From sequence record DRR723986_4788: a DNA stretch of 51,647 nucleotides; one strand, written 5' to 3'. The notes under the pieces were generated by a model, which saw nothing but the letters and a program-made list of their open reading frames with translations, had not been told where the DNA came from and searched no databases. The position numbers and the translations under genes were made by a program. Positions 1 to 51,647 of the stretch are shown piece after piece. Within the stretch, counting starts at the first letter, position 1; each line of letters opens with the position of its first letter.

Positions 1-1419
1 GACCTGATGTACATGCCCACCACCTACCCGAGCATATCCATCGGCAAGGCCCGGGAGTTGCTGCAGCAGACCGACAAGCTGATCAGCACGATTCCCGAGG
101 TGGCGACCGTGTTCGGCAAGATTGGCCGCGCGGAAACCGCGACTGACCCGGCGCCGCTGACCATGATCGAGACCTTCATCCAGCTCAAACCGCGGGAGGA
201 GTGGCGCCCGGGTGTTACCCCCCAATCCCTGCGCGAGGAACTGGAACGCAGGGTGCAGATCCCCGGACTGACCAATGCCTGGGTGATGCCGATCAAGACC
301 CGCATCGACATGCTCGCCACCGGCATCAAGACCCCGGTGGGGGTGAAGGTGGCGGGCCCGGACCTGGTGCAGATACAGGCGATTGGCGAGCGCCTCGAAG
401 ACGTGCTGGGTGAACTGGAGGGCACCGCCTCGGTGTACTCGGAGCGGGTGGCCGGCGGGCGCTACATCACCGTGGATGTCGACCGGGAGCGCGCGGCGCG
501 CTACGGGCTGAGTGTCACCGAGGTGCAGCAGGTGATTGCCATGGCAGTGGGGGGCATGAACGTGACCTCGACCGTCGAGGGTCTGGAGCGTTACCCGGTG
601 AACCTGCGCTATCCCCAGTCCTTCCGCGACTCGCCGGAGCAACTCGCCCTGTTGCCGATTGTGGCGCCGGGTGGCACCCGGCTGGCGCTGGGCGATGTGA
701 CGGATATCCGGATCGAGGACGGGCCGCCGGGCATCAAGAGTGAGAACGCGCGCCTGAACGGCTGGACCTTCGTGGATATCGACGGGGTGGATGTGGGCAG
801 TTACGTCAATCGGGCGCGGGCGGCGGTGGCGGAGCAGGTCAACCTGCCGCCGGGTTACTCGCTGAGCTGGTCCGGGCAGTTCGAGTACATGGAGCGGGCC
901 AGGGCGCGGCTGATGGTGGTGGTGCCGCTAACCCTGGCGATCATCATCGTGCTGCTGTACGTGACCTTCCGCGACCCGGTGCCAATTGCCATCCTGGTGG
1001 GCTCCTTGCCCTTTGCCCTGGTGGGCAGTGCCTGGCTGCTGTACGCGCTGGATTACAACCTGTCGATCGCAGTGGGGGTTGGTGCTATTGCGCTGGCGGG
1101 GGTGGCCGTGGAAACCGGGGTCATCATGCTGGTTTATCTCGACCAGGCCTGGCGCGCACTGCCAGAAGGGCAGCAGGACGGTCCCTCCCTGCAGGCCGCC
1201 ATTCTCGATGGCGCGAGCAGGCGATTACGCCCGGTGCTGATGACCGCTGGTGCGACCATTGCCGGTTTACTGCCGGTGCTGTTTGGTGGCGGCACCGGCT
1301 CCGAGGTGATGAGTCGGCTGGCGGCGCCGATGGTGGGCGGGATGATCAGTGCCGTGCTGCTGACCCTGCTGGTGCTGCCGGTGGTTTACCTGCTGTGGCG
1401 GGGGCGCCCGACACACTGA
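1..1419 (+). CDS. cusA: CusA/CzcA-family heavy-metal efflux RND permease, C-terminal part (5' end outside window)
   Basis: Frame is open from base 1. Motifs GKIGRAETATDPAPLTMIET, MPIKTRIDMLATGIKTPVGVKV and RLRPVLMT, plus C-terminal TM helices typical of CusA/SilA. Confidence 0.9.
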   Translation, partial: DLMYMPTTYPSISIGKARELLQQTDKLISTIPEVATVFGKIGRAETATDPAPLTMIETFIQLKPREEWRPGVTPQSLREELERRVQIPGLTNAWVMPIKTRIDMLATGIKTPVGVKVAGPDLVQIQAIGERLEDVLGELEGTASVYSERVAGGRYITVDVDRERAARYGLSVTEVQQVIAMAVGGMNVTSTVEGLERYPVNLRYPQSFRDSPEQLALLPIVAPGGTRLALGDVTDIRIEDGPPGIKSENARLNGWTFVDIDGVDVGSYVNRARAAVAEQVNLPPGYSLSWSGQFEYMERARARLMVVVPLTLAIIIVLLYVTFRDPVPIAILVGSLPFALVGSAWLLYALDYNLSIAVGVGAIALAGVAVETGVIMLVYLDQAWRALPEGQQDGPSLQAAILDGASRRLRPVLMTAGATIAGLLPVLFGGGTGSEVMSRLAAPMVGGMISAVLLTLLVLPVVYLLWRGRPTH

Positions 1420-1478
1420 TGCCGTGTGCGTCAGTGGGGTGCCGCCGCCGGGGCTTTTACCAGCACAGGTGGAAGTCA

Positions 1479-2801
1479 CTAAGCGGGATGATGCCTTGCC
1501 GCGTCGGCCTCGGCGTGTGGGTTGGCAGTTTCAGTCGGGATACTGAAGCGCTCGCGGTAAAAGCGTAAACGGGTCTCCACCTCGTCTGCGTCCAGGCCGA
1601 ACTGCGCCAGGCTGTACTTGTGTGCACCGTGACGGTGCTGGTTGTTGCGCGCGAGCCAGTCCTGCATGGCCGAGCGGGCCTGCGCGGTAAACGGCATATC
1701 GAGAAAGTTGTAGATACCCTGCAGTGAACCCTGCCAGTCCCGGGTTATGTCGGCGTAGAGCACGTCGTACTGCCGATCCGGGCTGCACAGGGTTGCGCGA
1801 TCGTGCAGGTTTTTGTGCAGCATGCGCTCGGTCTTGGCAAGCCACTGCTGGCCGACCCACTGCGGGGTGACTGAATCCTCGTCGCGCACTATGGCGTTCC
1901 AGACCATCGAACAGGACGAGGCGACGACCTTGACCGGATCCCGGTGGGGGCAGATCAGCCGGGCGTTTGGCATTACTTGCAACAGCGCATCGAGGTCCTG
2001 CATGTGCTGTGGCGATTTCAGAATCCACGGTTTGCCGGGCGGGTCCTTGCGAAACCAGGACACTGTCTTCAACAGGTCGACCATATAGCGGTAGGCGCTG
2101 GTCTGGTCGTGGCGCATCAGCCATTCGGCAAAGGAGGGCACGCGGGCCTGTAACTCGAACAACTGGGTAGCAAAGGCGTATTGCAGCAGGCCGACCTCTT
2201 CTTCCACTTCCCGGGTGCCCAGTGGGTGCACCGCGCCGATCTGCGGGCCCATATACAGAACGGCTTTCAGGGCCTGGTCCAGGTTTCTGATGCGCGGGTC
2301 GGGCAGGCCCGCATCGCGCGCGGCGAAGCTGTCTGCGCCGGGTATCGGGTACACGCTCTCCCAGGATTCCAGGTGCGCGAAGCGCTCATCCGAGGCCAGC
2401 AGGCGGTGCAGGCGGGTGGTTCCCGAGCGGGCCAGCCCAACGATAACCACCGCCTCCGGCAGTGCCCGCGCACGTATCTCGGGATAACGCTGCCACAGGG
2501 CCTGGGCGCGCAGGCGCCCCTGCAGCAGGCGCAGGATATTTGACCTCGCCAGATAGCGGCCAACCGGGTTCAGGTCTGCCTCCTCGCGCAGGGCGCAGAC
2601 CAGCAGGCGCAGGGGTTCGATGAAACTGTCCGGGCCGAAGTCCTCCAGCCCGGTGGCGCTGCGCGCCGTTGCCATCAGTTCGTCTGCATCGAGTCCGGGG
2701 CGGGCCAGGCCCAGCCGGTGCAGCAGGCGCAGCGCACCATTGAGCGCTCGGATGGGCCTGCGGTGATAATCGATGGCGCGCAAGGTGGGGGTGCCGCTCA
2801 T
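1479..2801 (-). CDS. Sulfotransferase family protein
   Basis: PAPS-binding loop IVGLARSGTTRLHRLL, WILKSPQH, HRDP and C-terminal HKYSLAQFGL. Confidence 0.85.
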   Translation of the reverse strand: MSGTPTLRAIDYHRRPIRALNGALRLLHRLGLARPGLDADELMATARSATGLEDFGPDSFIEPLRLLVCALREEADLNPVGRYLARSNILRLLQGRLRAQALWQRYPEIRARALPEAVVIVGLARSGTTRLHRLLASDERFAHLESWESVYPIPGADSFAARDAGLPDPRIRNLDQALKAVLYMGPQIGAVHPLGTREVEEEVGLLQYAFATQLFELQARVPSFAEWLMRHDQTSAYRYMVDLLKTVSWFRKDPPGKPWILKSPQHMQDLDALLQVMPNARLICPHRDPVKVVASSCSMVWNAIVRDEDSVTPQWVGQQWLAKTERMLHKNLHDRATLCSPDRQYDVLYADITRDWQGSLQGIYNFLDMPFTAQARSAMQDWLARNNQHRHGAHKYSLAQFGLDADEVETRLRFYRERFSIPTETANPHAEADAARHHPA

Positions 2802-2934
2802 GAGGTCCTTTGGCTGTGCCCTTCGACTCGCTCACGGCAAACCCCTGGATGCTGTGGGTCGGCGAGGGCGGAACGAGCAGCGGGCTTTGTTATTGTAAGT
2901 TTGATGCAATATAAGCGGAACGCGGTGGATTGCA

Positions 2935-3096
2935 ATCGGCGAACTGAAGATCCGTGCCCTGCGTGCCCGGGCCGAAGAAGCCCTGGGAGCCGATTTCGAC
3001 CTGTGGGCGTTTCACGACTCGGCGGTGGGTAACGGATCGCTGTCGCTGACTGTGCTCGAGGAGATTGTCCGGGACTTGATAGCGCAGCAACACTAG
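2935..3096 (+). pseudogene. 3' remnant of a DUF885-family protein
   Basis: Manual translation IGELKIRALRARAEEALGADFDLWAFHDSAVGNGSLSLTVLEEIVRDLIAQQH* resembles the DUF885 C-terminus. No upstream body of the gene. Confidence 0.7.
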
Positions 3097-4013
3097 GCGC
3101 CACCGGGCGCCTGCTGCCAGTTGGCCGCCAGCCAGTCCCAGCAGTTATCCAGCGCGGCGGATGACGCGTTGGCGAGCCGCGCGGCGCACATATTCCAGTA
3201 GATGGGTTGCTTCATCGGCACCTCGCGCAGCTTGCCGGTTGCCAGACTGTCGGCGAAGTGCTCCGGGCAGCCACCGGCCACGAAGCCCTCTGATCTGGCC
3301 AGTTCAGCCAGCAGGGTGTAGTCGTCGCAGGTTACCTGCTGCAAGCGTGTCTCGGAGTTCGCCTTGCTGCCGGTGTCGGCCTGGATGTCGGTAGCGAAGG
3401 TCCGGCGCCAGTAGCGGTGGAGAAAGGGCAGGGCGACCTTGTGCCGAACAAGGTCGGCAAGCGTGCAGGGTGCCGCCGTAAAGATGGGGTGGCCCGGTGC
3501 GGCGACGATCTGCATGGGGTGCCGCCGCAGCAGCATGATCTCGAGTTCCTCGAAGGCGGTGGTGTGGGTCATATCGCCGATGAACAGGTCGACCTCCCCG
3601 CGCCTCAGCGCCAGTACCGGGTCGATGTCTGCCTTGACCTGCACGCCGATCTCCAGCGCCTCCCACTGCTGCGCCACCTCGCCAATCAAGGGGCTGATGA
3701 TTGTAGTCGTGGGCAGGGGGCCGCAGCCGATAACCAGGCGCCCGCCGCTCTGGCGGATACTGCTGACCCCGGTTTCGAAGGTATCGGCCTGGGCGAGCAG
3801 GGCGCGGCCGTGTTCGAGGAAGGCCCGGCCGTTGGAAGTGAGGCTGGCGCCGTGCCGGCTGCGCATGAACAGGGCAGCACCGGCGTAGGATTCGGCTGCT
3901 TTGACCGCGCGGGTTATCGCCGGCGGCGAGACGTTGAGCTTCTGGGCCGCCTCGCGGAACGAGCCGCTTTCAGCGATGGTGCTGACCACCCGCAGGACAT
4001 CGAGGTCGATCAC
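3093..4013 (-). CDS. LysR-family transcriptional regulator
   Basis: N-terminal HTH GSFREAAQKLNVSPPAITRAVKAAE, LFMRSRHGASLTSNG, 306 aa, divergent from the sulfatase. Confidence 0.92.
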   Translation of the reverse strand: MIDLDVLRVVSTIAESGSFREAAQKLNVSPPAITRAVKAAESYAGAALFMRSRHGASLTSNGRAFLEHGRALLAQADTFETGVSSIRQSGGRLVIGCGPLPTTTIISPLIGEVAQQWEALEIGVQVKADIDPVLALRRGEVDLFIGDMTHTTAFEELEIMLLRRHPMQIVAAPGHPIFTAAPCTLADLVRHKVALPFLHRYWRRTFATDIQADTGSKANSETRLQQVTCDDYTLLAELARSEGFVAGGCPEHFADSLATGKLREVPMKQPIYWNMCAARLANASSAALDNCWDWLAANWQQAPGGA

Positions 4014-4149
4014 TTGAATTCCAGATAATGAAACTTAATGGAATGATAAGTGAAATCCAGTTGATGCTCTATCGGTTTATGGATAGGTTCTCGGGCTGAA
4101 TTTTGGTCGCCAGTGATCGGCACGAACGCCGGGGCAGTATCAAGGAGCT

Positions 4150-5712
4150 ATGACGATGTTAAAAAGCAGACTGGCGGCGTTCATCGCCACCCTGGTTGTG
4201 TCGGTAGGCGCAATGGCGGCCGAACGGCCGAATATCCTGGTGATCATGGCGGACGATGTCGGCTGGGCGAGTCTTGGCAGCTATCACCAGGGCATCAAGA
4301 GTATTGAGACGCCCAATCTCGACCGGCTGGCCGCCGACGGTGCGCGGCTGACCGATTACTATTCCCAGCCAAGCTGCACGGCGGGTCGCTCGGCCTTCAT
4401 CACTGGCCAGCTGCCGGTGCGCACCGGCATGCATACAGTCGGTCTGCCCGGTGACCCCAAGGGCCTGTCGCCGAAGGACCCAACCATCGCCAGCCTGTTG
4501 CGTGAGCAGGGCTATCGTACCGGGCAGTTCGGCAAGAACCACCTGGGCGACCTCAATGAGTTCCTGCCTACCAACCGCGGTTTCGACGAGTTCTGGGGTT
4601 GGCTGTACCACCTCAACGCGATGGAATACAGCGAAGACACCGACTGGCCGGATGATCCTGCGTTCAACCAGCAGTTTGGGCCGCGCAATGTGATTCACGC
4701 CTGGGCCGACAGCCACAACGACAAGACCGTTGACCCGCGCTGGGGACCGATTGGCAAGCAGAAGATTGTTGACGATGGGCCCCTGCCGATCGAGCGGCAG
4801 CGCACGCTGGAGAACGAGGTTACCGAGCACACCATCGACTTCCTGCAGCGCGCGGTAGCCGATGAGCAGCCCTTCTTCGTGTGGATGGCGCCGGCACGCG
4901 CCCACGTCTGGACCCACCTGAGCCCCGAGTACGAGGCACAGCTGGGTAACGGCAAGGGGCTGCAGGACATCATCATGAAAGAGCTGGATGACAATGTGGG
5001 CAAGGTGCTGGCGGAGCTTGAGCGCCTGGGCATCAGCGACAACACCCTCGTGGTATTCACCTCCGACAACGGCCCGGAAACCATGACCTGGCCGGACGGC
5101 GGCACCACGCCGTTCCGCGGCGAGAAAGGCACCACCTGGGAGGGTGGCTTCCGGGTGCCGGCGATTGTTCGCTGGCCGGGCAAGGTCCCCGCCGGGAAGG
5201 TATACAACGGCATCTTCGATTCGCTGGACTGGCTGCCCACCCTGGTGGCGGCGGCCGGCGGCCCCGGGGACCTGCGCGAGCGCCTGCTCAAGGGCTATGA
5301 TGGCTACAAGGTTCACCTGGACGGCTACAACCAGCTCGACTTCCTCACCGGGCAGGGCGAGAGCGCGCGCGAGACGGTGTTCTACTACGAGCGCACCACC
5401 TTGCAGGCTGTGCGTCACAACGACTGGAAGGCGCATTTTGTGGTGCAGAACCACGGCTGGGGTGGCGCCAAGGAAGAGCTGAATGCTCCCCTGCTTTATA
5501 ACCTGCGCCGCGACCCCTATGAGAAAGCTGCCGAGGAATCGGGCATGTACGTGCGCTGGATGGGCAAGAAGATGTGGGCCTTTGGTCCGCTGAATCACAT
5601 CGTGCGCGAGCACATGGCCAGCCTGCAGGCCTACCCGCCCCGCGGTTCCGGCCTGGCCAACGCCCAACAGCTTGAGGCGCAAGCCGCCGAGGAAGGCGGT
5701 CTCTCCCAGTAG
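4150..5712 (+). CDS. Arylsulfatase (Cys-type formylglycine sulfatase) with signal peptide
   Basis: PNILVIMADDVG, CTAGR (CxAxR variant of CxPxR), GKNHLG, FTSDNG, GEKGTTWEGGFRVP; AGGAG RBS. Confidence 0.92.
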   Translation: MTMLKSRLAAFIATLVVSVGAMAAERPNILVIMADDVGWASLGSYHQGIKSIETPNLDRLAADGARLTDYYSQPSCTAGRSAFITGQLPVRTGMHTVGLPGDPKGLSPKDPTIASLLREQGYRTGQFGKNHLGDLNEFLPTNRGFDEFWGWLYHLNAMEYSEDTDWPDDPAFNQQFGPRNVIHAWADSHNDKTVDPRWGPIGKQKIVDDGPLPIERQRTLENEVTEHTIDFLQRAVADEQPFFVWMAPARAHVWTHLSPEYEAQLGNGKGLQDIIMKELDDNVGKVLAELERLGISDNTLVVFTSDNGPETMTWPDGGTTPFRGEKGTTWEGGFRVPAIVRWPGKVPAGKVYNGIFDSLDWLPTLVAAAGGPGDLRERLLKGYDGYKVHLDGYNQLDFLTGQGESARETVFYYERTTLQAVRHNDWKAHFVVQNHGWGGAKEELNAPLLYNLRRDPYEKAAEESGMYVRWMGKKMWAFGPLNHIVREHMASLQAYPPRGSGLANAQQLEAQAAEEGGLSQ

Positions 5713-5859
5713 CGCCGCGCGAGCAAGCGCCGCACTGGGCAGCGCTTGCGCAACTGACCAATACCGGGGCTGCCGGACCGTGTCCGGGGGCCTCAGGCAT
5801 GGGGGAGGGCGCGGCCGTTTTTCTGTACACTGCCGCTTCCATTTTTCAGAGCCCCGGTT

Positions 5860-6813
5860 ATGACCACTGCTGTAGCGACCCCCCCCGATCTGTCTGTTGA
5901 AATCCCGGCCGATTCGGCGCCCACCCCAGCCTGGTTTGATGCGGCCATGGCCACACCGCGCCGCGAGGGCTGGCTGGAATCCGGTGGGTGCCCGATCCAC
6001 TACTTCAGTTGGGGAGACCCCTCGCGACCGGGGATTCTGTTGTTGCATGGGTTTCTCGCCCACGCGCGCTGCTTTGCCTTTATTGCGCCCCTGCTGGCCA
6101 GGGACTACTACGTGGTGGCCTATGATTTCTCCGGTATGGGCGATTCCGGTGTACGGGAGGCCTACCCGGACGAGGTTCGCCTGCAGGAATTACTGGATGT
6201 AGCGCGGGAAACGGGGCTGTTCGACGACGGGCGGATACCGGCGATTATTGCCCATTCCTATGGTGGCAATATCGGCCTGTCGGCCATGGAGCAGTGCGGC
6301 GACCAGTTTTCACGCCTGGTCATCTGCGACCTGATGACCCTGCGGCCGGATCGTCTTGCTGCACATACCAAAGAGCAGCGCCCACCGGGATCGCAGGATC
6401 CCACGCGGCCCAACCGGATTTACCCGGACTATGCCACGGCCAAGGGTCGCTATGTACTCTCACCACCGCAGCCGGTGAACGAAGCATACCTGTTCGACTA
6501 CATGGCCTTTCATTCCCTGAAGGAAGTGGAGGGTGGCTGGACCTGGAAGTTCGATCCCAGTGTTTTTGGTCGGCGTATCGATATGCATGAACTGATGCTG
6601 GCGCAGGGAAAACGCATCGCCAATGCACCGGGCTCTATCGTGGTGGTATACGGTGATGAGAGCGTCCTGTTCGACGCCGACTCGGCCGACTACGTCCGTG
6701 AGTGCGGTGGCGAGCACATACCGATGATCGGTATTCCCGATGCCCGCCATCACCTGATGCTGGATCAGCCGCTGGCCTTTGCCAGCGTGCTGCGGGCGAC
6801 CCTGGCGCTTTAA
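5860..6813 (+). CDS. Alpha/beta fold hydrolase
   Basis: LLLHGFLAH, DFSGMGDS, nucleophile elbow AHSYGG, C-terminal HHLMLDQP. Confidence 0.88.
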   Translation: MTTAVATPPDLSVEIPADSAPTPAWFDAAMATPRREGWLESGGCPIHYFSWGDPSRPGILLLHGFLAHARCFAFIAPLLARDYYVVAYDFSGMGDSGVREAYPDEVRLQELLDVARETGLFDDGRIPAIIAHSYGGNIGLSAMEQCGDQFSRLVICDLMTLRPDRLAAHTKEQRPPGSQDPTRPNRIYPDYATAKGRYVLSPPQPVNEAYLFDYMAFHSLKEVEGGWTWKFDPSVFGRRIDMHELMLAQGKRIANAPGSIVVVYGDESVLFDADSADYVRECGGEHIPMIGIPDARHHLMLDQPLAFASVLRATLAL

Positions 6814-6910
6814 AGCAGCTGCTGCAGAGCATTACGGTCTGGCCGCTGGTTGGAAGTCGCCCTGGCATTCAAACTGTCTGGCTGCTGCCTCTGTTCCCGG
6901 TCCGTACTAG

Positions 6911-7117
6911 GGTGCGGCGGGCAGGCGCGCCACAATCCTGGAGACGCACAACGTGTTCAGGGTTGTCTTCGACGAATACCGCGCTATGTGGAGCGATATC
7001 CGCGGGGCAAGTACCTGGGGCGACAAGCTGCGCTACCTGTTCATGGCGCCGGGCTGGAGCCACGACGGCCCCGACAAACGCTCGAATACCCTGCGGCGGT
7101 TGGAAGAGGGCGCCTAA
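6911..7117 (+). pseudogene. 3' remnant resembling a sterol desaturase/fatty-acid hydroxylase family C-terminus
   Basis: Manual translation ...TILETHNVFRVVFDEYRAMWSDIRGASTWGDKLRYLFMAPGWSHDGPDKRSNTLRRLEEGA*; in-frame stop just upstream (6908-6910) and no N-terminal body. Confidence 0.6.
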
Positions 7118-7261
7118 TACAGCTCAATTTTGATGCCGGTCGCCAGTTCGTTCAGCCTGTGTTGCAGCAGGCTGAGGGAGACCTCATCCAGCGCGTCCAC
7201 CGCGAGGAAACTGTTGCCAGTAGCCCCGCCGCAGTAAAAACTGTCTGCGTGTGATGGACAT
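7114..7261 (-). pseudogene. Internally deleted gene: Tat-like N-terminus joined out of frame to a C-terminal fragment
   Basis: GGAG RBS and ATG at 7261 give MSITRRQFLL; another frame then reads GGATGNSFLAVDALDEVSLSLLQHRLNELATGIKIELY* ending at 7114. Confidence 0.45.
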
Positions 7262-7311
7262 GGATATTCTCCATAGAAGTGGTTAGTAATCTTAGGGGGC
7301 GCCCCTGGTGA

Positions 7312-8127
7312 CTAGCTCGGCACAAGGACCTTGCATGCCGTGACCGCTGTAAGCGCAAGAATTGTTGACCAGATGTCGTTTTTTACTGTGTCAAACCCTG
7401 GCAGCTTGTTGGGCGGCTTGCCTGTTGAACATTCGCTGTCGGTATACGGCTCAATGTATAAACGCCGGTTAATCTCAATCATGATCGCGGGAACTCGCGC
7501 ATCGCAAAGGTACCGATCGGGCACCAGGCAGCCCTGGTAGGGAAAGTCGATGTCTACGGAATAACCCCGGGACCTGAACTGGCTTGCACAGAAGTCGATA
7601 AGCCAGCGCGGGGTATTCTGTCGATTGATTCCCAGGCAGATATCAGGCCGCGACAATCCATTGTCTTCCTCGTGATCGAAAGCTTGATCAGGGAAACTGT
7701 GGCAATCCAGCAATAAGCAGTACCCCCATCGCTCCAGTTGCTGTTGTATGTTCAGTTCCAGATGCAGGTGCCAGGGATGGTAGTAACTGTCCAGCAGTTG
7801 CTTGCACTCCTGAGCTGAGAGCTCACGCCTGATGCGTTTTCCACGCGTGTTGTGGGTATAGATAACCCCCTGGCCGAAGGCGGATTTTTCCTCCAGCCTG
7901 TCCTCGCTATAGCGCTCGAGATCGACGAGAACCCGGCTGATGGGTGTCTGGCTGATAGCGATCCCGGGGAGGCCGAACAGCTCGTGGGTATACCAGTCGG
8001 TTACCTGGATTATGTCCTGCCAGTACTGCTCTGGGCCCTGCAGGAATTGATCAAGGAAGGGTTCGGGGACGACAGTCCCCGAGTGGGGTATATGCGCCAC
8101 AATGGGCAGAATGGTTTCGGGGTACAT
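7312..8127 (-). CDS. N-formylglutamate amidohydrolase family protein
   Basis: HIPHSG, TDWYT, SRVLVDLER, YYHPWH, LLDCHSFP, RPDICLG, IMIEINRRLY; start chosen at ATG 8127 after AGGAG. Confidence 0.85.
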   Translation of the reverse strand: MYPETILPIVAHIPHSGTVVPEPFLDQFLQGPEQYWQDIIQVTDWYTHELFGLPGIAISQTPISRVLVDLERYSEDRLEEKSAFGQGVIYTHNTRGKRIRRELSAQECKQLLDSYYHPWHLHLELNIQQQLERWGYCLLLDCHSFPDQAFDHEEDNGLSRPDICLGINRQNTPRWLIDFCASQFRSRGYSVDIDFPYQGCLVPDRYLCDARVPAIMIEINRRLYIEPYTDSECSTGKPPNKLPGFDTVKNDIWSTILALTAVTACKVLVPS

Positions 8128-8392
8128 ACGCTTTCTCCTATGGTTAAGGCAGCAAGAGAAAGCCGATAGGAGAACCTGATTGGTTGCCTGAAAGGCCACA
8201 TCACTCGGTAGAGTCAACCACCTTGCCCAGGTAGGCAGGTTGGCGGGGCGTTAGCCCTCTCTTGATGCTGGATGCGATTATACGCTGGGAGTGGGGGTTC
8301 GCAAAATAGTCTCGAGCTGCCCTGTCGCTTCTTCGCGCAGGTAAGGCCATCGACAACATTTACTATGCTAAGCCGAAAAGGAGAGGGCGTTC

Positions 8393-9055
8393 ATGGATGC
8401 GAAGCTGAGCTACGAGGCATTAAAGGCGCGGCAGCGCGCGGAAAGGGCGGAGTGGTCGACCAATCTGGGCCTGCGGGTACACCGGGCGTTGAGCTGGCTA
8501 CAGCGCTCGGAGCTGTGTGATGATGAGGATGGACGTTTTATCTTTCTATGGATTGCCTTCAATGCGGCCTATGCCAACGAGTTGGGAGATCAGGAGCGCG
8601 CGCATGAGCGGGAGCTCTTCCAGCAGTTTCTGGGCAAACTCTCCGATCTCGACCGGGGGGACGTGCTCTATAGCCTGCTCTGGTCAGAATTCCCGCGCAG
8701 CATACGGGTGCTGCTCGATAACCAGTTCGTTTACCAGCCATTCTGGGATTATCACAACGGCAAGCAGCCCGACCTGGACTGGAACGCCGGTTTCGCCCGC
8801 GCAAAAGTGGCCGCCAACAAGGCCCTGGCAAGCAAAGACACGGTGACCGTGCTGGGAATTGTGCTGTCGCGTATGTACACGCTGCGCAACCAGTTGATAC
8901 ATGGTGGCGCTACCTGGAACAGCAGCGTGAATCGTGACCAGCTGCGGGACTGCTGTGCATTTCTCGGCAAGCTGGTGCCCTATGTGATTATCCTGATGAT
9001 GGACAACCCCGATACGCTCTGGGGTGATGCTTGTTATCCGGTGGTGGAGAGCTGA
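8393..9055 (+). CDS. HEPN domain-containing protein (putative RNase)
   Basis: RxxxxH motif RNQLIH in YTLRNQLIHGG; FIFLWIAFNAAY helix; AGGAG RBS. Confidence 0.75.
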   Translation: MDAKLSYEALKARQRAERAEWSTNLGLRVHRALSWLQRSELCDDEDGRFIFLWIAFNAAYANELGDQERAHERELFQQFLGKLSDLDRGDVLYSLLWSEFPRSIRVLLDNQFVYQPFWDYHNGKQPDLDWNAGFARAKVAANKALASKDTVTVLGIVLSRMYTLRNQLIHGGATWNSSVNRDQLRDCCAFLGKLVPYVIILMMDNPDTLWGDACYPVVES

Positions 9056-9125
9056 GGTCGTTGATGTTGTCAGTTACTGGGCGCTACTTCTAACGGTACA
9101 GAACACACCCCGCGGGCACTGCTGG

Positions 9126-9497
9126 TCAGGGTGAAGCTTCCAGACGCATCAGCCGACTATGTACAGCGGCTAATGCTCCCCAGGTTACGCAGAGCATGGC
9201 AATGCCGGCCGTTGCCGTTACTATCCCACGCTCACCACGTGCGAGGAGGTCGATTATCAGGATAGCCTGGGCCCCGCCCAAGGCAAACGCCGCCCTGAAT
9301 GAACTCGAGGTCGCTCTGGCCAACCAGTCGTGCAATAAGACCGAGGCGATGACATAGCTAGGCACCGCCAGCCATGCAGGCCAGGGCTGACTCGCGATGT
9401 CCCCATCGGAAACTGGTTTGAAAAGAAACAGGACGACGACTACTGTCGTAACGGAGAAGGTCAGAATGCCTACCAGGACTGTACGTATTCTCTCCAC
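9126..9497 (-). CDS. Hypothetical membrane protein (about four TM helices)
   Basis: 123-aa ORF with four hydrophobic segments. Confidence 0.6.
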   Translation of the reverse strand: MERIRTVLVGILTFSVTTVVVVLFLFKPVSDGDIASQPWPAWLAVPSYVIASVLLHDWLARATSSSFRAAFALGGAQAILIIDLLARGERGIVTATAGIAMLCVTWGALAAVHSRLMRLEASP

Positions 9498-9581
9498 CTT
9501 GAATTCTCATTTCGGGGTGCTGAGTTTGGGTGGGATCTTACCGTTGTCGGGGCACGACATAAATACTGCTTCCTGGGAAGC

Positions 9582-9607
9582 AAAAAGGCCGCCCCTTCGA
9601 GCAGCCT
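9582..9607 (-). terminator. Rho-independent terminator following the distal ssrA 3'-end copy
   Basis: Minus strand AGGCTGC-TCGAAGGG-GCGGCCT followed by TTTT. Confidence 0.6.
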
Positions 9608-9612
9608 ATTTA

Positions 9613-9629
9613 GTTTGGTGGAGGCGGCG
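9613..9629 (-). repeat. att site: distal copy of ssrA 3' end (outer end of island B)
   Basis: GTTTGGTGGAGGCGGCG identical to 33684-33700; 15 bp shared with 23031-23045. Confidence 0.9.
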
Positions 9630-9960
9630 TCAATAGAAAAGTCGTCTCATCCCCTTGAAAATTATCATTCCAATACCGATTTGGCATAGTCAGTACCCCC
9701 ATCTGTGCCCCTGGAACGTGCACGCATTGATCAGAAGTACCAAGCCAACTGGAGAAATCATATATTAGTTTGAGCTAACTATTGTCCTCGATATCCGCGG
9801 AGGTTAGATTGGTTTGGTCATCGGATATATGATTTTTCTGCTCCGAAATGTGACGCGAATGGTCACGAACATGACGTCTCTGGCAATGGGGTGAAGAATC
9901 GTCGATTGGGAGAATTGATGTCATAGAAGACAACTCGAAAAGCAAATCGGCGGTGGTGAA

Positions 9961-10473
9961 ATGAGCAAACAGTGCCCAATTTGTAAGCAGGTTTTCGCCC
10001 ATGGATGGGCTGGAATCGATGCCCACTGGCGTTCTAAACATGAGAGTGTGATGCCGTACGAGGATGCCCGCTTGAAGTACGGCTTTAATCGATATCCTCC
10101 TAAGAGTGTCGGAACCACGTGGGAAGGCAGAGCTAAGAAGGCTGAGAAAGAACTGAGCCTAATGAGAAATAGTAGCTACAAAGAAATTGCCGGCTTGAGG
10201 CGACGGATTGCAGAACTGGAAAGAGTGCATGCGTTGCTTGGCACGGAATCAGTAGTAACTAGCAGGAAACGCATAGATGAACTTGAACGTGAGAACGAAG
10301 GTTACCGTGAAGTAATCTCAAGGCCCTATCTCATTGAAGAAATGGTAAGCCTCGAGGCGCAAGTTACCGCCGCAATGATGGTGATAGCACGGCATGGCCT
10401 TACCGACCAGTTTGCTGATGCGATGGCGAATATCCGTGGAAACATCCATACAACGAGGGGCGAGGATAAATGA
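9961..10473 (+). CDS. Hypothetical protein with C2H2-like zinc-finger N-terminus and coiled-coil C-terminus
   Basis: CPIC-x13-H-x4-H (CPICKQVFAHGWAGIDAHWRSKH); heptad-like LRRRIAELER and RKRIDELEREN. Confidence 0.55.
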   Translation: MSKQCPICKQVFAHGWAGIDAHWRSKHESVMPYEDARLKYGFNRYPPKSVGTTWEGRAKKAEKELSLMRNSSYKEIAGLRRRIAELERVHALLGTESVVTSRKRIDELERENEGYREVISRPYLIEEMVSLEAQVTAAMMVIARHGLTDQFADAMANIRGNIHTTRGEDK

Positions 10474-10664
10474 CAACTAGGAAACGTATTCCGGTGGACA
10501 TTGATGGTCGCAAACATTCGAGCCTTAAAGGCGGTTTGCGCTCCGAAAACATTAGCTCCAAGGCGTCAGAGCGCAGCGCTATCCGCAAAGGTCTTCGGGC
10601 TGGCAAATGCGTCATGTTCGATGGTCGTTTGATATCACCTATGGGAGCTGAACCAAGCCTCTGA
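10470..10664 (+). CDS. Small basic hypothetical protein
   Basis: 64 aa; GAGG RBS; start overlaps the upstream stop (ATGA). Confidence 0.4.
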   Translation: MTTRKRIPVDIDGRKHSSLKGGLRSENISSKASERSAIRKGLRAGKCVMFDGRLISPMGAEPSL

Positions 10665-10791
10665 AATTGTAGGTAGTCGCCTGGAATGCCGGACGCCAGA
10701 AAGAAGCAGAACTGATTGGTAACCGCGGCGGGATGAACTCGTTCCTAAGCATAAGTTTTCTAGAAACTATGAAACTTCAACGGAAAGACAG

Positions 10792-12270
10792 ATGAAGATC
10801 AAGAATCCACCCGAATCAAGTGCCTTGATGGCAACCGCGCGGAGTTTTGGAAACTATGATTTGTCAGCGGCTCTTGCTGACCTGATCGATAACAGTATTA
10901 AGGCTCGATCTACGAAGATTGATATCGACTTTGATCCTGGCGATGGAGATGTTGCTGTTCGTATTCGTGACAATGGGTGCGGAATGGATGGTGAAACTCT
11001 CATCCGCGCAATGAGACCCGCTAGCAGCCATCCTGAAGAGCAAAGACTGGAAGACGACCTGGGTCGTTTTGGTTGGGGGCTGAAGTCTGCGTCTTTGTCT
11101 CAGGCTAGAGTCATGACTGTAATATCTTGGACCCAAGCAGGTGCTGCAGCCGCGGCGTGGGATATCGATGATATCGACGATTGGGGAATGGAGTATTTAG
11201 AGGGGCAAGATGCCCTGGATCTTCTGGGAGATTCTCCGTCAACAGAATCTGGCACTGAGGTACGCTGGCACAAAACCGACCGACTGCTGCAAGACTTCGG
11301 TGAAACGGACTTTCAGGATGCGCTGACGCATCTTATTGCTCAAGCGAGAGAAAGCTTATCTCTTATATTTCACCGCTATATCACAGGCGATGGTGGTACA
11401 AAACTGACGATACGCATGAATGGATCTGAATTACCCAAAGTTGATCCCTTCTTGAGATCAAATCCAGCCACTCAGAGCACCGAAGCAGAGAAGATAGTGA
11501 TGGCGAATGGAGGAACGATCTATCTCCAGCCCTACGTACTGCCACACTTTTCAAAGTTGACCCCAGAAGCACAGCGAACGTTGGGAGGCGCCGAGGGCAT
11601 GGTGCGCAATCAGGGATTCTATGTGTACAGGAATAGGCGACTAATTATTCATGGTACCTGGTTCAAGCTAATTCCACATCGAGATATTTCTCAGTTAACT
11701 CGTGTGATGGTAGATCTGCCCAATAGTGTCGATCATGACTGGCGAATAACTTTGGATAAGTCTGGCGCTCAGCTCCCCAGCGAGCTCAAGAAGCGTTTAC
11801 GAGAAATCGTGAAGAAGTTCAATCGAAAGTCATATGCGGTCCATAAGAAAAAAGGAGTGTCTCTGGATCGAAAAGATAGGAGCCCTGTTTGGAACAGGAC
11901 TCTGAAGGGTGGCCTGGTTCGCTATACAGTTAACAGACAGCACCCAATGATCGAACAATTACTGGCGCAGTCCGAAGCGATTGGCGAGTCATTCGACTTG
12001 CAGGCGGTTTTAAGCTTGCTCGAGTCGTACTTTCCCACGGACAGTTTCCTCAAGGATTCCTCAAGTTTGGAGATTAACCAGACCATAACTTCAGATGAGG
12101 ACTTCGAGGAGTTAATTATGAAGTGTGTCATTACGTACGTGCAGACGCGCCCCGCTCCACATAGTCTCGAAGACTTCCTGGTTTATATGAAACCCATTGA
12201 GCCCTTCGCCAGTCACTGGGTTTTTGCCGAGGAGTTCGTCAGAAACAACGCCTCATCCATTTTGGAGTAA
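10792..12270 (+). CDS. GHKL (MutL/MORC-like) ATPase, MzaB-like
   Basis: ALADLIDNSI, IRDNGCGM, DLGRFGWGLKSAS, QGFYVYRNRRLI. Confidence 0.85.
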   Translation: MKIKNPPESSALMATARSFGNYDLSAALADLIDNSIKARSTKIDIDFDPGDGDVAVRIRDNGCGMDGETLIRAMRPASSHPEEQRLEDDLGRFGWGLKSASLSQARVMTVISWTQAGAAAAAWDIDDIDDWGMEYLEGQDALDLLGDSPSTESGTEVRWHKTDRLLQDFGETDFQDALTHLIAQARESLSLIFHRYITGDGGTKLTIRMNGSELPKVDPFLRSNPATQSTEAEKIVMANGGTIYLQPYVLPHFSKLTPEAQRTLGGAEGMVRNQGFYVYRNRRLIIHGTWFKLIPHRDISQLTRVMVDLPNSVDHDWRITLDKSGAQLPSELKKRLREIVKKFNRKSYAVHKKKGVSLDRKDRSPVWNRTLKGGLVRYTVNRQHPMIEQLLAQSEAIGESFDLQAVLSLLESYFPTDSFLKDSSSLEINQTITSDEDFEELIMKCVITYVQTRPAPHSLEDFLVYMKPIEPFASHWVFAEEFVRNNASSILE

Positions 12271-12272
12271 TT

Positions 12273-15044
12273 ATGGAATTTGAACCCGCGCTGGCTTTTG
12301 TTAAAAGCGAAATCGAGAAAGAAATTAAGGGAAGACCAATGGTTCCTGAGGGTTTTCTTGAGGAATTCGTGACGTCCCGTTCAGGATTGTCGCAGATGAT
12401 GAACGACGCACTCAAGGCGAAGCTCGTAAAACATCTTGAGACATACTTTTGGACCGAGAATACGAACGGCCATTCTTTGTCTGTTGAGTTTGACTCCTGG
12501 TATCCAGCTCGCAAGGCTGATGAAGACTATCCAAACTATTACTGGGCTCGATTAAGCAAGTACTGGAATGACTACTCTGTGATTCCCAGAAACGCGATTC
12601 GCTCAACAGACGAAGTCACCGATGAAATCATGGATTACCTTGGTGACCCGTTAAACAACGATTCATGGCTGCGACGGGGGCTTGTAATGGGCCACGTTCA
12701 ATCCGGGAAGACTACGAACTATTCGGCATTGGTCACAAAGGCTGCAGATGCTGGTTATAGAATCATTGTTGTTCTAGCGGGGCTGACTAACTCGCTTCGG
12801 AAGCAGACACAAGAACGGCTAGACCAATCCTTCGTGGGCAAGTCGTCTCTAAGTGACGAGATAAACAACGATTACTACCCTGTATCTAGAGTGATGAGTG
12901 GCGTTGACGGCTACATCCTGCGATCACCATTCTGTGGGACTACTCAAATGAAGGACGTTAATGTCTCTACGCTAAGGGGCATTAGTGCGCTGGAAGGAAA
13001 TTTCGCAGAGCCAATACTGTTCGTAACTAAAAAACATGTTGGAGTGCTCGAGAGGTTGACTCAATGGTTATCGGGTCTCAATGAGAGTCGATTGCTTGAT
13101 GGGCCTATGCTTGTTATTGATGACGAGGCTGATAATGCTTCGGTTAATACGACGGACAGTGAAGTTAGTGTAACGCGCACAAATGAGCGCATCCGCCAAT
13201 TACTCAGATGCTCTCGCCGATCTTCATATGTAGGTTATACCGCTACACCCTTTGCGAACATCTTCATTCATCCGGACTCTAACAGCGAAATGCTGGGAGA
13301 CAACCTCTTCCCAGAACACTTCATAAAGTCCCTTGATCCCCCGGATAACTACGTTGGTGCTAAAGACCTTTTCCTAGAAGGAGGGAAGTACAACGACGTA
13401 TGTGTACGTGAGATACCTGACGACTATCAAGACATATTGCCTTTGAGGCATAAGTCGGACCACGAGTTGGCGGAACTACCCACCAGCCTTGTAGATGCGC
13501 TGTATCAGTACTTTCTGTTTCGAGCGGTGAGAGAGCTCCAGGGCGAAGGCGATCGACACAGCTCAATGATGATAAATGTGAGCCGATTCAATCATGTCCA
13601 AAGCCTCGTTCATGAGCATGTCGAGGATTATAAGAAGCAAGTCGAAGATCATGTAAACGTTTGGGCAAAGAGCTCTCGCTGGCGTGAATCAGAGATTCTC
13701 AGCAGGCTCCATAGAATCTGGAATGAAGAGTATGACCACTTGGTTGACCATACTTGGGATGAAGTTAGGGTCGCGCTGTCTGGCGCCCTTCAGCCAATCA
13801 CCATTGCGCTAGTTAACATGCGTGGGAGCGCACTTGACTATTCAAGCAAGAAGGGACAGCCGGTGCATGTGATCGCAATAGGCGGGTTGGCTTTGGCAAG
13901 AGGTTTGACTCTAGAGGGATTGGCCGTTTCTTACGTACTCAGAAATGTTGGTGCCGGCGATACCCTTCTTCAGTTGGGTCGGTGGTTTGGCTATCGACCG
14001 GGTCATGAAAACCTTTGCAGAATTCATTTGACTGACGAAATGATCAGTCACTTTGAACATGTCAGCGATTCTGTGGAGGAATTACGTGACGATCTAGTGA
14101 GAATGGAGAAACTTGGGAGATCGCCTGGCGAATTTGGACTGAAGGTCCGAGAGAGCCCCACTGGTATCGCAATTACTGCCGCAAATAAGATGAGGAGCTC
14201 TGAGCCTGTTCTTCTGGCCGCGGACTACTCTGAGAAACATGTCCAAGCTTATGAGATCTATAACAGTGCGGACAAAAATCGAAAGCATTGGGAAGCGGTT
14301 CTATCGCTTCATCAAGAGCTTCTCGAACTATACGGAGAATCATACGAAGAAACTGATGGCGCGATGTTATGGCGAGGTGTTCCGTCATCAGTGGTTGTAA
14401 GACTCCTAGGTCAGTTGGACCTTCCGCAGGTCGACTTCTCAATTATGAGCAATGGCAGCACATTACTTAATGACTACATATTGGATCGGGCTTCACACGA
14501 TCGCCGATTAGATCAATGGACGATAGCAATACCGTACGCCCGATCCGCGCAGAAATCCGGTATTGAACGTATTCCATTTCCAATCCCTCTTCGCAATGGC
14601 AGTACGGAAGCCTATTGCAGACAGCGCCTCACAGGAGTCTTGCTGGACAACACCGTAAAGATAACGGAGAAAAATGTTGTCGCAGATCTGGCTGTAAATG
14701 ATCTCGCTCGGGGGGAAGACAAGGACGAGCTGGCAAGCAGACTTGAAGAGCTTAGGGCTGAGAACCCAGACGAGAAGATCACAGTTGAAAGGGGATATCT
14801 GAACCTTAGGGATGAGTCAATTCTTCTTATTCATCTATTTCAGTTTGCGTTGCGAGCATCTGAAAAAGCCACTGCAGAATTCAGTACACAAGAGCCAGTT
14901 GTAAGCGTGAGCGTAGGCCTGACTGCGACCGATTTTAAGCCGAAGGAACGTCAGTATGCTGCCACAGTAAGAATGATGGAACAGCTTAGAGAGAAGGTGC
15001 AAAACGAAGAGGATGATGACGACTTGGTGAGTAACGATGATTGA
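12273..15044 (+). CDS. Z1-domain protein with SF2-like ATPase N-terminus, MzaC-like
   Basis: GHVQSGKT, IDDEAD, YTATPFAN, GGLALARGLTLEGL, DTLLQLGRWFGYRPG. Confidence 0.88.
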   Translation: MEFEPALAFVKSEIEKEIKGRPMVPEGFLEEFVTSRSGLSQMMNDALKAKLVKHLETYFWTENTNGHSLSVEFDSWYPARKADEDYPNYYWARLSKYWNDYSVIPRNAIRSTDEVTDEIMDYLGDPLNNDSWLRRGLVMGHVQSGKTTNYSALVTKAADAGYRIIVVLAGLTNSLRKQTQERLDQSFVGKSSLSDEINNDYYPVSRVMSGVDGYILRSPFCGTTQMKDVNVSTLRGISALEGNFAEPILFVTKKHVGVLERLTQWLSGLNESRLLDGPMLVIDDEADNASVNTTDSEVSVTRTNERIRQLLRCSRRSSYVGYTATPFANIFIHPDSNSEMLGDNLFPEHFIKSLDPPDNYVGAKDLFLEGGKYNDVCVREIPDDYQDILPLRHKSDHELAELPTSLVDALYQYFLFRAVRELQGEGDRHSSMMINVSRFNHVQSLVHEHVEDYKKQVEDHVNVWAKSSRWRESEILSRLHRIWNEEYDHLVDHTWDEVRVALSGALQPITIALVNMRGSALDYSSKKGQPVHVIAIGGLALARGLTLEGLAVSYVLRNVGAGDTLLQLGRWFGYRPGHENLCRIHLTDEMISHFEHVSDSVEELRDDLVRMEKLGRSPGEFGLKVRESPTGIAITAANKMRSSEPVLLAADYSEKHVQAYEIYNSADKNRKHWEAVLSLHQELLELYGESYEETDGAMLWRGVPSSVVVRLLGQLDLPQVDFSIMSNGSTLLNDYILDRASHDRRLDQWTIAIPYARSAQKSGIERIPFPIPLRNGSTEAYCRQRLTGVLLDNTVKITEKNVVADLAVNDLARGEDKDELASRLEELRAENPDEKITVERGYLNLRDESILLIHLFQFALRASEKATAEFSTQEPVVSVSVGLTATDFKPKERQYAATVRMMEQLREKVQNEEDDDDLVSNDD

Positions 15045-16002
15045 TCTTTCACAAAAATGGAACCAGATATCCAAACCTCAAAAGAGTTCAGTAAGTATCA
15101 GGGTGGCGGTCGAGCACCCCTTGAATCTTTTCATTGGCTATTCAGATGATGGAAAGAGAGAGCTAAAGCTAAAATCCACGTCGCCGGTTTTTCAAGATAC
15201 TGAGTTACCAGAATTTGAAAATATTGAAATCCGCAGAGATGACGATTCGGAGTCATTTGGTCTCATTGTGTCGCTATCCGATAGCACACTAAAGGATCTT
15301 TTTTCATCAATTTCCGCAGATCTTGTGGAGGCGTCTGGAGAAGCTGATTCTGAGAAGGGCGCTGTGCAGATCTTCATGAATCGCGTTCTTCGTTGGTCCG
15401 AGCTTTTAGAGGAACGGAAGCATCGCGGCATGACTTTCTCTCAGCAACTCGGCTTGCTTGGAGAACTAAAAATGCTTGCTTGGTGCCTCGATAGCGAGTT
15501 GATAAGCGCTGACACTCTGATCCGCGGTTGGCGAGGCCCCAACGGGGATGCACGAGATATCAACCTTGGGTGTATCTCAATTGAAGTGAAGGCGACGCTA
15601 GGTACAGCAAAGAATGTACTGGCGATAAGTTCTTTGGACCAACTTGATACAGGATCTCGACAACTCGTCATCTCTTACTGCCGCTTCTCTCCGTCGGACT
15701 CGTGCGAAAGCCTAAAGACTTTAATCGAAGGAATAGAGACGGCGCTCGGGAAACACTCACCCGCATCTAATATGTTTTGGCGTAAGTTGTACCTTGTGGG
15801 TTTCGATCCAGATGCCGATTACGTCGAAAACGAATATGAGCTACTTAGTAATACGCTTTATAGCGTTTCGGAGACCTTTCCGCGACTTACTGCGAATAAT
15901 GTAGACCCATCTATTCGAAAAGCTAACTACGAAATTGATTGTGCGGGACTCGATAGTTATGTAATTGACGAGAACCGTTTGGAGGAGATGGCTCATGGAT
16001 AA
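15037..16002 (+). CDS. PD-(D/E)XK motif protein (DUF4420-like), MzaD-like
   Basis: GLLGEL, WRGP...RD, IEVKAT, ISSLDQL, FPRL; located between Z1 and AIPR genes. Confidence 0.8.
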   Translation: MIDLSQKWNQISKPQKSSVSIRVAVEHPLNLFIGYSDDGKRELKLKSTSPVFQDTELPEFENIEIRRDDDSESFGLIVSLSDSTLKDLFSSISADLVEASGEADSEKGAVQIFMNRVLRWSELLEERKHRGMTFSQQLGLLGELKMLAWCLDSELISADTLIRGWRGPNGDARDINLGCISIEVKATLGTAKNVLAISSLDQLDTGSRQLVISYCRFSPSDSCESLKTLIEGIETALGKHSPASNMFWRKLYLVGFDPDADYVENEYELLSNTLYSVSETFPRLTANNVDPSIRKANYEIDCAGLDSYVIDENRLEEMAHG

Positions 16003-18067
16003 TCTGGATGTCAATGAGGAGTATCGCCAGTTATCTCAGGAGATCAAAGTCGGCAGCGTGGCCGAGCATGATCTTGGTGCAGCAGAGTTTTTTAGAATTT
16101 ATGCCGCGCTTTCTGCTGAGAATGGAGATACACCAGACTTGGAACCCTGCTCTGTACATTTCCAGGGTCCTCCAAAGCATAAGGTCGATGGTTATGCGCT
16201 AGATCTGGTGGAAGGTGACGGCTCTGAATCGGGCGATCTCTACCTGGTTGTATGTGATTACTCGCAGGTCGAAGAAATGCCGGCTATTAACGCCAAGCAA
16301 GTCGACCAGTTGGTAGATCTTGCTGAGCGATTTTTTAAGCGAGTTCACGATGCGAACTATGTAGATCTGCTAGATGAGACAGATGACGAGTATAGCCTCG
16401 CTCTGCTAATTCGACAGTACTATGAGCGTATCAGTCGGATTCGGATTGTTATTTTTAGTAATCGTCATCTCAAAACGCGAAAGAATGTGTTCGAGACAAG
16501 GCAGGTCGCAGACAAAACCCTACATGTCAATGTGCTCGATATTGAGCGATACGCGAGGATTGCTGCCAGCGGCAACGAACCAATTGAAGTGGACCTGGCT
16601 GGCGACTTTGGCGGAGAACTGGAGAGTCTCGCACCGCTCACCGGCACCGACGACTATTCTGCATTTCTCTTTGCTATACCAGGATCAACACTTGCAGAAG
16701 TCTTTGCTGTTTTCGGTAATAGGCTGCTTGAGCAGAACGTCAGAACTTTCTTGCAGGCACGAACAAACGTCAACAAAGGCATCTTAAAGACTATCTCAGA
16801 AGAACCGGGCATGTTCTTCGCCTACAACAATGGCATAACCGCAACAGCATCAGAGGTGACGGTTGTTGATATTGGCGGCGGTAAGCAAGCGATAAGCTCA
16901 ATCAAGAACTTTCAAATTGTTAACGGTGGGCAGACGACTGCTTCATTGCTTTACGCGCGAGATAGCCTGAAGCGAGACCTTTCTCATGTTCAAGTTCAAG
17001 TAAAACTCAGTGTCATTGAGGAAGAGAGTTTAGAGACGGTTGTTCCGAGGATTTCTGAGTATGCGAATACTCAAAACAAAGTTTCACTAGCGGATTTGGC
17101 ATCAAACAGTCCAGCGCAAATACAAATTCAACGGTTGTCGCGAGAAATTGTACCTCCACAAAAAGCGGGTCATCTGCATGCCGTGAAATGGTTCTACGAG
17201 CGCTCTCGAGGGCAGTATCGAAGCCTTTTCTCCTACAAAACACCTAGTGAAAGAAAGAAGTTAGAGCTCGAGTATCCAAAGAATCAGCTTATTATTAAGA
17301 CTGACTTGGCAAAGTATGAGTATTCCTTCGACGGTCTCCCGCATGTGGTATCTATGGGTGCGCAAAAGTGTTTCCTCAAGTTTACCGAAGACCTTACAAA
17401 GATGGCCGCCACGGGATCATCACTCAATTCTGTGTGGTACCAGCGTTCCATTGCGAAAGCAATTCTGTTTAAAACACTTGATTCGAGCGTTCAAAGATCC
17501 GAATGGTACAAAGTGGATCGGGGTTACAAAGCACAGATCGTTACATACACGATTGCCGCCTGCGCAGATGGTTTCAGACGTGGTTCTCATCAAATTAACC
17601 TCGATATGATTTGGGAGCGTCAAGAAGTACCTAGCAAGTTACTATCTTGGATGTTGGAGCAGGCTCAGTTGGTGGCGAACATACTTAAAAACCCGCCTGC
17701 CGACGTCCGAAATATTACGGAATACGCGAAGAAGGCCGGCTGTTGGGAGACAAGCGTGGCAGGGAAGGTTGGCATCCCAAACGAGAAATTGATTGAAGAT
17801 TTCGGAGTTTCGATACCTGACTTCCAAGGCGTTTACGCATCTGGAAAGCAAGAAGAGAAGCGTAATAAAGAACTTGATCTCGACCTGGCAATTATAAAGT
17901 TGGTTCCCAGAGCTGCAGAGATCCGTGGCATGATCGAGGCGGCAGGCATTAGTTCTCCCAAAAACATATCGGCTTTACGAAAGCTTGAGGCCGCGAACAT
18001 AAATTTGAACAAGGGCGAGAAGAACGCGCTGAAAACAGCTCTCGGGCGCCTTGATGTCGAGCTTTGA
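15995..18067 (+). CDS. AIPR-family protein, MzaE-like
   Basis: RLLEQNVRTFL, FFAYNNGITATA, QIVNGGQTTASL, ANTQNKV, WFYERSRGQY; ATG 15995 after GGAG. Confidence 0.88.
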   Translation: MDNLDVNEEYRQLSQEIKVGSVAEHDLGAAEFFRIYAALSAENGDTPDLEPCSVHFQGPPKHKVDGYALDLVEGDGSESGDLYLVVCDYSQVEEMPAINAKQVDQLVDLAERFFKRVHDANYVDLLDETDDEYSLALLIRQYYERISRIRIVIFSNRHLKTRKNVFETRQVADKTLHVNVLDIERYARIAASGNEPIEVDLAGDFGGELESLAPLTGTDDYSAFLFAIPGSTLAEVFAVFGNRLLEQNVRTFLQARTNVNKGILKTISEEPGMFFAYNNGITATASEVTVVDIGGGKQAISSIKNFQIVNGGQTTASLLYARDSLKRDLSHVQVQVKLSVIEEESLETVVPRISEYANTQNKVSLADLASNSPAQIQIQRLSREIVPPQKAGHLHAVKWFYERSRGQYRSLFSYKTPSERKKLELEYPKNQLIIKTDLAKYEYSFDGLPHVVSMGAQKCFLKFTEDLTKMAATGSSLNSVWYQRSIAKAILFKTLDSSVQRSEWYKVDRGYKAQIVTYTIAACADGFRRGSHQINLDMIWERQEVPSKLLSWMLEQAQLVANILKNPPADVRNITEYAKKAGCWETSVAGKVGIPNEKLIEDFGVSIPDFQGVYASGKQEEKRNKELDLDLAIIKLVPRAAEIRGMIEAAGISSPKNISALRKLEAANINLNKGEKNALKTALGRLDVEL

Positions 18068-18217
18068 TGTGCCATTACTTCGTTTCTAAGCGCATGACCT
18101 ATCCCTAGCCAAAAGTATTTGTATTATGGCTACTGTCATCGCGCGCGAAGGATGGTGTAGATCTGAATCAGCCTACACGCAGTTAGTCGGAGGATTGATC
18201 GATGAGCGAATGTCAGC

Positions 18218-19399
18218 TTAACCGTATGCTGCTTTTGTCTCGTTAATAAATGTTTCTAACGAATAGAGATTTCCCCTAATAGACTCTGGATAAGATTTGT
18301 GTATCGGCTCTGGGACTACCAACTTCACGTTCTCGCTGCGCATTTCGTTAAATTGGTTCTCAGACACGCCATTCTGGAGTGTAAATAAATACGATGTATC
18401 TATCCTATTGGCCTCGTTCAGAATCTGCCGCCAGCGATCTTTTACCGTTGTTTTTACGGCGAGCATTCTCAGTTTGTTAGCTGGGTACTGAGTGTCGTGG
18501 TATTTCTCGCAACTAGGAAATAGAAAATCAGGCTTTTTGTTGGTCTCAGTTGTGCACTGCGTTCCAAACTGAGTTAGTCCTTCTTCACGGAATATATTTT
18601 CGAGGTGTAGTTCCAGGGACTTTCCGGAGCGAGACTTTCTTCTATTTGAGATTGAGTTTGCTAGCTTTATAAAGTCATCAACATCATTAAAACCATCGGT
18701 TATCAGTGGTAGAGAGTGATAGTTCTCTATGAGTTTGAATAGGTCAAACTCATGCTGTCTGCGTCTTACAATTCGTGAATCAGCTGGTAGGTCGGAATGA
18801 AACCTACTCTCAAAGAGATAATTGATGATGTCGCTGCCCGAAGGAAAGTTTGAATTCCATTCCGGTGGATACTTTTCTACCTTCAGAGTCCCAGCTGGAA
18901 GGATGCCCTCGAAGATCACGTCTCCACGCTCAAAGTAGTGGCTTTGTGGGTCTACCTCGCCGATTCTTTCTTCGAGGTAATTTTCTTCCTCGATATCTCT
19001 GCACACCCATGCGCGCATATATTCGGAATCACCAAGATCGGCGTTAAACGCAAAAACAGCTATCGCACCTGTTTTCTCTTTGTCTTGTAAGGGGTTGTAG
19101 CCAACACCCTGTTTCCATCGTGTTATTCGTTTTTCATTCCGCGTTTTTTGATTGTAATAGATGACGCGAAGTCTCTGCTCAGGCACGTCATCTGAGTCGA
19201 CAACCGCGTGGAAAAAGACTTCTGGATTAGCAACATCCTTGCGATTCAATGACGGAAATATTGAGCTCAAAACAGGCTTCGGGAAGTAGATTCCAGCCTG
19301 GTGGCTTTGTGTCGCGCCTGTATCATTTGCTGACAGCCTTTTTACATAGACGATCCATTTTCTGTCGGCCACGTCATGAATCCAGTCCCTGAGCTTCAT
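18218..19399 (-). CDS. EcoRII-like type II restriction endonuclease (probably CCWGG)
   Basis: N-terminal effector domain YVKRLSANDTGAT..HQAGIY; catalytic domain SNRRKSRSGKSLE, KKPDFLFP, AVKTTVKDRWRQIL. Confidence 0.9.
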   Translation of the reverse strand: MKLRDWIHDVADRKWIVYVKRLSANDTGATQSHQAGIYFPKPVLSSIFPSLNRKDVANPEVFFHAVVDSDDVPEQRLRVIYYNQKTRNEKRITRWKQGVGYNPLQDKEKTGAIAVFAFNADLGDSEYMRAWVCRDIEEENYLEERIGEVDPQSHYFERGDVIFEGILPAGTLKVEKYPPEWNSNFPSGSDIINYLFESRFHSDLPADSRIVRRRQHEFDLFKLIENYHSLPLITDGFNDVDDFIKLANSISNRRKSRSGKSLELHLENIFREEGLTQFGTQCTTETNKKPDFLFPSCEKYHDTQYPANKLRMLAVKTTVKDRWRQILNEANRIDTSYLFTLQNGVSENQFNEMRSENVKLVVPEPIHKSYPESIRGNLYSLETFINETKAAYG

Positions 19400-19400
19400 T

Positions 19401-19808
19401 CTATTCCTTCAGTAGTCCTATAAGTTTACTTTGGTAAGTATCCGCTTTTACCTCACACTCCCAGACGATTATCACGCGCCAGCCTAGTTCTTCGAGTTGC
19501 GCGTAATTTCGTTTATCGCGAGCTACGTTTTCGGCGAATTTCTTCATCCAGAAGTCAGTATTTGTCTTGGGTTGGTATGAGTACCTGCATCCCTCATGTC
19601 GGTGCCAATAGCAGCCGTTCACGAATACTGCGGATCGATATTTTCTGAGTGTTATGTCCGGCTTTCCGGGAAGGTTGGCTCGGTGAAGGCTGTAGCGGTA
19701 GCCATTAGCGTGCAAAAACTTTCTTACCATTACCTCCGGCTTGGTGTCGCGCGATCCGATGCGCGACATATTGTAGCTTCGCGTTTTTTTGTCGTGTACA
19801 TCCGCCAT
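19401..19808 (-). CDS. vsr: Very-short-patch repair endonuclease
   Basis: MADVH..TRSYNMSRI, DTKPE, LPGKPDI, FVNGCYWHRH, GWRVIIVWEC. Confidence 0.93.
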   Translation of the reverse strand: MADVHDKKTRSYNMSRIGSRDTKPEVMVRKFLHANGYRYSLHRANLPGKPDITLRKYRSAVFVNGCYWHRHEGCRYSYQPKTNTDFWMKKFAENVARDKRNYAQLEELGWRVIIVWECEVKADTYQSKLIGLLKE

Positions 19809-21050
19809 CTACTTCCCGTATACGGCGCGGCCTTTCAACAGGCAGCCATTATTTGAGGCAGAAATCGTCTCTGCCATGACTCGAGTAATGGAACTGGCAA
19901 TCTGCTCAACTAGAAGTGGTACAACGCTATTTCCAAACTGGCGATACGCTTGGGTGTCAGAGACTACTTGTGGGAAGCCGTTGTCGTGACCAAATAGAGT
20001 GGCATATCTGTCTACGTATCCGAGCAAATACTTTGCTTCCTCGGGCGTAATTCGCCGTGGATTCTTCCAACCCTCCTGCTTTATCAGGATTTCAGAGCCA
20101 TCCTTGTGATAACGAGCGCTCATCGTTCTAGCCACGTCCTTGCCTGTATTGAGGCCGTATCCAAAGCCATTTCCTTTAGCTTCATGCTTGGCGCGATAGT
20201 CCCTTAAATACTTCCAGAGCTTGTTGGAAAGCATGTACTTCTTGTCCGGCTCTGACTTTGAGAGTATGTCGGCAAGGACGGGGACATGATCGATTTCTGG
20301 ATCCGGCCACCGAAATTGTATTTGATCCTCTCGACCAAATACGCGGCGATCAAAGCAAACGATAAATATTCGCTCTCTCTTTTGTGGAACCCAATGCCGA
20401 GCGTTGATTACTTTGTGATAAACAATGTAGTCCCGATCAAGCAAGCTCTCCTCAATGACCTGCCATGTTCTGCCTTTGTCATGTGATTTCAGGTTTTTTA
20501 CGTTCTCGAGAAAGAGAACTGGAGGGCGCTTTGCATCAACGATGTCTAGTATCGTGAAAAAGAGGTTGCCCTGCTTTGCGTCCTCAAAGCCGTGGGCTCG
20601 CCCTAAGGAATTCTTCTTCGATACTCCGGCTAGAGAAAAGGGTTGGCATGGAAAGCCAGCGCACAGGACATCATGGTCAGGTACTACCGAAGGTGACAGC
20701 TGGCGAATGTCCTCAGTGTAGACATCTTTATCGCCGTACCATGCTTGGTAGGTCTTTGCTGCGTACTTGTCCCACTCACTGGTGAACACGCAGTTACCAC
20801 CAACAGCGGTCAGCGCACTTCTGAATCCACCTATACCTGCAAACAGATCGATGAAATTAAATGGCACCTGACCGTAGACCCTCTCTGGCTCCTTAGCTTG
20901 AGCGAAGAGCGGTATTTGGTTGGTGTTCTCTTGAGCGAGTGAAATTATTTGTTTCAGATATTCGTTCTGTGAGACCCCGTCTGGGATTGAGTCTCTGAGC
21001 CACGCAAGCTGCGATTCATCAAGATCGCGTATCAGAATGCTGTTTGTCAT
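19809..21050 (-). CDS. dcm: DNA (cytosine-5)-methyltransferase, Dcm/M.EcoRII-like, with N-terminal RHH-like extension
   Basis: FIDLFAGIGG, GFPCQPFS, LENVKNL, QKRERIFIV, RTMSARYHKDGSEILI, YRQFGNSV; start may instead be ATG 21080. Confidence 0.9.
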   Translation of the reverse strand: MTNSILIRDLDESQLAWLRDSIPDGVSQNEYLKQIISLAQENTNQIPLFAQAKEPERVYGQVPFNFIDLFAGIGGFRSALTAVGGNCVFTSEWDKYAAKTYQAWYGDKDVYTEDIRQLSPSVVPDHDVLCAGFPCQPFSLAGVSKKNSLGRAHGFEDAKQGNLFFTILDIVDAKRPPVLFLENVKNLKSHDKGRTWQVIEESLLDRDYIVYHKVINARHWVPQKRERIFIVCFDRRVFGREDQIQFRWPDPEIDHVPVLADILSKSEPDKKYMLSNKLWKYLRDYRAKHEAKGNGFGYGLNTGKDVARTMSARYHKDGSEILIKQEGWKNPRRITPEEAKYLLGYVDRYATLFGHDNGFPQVVSDTQAYRQFGNSVVPLLVEQIASSITRVMAETISASNNGCLLKGRAVYGK

Positions 21051-21060
21051 CTCTTGATCC

Positions 21061-21098
21061 CTGGGAAGTATTGATATCATGATATCAGTTATTCCCAG
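21061..21098. promoter_or_regulatory. Palindromic putative operator upstream of dcm
   Basis: CTGGGAA-N4-TGATATCATGATATCA-N4-TTCCCAG, with a perfect 16-bp central palindrome at 21072-21087. Confidence 0.65.
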
Positions 21099-21519
21099 AT
21101 ATCCACAGCAGTGGCAGATTGCTATGCTCGAAAATACTACACGTGCTGGAATTTCGACCAGACTAGAAAGGTGGGCAGTGGTGCACCTCGACTCTGTAAA
21201 CTAGGAAAGTAGATTTGCCAGTTCTCGATCGCTGTAACTGCCTGCTTGAGGAGATGGAAGGGGCGCGAATGGGGGCGTCACATCTTATGCAGTCAAAAAA
21301 AATTATATAAATCAGAGGGATAAGGGGGCAGTTCGATTGGCTCCAACTCAAGCGAACTAGTATTTCACCTAAGGTCTGACGGAATTCATGTTCAAATCTA
21401 CAGTAGTTACTCTATCACCGCATACGTGGCCCAAGGGAGTTCCGACAGAAATCACCGCTGCAAGCGGACTGAATCGCCCCGGGTTTGTCGGAGGCTCCAT
21501 ATCTTGAGAGGATGGAGCT

Positions 21520-21840
21520 ATGAGCAAATCAAAACGATACTCCCCGGAGTTCCGGGAACGGGCGGTCCGCATGCTGCTTGACCACAAATCTGAATACGAC
21601 TCGGAATGGGCGGCGATGACCGCCATCGCTGTGAAGCTGGGCTGTACAGCCGAGACTTTGCGGTCGTGGGTCAGGCAAGCGGAGAAGGACCTCGGTCTTC
21701 GCGACGGCGTCACTAGCGACGAGCGGAAGCGCCTCAAGGATCTAGAACGGGAGAACCGTGAGCTGAAGCGCGCTAACGAGATTCTCCGTAAGGCTTCTGC
21801 TTATTTTGCCCAGGCGGAGCTCGACCGCCGACCGAAGTGA
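21520..21840 (+). CDS. IS3 transposase OrfA
   Basis: [16 protein letters not shown], leucine zipper [26 protein letters not shown]. Confidence 0.92.
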
Positions 21841-22739
21841 TGGTGTCGTTTATAGACGATCACCGTGAGGAGTACGGGGTCGAGCCGATCTGTAGCCAGT
21901 TGCCGATTGCCCCGTCCACCTTCTACGACCATCAGGACAAGCGCAGCCACCCGGAGCGGCGGTCAAGCCGCGCCAAGCAGGATGATGTCCTGTGCCCGGA
22001 GGTCCAGCGGGTCTGGGAGGAAAACTTCAAGGTATACGGCGCCCATAAGGTCTGGAAGCAGCTAAACCGAGAGGACTTCGAGGTGGCCCGCTGTACGGTC
22101 GAACGGCTGATGAAGCGCCTGGGACTGGAAGGCGCCAGGCGTGGCAGGGGCTGCCGGACGACGATTCCGGATACCGGAGCGGACCGGCCTGCTGACCTGG
22201 TGCAACGCCAGTTTGTGGCAGATCGTCCTAACCAGCTGTGGGTGGCCGACATCACCTACGTGGCGACCTGGCGTGGATTCGCTTATGTGGCCTTCGTCAT
22301 CGACGTGTTTTCCCGCCACATCGTTGGCTGGCGGGTGGCCAGCTCGATGCGCACGGACCTGGTGCTGGATGCTCTGGAACACGCTGTGTGGGCCCGTGGC
22401 GGTGCACAGGGCGTGATACACCACAGCGACAGGGGAAGTCAGTATCTGTCGATCCGCTACTCCGAGCGGCTGCCGGAGGCCGGCATGGAGTCTTCAGTGG
22501 GGAGCCGGGGCGACTCTTACGACAACGCCCTGGCCGAGACCATCAACGGTTTATACAAGACGGAGGTTATTCGACCACGCGGCCCTTGGCGCACCGTGGA
22601 CGAGGTGGAATACGCAACGCTGGAATGGGTTGACTGGTTCAACAACCGGCGTCTGCTGAAACCTATCGGTGATATCCCGCCGGTAGAATTGGAATTGGCG
22701 TATTATCGCCAGGAGGAAGAGTCAGCCATTGCGGCCTGA
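21837..22739 (+). CDS. IS3 transposase OrfB (DDE domain; normally fused to OrfA by -1 frameshift)
   Basis: [31 protein letters not shown]. Confidence 0.92.
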
Positions 22740-22779
22740 CTCAAACAAACGAGCCTCCGGAATACCCGGGGCGATTCAA

Positions 22780-22842
22780 AAAGATCTTGTAGTCTTTTTC
22801 CCTGGGCACTGCATTCCTTGCTTGAATTGCCGTTATGGGCAT
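22780..22842 (-). pseudogene. 5' remnant (21 codons) of a P4-type tyrosine integrase, truncated at the IS3 end
   Basis: AGGAGG RBS and ATG 22842 give MPITAIQARNAVPREKDYKIF, resembling P4-like integrase arm-binding N-termini; expected position and orientation next to att. Confidence 0.75.
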
Positions 22843-23030
22843 TGGTGACCTCCTGTCGTCCATCAATGGTGGGGGCACCTGATACTGATGGGGAGATGTA
22901 CCCCCAACCCGTACCCCCGATTAGCAAGGATATTCTCGCATGCTGCAGGACGTTATCAGGTGCCTACGAACCACAAATCCCCTGAGAATCAGGGGTTTGT
23001 GGACGTAGTGAGATGTTGCAGGATAAATGA

Positions 23031-23049
23031 TTGGTGGAGGCGGCGGGAG
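23031..23049 (-). repeat. att site: copy of ssrA 3' end at the island A/B junction
   Basis: TTGGTGGAGGCGGCGGGAG identical to 33686-33704. Confidence 0.92.
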
Positions 23050-23181
23050 CCAAATTATTGATGTAACCCTTTGATATTATTGGGGATGATGTCCGGTAGT
23101 TTGGGGAACCGGGGCCACTGTTCCCCAAATTGTGCTAAGCCGGGTTCAAATCCCGCTTATGCAACGGGTTCAATTCCCGAC

Positions 23182-23313
23182 TTACGGCTTGCCCCGGTAA
23201 AGGTCCCGGAGTAGTTGTTGCTTCCGTTCTTCCAGAATCTTTACCTCCCGGCGTAGTTGTTCCTTCCGGTGGGCTAACCGTTCCGTTTGTCCTGGTCTGT
23301 TCCTTTGAGTCAT
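23182..23313 (-). CDS. Small coiled-coil hypothetical protein (43 aa)
   Basis: GGAGG RBS (23322-23326) and ATG 23313; MTQRNRPGQTERLAHRKEQLRREVKILEERKQQLLRDLYRGKP. Confidence 0.5.
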   Translation of the reverse strand: MTQRNRPGQTERLAHRKEQLRREVKILEERKQQLLRDLYRGKP

Positions 23314-23659
23314 AAGCTGGTCCTCCGCATCTTTGGATTTTACCACCACCAGGGGGTCTACCTGTAGCACCTGGCTACGTGGGGGGAGGGGGCTTGGGTC
23401 CGAACCCTAGCGCAAGCCCCGGGCTAGCGGAGAGTCAAACCACGTGTGAGACACGGCCCCAAAAAGTGCTAGGGGCCGAGATTCCTAGCCCACAAGCCCA
23501 TACCAAACCGAATGGTCGCATCTGACGTTCCCCGGGTGGTGGGAAGGTGATTCAATGCCGCGCTGTATCACCTGTGTTGTGGCGACCTTTTGAATCCGCG
23601 CCTCAAAGCGGACAGTTTTCGGGAATGTTTGAATCTTCACTAGGGGGCCAGGAATGACT

Positions 23660-23733
23660 CGCTAACACGTCAATAACCACCTCAGCTTGCTGTGTCTGGC
23701 GCCGAAGGAGTGAGGTTGATTGACTTGTTAGAC
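23660..23733 (-). other. Integron attC recombination site (74 bp)
   Basis: Minus strand R'' GTCTAAC, 5 nt, L'' AATCAACC ... L' GGTTATT, 5 nt, R' GTTAGCG; L'' has the extra unpaired C; starts 25 bp after the acyltransferase stop. Confidence 0.8.
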
Positions 23734-23758
23734 TCCGTCTCCACAAATTATCCTAAAA

Positions 23759-24898
23759 CTATCTAAGGAGTTTGGTAGAAAAATACTTCGCTAAAGATAT
23801 GGAATACTTGTCAATAGTTACCTCAAAGGCCCAAGAAAAAGCAAAGCAAATTACTAGATAAGAAGAAAATATAAACAGCAAAGAATATTCAGATAGTGGG
23901 AGTGTGATGTATAGATAGCTAGTTATTGATGGCAGCACTATGAAATGAACTAAGTATAGAGGAAATGATATCCGACCAAGGAACTGAATGGACTTTGATT
24001 CAAGAAATCTTTTTCCTACGCCATTGACTACCGCTAATACGATTAGTAACGCTGACACTGTATTGTAGAAAGTTTTCTTATCAAATATGACGCCACCAAA
24101 TAAATTTATATCGGGTAAAAGCTGATATACCGGAACTTTGCTTTGAAATGCACCAAAAAATAATCCTGCAATTAGCGCGGATAGAGCATATCCTCTGCTG
24201 ACCCTAAATCTATTTAGGAGAGCGCCAATGAAAATGGAAATGTAATAAATAGATTCGTTTTTATAAACCCAATACAACAAAAGAATTGCGAAAGATAACG
24301 TCAATATCTCGTATCTAGTCGGCTTGCACAAATAGTACACAAGTAGAAAAATGGATCCTAGAAATTCAATTTTTAAGGTCCAAAGAGGTGGGTTTAGTAG
24401 CCCGTCTCCATACAATATTGATTTATAAGTTGCCAACTCAAAATAGTTAGAGAATGTTATTCCTTCGGGGAAAAAATTGCTCAGCCAGCTTGTTGATCCA
24501 GAAATTTCAGCCGCTTCCGTATTATAAAATCCGCCCATTTCGTAGATTACATAGGACAGAGTAACAGATGCAGCTATTGGTAAATTTAAGCGAATGTATC
24601 GACCCCATAATCGGCTTTTAATCGCATCTAAATTATTTCTGTAATACGGCATCGATAGTACAAACCCGGAAAGAACGAAAAAAATAAGTACAGCCAAATG
24701 GCCGTTATAAGATAGAGATATTAATGGAGTCTGAAGTAGTTCAAAGAGCTTACTTGGATTGCTATTCTCAGAAAAAATATCCGGATAATTCCTATGAAGA
24801 AGCATAGGCGTAAAAGCACATGCAAAGTGAGCTAACGCCACATTAAGAGCAGCTAACCCTCTGAGTCCGTCAACGGGCTTGTTATGGATCATATTCAT
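23759..24898 (-). CDS. Acyltransferase-3 (OafA/YrhL-like) membrane O-acyltransferase, low-GC cassette cargo
   Basis: DGLRGLAALNV, AVLIFFVLSGFVL, RYIRL, LWTLKIE, LGRISFPLYLVH; many TM helices. Confidence 0.88.
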   Translation of the reverse strand: MNMIHNKPVDGLRGLAALNVALAHFACAFTPMLLHRNYPDIFSENSNPSKLFELLQTPLISLSYNGHLAVLIFFVLSGFVLSMPYYRNNLDAIKSRLWGRYIRLNLPIAASVTLSYVIYEMGGFYNTEAAEISGSTSWLSNFFPEGITFSNYFELATYKSILYGDGLLNPPLWTLKIEFLGSIFLLVYYLCKPTRYEILTLSFAILLLYWVYKNESIYYISIFIGALLNRFRVSRGYALSALIAGLFFGAFQSKVPVYQLLPDINLFGGVIFDKKTFYNTVSALLIVLAVVNGVGKRFLESKSIQFLGRISFPLYLVHFIVLPSITSYLYITLPLSEYSLLFIFSSYLVICFAFSWAFEVTIDKYSISLAKYFSTKLLR

Positions 24899-25202
24899 AA
24901 TAGCTTTTAACTCTATTGGAGCCTAACATCGAGCTACAGAGAACGGGGTTGTTAAGACGTTCCCACTCAACGCAGATTTGGCTTATTTGGTAAATTGCCT
25001 CAAGATCAATCTCCTGGCAAATTCTTTTGGCGCGTTTAACGGTGGACTAGAGGCCATTTATTGGCCGAAAATGATGCTTAGTTAGCGCCCACGATTAGGC
25101 GAAAGCGGGCTTGCCCCAACAGTGCATGGAAGGGGGTTTTGCTTCCCGCTTGTATGGCCGGAAGCAGGACCCACATTGCTTAGATTGCTGCCGCTGCCGT
25201 CG

Positions 25203-26912
25203 TCACCCTATCCAACCTATAGACGCAAAAGTTTCGGAGCCCCCGCGTTCTAGCATTAGCTCCGTTGCGGACAAGACGGCCATTAGCCCGTCTATTTTCA
25301 TTTGGCCGGACCCGGATAGGCCGGCGTCGTCTTTAGCGAACCGCCTACCTTGCGGCCCGTCTTCAAGGCGTAAATTTTGAATGTTGAAAGACAACAACGG
25401 GGAGTGAACTACCCGTAGTTTTTGGTCTAACACCATTGCCTCTAACGCGTCATAGGCCCTTACCAGGGTCCACCCTTGTTTAACTTCTTCAAACTGCCCA
25501 TGCCCTATTACTTCCTGTTCCAACCGGGGCACAAAACCACTCCGTCCGTGGCGGTCCCCTCCGCATAAGGACCCGTAACCGCCTATGCCGGATAGCCGGA
25601 TAGAAGCGATTACCGCGGCGTCTAGGGCGTCTACGGTGTCGTATAGGGTTAGTTCGTCACACGCTATAGCCTTGTCATAAATGGCCCGCAGGAAGTCCGG
25701 GGCGGCGGTGTATCCGTGGCGGGAGAGATATTGCTTTACCCGGACGCACAACACCCCGGGGCTTTCCGGGTTGTCCCACCAGGCAAAGGCAACCGCAAAG
25801 GGGTCATTTACCCCGCCCGGGTCTAGTGCAACGGCCCTGGGTTTAGCGGCAGGGTCTAGGGGGACCGGGACGCCTTCCCACCCGCTTTGTAATACGGACC
25901 GGCCTACGGACCCTTCGTTGGGTTCGATACCTAACCGCTGGCTAAGTAACCGGGCTAGGGTAGCGGGGGACTCGGTACGCTTTGCCTCCGCAAACTCCCG
26001 GGCCATTTCCGCGGGGTCCATTGTTCCGCCAGGTACGCAAGAGGGCATACCCCGCCACCATTGTCCCGGGTCCTCGGGGTCTAGGTCCTGCCGGTGGGTA
26101 GGCCATTCGAAAAGTACCGGGAGGAACGACGGGTCGTGTATTTTCCCGTCCCGTACTTGTCGGGCGTAATTCAACAACTCGGACCACACCCCGGCAGACT
26201 TCTCCGGGGGCGAAGTTGATATATGAATTTCCAAGAACTCCGCACCCCAATTACTTCCCCCGCGGCGGGCCTGGTCTAGAACGTTTGCGAACTGTTTACA
26301 TTCCAATGCGCTGCTATGGGTTTCGTCCGAAATGAGGCAAATAGGGCGCCGGCCTATAGCGGAGTCTATTTTTACCGGGGCAATCTCTAGCGTTATCCCC
26401 GACTCTACGTGTACCAACTGCCGCTTGGCCGTGTAGGTGCGGAATTGGTCCTTCAACTCCGGGTCTAACTTGATACTTTCTAATACGTGCTGAAACACAA
26501 TGTCGCTAGTCCGCACGTTGGGGGAGAGAATCATAATCAGGGCCCGGTGGTGTAGCCCCCGCATTGCGTAATCCACCATTAGGGCTTGTGCGAATGCGCT
26601 GACCAAGACGGACTTGCCGCTACCTTTTCCGCATTTGATAAATACCCGGTTTACTTCCCGGTTGCCTTCTTCGTCTAGTTGGCCGAAGACGTAGCGCGTA
26701 ATCTCCCGTTGCCAAGCCATTGCCGTATCCGCCAGCCTTACCCCGGCCCGCATTTGTGACAACGTGAATAAGCCCACCAGGTCCCACATACGTTGGCCCC
26801 TCCCGTCATAGTCGGGGGTGGCCGGTACCATATCTTCCGGGGTGGTCGCTAAGTCCCAACCGGGGTTGGCGGTTGTCCCGATAGGGCGCCGGTACTTCTT
26901 GGGCTTAGTCAT
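25203..26912 (-). CDS. Phage terminase large subunit (HK97/cos-like)
   Basis: MAWQ adenine motif, Walker A GKGSGKS, Walker B LISDETH, nuclease ALDPGGVND and KIDGLMA; ATGA overlap with terS. Confidence 0.85.
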   Translation of the reverse strand: MTKPKKYRRPIGTTANPGWDLATTPEDMVPATPDYDGRGQRMWDLVGLFTLSQMRAGVRLADTAMAWQREITRYVFGQLDEEGNREVNRVFIKCGKGSGKSVLVSAFAQALMVDYAMRGLHHRALIMILSPNVRTSDIVFQHVLESIKLDPELKDQFRTYTAKRQLVHVESGITLEIAPVKIDSAIGRRPICLISDETHSSALECKQFANVLDQARRGGSNWGAEFLEIHISTSPPEKSAGVWSELLNYARQVRDGKIHDPSFLPVLFEWPTHRQDLDPEDPGQWWRGMPSCVPGGTMDPAEMAREFAEAKRTESPATLARLLSQRLGIEPNEGSVGRSVLQSGWEGVPVPLDPAAKPRAVALDPGGVNDPFAVAFAWWDNPESPGVLCVRVKQYLSRHGYTAAPDFLRAIYDKAIACDELTLYDTVDALDAAVIASIRLSGIGGYGSLCGGDRHGRSGFVPRLEQEVIGHGQFEEVKQGWTLVRAYDALEAMVLDQKLRVVHSPLLSFNIQNLRLEDGPQGRRFAKDDAGLSGSGQMKIDGLMAVLSATELMLERGGSETFASIGWIG

Positions 26913-27337
26913 TTGCGGACCGCCTCCGCCCAAACGCCCTTAGTCTTAGACGCTACGGTGGGTTCTTCCTTCACGATAGGTTGGCTACGGACTACGGTTA
27001 GGCCGAGACAAGCCCCCGCTTTTGCCAGGGTGTTTACCACGGTTGGGTAACTCACCATTGCCGGGTTTTTCTTCCCGTCCGGTAGGGTCACACCCTCGAC
27101 AACGATAGACGCCACAATTTCTTGGAGGGCGTGGCTTCCGGCTACGTAGGCCACCACCAGGGGTAGGCGGTCATCGTGCCATAGCCCTTCTTGGTACAGG
27201 TTCTTACAAACGCGCCGGTATTCCACCCGGGCACCTATCGGTAAACAGGAAGGCATTGGGGGTGGTTTCCAAGCCGGTTGTTTGGGTTTGGCGGTAGGTG
27301 ATACCCGAAGGGTCCCCTTTGCGTTTAGTTGGGCCAT
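26909..27337 (-). CDS. Phage terminase small subunit (P27-like)
   Basis: GGAGG RBS and ATG 27337; PPPMPSCL..ARVEYRRV, KKNPA, LGLT; lies between HNH and terL. Confidence 0.75.
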   Translation of the reverse strand: MAQLNAKGTLRVSPTAKPKQPAWKPPPMPSCLPIGARVEYRRVCKNLYQEGLWHDDRLPLVVAYVAGSHALQEIVASIVVEGVTLPDGKKNPAMVSYPTVVNTLAKAGACLGLTVVRSQPIVKEEPTVASKTKGVWAEAVRK

Positions 27338-27348
27338 AAGTGCCTCCG

Positions 27349-27777
27349 TTAGTCCTTCTTGTCCTGGTACCGGCGTAGTAACCGTTCGGCTATCTCGCCG
27401 GCCGTTTGCGGGCTTCCAGGGGCCCGCTTTGGACCCCCGGAATAAAATCCGTGGGTCCCCGTGTGGTCTAGACGCCCCTTCTTTGTTTGGGACTCCCCCC
27501 GCCCCCTTCCGGTACTGCGGGCCCGGAAGGGGTTGTAAGACTCCCGCGTGGTCTTGGTTGAATGGCACGACTGGCACAAACTCTGCCACCCGGCAGGGTC
27601 CCAAAACGTTTGTTGCCAGTTGTCTCCGTGTCCGTGTTTGTGGTCCACGACGCGGGCAGGGGAACCGCAGGTAGCACAGTTGGCATTGGCAGCCAGGAAC
27701 CTAGCCCGGGCCTTTTGCCAACGTGCGGTCCGGTATAGTTTCTTCCGGGCGGCGGTGTCGGGGCTCAACTTAGCCAT
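27349..27777 (-). CDS. HNH endonuclease (HK97 gp74-like terminase cofactor)
   Basis: YRTARWQKARARFL, CATC, VDH, WQSLCQSCHSTKT; ATG 27777 overlaps the upstream stop. Confidence 0.85.
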   Translation of the reverse strand: MAKLSPDTAARKKLYRTARWQKARARFLAANANCATCGSPARVVDHKHGHGDNWQQTFWDPAGWQSLCQSCHSTKTTRESYNPFRARSTGRGRGESQTKKGRLDHTGTHGFYSGGPKRAPGSPQTAGEIAERLLRRYQDKKD

Positions 27778-28222
27778 TGGGCAAACTCGTACATCGGCCA
27801 AGTCCCAGGTACTTCCGGGTTTCCTGGTCCTTAATGAATACCTTTGTTCGTTGGCCGGAGGACTGTTGTAACGCTATATATCCCGCTTCCTCCAACTGAA
27901 TTAGGGCGTTCCGGTAGGTCCAACGGGAGAAACCGCAAGCCGTAATTACTCCGCGGGGTGGCTTGGGGTATTCGGTTTTATGGGGAATCTTCCCGTATAG
28001 GCATAACAACAGGTACGCCTTCGATGCGGGGCTACCTAAGTTGGCTACCCGGCACCATAACGAAAGGGGAATATCCGGGAGCCACAACTTAGATAGGGGA
28101 TCTTCCTTTGGGGCCTGTCCTTGTTCCTGCCCCGCTAGATACTCCCGCTTCAGTCTAGCCAATTCGTTAGCCTGTTCCTCGGATACACGGAATCTCTCTA
28201 TGTCCAATACTTCGTCTACCAC
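27770..28222 (-). CDS. Winged-helix-like DNA-binding protein, candidate replication initiator/regulator
   Basis: C-terminal GFSRWTYRNALIQLEEAGYIALQQSSGQRTKVFI fits a wHTH pattern; GGAG RBS; adjacent to the iteron array. Confidence 0.6.
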   Translation of the reverse strand: MVDEVLDIERFRVSEEQANELARLKREYLAGQEQGQAPKEDPLSKLWLPDIPLSLWCRVANLGSPASKAYLLLCLYGKIPHKTEYPKPPRGVITACGFSRWTYRNALIQLEEAGYIALQQSSGQRTKVFIKDQETRKYLGLGRCTSLPNG

Positions 28223-28325
28223 TACTTAATCTCCCTAATACCTACCTACTAGTTATTAATTAATCTCTATACAGATAAGAAACAGATAGAACAGATTAGA
28301 AACATATATATATGGGACCCGGGTG

Positions 28326-28447
28326 TGAGAAATCTCACTACCCCGTTGAGAAATCTCACCACTACCGTTGAGAAATCTCACCACTACCGGTGAGAAATCT
28401 CACCACCCACTGTTGAGAAATCTCAACACCACTGTTGAGAAATCTCA
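28326..28447. repeat. Six tandem copies of the near-palindrome TGAGAAATCTCA (putative iterons/origin)
   Basis: Copies start at 28326, 28347, 28369, 28391, 28414 and 28436 (period 21-23 bp); AT-rich tract at ~28245-28313. Confidence 0.85.
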
Positions 28448-28467
28448 CCACTCCAATTCCGTCCTGG

Positions 28468-30261
28468 TTAGGCATTGCCGGCGGCCCTCCGCGGTTCGTT
28501 AGCAAGGGCCGTTATCCGTTTGTAGAAGTCCGTCCCCCGTTCGTCTGCATACACTTCCGGGTAGTCGTAACGTTTAACGTCTACCCGGATTGGGCCACCC
28601 GCTACGGCCAGGGCGGACGCTTCCATTTCCGCCCGGGCTACCGCCAGTTGTTCGTCCGCGGTTGCGATAGGCACACAAAACATTAGGGCGTCGTGTACGG
28701 TTGCGATTGCCGGCACCCCCGCATTGGTGCAACGGATAGTCGCAACTCTGAGAATGTCGCTACCGGTACTTTGAATAATCCAATTCCCGTTTGACCGTTC
28801 GTTTAGGTCCTGCCCGGGGCCTACCTGTATCCGCCAACCGCAGTTGGTATATACCGGGAGGGAGAGGGCGGCCCGGTGCCGGACTTCTTCTATGAATTTC
28901 CAAAAGTCCCGGTATACCTCGAAATGCCGGTGTAGTAGTTCCCGGGCCTCTACCGTGTGAACTCCGGCCTTTAGCGCTAGGGTCTGTTCGCCCATACCGT
29001 ATTGGACTCCGAGGACCAGGGACTTACAGACGGTCCGTATGTCTCCGTGTGTCGCTTTCGTCGCACCCGTAGGGGCTAGGCCGGCGTCTATCGCAAACGC
29101 CATATAGGGGTCGCCGGACTCGTAGGCGGCCCGTAACTTTGCGTCGCCGGATAGGTGGGCCGCTATCGCTAGTTCTTGGCTAGCGAAGTCCAAGTAGGCC
29201 AACGTGTAATCCTCCGGGGCACGTAGGAAGGACCGGGACCACATAGACAAACCGAACAGATACCGGCTATTGCTAGGTTGGCTCCGGGCGGTCTTGCTAG
29301 TGAAGGGCCGCAACGGGGCCCGGCTACGTCCGTCCGGGGATACTTGAACTTTGTTGTTTCGGAATTGGGCCAGGGCCACGCGTAACTCCCGCAACGGGTA
29401 CAAGTGCGGGTAGGACTTCGCCATATCGGAGAACGTGGATTCCGATAGGGCAAGGGCGCCAGTTGGCAATCGCGGCCAGGGCGTCCCGGTGCGGCGTAGG
29501 TAGTCCGCGAACCGGGCGGAACTGAACTTGTCTCCCTCGAAGACGTGGTAGCCGTGGGCCGTATCTACTTCCGCAATTAACGCGGACTTAATGCTATCGA
29601 AGTTGGCCCGTACCTGGTCCCACGTGGGCACGTCTACCGGCAAGCCCTCCGCGGCCATACGGATACACTCCGCCATAAACCGGCCGCGGATAATGGCTTG
29701 GCCTATAGCCTTCGTGGGGTCCTTTGTCGGGGCCTCCGAGACTATTAGCGGCAGGTCCACCCCCAACAGGGCCACGGTGTCCTCTACGTCTTCCGCACAG
29801 TATTCAAGGATTATCGGCACGTCTTCCGCGGTCCACTCCCCGGAACCTATCATTACCTGCATGTGCTTTTTGTGCCCGGTGTCGCGGACCTTTAACCCCC
29901 GGCGTTTGATACTCGCCAACAGGGAGCCCGCGGGGTAGCCGGCGCCATTCACTAGCCGGCGTTCCTCCACCATTAGGTCCAACCATTTCGGGGGAAGGGG
30001 CCAACCGAGTTTAAGGAAACACCCGGCCTCCGCCTCCACGTTATAGGCTACAAACAATTCGGAACCGTCACTGGCAAAGGGGCAGTCTGTTAAGCCTCCG
30101 GGGGCCAGGACTAGCCGGACCCCCGTTAGGACTTCTTGCGCCACCATACAAACAACGTTCTGCGGTAAGACGTGGGCCCGGTCTAACTCATACTCAAAAT
30201 CCAGGACCCACACCCGGGCAATCCCTAGCCCCGCGAAATACTCCTTTGCCTGTAAGTCCAC
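28468..30261 (-). CDS. Family-A DNA polymerase (3'-5' exo plus polymerase, no 5'-3' exo)
   Basis: ExoI LDFEY, ExoIII YCAEDV; motif A LDFASQELAIAAHLSGD, motif B RTVCKSLVLGVQYGMG, motif C VHDAL. Confidence 0.9.
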   Translation of the reverse strand: MDLQAKEYFAGLGIARVWVLDFEYELDRAHVLPQNVVCMVAQEVLTGVRLVLAPGGLTDCPFASDGSELFVAYNVEAEAGCFLKLGWPLPPKWLDLMVEERRLVNGAGYPAGSLLASIKRRGLKVRDTGHKKHMQVMIGSGEWTAEDVPIILEYCAEDVEDTVALLGVDLPLIVSEAPTKDPTKAIGQAIIRGRFMAECIRMAAEGLPVDVPTWDQVRANFDSIKSALIAEVDTAHGYHVFEGDKFSSARFADYLRRTGTPWPRLPTGALALSESTFSDMAKSYPHLYPLRELRVALAQFRNNKVQVSPDGRSRAPLRPFTSKTARSQPSNSRYLFGLSMWSRSFLRAPEDYTLAYLDFASQELAIAAHLSGDAKLRAAYESGDPYMAFAIDAGLAPTGATKATHGDIRTVCKSLVLGVQYGMGEQTLALKAGVHTVEARELLHRHFEVYRDFWKFIEEVRHRAALSLPVYTNCGWRIQVGPGQDLNERSNGNWIIQSTGSDILRVATIRCTNAGVPAIATVHDALMFCVPIATADEQLAVARAEMEASALAVAGGPIRVDVKRYDYPEVYADERGTDFYKRITALANEPRRAAGNA

Positions 30262-30266
30262 GCCCG

Positions 30267-30896
30267 TTACTCCTGCCCGGTTAGTTGGCGGATTAGGGGG
30301 TGGTCTACGTCCGCGACGATGTTAGACGCGCCAAATGCCAGTTTGAGAATGTCCGGCATTTGTTCCCGGGGCCACAACGGGGCCGCGGTAATGCCGGGGG
30401 CCTTGTACAAGTCATACCGGCCCGCTGACATATTGGCCGCCATACGGACCCAATTTCCGGTGGCTACCTTCAAGACGTCCATAGCGGAGTCGTTCCAAGA
30501 ATTTTTAGGCCCGTCCGTGGAGGGCGTGGGTACCGGCCATAGGAACGGGACCGACTGGCGGTTGACGCACAGGACCAACAGTTTTACCGCGTGGTCCCCG
30601 GGCAGTTGTGCGGCCACCCCCGGGTCTAACAAGTAGGTTTCCCGGGCCTCCCTTACTTCGATTATCGGGGCGGAGAGGCGGAGTTTGGCGTGGGCCTGGA
30701 AGAACTCCTGTTTATTCGGCTTGCGGACCGAAATACCTAACAGGACCTTCTCCACCCCCAACTGTCCGACGTCGGTTGACGCGTCTACCGCATACCGCGC
30801 CGGGTCAAACAGGTTGTCTAGCGGGTCTTGGGTTGTCGCATCTTCCGCGGGTACTTCTTCCGGGATAATGCTTTCTACTTTGCTGTTACTGGTCAT
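30267..30896 (-). CDS. Hypothetical protein upstream of PolA (possible SSB/accessory factor)
   Basis: Acidic N-terminus; VRKPNKQEFF, PFLWPV, NSWNDSA, WVRM; 5 bp from the polymerase start. Confidence 0.7.
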   Translation of the reverse strand: MTSNSKVESIIPEEVPAEDATTQDPLDNLFDPARYAVDASTDVGQLGVEKVLLGISVRKPNKQEFFQAHAKLRLSAPIIEVREARETYLLDPGVAAQLPGDHAVKLLVLCVNRQSVPFLWPVPTPSTDGPKNSWNDSAMDVLKVATGNWVRMAANMSAGRYDLYKAPGITAAPLWPREQMPDILKLAFGASNIVADVDHPLIRQLTGQE

Positions 30897-31339
30897 TGGT
30901 TATGCCCCTGTGCTTCGATTAGTTGGCGGACGCGTTGCCCAAATGTCCGGACGGTGTGCAACTCGCAACGGTTTTCCCGGAGTAACCTGGTAGTCCGTGG
31001 GTAGTTACTTGCGACTAGGCCGGGGCTGACTCCCATAAAGACCAGGAAGGCGTCCCGTTCTGTGCTGTCCTCGATACGGTCTAGAAGTAATCGCTTAATG
31101 CCGGAGCCGGAGTAGCCCTCGGTATTGCTGGAATTGATTACAAAGACCCGGCCGCCGATGTTGGCAACAATGTCTATGGGTTTTTCCGGTGGCCGGAGCC
31201 TCCGGGGGTAGGGGCATACGTGGTAGGAGTTTGGCGTGGTTTCGACTTCTTCCCCGGTGGCTAGTTTTTGTAGCCCGGCCCGCTTGAGAACTCCCGTTAG
31301 CGGCGGCAAACCGCGTAGGTGTTTGGCGTGTGTATTCAT
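30893..31339 (-). CDS. Hypothetical protein
   Basis: 148 aa; ATGA overlaps with both neighbours. Confidence 0.6.
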   Translation of the reverse strand: MNTHAKHLRGLPPLTGVLKRAGLQKLATGEEVETTPNSYHVCPYPRRLRPPEKPIDIVANIGGRVFVINSSNTEGYSGSGIKRLLLDRIEDSTERDAFLVFMGVSPGLVASNYPRTTRLLRENRCELHTVRTFGQRVRQLIEAQGHNQ

Positions 31340-31581
31340 TCGGGGAAGCCCTCCTTAGCGATACGACAAAAGTATTCGTACACTTCGTCGTCGTTAAAAA
31401 GTTGCTTCTCCCCGCGGCTCCGGCCCTTGATAGGGGTGGGAAAACGTGGGTCCCGCTTGATAACAGTTATAAAGTATTTCCGCCCGAATAGTTTTCTATC
31501 CCCGCGGTTCCCGTACTTCTCTAAGATGCCCTCGCAATCAATGATTGGCGGCAGGGCGTGTGCTTGTGCATACATTGTCAA
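31336..31581 (-). CDS. AlpA/excisionase-like DNA-binding protein
   Basis: IKRDPRFPTPIK...LFNDDEVYEYF resembles AlpA/Xis; 81 aa; GGAG RBS. Confidence 0.65.
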   Translation of the reverse strand: MTMYAQAHALPPIIDCEGILEKYGNRGDRKLFGRKYFITVIKRDPRFPTPIKGRSRGEKQLFNDDEVYEYFCRIAKEGFPE

Positions 31582-31682
31582 CGTCTCCCTCTGTAGTTGA
31601 GTGACGCTAACTAAACTATGCGGCGGACCTTTTTGGTTCTAACCCACAACTATAGAAAATCAGTAGGGTTGTGGGTTTGACT

Positions 31683-32270
31683 CTAGCGGGGGTGCCTTCT
31701 TTTGTAGGACTTTATGATGCGGGCGGTATCTTCGCCGTATATGAGGGAGAAGACTTGATACGCCTTGCCGGTTACATTCCCGTTGATTGATAGGTGCGGG
31801 AAGTGCGACTGCCAAGCGCGGGCGTACATATCGAAAGTAACGGCCTCTACGTTACTCCGCCCGGACCGTCTCCCGGGCCGTTGGGCCTCTAATGCTTCGA
31901 CACAACCTATTTGTAGGTCTTCCAGGACCGCGGCAAGTACCTCGGTTTTTTGGGCGGAAAGCCCTATCAGAATCCGGTCCTCCGGGTTCATATAGTTAAG
32001 ACTATGGACCAATGCTTCCGCGGCTTTCTTCACGTCCGCGACTGCCGCGGAGTCTCGTAGTTGTTCCTGGTCGCGGTCTATCCGCCGGTATTTTTCCAAG
32101 ATTCCGCGGACAATTGGGTCCGCTTGGATAGCCGAAAGTCCTTGTATTTCGATTAGGAACCCCCGCAATGTTTCTAGGCTTTCCCGGGGGAGTATCCGTT
32201 GTAGTTCTTCAACTCCGAAGGCGGGTTGGGTATGCCCCGGGACAAACTGCGTGTGTTTAATCTTTGGCAT
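31683..32270 (-). CDS. Hypothetical protein coupled to the integrase
   Basis: 195-aa ORF overlapping the integrase 3' end. Confidence 0.6.
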   Translation of the reverse strand: MPKIKHTQFVPGHTQPAFGVEELQRILPRESLETLRGFLIEIQGLSAIQADPIVRGILEKYRRIDRDQEQLRDSAAVADVKKAAEALVHSLNYMNPEDRILIGLSAQKTEVLAAVLEDLQIGCVEALEAQRPGRRSGRSNVEAVTFDMYARAWQSHFPHLSINGNVTGKAYQVFSLIYGEDTARIIKSYKRRHPR

Positions 32271-33492
32271 TGTCGCGGGCCTCGTCTAGTTTGTTTGCCC
32301 ACCAGACAAGGACCCGGCCGGCGCCTTCTGCCGGTGCTACCCGGAAATAGGCCCCTTCAACTTCGCTGGCAACTTGGTGGTCTAGTACCGCTTCAATCCA
32401 ACTCTTAGCAAACAGGGGGCGTCCGTCTTCCCCTATCGCGTTTTCCGCTTGGGTCTTCAACGAACTACGCCAACCGTGGGGTACGTGCCGGCCGCGTAGT
32501 CCCAGGCATACCCGTAAGTGTTTATCTATCGTCTCCGGGCGTATATGCCCAACCTTGTTAGGTGACGCGAAGACTTTACCGGTGTGCTTGGCCCGGGGTA
32601 CCCGCTTTAGCAGGGCTACCGCTTGGGGTGGTAGGTGTATTACCTGGTCCCCGCGGGTATCGTCTTTGACCTTCTTGCGGGCCCGGGGGATTCTCCACAC
32701 CCCCGCGTCTATGTCGAACTCCGACCATTCCGCTTCTACGACGTCGGAAGCCCGCTGACACGTGTACGCTTGGAACTCGGTTATAACCCGCACTAGAAAA
32801 CTTGCGTCGCTGGTTTCGTTTGCTTCCAGGACCGCGGCCAGGTCTTCCCACGCTACCAGGGCGGGTAGGTTCTTCTTCCGGGTCTTCCGGGACGTGGCGG
32901 AGTGTATCCGGGCAACCGAGGGAACCGGGTTGGCCGCTACCACCCCCAAACCCACCAGGTAATCAAACAACTTGGAAAGGGCGGACCGAATCTTACTCTC
33001 GGTATCCGGCAACTTCGCCCGGACGGGGGCCAGGTAGGTATATAACTCCGCCGGCGTTATCTCCCCGACTGGCATAGCCCATAGCGGGGTAGGTTTAACG
33101 TGGTTATCTACCCGGCCTTGCATATTGTCCGCGTACTTCTCGGACCAACTACCGGTAGGGCCGGAGACGATCCGGTGGAAGACTTCCCAAACGGTACCTA
33201 ACGCGGAGGCGCTAGAAAGCCCTCCTACCGCCTTTTGGGGGACGGGGGCTAGTTTCTCGGGGTTAGCCCGCAAATGGCTTCCCGCGGCTCTGAGACGCTT
33301 TAAATCGGCTTTAAGGACCCTTCTACGGATAGTCTCTAGGGGGTGGTCCTTGTATTGGCCCGCGGGTAGCTTCACCCGCTGGTAACAGGTAACGGAACCG
33401 TCCCGGTTCTTCCGCCAATACAGTTGGTCTACGTCGCTACGCTTTGTGCCGGCTTCCAAGCCGTTGACTTCCGCCAGTGTAAGTAATGCCAT
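32257..33492 (-). CDS. Tyrosine recombinase/integrase
   Basis: Catalytic set CQRASDV (R), KKVK (K), HGWR, LDH, GAY; adjacent to the ssrA att. Confidence 0.9.
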   Translation of the reverse strand: MALLTLAEVNGLEAGTKRSDVDQLYWRKNRDGSVTCYQRVKLPAGQYKDHPLETIRRRVLKADLKRLRAAGSHLRANPEKLAPVPQKAVGGLSSASALGTVWEVFHRIVSGPTGSWSEKYADNMQGRVDNHVKPTPLWAMPVGEITPAELYTYLAPVRAKLPDTESKIRSALSKLFDYLVGLGVVAANPVPSVARIHSATSRKTRKKNLPALVAWEDLAAVLEANETSDASFLVRVITEFQAYTCQRASDVVEAEWSEFDIDAGVWRIPRARKKVKDDTRGDQVIHLPPQAVALLKRVPRAKHTGKVFASPNKVGHIRPETIDKHLRVCLGLRGRHVPHGWRSSLKTQAENAIGEDGRPLFAKSWIEAVLDHQVASEVEGAYFRVAPAEGAGRVLVWWANKLDEARDNAKD

Positions 33493-33639
33493 TCCCTAAA
33501 ATCCGGTAATCGGTCCAACTCGGTTAGGGAACGGGGGCCCTGTTCCCTAGAACTAGAAAGACGCTACTTTACCACAGGTTTGACAGTTGTTTAGCTAATA
33601 GTTAGCTTTGGGCCTGTATTTACAGGGATTTACGGACAC

Positions 33640-33662
33640 AAAAAAGGCCCCGCTTGGGGGCC
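33640..33662 (-). terminator. Rho-independent terminator downstream of ssrA, supplied by island A
   Basis: Minus strand GGCCCC-CAAGC-GGGGCC-TTTTTT. Confidence 0.7.
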
Positions 33663-33686
33663 CGCTTGAATGGCTAAAATGTGGTT

Positions 33687-34078
33687 TGGTGGAGGCGGCG
33701 GGAGTTGAACCCGCGTCCGCCAGTACTCTGCCTTTGGCTCTACATGCTTAGATTCCGTCGATTAATTTAACCGCAAACAGCCCGACGGGCAGGACGTTCT
33801 TGGCGATCCCGATAATTGTTTAGCGGCTCAACCTCGAGCAAATATCACCGCGATCCAGTTCTGTATGACAGTCAGTAGCGCGGGGCTGGAACCTTGCTAA
33901 AGACCGCCAGGGCCGAAGCACCTGGATGGTGTTACAAAGGGCTACTTACGCAGCCAGTTGTGCACCGTAGTTGTCGTCATTGGCAACTAATAGTTTGCAG
34001 CTTTGGATTAACGTGATTGGCTACCATCACGGCATGCACCTCAGGGTTCGTTACCGTCGTCGAATCCGTATCGCCCCC
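33687..34078 (-). ncRNA. ssrA: tmRNA, 392 nt, tag peptide ANDDNYGAQLAA
   Basis: 5' GGGGGCG...GGATTCGAC pairs with 3' CGCCTCCACCA (G3-U); T-arm GCGGGTTCAACTCCCGC; tag ORF at 33946-33984. Confidence 0.97.
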
Positions 34079-34398
34079 AGTGTGAGCGCGGAGTATACCG
34101 CGTTCTGGCCTCTTATGACCGGTAATTTGGCGTATAGTTCCGTGTTCAGCCGGTTCCGGGTGACGAAAAAGGGCAGCTCCCTGGGCCCAATGGGGCATCT
34201 GGAAAGCCGCCTCTGCCGTATATAGACGAAATCTGGTCGAGTGGGGCGGCTGCCCGCTTGACAGGTGATCGGGGGGTCCCCAACATCGTGAACCCTGGGC
34301 CTTGCTCAATGCAAAGCCGGGTTACGTAATGGCCTCTGATTCAGGGCAGTACTAACAACGTGGGCCCCGGCTCAACAATAATTGCTCATGGATGGTTG

Positions 34399-34869
34399 AT
34401 GCATATCCTGCTTTCCCTGGTGTTCTGGTTCGCGGCCTGGTTGCTGTGGAGCGGCATGTACAAGCCCCTGTTGCTCGGGCTTGGCGTGCTGTCCTGCCTG
34501 CTGGTGCTGGTGCTGGCCCGGCGCATGGGCTTTTTCCATCGGGATGTGTTCAGCCTGCACCTCACCTGGCGCCTGCTGCCCTTCTGGGGCTGGCTGGGCA
34601 AGGAGCTGCTGGTGGCTAACGTCCAGGTGGCGCGCATTGTGCTCAGTCGCACCCCCGCTATCAGCCCCACGGTGATCCGGGTGGACGCCCTCACCGAAGA
34701 CCCGGTGGGTCAGGCCATTCTCGGCAACTCCATCACCCTCACCCCGGGCACGGTCACCCTGGACGATCACGAGGGGGAACTGCTGGTGCACTGCCTCACC
34801 CGCGAGGGCGCCGACGACCTGCTCGAAGGCGAGATGAACCGCCGTGTCGCCGCGCTGATGAAGAACTGA
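34399..34869 (+). CDS. mnhE: Na+/H+ antiporter subunit E
   Basis: ANVQVARIVL, GNSITLTPGTVT, LLVHCL. Confidence 0.88.
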   Translation: MHILLSLVFWFAAWLLWSGMYKPLLLGLGVLSCLLVLVLARRMGFFHRDVFSLHLTWRLLPFWGWLGKELLVANVQVARIVLSRTPAISPTVIRVDALTEDPVGQAILGNSITLTPGTVTLDDHEGELLVHCLTREGADDLLEGEMNRRVAALMKN

Positions 34870-34873
34870 GCCG

Positions 34874-35155
34874 ATGTTTCTCACTGCGTCTATCGCCATT
34901 CTGCTGACCATGATTCTCGCTCTCGCGCGGGCCCTGCTGGGGCCCACGGTTTACGATCGCGTGCTGGCGGTGAACATGTTCGGCACCAAGACGGTGCTGC
35001 TATTGTCGGTGGTGGCCTTCCTCTATGGCCGCCCGGACTTCCTCGATCTCGCCCTGGCCTACGCCCTGATCAACTTCATCGGGGTGCTGGCGGTGCTGCA
35101 GTTCTTCGAGAACCGCGTATCGGATAACGCCGACAAGGCGGAGGCGCGGGAATGA
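34874..35155 (+). CDS. mnhF: Na+/H+ antiporter subunit F
   Basis: GPTVYDRVLAVN, DLALAYALINF. Confidence 0.88.
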   Translation: MFLTASIAILLTMILALARALLGPTVYDRVLAVNMFGTKTVLLLSVVAFLYGRPDFLDLALAYALINFIGVLAVLQFFENRVSDNADKAEARE

Positions 35156-35478
35156 GCGCTTTGCTGGATATCCTGAGCTGGGTGCTGCTGCTGTCGGGTG
35201 GCGTCTTTGTGCTGGTCGGTGGCATCGGCATCATGCGCCTGCCTGACCTCTACACCCGCATGCACGCCGCCAGCCTTACCGACACCCTGGGCACCCTGCT
35301 GATTCTTGGCGGCATCATGCTGCAGGCCGGGCTGACTCTGGCCAGTATCAAGCTGGCGGCGATCGCCATGTTCCTGCTGCTTACCGGCCCCACCGCAACC
35401 TACGCGCTGGCCAATGCCGCGCTGCTCTCGGGCTCGCTGCCACGGGATGCCGAGCTGCCGGAGGACCTGTCCTCATGA
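35152..35478 (+). CDS. mnhG: Na+/H+ antiporter subunit G
   Basis: GIMRLPDLYTRMHAAS. Confidence 0.88.
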   Translation: MSALLDILSWVLLLSGGVFVLVGGIGIMRLPDLYTRMHAASLTDTLGTLLILGGIMLQAGLTLASIKLAAIAMFLLLTGPTATYALANAALLSGSLPRDAELPEDLSS

Positions 35479-36467
35479 TGACGGTGGTGTTCGGCATCTT
35501 CCTGTTAACCCTGCTGGTGATTACCGCCATCGGCATCATCCGCTCGGAGAACCTCTTCACCGCGGTAATGCTCACCGGCATTTTCTCCCTGCTGATGGCC
35601 GCCAACTTCTTTATTCTCGACGCCGCCGACGTGGCACTCACCGAGGCCGCCGTTGGTGCCGGTATCTCCACCGTATTGTTACTCGGCGCGCTGGCCCTTA
35701 CCCCGCCACGGGAGCGCCATGAGCGAACCCGCAGCGGCCGCTGGCTGTCGGTGGGTGTGGTTACTGCCACTACCCTGGTGGTGATCTACGCCACGTTTGA
35801 GAAGCCGCGTCTGGGCGACCCCGAGGCGCCGGTGCACCAGCATGTTGCACCGTGGTACCTGGAGCAGACCCCGGAGCTGGTGGGTATTCCCAATGTCGTC
35901 ACCGCCGTACTGGGTTCTTTCCGGGCCTATGACACCCTCGGTGAGGTGATTGTGGTGCTCACCGCCGGTATCGGCGTGCTGTTCCTGCTCGGCCTGCCCG
36001 GCGCAGTGGGCGAGCGCAAGCGGGAAGACGTCGCCACCGGCCGCACCTACCTGAGCCATCACCTCGTACCACAGGTGGTGGGCCGCCTGCTGATCCCGTT
36101 TATCCTGCTGTTTGCACTTTATGTGCAGTTCCACGGGGAGTACGGCCCTGGCGGCGGCTTCCAGGCGGGGGCGATCTTTGCCGCGGCGATCATCCTCTAC
36201 GCCCTGATCGAGGGGGAGCGGGAAGCGCTCGAGGTGATATCGCCGCAGTTGCTGATGTGGCTGATGGCCGGCGGTGCCTTACTCTATGGCGGGGTGGGTA
36301 TTCTCACCATGCTGCTGGGCGGCAACTTCCTCGACTACAACGTACTTGCGGCCGACCCGGTAAAGGGCCAGCAGTGGGGCATCATCGCGATTGAACTCGG
36401 GGTGGGTATTACCGTGGCCAGCGTGTTGCTGGCGATCTACCACGCCTTTGCGGCCCGGGGGCGCTGA
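35475..36467 (+). CDS. mnhB: Na+/H+ antiporter subunit B (DUF4040 plus MnhB domains)
   Basis: AADVALTEAAVGAG, NVVTAVLGSFRAYDTLGE, HGEYGPGGGFQAG. Confidence 0.85.
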   Translation: MMTVVFGIFLLTLLVITAIGIIRSENLFTAVMLTGIFSLLMAANFFILDAADVALTEAAVGAGISTVLLLGALALTPPRERHERTRSGRWLSVGVVTATTLVVIYATFEKPRLGDPEAPVHQHVAPWYLEQTPELVGIPNVVTAVLGSFRAYDTLGEVIVVLTAGIGVLFLLGLPGAVGERKREDVATGRTYLSHHLVPQVVGRLLIPFILLFALYVQFHGEYGPGGGFQAGAIFAAAIILYALIEGEREALEVISPQLLMWLMAGGALLYGGVGILTMLLGGNFLDYNVLAADPVKGQQWGIIAIELGVGITVASVLLAIYHAFAARGR

Positions 36468-36829
36468 TGCTGGAGATCCTCGGTCTTTATAACTATTGGG
36501 TGTTCGCCGTGCTGCTGATGATCGGCTTTTACGCGGTGATTGCCCGCCCCAATATGATCAAGAAACTGCTGGGCCTGGGTATCTTCCAGGCGGCGGTGTT
36601 CCTGCTGTATATCACCATGGACAAGGTGGAGGGCGGCACCGCGCCCATCATCCAGAAGGGGGTAGTGGATGCCATCTACTCCAATCCCTTGCCCCAGGTG
36701 CTGATTCTCACCGCGATCGTGGTCGGCATTTCCACCACCGCGCTGGGCCTGGCTTTAGTGGTGCGTATCCACGAGGCCTACGGCACCATCGAAGAAGACG
36801 AAACCCAGCAGCTGGATCTGGAACAGTGA
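36467..36829 (+). CDS. mnhC: Na+/H+ antiporter subunit C
   Basis: NPLPQVLILTAIVVG. Confidence 0.88.
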   Translation: MLEILGLYNYWVFAVLLMIGFYAVIARPNMIKKLLGLGIFQAAVFLLYITMDKVEGGTAPIIQKGVVDAIYSNPLPQVLILTAIVVGISTTALGLALVVRIHEAYGTIEEDETQQLDLEQ

Positions 36830-38316
36830 GCCTTACCGCACAATTGCCGGCATTGCAGGTGGCGGTGCCGCTGCTCACCGCACCACTGGTGATCCTGCTG
36901 CGCACCGCCGGCCTGGCCTGGGCGGCGGCGACCGCTGCCAGCGTGATGGCCTTTGTGATCGCCATTGCCCTGACCATGGTGGTGCTCGACCAGGGTGCGG
37001 TGGCCTACGCCATGGGCAGCTGGCCGGCGCCCTACGGGATTTCCCTGAACATTGATGCGCTCAGCGCCGTGGTGCTGTTGCTGGTGACCGGTGCTTCCGC
37101 GCTTGGGTTGCTGGTCGGTCGGTCCAGCCTGAGCACCCAGATTGACGAGGATCGCCAGTTCTTGTTCTACGCCGCCTGGCTGGTGGTGCTGGCGGGCCTG
37201 GCGGGGATTACCGTCACCGGTGATGCGTTCAACGTGTTCGTGTTCATGGAGATTTCCTCGCTGGCCACCTATGTGCTGGTTGCCGCCGGGCCGGATCGCC
37301 GTGCGCTCACCGCCACATTCAAATACCTGATCATGGGCACCGTGGGGGCGACCTTCTACCTGATCGGGGTGGGGCTGGTGTACATGATGACCGGCACCCT
37401 GAACTTCGCCGACATGGAACTGCGAATCGCCGAGGTCACCGACCAGCGCCCCATCCTGGTGGCCGCCGGCTTTATTACCGTAGGCCTTGCCCTGAAAGCG
37501 GCCATGTTCCCGCTGCACATGTGGCTGCCCAATGCCTATACCTTTGCGCCGCACGTGGTCACGGCCTTTCTCGCCGCCTGTTCCACCAAGGTCGCTATCT
37601 ACGTGCTGCTGCGTTTCGATTTCCTGGTGTTCCAGGGCAACCTCGATGACCACGTGCTTCAGTTCGCCACCTTCCTCGCGCCGCTGGCCCTGCTCGGTAT
37701 CCTGGTCGGTTCGGCGGTGGCCATGGTGGAGAGCAATCTCAAGCGACTGCTGGCCTATTCCTCGGTTGCCCAGATCGGCTACATCCTGCTCGGCGCCAGT
37801 TTTACCAGCGAGCCAGGGCTGACCGCCGCGGTGGCGCATATGTTCAACCATGCCCTGGCCAAGGGCGCGCTGTTCCTGGCGGTGGCTGCCCTGGCGATGC
37901 GCCTTGGCCGCCTGCGTCTGGACGACATCGCAGGCGCTGCCCGCCGCATGCCGCTGACCAGTGCAGCCCTGCTGATTGCCGGGGCCAGCCTGGTGGGTAT
38001 TCCGGGTACCGCGGGCTTTGTGTCCAAGTGGCTGCTTCTGCAGGCAGCGTTTGCCCAGGGCACCGTCGGTATCGTCGCGATCGTGGTGGTGGTCGCCAGC
38101 TCGCTGGCGGCGGTGGTCTATGTCTGGCGGATTGTGGAGAGCCTGTATTTCGGGACGCCGCAGGAAGAAACCGCCACCGTGACCGAGGCGCCGTGGCCGC
38201 TGCTGGCGGGCCTGTGGCTGGCGGCGCTGGCCAATATCTATTTTGGCCTGGTACCTGCGCTCCCGGTCACCCTGGCGGAAACGGCCGCTTCTGACCTGTT
38301 GGGACACGTGCTGTGA
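36826..38316 (+). CDS. mnhD: Na+/H+ antiporter subunit D
   Basis: GDAFNVFVFMEI, PLHMWLPNAY, KRLLAYSS; GTG start overlaps the mnhC stop. Confidence 0.87.
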   Translation: MSLTAQLPALQVAVPLLTAPLVILLRTAGLAWAAATAASVMAFVIAIALTMVVLDQGAVAYAMGSWPAPYGISLNIDALSAVVLLLVTGASALGLLVGRSSLSTQIDEDRQFLFYAAWLVVLAGLAGITVTGDAFNVFVFMEISSLATYVLVAAGPDRRALTATFKYLIMGTVGATFYLIGVGLVYMMTGTLNFADMELRIAEVTDQRPILVAAGFITVGLALKAAMFPLHMWLPNAYTFAPHVVTAFLAACSTKVAIYVLLRFDFLVFQGNLDDHVLQFATFLAPLALLGILVGSAVAMVESNLKRLLAYSSVAQIGYILLGASFTSEPGLTAAVAHMFNHALAKGALFLAVAALAMRLGRLRLDDIAGAARRMPLTSAALLIAGASLVGIPGTAGFVSKWLLLQAAFAQGTVGIVAIVVVVASSLAAVVYVWRIVESLYFGTPQEETATVTEAPWPLLAGLWLAALANIYFGLVPALPVTLAETAASDLLGHVL

Positions 38317-39776
38317 GTGGCGCCGACGCCATCCTGGTTTCCCTGTTGCTGCCCCTGGCAGGCGCGGTGTTGATCGCGCTTGCCGGTCGCTGGCCCAACC
38401 TGCGCGAGACGGTCACCCTGGTGACTGCGACCTCGCTGGCGGCGGTGGTCTGGTCGATCACCCCGGAGATTATGGACGGCGGACGCCCCGGCGTGGTGGT
38501 GGCCGAGCTGTTTGATGGTCTCGAACTGGCTTTCACCGTGGAGCCGCTGGGCATGCTGTTTGCCGCGCTGGCCTCCACCCTGTGGATCGTCAACTCGGTG
38601 TATTCCATCGGTTATATGCGCGGCAACAACGAAAAGAACCAGACCCGGTTCTACGTCTGTTTCGCCATCGCCATTTCCGCTGCGCTGGGGGTGGCCTTCG
38701 CCGGCAACCTGCTGACCCTGTTCCTGTGTTACGAGGTGTTGACCCTGTCCACCTACCCGCTGGTGTCCCACAAGGGCGATGCAGCGACCATCCGCTCGGC
38801 GCGGGTCTATCTGGGCATCCTGCTGGGTACCTCTATCGGCCTGCTGCTGCCGGCGATTATCTGGACTTACACCGTGGCCGGCACCCTGGACTTCGTGCCC
38901 GGAGGCATTCTCGCCGGCAAGCTGGCTGGCCCCGCGGTGGGCTTGTTACTCGCCTTGTTTGTGTTCGGTATCGGCAAGGCGGCGGTCATGCCGGTGCACC
39001 GCTGGTTACCGGCGGCCATGGTAGCGCCTACCCCGGTCAGTGCCCTGTTGCACGCGGTCGCAGTGGTCAAGGCCGGGGTGTTCACCGTGACCAAGGTGAT
39101 CATCTATGTGTTCGGGGTTGAGAACCTGTTTGCCGAGCCCTCGGGAGGCTGGCTGCTGTATGCGGCGGCGTTTACCATCCTCGCCGCGAGTATCGTGGCC
39201 CTGCGCCAGCAGAACCTGAAGAAGATGCTGGCCTATTCCACCATCGGCCAGCTGTCTTATGTGATCCTCGCGGCGGCGGTGCTGACCCCGCTGTCGGAAA
39301 TCGGCGCGGCGGTGCACATCGTGGCCCACGCCTTCGGCAAGATCACCCTGTTCTTCGCCGCCGGTGCGATCTACGTGGCCTCGAAGAAAACCGAGTTGCA
39401 CCAGCTAAAGGGCATTGGCGCGCGCATGCCCTGGACCATGGCCGCTTTCACCATCGGCGCGCTGTCGATGATCGGGGTGCCGCCCACCGGCGGCTTCGTG
39501 TCCAAGTGGTTCATTCTTGCCGGTGCCTTCCAGAGCGATAACTACATCGCCATTTTCACCATCATCCTGAGCACGGCCCTGAACGCGGCGTATTTCCTGC
39601 CGGTGATTTTTATGGCCTGGTTTGCCAAGGAAGCGCCCGACGCGAAAGCGCACGGTGAGGCGCCCTGGCCAGCGGTACTGGCCCTGAGCGTAACTGCGCT
39701 GGCCACGCTCGCCTTTTTCTTTTTCAACCAGCCGGTACTGGATCTCGAAAGCCAGTTGGTAGGACGGATCAAATGA
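38313..39776 (+). CDS. Second MnhD-like proton-conducting antiporter subunit
   Basis: HRWLPAAMVAPTPVSALLHAVAVVKAG, KKMLAYST. Confidence 0.85.
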   Translation: MSGADAILVSLLLPLAGAVLIALAGRWPNLRETVTLVTATSLAAVVWSITPEIMDGGRPGVVVAELFDGLELAFTVEPLGMLFAALASTLWIVNSVYSIGYMRGNNEKNQTRFYVCFAIAISAALGVAFAGNLLTLFLCYEVLTLSTYPLVSHKGDAATIRSARVYLGILLGTSIGLLLPAIIWTYTVAGTLDFVPGGILAGKLAGPAVGLLLALFVFGIGKAAVMPVHRWLPAAMVAPTPVSALLHAVAVVKAGVFTVTKVIIYVFGVENLFAEPSGGWLLYAAAFTILAASIVALRQQNLKKMLAYSTIGQLSYVILAAAVLTPLSEIGAAVHIVAHAFGKITLFFAAGAIYVASKKTELHQLKGIGARMPWTMAAFTIGALSMIGVPPTGGFVSKWFILAGAFQSDNYIAIFTIILSTALNAAYFLPVIFMAWFAKEAPDAKAHGEAPWPAVLALSVTALATLAFFFFNQPVLDLESQLVGRIK

Positions 39777-40078
39777 CGGGTAACGAGCACAACCCGCCCG
39801 ACACGCAGCCCGGGGTCGACGTGCCCCGGGTTGAGGGCGACGACAACCACTGGCTGACCCGCCCGGGCACCATCCGCCTGCTGTGGATCGGCTTCTCGGT
39901 GGTGCTTGCTATCACTGTGCTGTTGCAGCTGGTAATCAAGGTCAAGGGCTACTTCGGGGTGGACGGCTGGTTCGGCTTCGGCGCCCTGTACGGCTTCGCC
40001 TGCTGTGTGGCCATGGTGCTGGTCGCCAAGTTACTGGGCCTTGTGCTCAAGCGGCCCGAGGATTACTACGATGATTGA
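39773..40078 (+). CDS. Small membrane protein within the antiporter operon
   Basis: Two hydrophobic helices ending KRPEDYYDD; overlaps both neighbours. Confidence 0.75.
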   Translation: MTGNEHNPPDTQPGVDVPRVEGDDNHWLTRPGTIRLLWIGFSVVLAITVLLQLVIKVKGYFGVDGWFGFGALYGFACCVAMVLVAKLLGLVLKRPEDYYDD

Positions 40079-41756
40079 CGGCGTACTGCCCCCGGCGTTT
40101 CTGCTGCTGGCCGCTGCCGTACTCATCGGCCTGACCCGCGGCCACCTGCGCAGCGCGGTGTTGTTCGCCGCGCCGGTAGCGGCGCTGTGGGCGATCTGGC
40201 AGATTCCCGACGGGGTGGTGGTTACCGCCCAGTTCCTCGGCTATGACATCGAGCCGGTGGAGGGCAGCCCGGTGCGGCGCCTGTTTGCGTCGATCTTTGC
40301 CATTATGGTCTTTACCGGCGGTCTGTTCGCCTTCCGCCAGGCGCGCTGGTACGAGCTGTCTGCGGCCTATGCCTACGCGGCTGGCGCGCTGGGCGTCTGC
40401 TTCGCCGGCGACCTCATCACCCTGTTCCTGTACTGGGAGCTCATGGCCATCTTCTCCACCGTTGTGGTGTGGTGTGGCGGCACCCCGGCGGCGCGCGCAG
40501 CGGGTATTCGTTACGCGATCATGCACTTGCTCGGCGGGGTCATCCTCAAGGTCGGCATCGAGGGCGTGGTGGTGCATACCGGGTCGGTAGATATCCAACC
40601 GCTGCTGGCTACCAACTTCGACACCTGGATGATCCTGATCGGCATCCTGATCAATGCCGCCGCGCCACCGGTATCGGCCTGGCTGGCCGATGCCTATCCC
40701 TCATCCAGCCCCACCGGCTCGGTGTTCCTGTCGGCCTTCACCACCAAGAGCGCGGTGCTTGCCCTGATCCTGCTGTTCCCGGGTGAACCGGTGCTGATCT
40801 GGGTCGGCCTGTATATGATCTTCTACGGCATCATCTATGCCCTGTTGGAGAACGACGCGCGGCGCATCCTCGCCTACTCGGTGGTCAACCAGGTGGGCTT
40901 CATGGTGGTCGCCGTGGGTATTGGTACCCAGATGGCAATCAACGGCGCGGCCGCCCATGCCTTTGCCCACATCGTCTATAAAGCGCTGCTGTTTATGAGT
41001 GCGGGGGTAGTGATCTACCGCACCGGGGTAACGCGCTGCTCGGATCTCGGTGGCCTGTTCCGGACCATGCCGATCACCACCGTCTGCGGCATCATCGGCG
41101 CGCTGGCGATTTCCAGCTTCCCGCTGACATCGGGCTTCACCACCAAGACCCTGATCTCGGTGGCCGCCGAGCAGCAAGGCCTGGTGCTGGTGTATTTCCT
41201 GCTCGCCGCGGCCTCCGCGGGCGTATTCCTGCACGCCGGTATCAAGTTCCCCTGGTTCGTATTCTTCCAGAAGGATTCCGGCATGCGGCCCAAGGATGCG
41301 CCGTGGAACATGGCGGCGGCGATGGTGTTCTTCGCCTTCCTGTGCATCCTGCTTGGCGTGTACCCGGAGCCGCTGTGGGCGCTGTTACCGTACCCGGTTG
41401 AGTACGAGGCCTATGCTCCCGGCAAGGTGTTGTTCTACCTGCAGCTGCTGCTGTTCTCCGGCCTGGCCTTCTTCCTGCTGCTGCCGCTGATGAAGCGCAC
41501 CCTTACCATCTCGCTGGATACCGACTGGATCTGGCGGGTGGTGCTATTGCGCGTCGGCCTGTGGCTGATGGCGCTTGCCCGTATCCTGGGTGACCAGCTC
41601 GCCGCCCTCGGCGAGGCCCTGCGTCTCGGCCCCGGCAGCCGGCTCGGGCGCCTGCTCAGCAGCTCTGGTGCGCTCGGTCGCACCTGGCAGATCGGTACCA
41701 CCGCGCTGTGGATTGCGGTGCTGCTGACCACCTATGTGATGCTCTACTACCTGTGA
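40071..41756 (+). CDS. Third MnhD/MnhA-like antiporter subunit
   Basis: AWLADAYP, SAFTTKSAV, RRILAYS, HIVYKALLFM. Confidence 0.85.
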   Translation: MIDGVLPPAFLLLAAAVLIGLTRGHLRSAVLFAAPVAALWAIWQIPDGVVVTAQFLGYDIEPVEGSPVRRLFASIFAIMVFTGGLFAFRQARWYELSAAYAYAAGALGVCFAGDLITLFLYWELMAIFSTVVVWCGGTPAARAAGIRYAIMHLLGGVILKVGIEGVVVHTGSVDIQPLLATNFDTWMILIGILINAAAPPVSAWLADAYPSSSPTGSVFLSAFTTKSAVLALILLFPGEPVLIWVGLYMIFYGIIYALLENDARRILAYSVVNQVGFMVVAVGIGTQMAINGAAAHAFAHIVYKALLFMSAGVVIYRTGVTRCSDLGGLFRTMPITTVCGIIGALAISSFPLTSGFTTKTLISVAAEQQGLVLVYFLLAAASAGVFLHAGIKFPWFVFFQKDSGMRPKDAPWNMAAAMVFFAFLCILLGVYPEPLWALLPYPVEYEAYAPGKVLFYLQLLLFSGLAFFLLLPLMKRTLTISLDTDWIWRVVLLRVGLWLMALARILGDQLAALGEALRLGPGSRLGRLLSSSGALGRTWQIGTTALWIAVLLTTYVMLYYL

Positions 41757-41878
41757 GTCGCGGCTGAGCCAAGCCAGGCAAAGCCGCCCCCCGTGCAACG
41801 CCCTTACCCGCTGAGCATTGTTCCTGTGCCGCGATGGTGTGACACTGGCTGCCCGGCACCGGTTAGCGAGGGCTCCTG

Positions 41879-42766
41879 ATGCAACCGTCATTTCATATTG
41901 GCCGCTACCCCGTGTGGCGCATCGAAGAGTGGGCGGGGCAGTTCGCGCCGCCGCAGGATCTGTTCGCCGAGTTCGAGCCCGGTGCGTTCGCCGCGGTCGA
42001 ACAGCACTTCGTTCCCGACTACCTGCAGGACGGCAACATCTACGCCTTTCTCCAGAGTTGGCTGATCGATGCGGATGGCCTGAAAATTCTCGTCGATACC
42101 GGCGCCGGCAACGGCAAGCAGCGACCGGGTATCCCGGTGTTCGGCGGTTTGGAGACGGACTTCCTGGCCCGCTTCAGCGCGACCGGCTATGCGCCCGACG
42201 AGGTCGATATCGTTGTCTGCACCCACCTGCACATCGACCACGTGGGCTGGAACACCCACTGGGACGGCGCCGCCTGGCAGCCCACCTTTGCCAATGCCCG
42301 TTACCTGTTCCCCACGCTCGACCGCAGTGCCTGGGATCCAGCCGGTTCGCAGTACGCGACCATGCGCGGGCGCGAGGTCAACACCAATGTGTTCGAGGAC
42401 AGCGTGCAGCCGATTCTCGATGCGGGGCTGGCCGAATGCGTTGCCGACGGCTTCACCGTAGCGCCGGGTATCGTGCTGCACCAGGCTCCGGGCCATACCC
42501 CGGGGCATATGCTGCTGGAGGTGGAGGAGGGCGCTGACCGGGCGCTGTTTACCGGCGACATCCTGCATCACCCGATGCAGGTGTTCCGGCCGGACTGGAA
42601 CAGTGTCTATTGTGAAGATCGAGCGCAGGCTGCGGCGACCCGCCTTGCTGTGGTAGAGCGCGCCGCCGATACCGGGGCGCGCATCGTGCCCGCGCACTTC
42701 GGCGGTCAGCACAGTGTGTTCGTCGAGCGCCAGGACGCGGGCTTTCGGCCGGTCGAACCCCGATAA
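41879..42766 (+). CDS. MBL-fold metallo-hydrolase
   Basis: LVDTG, THLHIDHVG, PGHTPGH, GDILH, AHF. Confidence 0.88.
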   Translation: MQPSFHIGRYPVWRIEEWAGQFAPPQDLFAEFEPGAFAAVEQHFVPDYLQDGNIYAFLQSWLIDADGLKILVDTGAGNGKQRPGIPVFGGLETDFLARFSATGYAPDEVDIVVCTHLHIDHVGWNTHWDGAAWQPTFANARYLFPTLDRSAWDPAGSQYATMRGREVNTNVFEDSVQPILDAGLAECVADGFTVAPGIVLHQAPGHTPGHMLLEVEEGADRALFTGDILHHPMQVFRPDWNSVYCEDRAQAAATRLAVVERAADTGARIVPAHFGGQHSVFVERQDAGFRPVEPR

Positions 42767-42914
42767 TCCGGCGACTCGCGCCGTCTGGCGCGGGCGAGGC
42801 CAAAACCAACCCGACTTGGCCAGTTTTGACTATTCTCATTCTGGTGGCTGATCTCTAGACTTCGCGCAAATTTTGAACAGCCGCAGAACACGCCCGCGGG
42901 CGGGGGAGAACACC

Positions 42915-44696
42915 ATGAATTACGACCTGAAAATCATCAACGGCCTGGTCTTCGATGGCGAGGGCAATGCGCCCGTTGCCACCAATGTGGCAGTGAAGGA
43001 TGGCCTGATCGTGGAAGTCGGCAGCTGTGACGGCGAAGCGGCGCAGGTCATCGACGCCGCCGGCCAGATCGTTACCCCCGGCTTTATCGACCTGCACACC
43101 CACTACGACGGCCAGGTGTCCTGGGACGCCGATATGCAGCCCAGCATCAACCACGGGGTGAGCACGGTGGTCATGGGCAGCTGTGGCGTGGGCTTTGCGC
43201 CGGTACGCGCCGCTGACCGGGAGAAGCTGGTGCGGATCATGGAAGGGGTGGAAGACATCCCGGGTACCGCGCTCACCGAGGGTATCACCTGGGACTGGGA
43301 AACCCTCCCCGAATACATGGACGCCCTGGACGCCAAGCCGCACAGCATCGACTTCGCGGTGCAGATTACCCACGATCCCCTGCGGGTGTACGTGATGGGT
43401 GAGCGCGCCGTGTTCAATGAAAAAGCCACGCCCGAGGATATCGCTGAAATGCGGCGCCTGACCCGCGAAGGGCTGGAGGCCGGTGCGATCGGCTTCTCCA
43501 CCGGCCGTTCCGATGTGCACCGCAGCGCCGACGGCGACTGGACCCCGGCCTCGGAAGCCACCACCGAGGAACTGGAAGGTATCGCCCGCGCCTTTGATGG
43601 GGTGGGTCACGGGGTGTTGCAGGCGGTGAACGACTTCAACCTCGAGCGCGATGGCGATATGTTCGACGGCGAGTTCGACATCATCGAGAACTTCGCCCGC
43701 GCCGCTAATGGCAGCCCGTTTTCCCTGTCACTGATGCAGCGCGATTTCGCGCCCGACCAGTGGCTGCGCATCATCGATCGCGCGGAGAAGGCCAAGGCCA
43801 AAGGCCTCAACATGCGCCTGCAGACCGCGCCCCGCGGTATCGGGGTGACGGTTGGCCTGCAGTGCACCTTCCACCCGTTCATCGGTTTCCCAAGCTACAA
43901 GACCATTTACGACCTGCCGTTGGCGGAGCGGGTCGAGCGTATGCGCGATCCCGCCTTCAAGGCGCAGCTGCTGACCGAGACCTCCGAGCCGATGGCCGGC
44001 GACGGCACCTCGGTGCCCCCGATCGCCGACGCCTTGCTGGCGGCGGTGGACTTCGTGGCGAGCAAAACCTTCCGTCTCGGTGACAACCCGGACTACGAGC
44101 AGACCGCCGAGACCTCGGTGCTGCAGATGGCAAAGGACCGTGGCATTCCTACCCTGGAGATGATCTACGACCTGATGCTGGAGAACGAGGGTAAGGAGCT
44201 GCTGTACTTCCCGATCTACAACTACACCGAGATGTCCTACGACAACGTGTACAAGATGATGCAGCACCCACAGTCCATCATGGGCCTGTCCGACGGCGGC
44301 GCGCACGTGGGCACCGTGTGTGATTCCAGCTTCCCCACCTACCTGCTGTCTTACTGGACCCGCGACCGGGTTCGCGGTGCGCGGCTTGAGCTGGCCGACG
44401 CGGTCCGCCGCCTCACCTCCGACATCGCCGACTACTGCGGCATGAGCGATCGCGGTCGCATCAAGGTGGGCATGAAAGCCAACATCAATGTGATCGACCA
44501 CAAGCGCTTGCGCCTGTACGCGCCGCACATGGTGCAGGACCTGCCCGCCGGCGGCCAGCGCCTGCTGCAGGAGGCCGAAGGCTACTCGGCGGTGATCGTG
44601 GCGGGTGAGCTGGTGCTCGAGAATGACCAGCTGACCGGTCGCTACCCCGGACGCCTGGTGCGCATGGGGCAGATCGACCAACAGGCAGCTGCCTGA
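42915..44696 (+). CDS. N-acyl-D-amino-acid deacylase-like amidohydrolase
   Basis: PGFIDLHTHYD, SDGGAHVG, DRGRIKVGMKANINVID; GGAG RBS. Confidence 0.87.
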   Translation: MNYDLKIINGLVFDGEGNAPVATNVAVKDGLIVEVGSCDGEAAQVIDAAGQIVTPGFIDLHTHYDGQVSWDADMQPSINHGVSTVVMGSCGVGFAPVRAADREKLVRIMEGVEDIPGTALTEGITWDWETLPEYMDALDAKPHSIDFAVQITHDPLRVYVMGERAVFNEKATPEDIAEMRRLTREGLEAGAIGFSTGRSDVHRSADGDWTPASEATTEELEGIARAFDGVGHGVLQAVNDFNLERDGDMFDGEFDIIENFARAANGSPFSLSLMQRDFAPDQWLRIIDRAEKAKAKGLNMRLQTAPRGIGVTVGLQCTFHPFIGFPSYKTIYDLPLAERVERMRDPAFKAQLLTETSEPMAGDGTSVPPIADALLAAVDFVASKTFRLGDNPDYEQTAETSVLQMAKDRGIPTLEMIYDLMLENEGKELLYFPIYNYTEMSYDNVYKMMQHPQSIMGLSDGGAHVGTVCDSSFPTYLLSYWTRDRVRGARLELADAVRRLTSDIADYCGMSDRGRIKVGMKANINVIDHKRLRLYAPHMVQDLPAGGQRLLQEAEGYSAVIVAGELVLENDQLTGRYPGRLVRMGQIDQQAAA

Positions 44697-44707
44697 ACCT
44701 GCCCGCG

Positions 44708-45478
44708 GTGAGCACCGTTGCCGACATCCTGGCCAACATCAGTGTCCTGCAGCTACTGCTGGTGTGGGGGGTGGTGGTGTTCGCCGCCGTCATGCGGGCC
44801 TTCACCGGGTTTGGCTTTGCGCTGACCGCGGTGCCGGTGTTCTCCCTGTTCATGGTGCCGACCCAGGCGGTGGTGCTCTCGGCTTCGCTCACCCTCGCGG
44901 TGAGCCTGCTCACCCTGAAAACCTACTGGGGCAAGTATCCGCTGCGCAGCATGGCTGTGATTGTCGGCTGGGCGGTGCTGGGGACGGCGGTCGGCGCCTA
45001 CTCGCTGAGCCATATCTCGGTGGACCAGTTCCAGCTGTGGATCGGGACCGCGGTGATTGTCGCCTGCCTGGCGATGGCGTTGTGGAAGCCTGCCCCGCGC
45101 ACCGGCACACCCCACCCGATCTGGGGCTCGCTTACCGGCCTGGGCTCCGGGCTCTTGAACGGCGCCTTTGCCATCCCCGGGCCGCCGATCGTGATCTATG
45201 CCATGGCCACGGAATCGCAGGCGCCGGAACGGGCGCGCGCGCTGTTGATGATGTTCTTCCTGTTTGCCGCGATCGCCGCGTTGACGTCCTACTCGGTGGC
45301 GGGCTATGTCACCGCCCAGTCCCCCTGGCTGTTCCTGCTCGCCCTGCCGGCGATGCTGATTGGCGACAAGCTGGGGTATTTCCTGTTCTACCGCTACGGC
45401 GATGCCCTGTATCGCAAGGTCGCCATGGGGGTGATGCTCGCGGTGGGTCTGGCGATTATTACCCGGGCCCTGCTCTAG
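44708..45478 (+). CDS. TauE/SafE-family sulfite exporter-like membrane protein
   Basis: FTGFGFAL, GAFAIPGPP, about eight TM helices. Confidence 0.82.
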   Translation: MSTVADILANISVLQLLLVWGVVVFAAVMRAFTGFGFALTAVPVFSLFMVPTQAVVLSASLTLAVSLLTLKTYWGKYPLRSMAVIVGWAVLGTAVGAYSLSHISVDQFQLWIGTAVIVACLAMALWKPAPRTGTPHPIWGSLTGLGSGLLNGAFAIPGPPIVIYAMATESQAPERARALLMMFFLFAAIAALTSYSVAGYVTAQSPWLFLLALPAMLIGDKLGYFLFYRYGDALYRKVAMGVMLAVGLAIITRALL

Positions 45479-45502
45479 GGCAGGGCCCGGTCGTCGGTCG
45501 GC

Positions 45503-47716
45503 TTAGCCGGCCAGTTCCTGCATCTCGTAGCGGCTGAGGGGCAGCTCGCGGATGCGCTTGCCGGTTGCGGCGAAGATCGCGTTGGTCAGGGCCGGCGCGA
45601 TACCCGGGGTCCCGGGTTCACCGGCGCCACCCCAGGCTTCCAGGCTGTTGATGATGTGGGTCTCGATGACCGGCATCGCGTCCATGCGCAGGGCCTGGTA
45701 GCTGTCGAAGTTACCCTGGGCCACCTGGCCGTTCTCGATGCTGATCTCGCCGTACAGCGCGGCGGTCAGGCCGTAAACCACACCGGATTCCATCTGCGCC
45801 GTGAGTCCGTCCGGAGATACCGCGTAGCCGCAGTCGGCCACGACCACCACCCGGTCGACGTTTACCTTGCCGTTGGTCACCGTGACCTCCACGACCTCGC
45901 CCACGATCGAGCCGAAGGACTGTTGCAGCGAGATGCCGCGGCCGCGATTCGCTGCCAGGGGCGTATTCCAGCCGGCCTTGCTGGCCACCTCGTCCAGCAC
46001 CTTGAGATGGCGCGGCTGGTGTTGCAGCAGTTCCCTCCGGTACTGGTAAGGGTCCTGCCCCGCCTCGTAGGCCAGCTCGTCGATGAAGGATTCAGTAAAG
46101 AAACCGTGCTGCGAGTGGTCCACGCTGCGCCAGGCGCCGAACGGTACGTGGGTCGGGCTGTCGACGTAGTGCACGTTCTGGTTGGCGACCGCGTAGAGAA
46201 TGTGCGGGGCTTCCGCCGGTTCGTGCTTGTCGACGTAAAGGTTGTCCCAGGCCACGGGCTTGCCGTCCTCGCCGAGAGCGGCGCGAAACTCGGACAATAC
46301 GGCGGGTCGGTAAAAATCGTGGCGCACGTCTTCCTCGCGCGACCAGATCAGCATCACCGGGTGGCCGGAGGCGCGGGAAATCCTTGCGGCCTGGATGGCG
46401 GTATCCGGCATCGAGCGGCGGCCGAAGCCGCCTCCCATCATGTGGTTGGTGACGCTCACCTGTTCGATGTCCATGTCCATGGCTTCGGCCACGGCGTAGC
46501 GGAAGCCCAGCGGGTTCTGGTTGCCGGTCCACACCTCGCAGCGGTCGGCGCTGACCCGGGCCAGGGCGTTCATCGGTTCCATGCAGGTGTGGGCCAGGTA
46601 GGGAACCCGGTAACTGCGCTCGATGACCCGGTCGGCACCGGCCAATACCGTTTCCGCATCGCCAATGCGCAGGTCCTTCTTGCTGTCGCCGCTGTCACGG
46701 GCGGCGCGGATGTCGGCGGCGAATTGCTCGAAGATCCCCGCTGAGGATTGCTGGTCATTGGCTGTGCCGGTCCAGGTGATATCGAGTTTCGCCAGCGCCT
46801 GGCTTGCCTGCCAGTAGCCGTCGGCTACCACCGCAACCGCGTCATCGAGCTGGACGATATCGACCACACCGGGCATGGCGCGGGCCGCACTGTCATCGAC
46901 CCGCTCCAGGCGCGCGCCAAACACCGGCGCGGCCTTGATGCTGGCGTATTTCATGCCATCGACCTGCACGTCGATGCCGAACATGGCGCTGCCGTCGACC
47001 TTCGCCGGGATGTCCAGCCGCGGTTTGCTCTGGCCCATGATGCGGAACTCATCCGGCGTCTTCAGGCGCGGATTGTCCGGCGGGGTGAACGCGGCTGCGG
47101 CGGCGGCAAACTGGGCATAGGTGCCACTGCGGCCGCTGGCCGGGTGGCTGATCATGCTGTCGCGGGTTTCAAGCTCGGAAGCGTTAACCTGCCACTCGCG
47201 GGCGGCGGCCTCGACCAGCATCTCTTTCGCCGCGGCGCCGGCGACGCGCATACCGTAGACCCCGGTGAGGCGCACACTGGTGCTGCCCCCGGTGATCTGC
47301 AGGTGCATCAGTTCGGCGATCTGCTGGAACGCGCCATCGACCGTGCCCAGCAGTACTCGCGGAATACCGGCATCGCCAAGCAGGAAGCCTTTACCCAGCG
47401 GGCCGTTGGCGTAGCCGTCTTCAGCGGGCGCCTCCAGGAAGCTGACCTTGTCCCAGTCGGCGTCCATCTCGTCTGCCAGCATCTGGGCGAGGGCGGTTTG
47501 TGCCCCCTGGCCCATTTCCGAGTGGGCGACGATGGCGGTGACCTGGTTGTCGGCATCGATTTTTACAAAGGCGTTGACCAGCACCTCGTCATCGTTGGTG
47601 ACAAAGGGCGCGAGTCCGGGGGCGCGCTGGCCCGGGCGCAGGGCGACCCCGACCACCAGGGCAGTACCGCCGATCAGGCCGGCGCCGATGAAACCGCGGC
47701 GCGTCCACTTACCCAT
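45503..47716 (-). CDS. Xanthine dehydrogenase-family molybdopterin subunit (IorB-like), Tat-type N-terminus
   Basis: [41 protein letters not shown]; start overlaps the 2Fe-2S gene stop. Confidence 0.88.
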
Positions 47717-48209
47717 GCTGCACCTCCTCACCCAGGGCCGGGTCGAAGACCTGCACCGGGGCGCTGGCAACGGCCTTGATGGCCTGCTTGATACGGCCGT
47801 ACATGCCACAGCGGCACAGGTTGCCGGACATGGCCTTGTTGATGTCGTCGTCGCTGGGGTTGGGGGTGCGTTCGAGCAGGGCGGCTGCCGCCATGAGCTG
47901 GCCCGACTGGCAGTAGCCACACTGGGGCACCTGGTGTTCGATCCAGGCCTGTTGCAGGGGGTGCAGGGCATCGGCGCTGCCCAGGCCCTCGATGGTGGTG
48001 ATTGTTCGCCCGGCGGCGGCGGAGACCGGCAGCAGGCAGGAGCGAACCGGCGAGCCATCAAGCTGCACGGTACAGGCACCGCACAGGGCGATGCCGCAGC
48101 CGAATTTGGTACCGGTCATACCCAGGTTTTCGCGGATGACCCAGAGCAGTGGGGTGTCCGGGGACACGTCTACCCTGTGGGTGGTCCCATTGACCAATAG
48201 TTCGATCAT
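47709..48209 (-). CDS. (2Fe-2S)-binding subunit (IorA-like)
   Basis: [30 protein letters not shown]. Confidence 0.9.
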
Positions 48210-48352
48210 TCGACGCCTCCAGTCGTAGTCAGCAATTCTCGAGAGAGATACGCATCCTAACCCGAAAGCCGATTGCTTGCCGCAGCAAAAGCCGGCTTAG
48301 CACGGGTGCTGGCGTGGAGGAGTCGCGCCCGGGAGCCCGGGCGCTATCTAGC

Positions 48353-48733
48353 TCAGCCCATGCGGTGCAGGGCGCACAACTTATTGCCTGCCGGGTCGCG
48401 CAGGTAGGCCAGGTACAGCGCGCCGAGGCCGCCTTCACGAACCCCGGGCGGGTCCTCGCAGGCGGTGCCGCCGTTGGCTACGCCGGCCGCGTGCCAGGCA
48501 TCAGCCGCCGCCGGATCCGCCACGGCAAAACCGACCGTGCAGCCATTGCCGTGGCCGGCGGGCTCGCCGTCGATCGGCTGAGTGATGGCGAAGATGCCGG
48601 TGTCGGTGAAATAGAACACCCGGCCCTTATCGTCGTAGACACCGGGCTCATAGCCCAGGGCGCCCAGGGTGGCATCGTAGAATGTCTTGGATTGCTCGAC
48701 GTCGTTGGCGCCGACCATGATGTGACTGAACAT
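48353..48733 (-). CDS. VOC/glyoxalase family protein
   Basis: FSHIMVGAND, FYDATLG, YLRDPAGNKLCA. Confidence 0.85.
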   Translation of the reverse strand: MFSHIMVGANDVEQSKTFYDATLGALGYEPGVYDDKGRVFYFTDTGIFAITQPIDGEPAGHGNGCTVGFAVADPAAADAWHAAGVANGGTACEDPPGVREGGLGALYLAYLRDPAGNKLCALHRMG

Positions 48734-48844
48734 GAAATCTCTCCTGCTTGTGGTTGTTACAGCAGCAGCAGTGTAGACGTTTTTTGGCGAGAGGGCTGCG
48801 TTTTCCTGGGTATTGCGGCCAGCGGTTTCCCGGTGCTCGGGGGC

Positions 48845-49327
48845 TTACTGCTTGACGTTTTCCCGCACGATCCGCTGCTTCTGCCGGTTCCAGTCCCGAT
48901 CTTTCTGGGTGTCACGCTTGTCGTGGGTTTGCTTGCCCTGGGCCAGCGCGATCCGGGCCTTGATCAGGTGGCCTTTCCAATACAGCTGGGTACAGACGCA
49001 GGTCTGGCCCTTCTGCGCCGTGGCCGCAAGAATCTTCGCCAGCTCCTTCTTGTGCAGCAGCAGCTTGCGGGTGCGGGTGGGGTCGGCGACATAGTGGGTC
49101 GACGCGGTTTCCAGCGGGGTGATCTGGGCGCCCAGCAGGAAGGCCTCCCCGTCCTTGATCAGCACGTAGGAGTCGGTGAGCTGGGCCTTGCCCGCCCGCA
49201 GGCTCTTTACTTCCCAACCGGCCAGGGCAACACCTGCCTCAAAATCCTCGAGCAGGGTATAGTCGAACCGCGCGCGCTTGTTCTGGGCGATGACGTTGCT
49301 GGGAGCCTTGGCTTTCTTCTTTGACAT
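48845..49327 (-). CDS. smpB: SsrA-binding protein
   Basis: [42 protein letters not shown]. Confidence 0.96.
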
Positions 49328-49437
49328 GGCGCGCATTATACGGGGGCGCGGCGGGGGCGAAACGTGAATCTTTCCCTTTTCACTTCAGGCGGTGCTGATG
49401 CAACCTAAGCCCATGATGAGCAGGTCGATTTAAGCGG

Positions 49438-50784
49438 ATGCCGTTGAGTCCGGGAGCATTGGGTGGCTGGCAATCGCGCAGCACGTTTGTATTCGCCCTG
49501 TCGGCCTCGGCGGTGGGCCTGGGTAACCTGTGGCGCTTCGCCTACTTGCTGGGCGAGAACGGCGGTGCCCCTTTCCTGATCACCTACGTGGCCTGCCTGC
49601 TGCTGGTGGCGGTGCCGGTGTTGATCGCCGAGGTCATTATCGGCAGCCGCGGGCGCGGTTCGCCCCCGGTGGCCTTGCGCTGGTCGGCGGAGCATTCCGG
49701 CCGAAGCCCCCACTGGTCGCTGGTGGGTGTGCTGGCCTGTATTACCGGCTTAATCATCCTGTCTTACTTCGCGGTGATCGGCGGCTGGGCCCTGGCCTAT
49801 GCCGATGCCATGCGCGGCGGCACGTTTGCCGCTGCCAGCGCTCTGGAGACGGGCCGGTTCCTCGAGGTATTTCTCGCCGAGCCGGGCGCTCTCGCGGGCT
49901 GGCATGCACTGTTTCTCGGCCTGGTCGTGGCGGTGCTCGCCCTGGGTGTGCAGCGCGGAATCGGCGTGCTGGTCTGGCTGGCAGTGCCGACCCTGATGGT
50001 GCTGATCGGGATGCTGGTGGTGTTTGCGCTGGAGCGGGGCGACACGGCGGCCGCCCGGGAGTTCCTGTTCTCGGTGCAGCCGCTGGATTTCACCCGCGAC
50101 TCGGTGCTGCTCGCCCTGGGCCATGCGTTCTATACCCTGGGCGTGGGGGTCGGGATCGGCATTACCTACGGCGCCTATTCCCCGGAGCGAATCCCGCTTG
50201 CCCGTTCGGTGCTGGCGGTGGCGGTGTTCGATACCGCGATTGCGATCGCCGCGGGTATCGCAATCTTCCCGATAGTCTTTGCCAACAATATCGAACCCTC
50301 CATGGGGCCGGGACTGCTGTTTGTCAGCGTTCCCTATGCCTTCGGCAACCTGGGTGACGGGGACCTGTTCGGCACCCTGTTTTTCGTGATGGTTGTGGTG
50401 GCGGCGCTCGGTTCGGCGGTGGCCCTGATGGAACCTTCGGTTGGCGCCCTGATCCAGTACCTGCGTTTGCGACGGCTCACCGCGGTGCTCATTGCCGGGG
50501 CGATTACCTGGCTGCTGGGTTTCGCCGTGATCCTGTCGCTAAGCGGTCGCGGGCCGGGCGACTGGAACTGGTTCGCGCTGCTGGACGGACTCACCGCGCA
50601 GTGGCTGCTGCCAATTGGGGCGCTGCTGGTGGCGCTGTTCGTTGGCTGGCGCATGGACAGCCAGTTGCTGCAGGAGGAGCTGTCGCGGGAGTCCGGAATG
50701 CTGTTCGCGGTATGGCGCTTTGTGCTGCGTTACGTGGCGGTGCCCGCTATCATTGTGGTGCTGGTCACCAACGTGGCCGGCTGA
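49438..50784 (+). CDS. Sodium-dependent (SNF/NSS) transporter
   Basis: SAVGLGNLWRFAY, NGGAPF, GPGLLF. Confidence 0.88.
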   Translation: MPLSPGALGGWQSRSTFVFALSASAVGLGNLWRFAYLLGENGGAPFLITYVACLLLVAVPVLIAEVIIGSRGRGSPPVALRWSAEHSGRSPHWSLVGVLACITGLIILSYFAVIGGWALAYADAMRGGTFAAASALETGRFLEVFLAEPGALAGWHALFLGLVVAVLALGVQRGIGVLVWLAVPTLMVLIGMLVVFALERGDTAAAREFLFSVQPLDFTRDSVLLALGHAFYTLGVGVGIGITYGAYSPERIPLARSVLAVAVFDTAIAIAAGIAIFPIVFANNIEPSMGPGLLFVSVPYAFGNLGDGDLFGTLFFVMVVVAALGSAVALMEPSVGALIQYLRLRRLTAVLIAGAITWLLGFAVILSLSGRGPGDWNWFALLDGLTAQWLLPIGALLVALFVGWRMDSQLLQEELSRESGMLFAVWRFVLRYVAVPAIIVVLVTNVAG

Positions 50785-50814
50785 GCGGACGACCCGGAGA
50801 GCGCGCCAGCCCCC

Positions 50815-51246
50815 ATGAGAGTCATTGATCGCAGCGCCCTGCTGCCTTACAACGCGCACCAGATTTACCATCTGGTGAATGACGTCGAGGCCTATCCCCA
50901 GTTTATGGACGGCTGTGTCGGCGCTCGCGTGCTGACTCTGGACGGCGATCGCATGGAGGCCCGGCTGGACCTCGCCCGGGGCGGTATCCGCCACAGCTTC
51001 AGTACCCGCAACCAGTTGGTAGAAGGCGAGTCCATTGCCCTCGAGTTGATCGAGGGTCCCTTCGAGTTCTTCAACGGGCGCTGGGATTTCCGGGCGCTGG
51101 GGGAGAGTGCATGCAAGGTCAGCCTGCGGCTGGAATTTGCGGTCAACAATGGCCTGATCGGTGCTGCTGCGGCGCGCCTGTTTGATCGGGTAACCGGCGA
51201 CCTGGTGGACGCGGTGTCGCTGCGCGCCAGGCATATTTACGGGTGA
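50815..51246 (+). CDS. ratA: RatA/PasT START-domain protein
   Basis: LVNDVEAYPQFM, GPFEFFNGRWDF, CKVSLRLEF; near smpB and upstream of rnfH. Confidence 0.88.
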   Translation: MRVIDRSALLPYNAHQIYHLVNDVEAYPQFMDGCVGARVLTLDGDRMEARLDLARGGIRHSFSTRNQLVEGESIALELIEGPFEFFNGRWDFRALGESACKVSLRLEFAVNNGLIGAAAARLFDRVTGDLVDAVSLRARHIYG

Positions 51247-51253
51247 GAACGCT

Positions 51254-51577
51254 ATGAGTGAGTCCGAGACGATCCAGGTTGAAGTGGCCTACGCGCTGCC
51301 GGAAAAGCAGGCCATCGTGCCGGTGGCCGTTGCGCCTGGCACCACCGCGCTGGAAGCCGTGCAGCAGTCGCGCATCGCGGAGCAGTTTGAGGGCTTTGCG
51401 GTGACGGATAGCACCAAGCTGGGCATCTTCGGCAAAGCGGTGCCACCGGGCCAGGTACTGCGGGAGGGCGATCGGGTTGAGATTTACCGGCCGCTGCATG
51501 CCGATCCGAAAGAAGTGCGCAAGGCGCGCGCCGCGGCCGCGAAAGAGCGGCGGGCACAGGGCGAACAGGAAGCCTAG
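51254..51577 (+). CDS. rnfH: RnfH/RatB ubiquitin-like protein
   Basis: VEVAYALP, GIFGK, GDRVEIYRPLHADPKE. Confidence 0.9.
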   Translation: MSESETIQVEVAYALPEKQAIVPVAVAPGTTALEAVQQSRIAEQFEGFAVTDSTKLGIFGKAVPPGQVLREGDRVEIYRPLHADPKEVRKARAAAAKERRAQGEQEA

Positions 51578-51647
51578 TCGGTGCTTGCCGTCGCGTCGGC
51601 GTCGGCTTCTGCTACTTCCTCAGCCTCAGCCTCAGCCTCAGCCTCAG
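51574..51647 (-). CDS. 3' end of a convergent gene with an Ala-Glu repeat tail (BamE expected by synteny)
   Basis: Reads ...EAEAEAEAEEVAEADADATASTD*; identity inferred only from position after rnfH. Confidence 0.4.
   Translation of the reverse strand, partial: EAEAEAEAEEVAEADADATASTD
51618..51647. repeat. (CCTCAG)n hexamer tandem repeat, at least 5 copies, runs off the window
   Basis: Directly visible. Confidence 0.9.

What the first reader, a model, noticed from the sequence alone, without database searches (positions are those of the whole stretch)
23031..33704. Capsid-less, terminase-complete, PolA-encoding satellite-like element at ssrA
Seen: a 10.65-kb unit between 19-bp att repeats, all genes co-oriented: integrase, hypothetical, AlpA-like, two hypotheticals, PolA, iteron array, wHTH, HNH, TerS, TerL, cargo. 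The ORFs are intact and tightly coupled. No portal, protease, capsid, tail, primase or helicase is recognisable. Established: PICIs typically carry a primase/Rep and at most TerS, cf-PICIs carry capsid and portal with their terminase, and P4-like elements carry alpha primase-helicase, Sid and Psu. This element matches none of them. Inference: it may be a distinct satellite class that copies itself with its own polymerase and uses its own HNH/TerS/TerL to load DNA, perhaps as concatemers, into helper procapsids.
Basis: partly seen in the sequence, partly recalled or inferred. Interest (0 to 1): 0.88.

Follow-up and report, generated by a model that had tools for sequence, protein, structure and literature searches.

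The report
Capsid-less phage satellite with own terminase
A 10.7-kb mobile element sitting in the tmRNA gene of a marine bacterium carries its own DNA polymerase and a complete DNA-packaging enzyme but no capsid genes, and it has relatives elsewhere with the same layout, so it most likely spreads by filling capsids made by another virus-like element.

Summary
Exact 19-bp repeats at 23031-23049 and 33686-33704 bound a co-oriented gene set at the 3' end of ssrA: integrase, four unknown ORFs, family-A polymerase, six 22-bp iterons with an AT-rich stretch, a winged-helix protein, HNH, TerS, TerL and a low-GC acyltransferase. No portal, protease, capsid, tail, primase or helicase was found, and no remnant of one. 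"AlpA-like" is not confirmed.

It is not a one-off deletion. L013, a circular 8,291-bp viral contig, is gene for gene collinear with it and has nothing else. L002 (14.4 kb, bounded by tRNA-type repeats) and L001 (about 18 kb, tRNA-Val) also end at TerL without capsid genes. Other TerL relatives (L008, L012) continue into portal and capsid genes, and the two states are mixed in the TerL tree.

Best reading (0.6): a phage satellite, a reduced branch of capsid-forming-PICI-like elements, that replicates from its own origin and packages itself with its own terminase into borrowed procapsids. The helper, the cos site and excision are inferred. It fails the PICI, cf-PICI and P4 definitions, and I found no published description. 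New variant of a known kind.

The parts
23031..23049 (.). attL core, a 19-bp direct repeat identical to the 3' end of ssrA
23104..23125 (.). arm palindrome GGGAAC-N10-GTTCCC, 55 bp inside attL; likely a binding site for a recombination protein (inferred)
   Evidence: the pattern occurs only twice in the window, once in each arm; 0.02 expected
23050..23758 (.). 709-bp stretch without a supported gene; a 62-aa ORF at 23182-23370 has no family hit
23759..24898 (-). cargo: membrane acyltransferase (Acyl_transf_3 / O-acetyltransferase type), GC 0.365 against 0.569 for the backbone
25203..26912 (-). large terminase subunit TerL; ATG at 26912 overlaps the TerS stop as ATGA; the open frame reaches 26933
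26909..27337 (-). small terminase subunit TerS (P27 / Terminase_4 type), 142 aa
27349..27801 (-). HNH endonuclease of the kind that accompanies HK97-type terminases
   Evidence: phrog_589 5.7e-19; 58% identical to the L013 HNH
27770..28222 (-). 150-aa winged-helix protein, putative replication initiator
   Evidence: weak hits only; lies directly beside the iterons
28255..28452 (.). putative origin: AT-rich stretch 28255-28320 plus six 22-bp iterons 28322-28452
28468..30261 (-). family-A DNA polymerase with a 3'-5' exonuclease domain, 597 aa
30267..30896 (-). 209-aa conserved partner of this polymerase family; function unknown, possibly a single-strand DNA-binding protein (weak)
30893..31339 (-). 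148-aa ORF, no family
31336..31581 (-). 81-aa ORF in the position of an AlpA/excisionase-type gene; not confirmed
31683..32270 (-). 195-aa ORF, no family
32257..33492 (-). tyrosine integrase, 411 aa
33527..33547 (.). arm palindrome GGGAAC-N9-GTTCCC, 139 bp inside attR
33645..33663 (-). terminator-like hairpin with a T run, brought by the element just after the restored ssrA 3' end
33686..33704 (.). attR core, overlapping the last 18 bases of ssrA
33687..34078 (-). ssrA (tmRNA), the integration target

Best explanation
This is an integrated phage satellite that belongs to a small, old family of 8-18-kb elements. The family keeps integration, replication and the whole packaging enzyme (HNH, TerS, TerL) but has no capsid genes.

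Proposed life cycle:
1. The tyrosine integrase placed the element in the 3' end of ssrA. The element restores the last 18 bases of the gene and supplies a terminator (shown by the sequence).
2. After induction it excises as a 10,655-bp circle (inferred).
3. The winged-helix protein binds the six iterons and opens the AT-rich stretch. The element's proofreading family-A polymerase and its 209-aa partner copy the DNA, with a helicase and primase taken from the host or the helper (inferred).
4. TerS recognises the element's own cos or pac site. TerL, helped by HNH, cuts the DNA and pumps it into procapsids made by a helper. The helper also supplies tails and lysis (inferred). Because the genome is small, it would fill either small capsids or full-size capsids as multimers.
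5. The low-GC acyltransferase is cargo that probably modifies a surface polysaccharide (inferred from the family).
For: Anatomy: see the observation check.

Intact enzymes:
- TerL keeps every invariant column of the 11-sequence clade alignment. These include D203/E204 (which I read as Walker B) and D371, D460 and D548 (the nuclease acidic residues, on my reading). The nearly invariant G102-K103-G104-K107 (Walker A, on my reading) is also kept.
- PolA keeps all invariant columns of a 23-sequence alignment. On my reading these cover D21/E23 and D158 (exonuclease), D358/E363, R409/K413/Y421/G422 and H523/D524.

Recurrence of the capsid-less layout:
- L013 has an exact 127-bp terminal overlap, giving a circle of 8,291 bp. 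It holds only int, 156 aa, an HTH_17 ORF of 60 aa, 153 aa, the 209-aa homologue, PolA, 172 aa, 4.5 iterons of 22 bp, HNH, TerS and TerL. Identity to the window is 25% (int), 43% (209 aa), 39% (PolA), 58% (HNH), 26% (TerS) and 38% (TerL). Its int-proximal spacer carries a tRNA/tmRNA-like 3' end followed by a hairpin and a T run.
- L002 is 14,453 bp and ends in a 27-bp direct repeat that reads as a tRNA T-arm plus acceptor end. It holds int, a primase of 1,026 aa, HNH, TerS, TerL and an acyltransferase-SGNH gene. It has no capsid hit.
- L001 lies between lon/tRNA-Val/int and ppiD. It holds a primase-helicase, HNH, TerS, TerL and five unknown small ORFs.

ORFs downstream of TerL in L001, L003 and L004 share no family with each other, as expected of variable cargo. 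tblastn of 28 proteins encoded downstream of TerL in relatives (portal, capsid, adaptor and unknown ORFs) found nothing in the window better than E 0.047, and nothing in 23050-25202.

The clade is not that of any deposited phage or plasmid. TerL reaches at most 25% identity and PolA at most 27% in 50,697 phage and 72,556 plasmid records.
Against: - No helper is known, because no genome is held for the window.
- No cos or pac site was identified.
- Nothing shows that this copy excises or is packaged. No sequencing run was listed.
- The Pfam and NCBIfam matches for TerS and HNH are below the curated cut-offs; the identifications rest on PHROGs and on homology to relatives.
- No helicase or primase was recognised, so autonomous replication is uncertain.
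- In the TerL tree the capsid-less rows (window, L001, L002, L003, L013) are interleaved with portal-bearing rows (L008, L012). Repeated loss by decay would produce the same pattern.
- The low-GC acyltransferase and 709 bp of non-coding DNA lie exactly where head genes lie in relatives.
- None of the 3 MAGs that carry such elements has a PF04860 portal. That fits no resident helper of that type, or simply incomplete MAGs.
- L013 comes from a collection of predicted viral contigs. A circular assembly shows a circle or tandem copies, not encapsidation.
- Unknown ORFs of 243-271 aa in L001 and L002 cannot be strictly excluded as very divergent structural proteins.
Confidence: 0.6

Rival explanations
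1. It is a decaying remnant. A capsid-forming satellite or small prophage lost its head genes when the acyltransferase cassette came in, and the element is no longer packaged or transferred.
For: Relatives with a TerL of the same clade go on into portal and capsid genes (L008, L012), and the two states are mixed in the tree. Cargo of GC 0.365 plus 709 bp without a supported gene sits at the place of the head genes. Polymerase-bearing relatives such as L017 (circular, 10,743 bp), L016, L024, L020 and L028 carry capsid genes.
Against: L013 is a circular element with no cargo and no gap, and it is collinear with the window at 25-58% identity. The capsid-less layout has therefore been kept over a long time. 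L002 and L001 are further complete capsid-less elements with different replication modules. All catalytic columns of TerL and PolA are kept. The att repeats are exact and both arms carry the same rare palindrome. No remnants of head genes were found.
Confidence: 0.15
2. It is a satellite of a satellite. The element's terminase fills the small capsids made by related capsid-forming elements (the L017, L008 or L012 kind) in the same cell. Tails and lysis still come from a phage.
For: The only capsid-bearing relatives of this TerL clade found here lie on small contigs with satellite-like replication genes, not in any of 50,697 phage records, where identity is at most 25%. Capsid-less members measure 8.3, 10.7, 14.4 and about 18 kb. 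That is the size range of the capsid-forming relatives, such as L017 at 10.7 kb, so unit-length packaging would fit.
Against: No capsid-forming partner is seen in the window. The three MAGs with capsid-less elements have no PF04860 portal. L008 and L012 are incomplete contigs that could be pieces of ordinary phages. Uncultured phages with this TerL clade may simply be missing from the phage collection.
Confidence: 0.1
3. It is an integrative, self-replicating island whose terminase module does not serve its own transfer. The module might instead block packaging by an infecting phage (defence), or be inert.
For: The neighbouring DNA at the same att site is a defence island (Mza system plus an EcoRII-type restriction-modification system). 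Satellites are known to interfere with helper packaging (abstracts; passages of PMC9618062).
Against: None of the 6 element ORFs scanned against PADLOC gave a hit. A full HNH-TerS-TerL set with intact ATPase and nuclease columns, conserved next to int and an origin in elements found as circles, is what self-packaging needs. Interference needs less: TerS alone is enough in PICIs (passages of PMC10085698).
Confidence: 0.08

Closest known systems
Capsid-forming PICIs (cf-PICIs; Alqurainy et al., abstract of 10.1101/2022.09.08.507074 seen in the listing; SatelliteFinder model, passages of PMC10085698)
   Same: A small integrative element with int, a regulator region, a replication module, then HNH, TerS and TerL of HK97 type. 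It has no tail or lysis genes. Relatives of both its TerL and its PolA sit in elements that also carry portal, protease and capsid genes (L008, L012, L017, L016, L024).
   Different: It has no capsid, portal, protease, head-tail adaptor or connector, so at most 5 of the 11 core components against the 9 required. Replication uses a family-A polymerase with an iteron-binding protein instead of a primase-replicase. It would have to borrow capsids as well as tails.
PICIs of Gram-negative bacteria and SaPIs (SatelliteFinder PICI model, PMC10085698)
   Same: Integrase-first layout, own origin, TerS, dependence on a helper's capsids, and accessory cargo after the packaging genes.
   Different: PICIs carry TerS at most and use the helper's TerL. 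In that model terL is a marker that separates cf-PICIs from PICIs. There is no primase-replicase and no capsid-morphogenesis gene here, so 2-3 of 5 core components.
VEIMEs, marine virion-encapsidated integrative mobile elements (Eppley et al. 2022, PMC9618062, passages)
   Same: Marine hosts (the window's flanks look Halieaceae-like). Elements of 5-17 kb with integrases and no major capsid gene. Some carry TerS and DNA polymerase genes (module 6) or HNH (module 2). They were found packaged as concatemers in full-size capsids, which is a ready model for step 4.
   Different: In the passages I read, that paper reports small terminase subunits and 'motor-like ATPases' and expects the large subunit to come from the helper. 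I did not see its datasets, so whether any VEIME has this TerL is open. Encapsidation of the present family is not shown.
P4-like satellites
   Same: An integrative element without structural genes that uses a helper's capsids.
   Different: No alpha-type primase-helicase hit here. No hit to a Sid, Psu or Delta family was listed. P4 uses the helper's terminase (recalled).
PICMIs (PMC10803314, abstract only) and cos-type SaPIs such as SaPIbov5 (recalled, and as quoted in PMC4936722)
   Same: No capsid-remodelling genes, and packaging into helper-size capsids as multimers.
   Different: Those elements rely on the helper's terminase and carry only a packaging signal or TerS. This one brings the whole enzyme.

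Membership tests
cf-PICI (SatelliteFinder: at least 9 of 11 core components, no tail or holin) | integrase | tested here: met
   phrog_1 1.2e-32, PF00589 1.3e-6
cf-PICI | regulator of AlpA/MerR/Stl type | tested here: inconclusive
   The 81-aa ORF has no hit even at E<=10 and its model has pLDDT 51. L013 and L002 have an HTH_17 ORF in the same place, but it shows no similarity to the window's ORF.
cf-PICI | primase-replicase | tested here: not met
   No primase or helicase family among the 12 ORFs in Pfam or PHROGs, nor among the 11 of them sent to NCBIfam. PolA and an iteron-binding protein stand in its place.
cf-PICI | HNH, TerS and TerL | tested here: met
   phrog_589 5.7e-19, phrog_83 1.3e-5, phrog_9 3e-43
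cf-PICI | capsid, portal, protease, head-tail adaptor and connector | tested here: not met
   No hit. No unassigned ORF is longer than 209 aa. No remnant found by tblastn with relatives' proteins.
PICI (SatelliteFinder: at least 4 of 5 core components) | int, regulator, primase-replicase, capsid-morphogenesis gene, TerS | tested here: not met
   int and TerS are met, the regulator is inconclusive, and primase-replicase and capsid-morphogenesis genes were not found. SatelliteFinder itself was not run.
P4-like satellite | alpha primase-helicase, Sid, Psu, Delta | tested here: inconclusive
   No such hit in Pfam or PHROGs. The P4-specific profiles of SatelliteFinder were not available.
VEIME | found as concatemers inside virus particles | not testable with these tools
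   No run was listed for the element. L013's circular assembly fits a circle or tandem copies only.
HK97-type large terminase (TerL_ATPase PF03354 + TerL_nuclease PF20441) | ATPase and nuclease domains with their catalytic residues | tested here: met
   phrog_9 3e-43 over residues 71-567. Relatives carry PF03354 and PF20441. The Walker A, Walker B and acidic nuclease columns are kept. The window's own protein has no Pfam hit at 0.01.
Family-A DNA polymerase with proofreading | polymerase motifs A, B and C and exonuclease motifs | tested here: met
   PF00476 2.4e-26. The invariant columns of 23 relatives are kept. Motif C reads HDA in all 23. The motif names are my reading of the columns.

The most novel reading that the evidence does not exclude
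Three-level parasitism. The capsid-less, terminase-complete elements are satellites of capsid-forming satellites. Their terminase docks on the portal of small capsids built by related cf-PICI-like elements, which in turn steal tails from a phage. The family would then record repeated steps from small phage to capsid-forming satellite to capsid-less 'terminase-only' hyper-satellite.
Probability: 0.1. Interest if true: 0.9.

Novelty: new variant of a known kind. Interest (0 to 1): 0.7.

Why it matters
Current satellite schemes split elements in two. One kind redirects the helper's terminase and carries TerS at most (PICI, P4, PLE, PICMI). The other kind builds its own capsid and carries the whole packaging set (cf-PICI). 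A conserved family that brings the full motor but no shell fills the gap between them.

It implies that a foreign TerL can dock on a helper's portal. It would be missed by the PICI and cf-PICI models of SatelliteFinder as described in PMC10085698. It also gives a testable route by which capsid-forming satellites shrink.

The polymerase with its conserved 209-aa partner is a replication module not reported for satellites in the papers I could search. The family sits in marine and other environmental Pseudomonadota, where satellite-helper biology is almost unexplored.

Tried and rejected
- Whole-genome search: no genome is held for the window.
- Single-protein scans found no relatives (TerL in genome contigs; PolA in viral contigs). 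Alignment-based scans did.
- Sequencing runs: none was listed for 24900-33700, so read laying was not used, and neither excision nor expression could be looked at.
- A sample of 400 genomes of the class of G001 (one further genome not scored) gave only the two seed genomes at E<=1e-60.
- The 209-aa protein:
  - The model is good (pLDDT 85.8).
  - Foldseek against the PDB gave nothing at E<=0.001.
  - VIA-align wide gave a best Z of 4.3, below the tool's noise level, with OB-fold single-strand binders among the top rows.
  - BFVD gave a best E of 4e-3 and TM 0.37-0.44, with some rows named ssDNA-binding protein.
  - I keep 'SSB-like' as a lead only.
- Protein atlas searches for the 195-aa and 209-aa ORFs returned only unnamed clusters.
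- The 81-aa ORF folded alone reached pLDDT 51, which is unusable.
- Complex prediction for PolA with the 209-aa protein gave no verdict.
- The Rfam E-value search of L013 and L002 did not name the tRNA/tmRNA-like att fragments.
- Comparing the window's winged-helix protein, 195-aa ORF and 81-aa ORF with the L013 ORFs in the same positions gave no significant similarity. The 148-aa ORF against L013's 153-aa ORF gave only E 0.003 over 27 residues.
- Rejected: prophage, because there are no structural, tail or lysis genes.
- Rejected: plasmid family, because no close relative exists in 72,556 plasmid records.
- Literature: searches listed no paper describing capsid-less satellites with both terminase subunits. 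Supplements were not read. Datasets S2-S6 of PMC9618062 may bear on this.


Full report
OBSERVATION

ARAGORN and Rfam place a full-length tmRNA gene at 33687-34078 on the - strand. Its last 18 bases lie inside a 19-bp sequence, TTGGTGGAGGCGGCGGGAG, that recurs exactly at 23031-23049. The two copies are 10,655 bp apart. With up to three mismatches the window holds three matches against 0.07 expected, and none of 100 shuffles reached three.

Between the repeats all supported genes are on the - strand and tightly coupled. The order is:
- integrase, 32257-33492
- ORFs of 195, 81, 148 and 209 aa
- a 597-aa family-A polymerase, 28468-30261
- a non-coding stretch with six 22-bp iterons and an AT-rich block
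- a 150-aa protein
- HNH, 27349-27801
- TerS, 26909-27337
- TerL, 25203-26912
- an acyltransferase, 23759-24898
- 709 bp without a supported gene

The TerS stop and the TerL start overlap as ATGA. TerS starts at an ATG 11 bases after the HNH stop.

Family scans support the integrase, PolA, HNH, TerS, TerL and acyltransferase calls. For TerS and HNH the Pfam and NCBIfam scores are below the curated cut-offs, and those two identifications rest on PHROGs and on relatives. The 150-aa protein has only weak winged-helix or replication-initiator hints. The 81-aa 'AlpA-like' ORF has no hit at all.

None of the 12 ORFs matches a portal, protease, capsid, tail, lysis, primase or helicase family (the 62-aa ORF was not sent to NCBIfam). 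No unassigned ORF exceeds 209 aa.

FINER ANATOMY

The iteron core GAGAAATCTCA occurs six times, 21-23 bp apart, at 28327-28447. It occurs nowhere else in the window without a mismatch. It is followed by an AT-rich block, and the spacer as a whole has GC 0.41. The 150-aa gene starts right after it. This is the usual build of an iteron origin with its initiator.

A rare palindrome, GGGAAC-N9/10-GTTCCC, occurs only twice in 51.6 kb: 55 bp inside attL and 139 bp inside attR (0.02 expected). That fits protein-binding sites on the two arms of an intact attP.

A hairpin with a T run at 33645-33663 follows the restored ssrA end. A second one at 22979-22995 follows attL. Each incoming element therefore brought a terminator for ssrA.

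GC is 0.57 for the backbone, 0.365 for the acyltransferase and 0.64 for the flanks. The flanks are ordinary chromosome: an Mrp antiporter operon, a lactonase and an oxidoreductase on one side, and an RND pump and a LysR regulator on the other. The MrpD protein is 89% identical to one named from a Halioglobus MAG. The host is therefore probably a marine Halieaceae-like gammaproteobacterium. That is an inference.

RELATIVES OF TerL

The clade is small:
- 13 proteins at E<=1e-3 among 8,000 scored candidates, ten of them at 36-58% identity.
- In an exhaustive profile search of 1.84 billion representatives, 150 proteins at E<=1e-30 and about 36 rows above roughly 320 bits, fragments included.
- In 50,697 phage records and 72,556 plasmid records, the best TerL identity is 25%.

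Alignment-based scans gave 12 loci, and the PolA scan added L013. I annotated their ORFs with Pfam and PHROGs (83 and 61 ORFs; 132; 24). The results:

1. L013 is a viral-collection contig of 8,418 bp with an exact 127-bp terminal overlap, so a circle of 8,291 bp.
   - It holds int, 156 aa, an HTH_17 ORF of 60 aa, 153 aa, a homologue of the 209-aa ORF, PolA, 172 aa, 4.5 iterons of 22 bp, HNH, TerS and TerL, and nothing else.
   - This is the window's gene order one for one. The only change is that the iterons and the small protein next to them are swapped.
   - Identity is 25% (int), 43% (209 aa), 39% (PolA), 58% (HNH), 26% (TerS) and 38% (TerL).
   - Its spacer before int carries a tRNA/tmRNA-like 3' end (...GTTCAATTCCCCCCGGCTCCACCA) followed by a hairpin and a T run.
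2. L002 is 14,453 bp and ends in a 27-bp direct repeat that reads as a tRNA T-arm plus acceptor end. It holds int, an HTH_17 ORF, a 1,026-aa primase, HNH, TerS, TerL and an acyltransferase-SGNH gene. It has no capsid hit.
3. L001 lies in a 163-kb MAG contig between lon, tRNA-Val and a 302-aa integrase on one side and ppiD on the other, a span of about 18 kb. It holds a DUF2800 protein, an Enc34-type ssDNA-binding protein, an SNF2 helicase, a 1,080-aa primase-helicase, HNH, TerS, TerL and five unknown ORFs of 92-223 aa.
4. L003 and L004 show no capsid gene in the 3.0 and 3.3 kb held downstream of TerL.
5. L008 and L012 do continue into a portal (PF04860 1.4e-77 and 4.2e-55). L012 also has a protease-capsid fusion and a head-tail adaptor.
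6. L005, L006, L007, L009, L010 and L011 are too short to tell. L006 has the order PolA, 142-aa ORF, HNH, TerS, TerL.

ORFs downstream of TerL in L001, L003 and L004 fall in no shared family. tblastn with 28 such downstream proteins found nothing in the window better than E 0.047, and nothing between attL and TerL.

A maximum-likelihood tree of 22 TerL rows (L004 left out because of its intein, L006 and L009-L011 as fragments) groups 17 rows with 99/99 support. Inside that group the capsid-less and portal-bearing loci are interleaved. For example, L008 sits in a 100/99 clade with L002. The window pairs with P0001 (57% identity, 100/99), and then with L005 and P0002. The contexts of these nearest relatives are unknown or too short to tell.

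RELATIVES OF THE POLYMERASE

PolA belongs to a large family of proteins of about 580-600 aa (506 hits among 8,000 scored candidates; best 59%). All invariant columns are kept in the window. Motif C reads HDA in all 23 aligned members.

Nineteen viral-collection loci carry the family (L013-L031). The 209-aa ORF lies directly upstream of PolA in 14 of the 19: 13 by tblastn plus L026 by blastp. In three of the five misses PolA starts at the contig end.

Contexts of the 19 loci:
- 5 with capsid, portal or protease genes: L016, L017, L020, L024, L028. L017 is a 10,743-bp circle with TerL, capsid, portal, int, the 209-aa homologue, PolA and HNH, and no tail genes.
- 3 with marks of true phages: L031 has tail assembly and endolysin genes, and L027 has a tail fibre gene. 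L030 has the same ORF layout as L027 and was not scanned.
- 1 complete and capsid-less: L013.
- 8 that end at or soon after TerL.
- 2 without packaging genes in view: L018, L019.

So the polymerase module is shared by temperate phages, capsid-forming small elements and capsid-less ones.

INTERPRETATION

The layout int, regulators, replication module, HNH-TerS-TerL, variable cargo, with no capsid genes, recurs in four complete elements. They have two different replication modules and deep sequence divergence. That argues against a one-off deletion and for a maintained way of life.

Everything such an element needs for integration, origin firing and DNA cutting and pumping is present and intact. 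Everything needed to build a particle is absent. The most economical mechanism is therefore that of a satellite that brings its own packaging motor and borrows procapsids, tails and lysis.

Shown: the anatomy, the intactness of the catalytic columns, the recurrence of the layout, and the circular form of L013.

Inferred: induction, excision of this copy, use of the origin, recruitment of a helicase and primase, the identity and kind of the helper, the packaging signal, and whether monomers go into small capsids or multimers into large ones. The multimer mode has a precedent in the concatemers of marine VEIMEs (PMC9618062, passages).

The tree suggests repeated change between capsid-bearing and capsid-less states. 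So I treat the family as a reduced branch of cf-PICI-like elements, not as a wholly new class.

COMPARISON WITH WHAT IS KNOWN

From passages of PMC10085698: the PICI model has five core components, and at least four were found in every element counted. The cf-PICI model has eleven, and at least nine were found. terL together with the head-tail genes is what separates cf-PICIs from PICIs. The window has at most 5 of 11 and 2-3 of 5, so it belongs to neither.

- PLEs are stated not to encode a large terminase (PMC7567579, one passage).
- The Pseudomonas satellite AH14b has no terminase (PMC4936722, passages).
- VEIMEs have TerS, HNH or DNA polymerase genes in some modules and no capsid gene, and the authors expect TerL from the helper.
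- A review of mobilisable elements mentions terminases only as a sign of phage mobilisation (PMC11389934, passages).

Six literature searches listed no description of capsid-less satellites with both terminase subunits. I did not read supplements.

It is a lead that agrees, not independent proof.

VERDICT

- Observation: confirmed.
- First reading: partly supported.
- Novelty: a new variant of a known kind (phage satellites).
- Confidence in the satellite-with-own-terminase mechanism: 0.6.
- Interest: 0.7.

Noticed in passing
window 9615-23030: A second, older island lies in tandem at the same ssrA site. It is bounded by a degenerate att copy at 9615-9633 (16 of 19 bases, the first 15 identical), has GC 0.49 and has no integrase. 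It carries an Mza defence system (MzaB-E), an EcoRII-type restriction-modification set (cytosine methylase, Vsr, EcoRII nuclease) and an IS3-family transposase pair at 21520-22739, where the integrase would be expected.
   Followed up: partly
window 23759-24898; L002:11888-13876: Both the window's element and L002 carry a membrane acyltransferase (Acyl_transf_3; L002's has an SGNH domain) as cargo right after TerL. The two proteins did not cluster together at E 1e-4. This may be convergent pick-up of surface-modifying genes.
   Followed up: partly
L004:499-3375: Among the loci, the TerL closest to the window's (57% over residues 105-562) is interrupted by a LAGLIDADG homing-endonuclease insertion, probably an intein. 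Several long clade members of 736-929 aa in the representative search match in two stretches and may be similar.
   Followed up: no
window 30267-30896 and L013-L031: A 190-237-aa protein with an N-terminal PFDP..LRL motif and no known family sits directly upstream of this PolA family in 14 of 19 loci. Its confident model (pLDDT 85.8) has no clear structural match, and the weak rows lean towards OB-fold ssDNA-binding proteins.
   Followed up: partly
alignment A2 (window PolA residues 523-525): Motif C of this polymerase family reads H-D-A in all 23 aligned members, where the usual motif (recalled) is H-D-E.
   Followed up: no
L017:1-10866: A 10,743-bp circular viral contig carries int, the 209-aa homologue, PolA, HNH, TerL, a capsid protein and a portal, but no tail genes. 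It is a capsid-forming satellite-like element that replicates with a family-A polymerase.
   Followed up: partly
L020:9974-12283; L022:5912-7856: The L020 PolA is 769 aa, and its match to the window's PolA is split by about 470 nt, which suggests an insertion. The L022 TerL is split into two adjacent ORFs, which suggests a frameshift or an assembly error.
   Followed up: no

Follow-up and report, generated by a model that had tools for sequence, protein, structure and literature searches.

To replicate, small integrative elements and phage satellites are known to use primase-helicase initiators or the machinery of a helper. The locus described here raises the question of how a replicon that carries its own family-A DNA polymerase (PolA), and no recognisable primase or helicase, starts and unwinds. 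It lies in a stretch of 51,647 nucleotides (hereafter the window), where an original prediction had placed, at 27,770-30,896 (minus strand, as found here), a replication module composed of an accessory protein of 209 residues (p209), PolA, an origin with a repeat array and a winged-helix (wHTH) protein. All four parts were found at these positions (Table 1), so that what had been observed of the parts and their placement stands, while the interpretation holds in part, as set out below.

The module belongs to a complete integrative element at ssrA, an island of 10.6 kb (exact limits 23,031-33,704; 54% GC) between 19-bp direct repeats of the tmRNA 3' end. The island contains an integrase, small ORFs, the replication module, an HNH endonuclease with small and large terminases (TerS, TerL) and an acyltransferase, and its ORFs are all open and tightly coupled. 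Neither structural genes (Pfam, PHROGs) nor tail or lysis genes were found among the annotated island ORFs, and searches of the window with Pfam and PHROGs gave no portal, capsid or head-completion gene. An IS3-type element lies just beyond attR, outside the island. Two corrections to the earlier gene list arose from translation. TerS most likely starts at 27,337 (142 aa) rather than at the TTG that had given a 231-aa protein, in keeping with the 141-aa TerS of a circular relative (L084, see below), and an 81-aa ORF at 31,581-31,336 (minus strand), between p195 and p148, had been missed. This ORF is possibly an excisionase or activator, as judged from the position of AlpA in relatives; it has no Pfam match and aligns weakly with the AlpA cluster (c4) of relatives (hhalign probability 2.9%, E 0.015), the aligned part including an FPxPI stretch.

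Table 1. Features of the island and its target site (positions in the window)
Feature	Position	Strand	Evidence or remark
attR, displaced copy of the tmRNA 3' end	23031..23049		19-mer, 100% identical
Acyltransferase-3 cargo gene, 36.5% GC	23759..24898	-	Pfam Acyl_transf_3 E 4.3e-18; PHROG 3333 O-acetyltransferase
Large terminase, 576 aa	25203..26933	-	PHROG 9 E 3e-43
Small terminase, P27 family, 142 aa from ATG at 27337	26909..27337	-	Pfam Terminase_4, PHROG 83, TIGR01558 on residues 104-210 of the 231-aa ORF
HNH endonuclease of packaging module	27349..27801	-	PHROG 589 E 5.7e-19
Winged-helix protein, 150 aa	27770..28222	-	hhalign; HMM; PHROG 270
AT-rich stretch, 89 bp, 29% GC, with 10-11-bp repeats	28230..28318		Composition; TRF 28271-28308; sequence
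Iteron array, six 22-bp units	28326..28452		TRF score 182; motif count; sequence
Family-A DNA polymerase, 597 aa	28468..30261	-	Pfam DNA_pol_A E 2.4e-26; PHROG 17 E 1.1e-39
p209, conserved PolA partner	30267..30896	-	Directly upstream of PolA in relatives; AF2 fold
p148, lineage-specific ORFan; stop overlaps p209 start	30893..31339	-	Pfam, PHROG, NCBIfam: no family
81-aa ORF between p195 and p148	31336..31581	-	Translation; AlpA position in relatives
p195, lineage-specific ORFan	31683..32270	-	Pfam, PHROG, NCBIfam: no family
Tyrosine integrase, 411 aa	32257..33492	-	Pfam Phage_int_M and Phage_integrase; PHROG 1 E 1.2e-32
attL, 19-bp core same as attR	33686..33704		Direct repeat family D2, 100% identity
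tmRNA (ssrA) gene, integration target, 3' end = attL	33687..34078	-	ARAGORN, tag peptide ANDDNYGAQLAA

PolA relatives proved to be widespread. In a species-genome collection they are encoded in at least 504 of 600 candidate stretches, from many phyla by record titles, and the best 80 were used as loci; a large protein search returned 506 relatives, the best at 59% identity. A gene-neighbourhood survey, as the original prediction had proposed, revealed that the module recurs, usually in the order integrase, variable region, AlpA, p209, PolA, small wHTH gene, with Phage_AlpA confirmed in 11 of the 12 c4 members. A circular contig of 8,418 bp with a 127-bp terminal overlap (L084) has the gene order of the island (integrase, two small ORFs, p209-like gene, PolA, wHTH, HNH, TerS, TerL), its HNH and TerL proteins being 58% and 38% identical to those of the island. 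A second circle of 10.9 kb (L089) adds capsid (E 3.3e-34) and portal (E 6.6e-93) genes, a third of 9.2 kb (L104) has TerS only, and L102-L106 are circular contigs of ~9 kb with integrase, p209, PolA and TerS. Other relatives (L045, L046, L057 and L069) are att-bounded, measure 10-15.5 kb and carry defence-like or terminase cargo. As had been anticipated, the elements around the module are bounded by an integrase and vary in cargo, much like pipolins, which are built around a family-B polymerase (PolB). The island and these relatives appear to belong to a large family, almost wholly uncharacterised, of small elements with tyrosine integrases, of which many look like phage satellites; a packaging gene was found in 5 of the 80 genome loci (13 queries), so the term 'satellite' may fit only part of the family.

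These relatives bear on the reading of the island as a decayed prophage, in which a once larger temperate phage would have shed its helicase-primase along with its structural genes, leaving a dead module behind. Such a history would suit the terminases unaccompanied by genes for capsid, tail or lysis, the low-GC acyltransferase after TerL and the IS3-type element just outside attR. However, because L084, a circle of 8.4 kb, matches the island in gene order and holds no further genes, we do not read the island as a prophage remnant. Decay is made very improbable also by the two intact att copies, the open and tightly coupled ORFs, the conserved catalytic residues of PolA and the similarly small size (10-15.5 kb) of the bounded relatives.

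We searched the element for a conventional means of priming or unwinding. No primase or helicase family matched any island protein in Pfam, PHROGs or NCBIfam, the hypothetical proteins included, and no Walker A motif occurs in the island proteins, which bears out the earlier remark that neither enzyme is recognisable in the island. The same family searches were negative in the circular relatives L084, L089 and L104 and in the att-bounded relatives searched. Two proteins with no assigned family, p195 and p148, could hide a novel priming function. For p195, no homologue was found in a search of 5.8 billion proteins, nor any tblastn match in the 80 loci; for p148, no homologue was found, the AF2 single-sequence model was unusable (pLDDT 40) and there is a weak Atlas lead toward Mrr_cat-like nucleases.

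The original prediction had noted the HNH gene next to the replication module and suggested that a nick might serve as primer. In a nick-primed rolling circle the HNH protein would nick the origin and PolA would extend the 3'-OH. The HNH gene does adjoin the wHTH gene in the window, and rolling-circle products would suit packaging, but HNH does not travel with the polymerase: it was found in just 5 of 107 family loci (13 packaging queries), and most loci by far keep the module but lack HNH. In L084, L089 and the window the HNH gene lies beside terminase genes, and the L084 homologue precedes TerS-TerL. HNH proteins beside P27-type small terminases are described as known packaging components (Kala et al. 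2014, as cited in PMC9618062). The HNH gene is thus better placed with the packaging genes, and nick priming can be given very little credence.

The polymerase itself consists of a putative N-terminal 3'-5' exonuclease of the DEDDy type and a polymerase domain, without a 5' nuclease domain; it aligns with solved Pol I chains, and its best solved relative is 8jrb_A (E 1.7e-33). The family-A motifs A (Dx4E), B (Rx3Kx7YG) and C (HD) are present, as are ExoI and ExoIII, and the catalytic columns are kept overall in 207-214 of 214 family sequences: D358 in all 214, E363, R409, K413 and Y421 in 213, H523 and D524 in 212, D21 and E23 of ExoI (DxE) in 209, and Y154 and D158 of ExoIII (Yx3D) in 213. 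The 'divergent ExoII' (AYNVEAE) reported earlier is real and family-wide, its carboxylate being Glu78 in 210 of the 214 sequences instead of the usual Asp. No Pfam exonuclease family matched at E 0.1. With these residues intact, PolA is predicted to be a proofreading polymerase. In a quick tree the family forms a separate clade (SH-aLRT 98). The PolA of mycobacteriophage CRB2, ~25% identical, is followed two genes downstream by a primase/helicase, and none of the genes next to it is related to p209 or to the wHTH protein.

PolA and p209 are a fixed pair. In 77 of the 80 related genome loci (the best 80 of at least 504) PolA is immediately preceded by the p209 gene, and in the three loci without it PolA lies within 81 bases of a contig end. 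The p209 family comprises 5,744 representative clusters at 50% identity and has no Pfam, PHROG or NCBIfam name; the island protein gave no sequence match in these collections or in the PDB. Its AF2 model is confident (pLDDT 87.6) and consists of a disordered acidic N-terminal tail, in which Phe30 is near-invariant, and a beta-rich core. The acidic N-terminus noted earlier is therefore real, and disordered as judged by a pLDDT of ~60 for residues 1-50. With Foldseek no PDB structure reached E 1e-3, the best BFVD match had E 3.4e-3, and the list of structural matches is rich in OB-fold ssDNA binders at Z 3.0-4.1, all below Z 5, among them BRCA2 OB (Z 4.1), T4 gp32 (Z 3.9 over 134 residues) and RB69 gp32 (Z 3.7). 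Of the earlier proposal that p209 may be a single-stranded DNA-binding protein (SSB), the fold is confident and the resemblance to OB-fold ssDNA binders only weak. Since the best match reaches Z 4.1, we treat an SSB role as a lead only, and p209 as a weakly supported candidate for an ssDNA-binding or accessory protein.

The region following PolA has the features of an iteron origin, namely six 22-bp repeats, an adjoining AT-rich stretch and an adjoining wHTH gene whose product is predicted to bind. Each unit holds an imperfect palindrome, TGAGA-nn-TCTCA, and the core GAGAAATCTCA occurs exactly six times in the array against 0.55 expected in the whole window; none of 100 shuffles reached 7 matches. 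The AT-rich stretch, a candidate DNA-unwinding element by its composition, also contains the ribosome-binding site of the wHTH gene. Neither a sigma-70 consensus promoter nor a DnaA box was found in the origin region, leaving transcript priming and help from DnaA without sequence support. Among 73 loci of relatives, 16 have 20-24-bp tandem arrays (TRF) between -100 and +400 from the PolA stop, at 0.47 per kb compared with 0.013 per kb elsewhere (~36-fold enrichment). The period is 22 in 14 of 22 arrays, and in L084 a 22-bp unit is repeated 4.5 times immediately behind the wHTH gene. The wHTH protein matches the cluster that follows PolA in relatives (hhalign 96.8%, E 2.1e-10), the two wHTH clusters of relatives match each other (92%), and PHROG 270, 'replication initiation protein', is matched at E 9.8e-4. 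An HMM places a wHTH relative at +1 or +2 from PolA in 52 of 73 loci, missing the other 21, and none is detectable in the distant TerS-only group. The wHTH protein is a candidate iteron-binding initiator.

Such an origin bears on what PolA does. One reading is that PolA, with or without p209, starts chains without a primer and displaces strands, needing neither primase nor helicase, and so represents a family-A counterpart of pipolin PolB, which would then be spread across bacterial phyla in many small integrative elements and phage satellites. The absence of primase and helicase families from four complete elements is consistent with this, as are the standing of p209-PolA as the deepest conserved unit, kept even in the distant TerS-only group, and the huge p209 family without assigned function. 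PolA also has fixed unusual residues, Leu417 (Phe or Tyr in 12 other viral PolAs) and Ala525 after the motif-C HD. The latter is not special, however, because Ala, Ser or Glu follow HD among the same 12 polymerases, and the residues of motifs A, B and C are otherwise ordinary. As the conserved iterons and wHTH protein point to a classical initiator-dependent origin, we consider a self-priming replicase quite improbable; to our knowledge, no family-A DNA polymerase starts chains de novo.

Conversely, no more than the wHTH protein and the iterons might be needed for a replicon that depends on its host. The element would then be copied entirely by enzymes of host or helper that the wHTH protein loads, leaving PolA and p209 to gap repair after excision, interference with helper replication or a special DNA product. 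Satellites such as PLE are reported to use the replication machinery of their helper phage (10.1101/2024.04.22.590561). Such a division of labour is nevertheless unlikely here, given the fixed order p209-PolA-origin-wHTH, co-conserved across phyla as expected of a single module, and the strong conservation of both proofreading and polymerase residues.

We postulate instead that 27,770-30,896 is probably a replication module with an initiator-opened origin, its own PolA and SSB-like partner, and borrowed priming and unwinding. That the element is excised and replicates, that DNA is bound and that the polymerase is active is here inferred from sequence. After excision, wHTH dimers would occupy the six iterons, each with its palindrome and two helical turns from the next, and melt the adjoining AT-rich stretch. 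The primer and any helicase would be supplied by the host or a helper phage, the primer being a transcript or R-loop or the product of DnaB/DnaG brought in by the initiator. The proofreading PolA would then copy the 8-15-kb circle, probably by strand displacement, with p209 as an SSB-like partner using its flexible acidic tail, and concatemers would feed the element's own HNH-TerS-TerL and the capsids of a helper phage.

This would be a different and very common solution to the replication of small elements: a compact proofreading PolA locked to an unnamed 200-aa partner, usually with a small wHTH protein and a 22-bp iteron origin. The module marks elements of 8-15 kb that occur in many phyla and have terminase, capsid or defence genes. 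The approaches to finding satellites that are known to us are built around primase and replication genes, and a search for the module could therefore bring up satellites that they may miss. PolA and p209 may also have practical use as a compact strand-displacing pair.

Among known systems, the PICIs and capsid-forming PICIs of Gram-negative bacteria resemble these elements in size (8-15 kb), in the integrase at one end and in the AlpA-type gene of relatives (11 of 12). They share the layout of a small att-bounded island in which tail and lysis genes were not found and the replication module is followed by packaging genes (just TerS in L104; HNH, TerS and TerL in both L084 and the window; portal and capsid besides in L089). 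The module here is PolA, p209 and a small wHTH protein, in contrast to the primase/helicase-type Pri-Rep of PICIs; unlike capsid-forming PICIs, the window has no portal or capsid of its own, and dependence on a helper is putative here. We know of no described satellite with TerL and HNH and no portal or capsid, as in the window and L084. The ~9-kb circular contigs L102-L106 fit the virion-encapsidated integrative mobile elements of marine viromes (VEIMEs, PMC9618062), for which the main-text passages on polymerase, terminase and tmRNA give no account of which polymerase family is present, of a partner protein or of an origin. Pipolins, described as integrative elements with a primer-independent PolB (PMC11551731), are similarly integrase-bounded, with their own DNA polymerase and exchangeable, often defence-type cargo (as in L045 and L057). 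Their polymerase is of family B, whereas here it is of family A and accompanied by an iteron origin that has a wHTH protein of its own. Iteron plasmids and lambda O share with the island the tandem ~22-bp repeats on one helix face, the adjoining AT-rich stretch and the small wHTH gene; they are copied by the Pol III of the host, and the partners through which they load DnaB are known, in contrast to the element's own polymerase and a loader that is not recognisable here. Lastly, phage T7 combines a family-A polymerase (gp5) with an OB-fold SSB bearing an acidic tail (gp2.5) and a helicase-primase (gp4). Although the acidic tail is N-terminal here and gp4 is without counterpart, a PolA paired with a candidate OB-fold protein of ~200 aa with an acidic flexible tail resembles T7 gp5/gp2.5 as well as T4 gp32, the latter being among the best structural matches of p209.

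Every gene of the ssrA-proximal island lies on the minus strand (coordinates are collected in the table below), in the order tyrosine integrase (411 aa), p195, an 81-aa ORF, p148, p209, family-A polymerase (PolA, 597 aa), a 245-bp spacer, a 150-aa winged-helix (wHTH) protein, HNH endonuclease, P27-type small terminase (TerS), large terminase (TerL) and an acyltransferase, as annotated with Pfam, PHROGs and NCBIfam; p195, p148 and p209 are named by their length in residues. The 81-aa ORF, missing from the gene list of the original prediction, heads a tightly coupled p148-p209-PolA operon. Since the att core at the tmRNA end recurs as one exact and one degenerate copy, two islands sit in tandem at ssrA. 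This core did not occur in any of the 124 loci compared. The acyltransferase-3 gene looks like recently acquired cargo, and its product is possibly an O-antigen or surface acetylase.

Features of the ssrA locus, in window coordinates
Feature	Position	Detail
tmRNA gene (ssrA)	33687-34078	ARAGORN
att core, 19 bases	33686-33704	at tmRNA end
att core, exact copy	23031-23049	
att core, degenerate copy	9615-9633	84% identity
ssrA-proximal island	23031-33704	10.6 kb; 54-57% GC vs 64% in flanks
Island genes	33492-23759	all on minus strand
Palindromes (GGGAAC...GTTCCC)	33515-33545; 23095-23125	GC-rich, hairpin-like; just inside both island ends near attL/attR; found by eye
Inverted repeat ACCCACAAC ... 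GTTGTGGGT	31610-31680	past p195, ahead of 81-aa ORF
PolA gene	28468-30261	
Iterons	28326-28452	six 22-bp units; TRF score 182
HNH, TerS and TerL genes	25203-27801	
Acyltransferase-3 gene	23759-24898	36.5% GC; between TerL and attR; not in circular viral contig L084
Second island	9615-23031	44-49% GC; outer bound is the degenerate att core
IS3-type orfA/orfB pair	21520-22739	in second island, adjoining attR of first island

The palindromes near the two island ends may serve as arm sites for the recombinase or as terminators, and the inverted repeat ahead of the 81-aa ORF could be a terminator or operator separating a regulatory from a replication unit. The second island, whose translations include a Dcm-type cytosine methylase, a Vsr-like protein, a 393-aa endonuclease-like protein and large ORFs of 492, 923, 321 and 700 aa, looks like a restriction/defence island from this gene content.

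Searches of IMG/VR yielded 44 loci, 27 of which (L081-L107) are true relatives, and in six contigs the two ends share the same 69-127 bp, which marks them as circular assemblies. One of the circular contigs, L084 (8,418 bp), has a TerL gene spanning the junction, followed by an integrase, two small ORFs, a p209 relative (43% identical), PolA (39%), a wHTH-family protein (93%), 4.5 copies of a 22-bp unit, HNH (58%), TerS and TerL (38%). This is the gene order of the window minus the acyltransferase, and the island is therefore a whole element. The packaging cargo varies among the viral relatives: the circular contig L089 (10,866 bp) has a capsid protein and a portal in addition, the circular contig L104 and four relatives of about 9 kb have an integrase, a p209 relative (98.9%), PolA and a small terminase only, and L081, L083 and L095 have other large terminases, L081 also with a protease-capsid fusion. 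Four elements in genomes, bounded by tRNA-derived repeats, measure 10.2-15.5 kb; a terminase is present in one of them, and the cargo of at least one (L045) includes a very large gene of helicase-nuclease type. With 13 queries, a packaging gene was detected in 19 of 27 viral loci vs 5 of 80 genome loci, a comparison in which the viral collection is biased towards such genes. Both the window and L084 (6626-8417 + 1-873) hold HNH, TerS and TerL without a portal or capsid gene. To our knowledge, a satellite with a whole terminase that must dock on a foreign portal is unusual.

The polymerase was aligned in 214 sequences (120 from a large protein collection, 81 from the loci and the window, and 13 from viral loci). 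The polymerase residues D358, E363, R409, K413, Y421, H523 and D524 are present in nearly all of these (212-214), and the exonuclease residues are likewise retained (D21/E23 in 209/214, Y154/D158 in 213/214). The original prediction had described a module of p209, PolA, an origin with a repeat array and a wHTH protein, with a divergent ExoII in the polymerase; these observations were confirmed, the ExoII position being Glu78 in 210/214 sequences and its divergence thus a family trait. Residue 417 in motif B is Leu in 213/214 family members vs Phe or Tyr in 12 other viral PolAs. Sugar selection in the Klenow, Taq and T7 polymerases is governed by this position, and Leu417 may affect nucleotide choice. 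Motif C, reading HDA, was considered as a further special feature and dismissed, as Ser, Ala or Glu stands there in 12 other viral PolAs.

Neither the 50,697 phage records nor the 72,556 plasmids searched contain a close relative of the polymerase; identity there reached at most 28.5% over part of the length. The large protein collection holds 506 relatives (best 59% identity), and a species-genome collection at least 504 among 600 candidate stretches, from which the best 80 loci were kept. Judged by record title, the matches listed belong to Alpha-, Beta- and Gammaproteobacteria, Planctomycetota, Bryobacterales, Nitrospinota, Elusimicrobiota, Gemmatimonadota and others. A quick maximum-likelihood tree places 36 family rows, together with five from a distant TerS-only group, on the opposite side of a branch (SH-aLRT 98) from 15 other PolAs, which include those of mycobacteriophage CRB2 and a Dinoroseobacter plasmid as well as a bacterial Pol I. 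On the conjugative Dinoroseobacter shibae plasmid pDSHI01 (1501-4744), the gene for a distant 516-aa family-A enzyme directly follows one annotated as RNA-directed DNA polymerase, a pairing that differs from that of p209 with PolA.

In the neighbourhood survey called for by the original prediction, a p209 relative lies directly upstream of the polymerase in 77/80 loci (the best 80 of at least 504), and in the other three the polymerase begins within 81 bases of a contig end. ORF clustering gave as the commonest order integrase, a variable gene of about 200 aa, an 80-aa gene, p209, PolA and a gene of 130-150 aa, the integrase standing in some loci after the small downstream gene, beside a tRNA. 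The 80-aa cluster matches Phage_AlpA in 11/12 members. A member of another small conserved ORF cluster (c11, 95-182 aa) separates p209 from PolA in L019 and L020 and follows the wHTH gene in L078 and L079. Several copies of the PolA module can share a genome, with three in one Bryobacterales chromosome (L058, L059, L060) and two in Marivivens geojensis (L034, L044); the L058 polymerase ORF is split in two (350 + 216 aa) in the ORF calls.

The spacer downstream of PolA has the appearance of an iteron origin. Each of its six units contains TGAGA-nn-TCTCA, and the core GAGAAATCTCA has six exact copies in the array, when chance would give 0.55 in the window. Adjoining the iterons is an AT-rich tract (89 bp, 29% GC) that contains repeats of 10-11 bp and extends into the wHTH ribosome-binding site. 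In relatives, iteron arrays were found by TRF, exact 8-mer counting being too insensitive. Arrays of period 20-24 occur within -100 to +400 of the PolA stop in 16/73 loci, at 0.47 per kb vs 0.013 per kb in the remaining locus sequence, and near the stop period 22 accounts for 14 of the 22 arrays with a period of at least 8, with a unit sequence that varies between loci. The wHTH protein of the window matches the profile of the cluster found downstream of PolA in relatives (hhalign 96.8%, E 2.1e-10), and the two downstream clusters match one another at 92%. An HMM built from both detected a member one or two genes past PolA in 52 of the 73 loci with a gene called there, and none in 21.

On priming, the original prediction had noted that no island protein resembles a primase or helicase and had offered self-, nick- or host-priming. 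The first point was upheld: no primase or helicase family in Pfam, PHROGs or NCBIfam is matched by any of the eleven island proteins, which also lack a Walker A motif, and the proteins of circular L084, L089 and L104 likewise match no such family. The CRB2 phage PolA (~25% identical), in contrast, has a primase/helicase two genes downstream. Priming by an HNH nick is not supported by the comparison. The HNH gene, part of the packaging query set, was detected in only 5/107 family loci and adjoins the terminase genes in L084 and L089; it very probably stands outside replication. As to the primer source, the sequence gives no support: 27700-28700 contains no sigma-70 consensus promoter (and no terminator), and the origin lacks a DnaA box.

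Neither p195 nor p148 found homologues in a near-length word-indexed protein search or in the loci, and judged by these searches they cannot belong to the conserved machinery. The single-sequence AF2 model of p148 is unusable (pLDDT 40.4), and the Atlas gave a weak lead to Mrr_cat-like nucleases (114-131 shared features). A TOPRIM-like TEGY stretch in p148 was rejected, having no Pfam support at E up to 5. Compared with the small proteins of L084, p148 gave only a 27-residue match to a 153-aa protein (E 0.003), and p195 no match to a 156-aa protein.

The p209 family is large, its profile reaching E ≤1e-3 with 5,744 and ≤1e-10 with 4,314 representative clusters among 1.84 billion proteins, with no assignment in Pfam, PHROG or NCBIfam and no match in a PDB sequence search at E up to 10. 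An AlphaFold model from 47 sequences (pLDDT 87.6) consists of a beta-rich core that also has helices, preceded by an acidic disordered tail (residues 1-50) in which the Phe30 of a PF(D/N)P motif is near-invariant. An exhaustive structure aligner returned weak matches, for the most part to nucleic-acid binders with an OB fold: BRCA2 OB (Z 4.1), T4 gp32 (Z 3.9 over 134 residues) and RB69 gp32 (Z 3.7), then HIN domains, PRD1 SSB and RPA, though also OB-fold toxin B subunits. The earlier suggestion of an SSB draws weak support from these matches. Foldseek against the PDB found nothing at E 1e-3 or better. BFVD gave a best E of 3.4e-3, with some rows named SSB or DNA-binding, and the ESM Atlas unnamed viral clusters (scores 0.89), which are uninformative. 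Complex prediction for PolA and p209 (runs of 0.00, 0.65 and 0.00) counts neither for nor against an interaction. Overall, p209 is probably an OB-fold ssDNA-binding partner of the polymerase, which we regard as a lead, not a result. Kinship of CRB2 gp58 with p209 and of gp56 with the wHTH protein was dismissed, at a probability under 1%.

The observed part of the mechanism is the anatomy of the module and its conservation, around which we postulate the following as the most likely course. The wHTH protein would bind the iterons, possibly as dimers, as suggested by the palindromic iteron cores, on sites that the 22-bp spacing would place on one helix face, and this binding would open the AT-rich stretch. 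Host or helper phage would supply the primer and any helicase; PolA would then copy a small circle, with p209 on the displaced strand, and the element's own HNH, TerS and TerL would cut the product and package it into borrowed capsids.

Taken together, the comparative evidence points to the region being a widespread, unnamed replication module of PolA, p209, wHTH protein and iterons that serves small integrative elements, many of them satellite-like, and the original interpretation is partly supported. The portions of the literature consulted (including PMC9618062, PMC4936722, PMC12595487 and PMC12669031, whose supplements may hold more) describe no PolA-based satellite module bar one sentence on VEIME module 6. 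According to PMC9618062, some of these 'module 6' elements have small terminases and DNA polymerase genes, content that fits the viral group L102-L106. The island shares its layout with Gram-negative and capsid-forming PICIs; however, its replication module differs, and the element is not filed as a PICI because the Pri-Rep replication feature, when looked for, was absent from the island. The conceptual parallel drawn by the original prediction, that with pipolins (PMC11551731), holds for the architecture.
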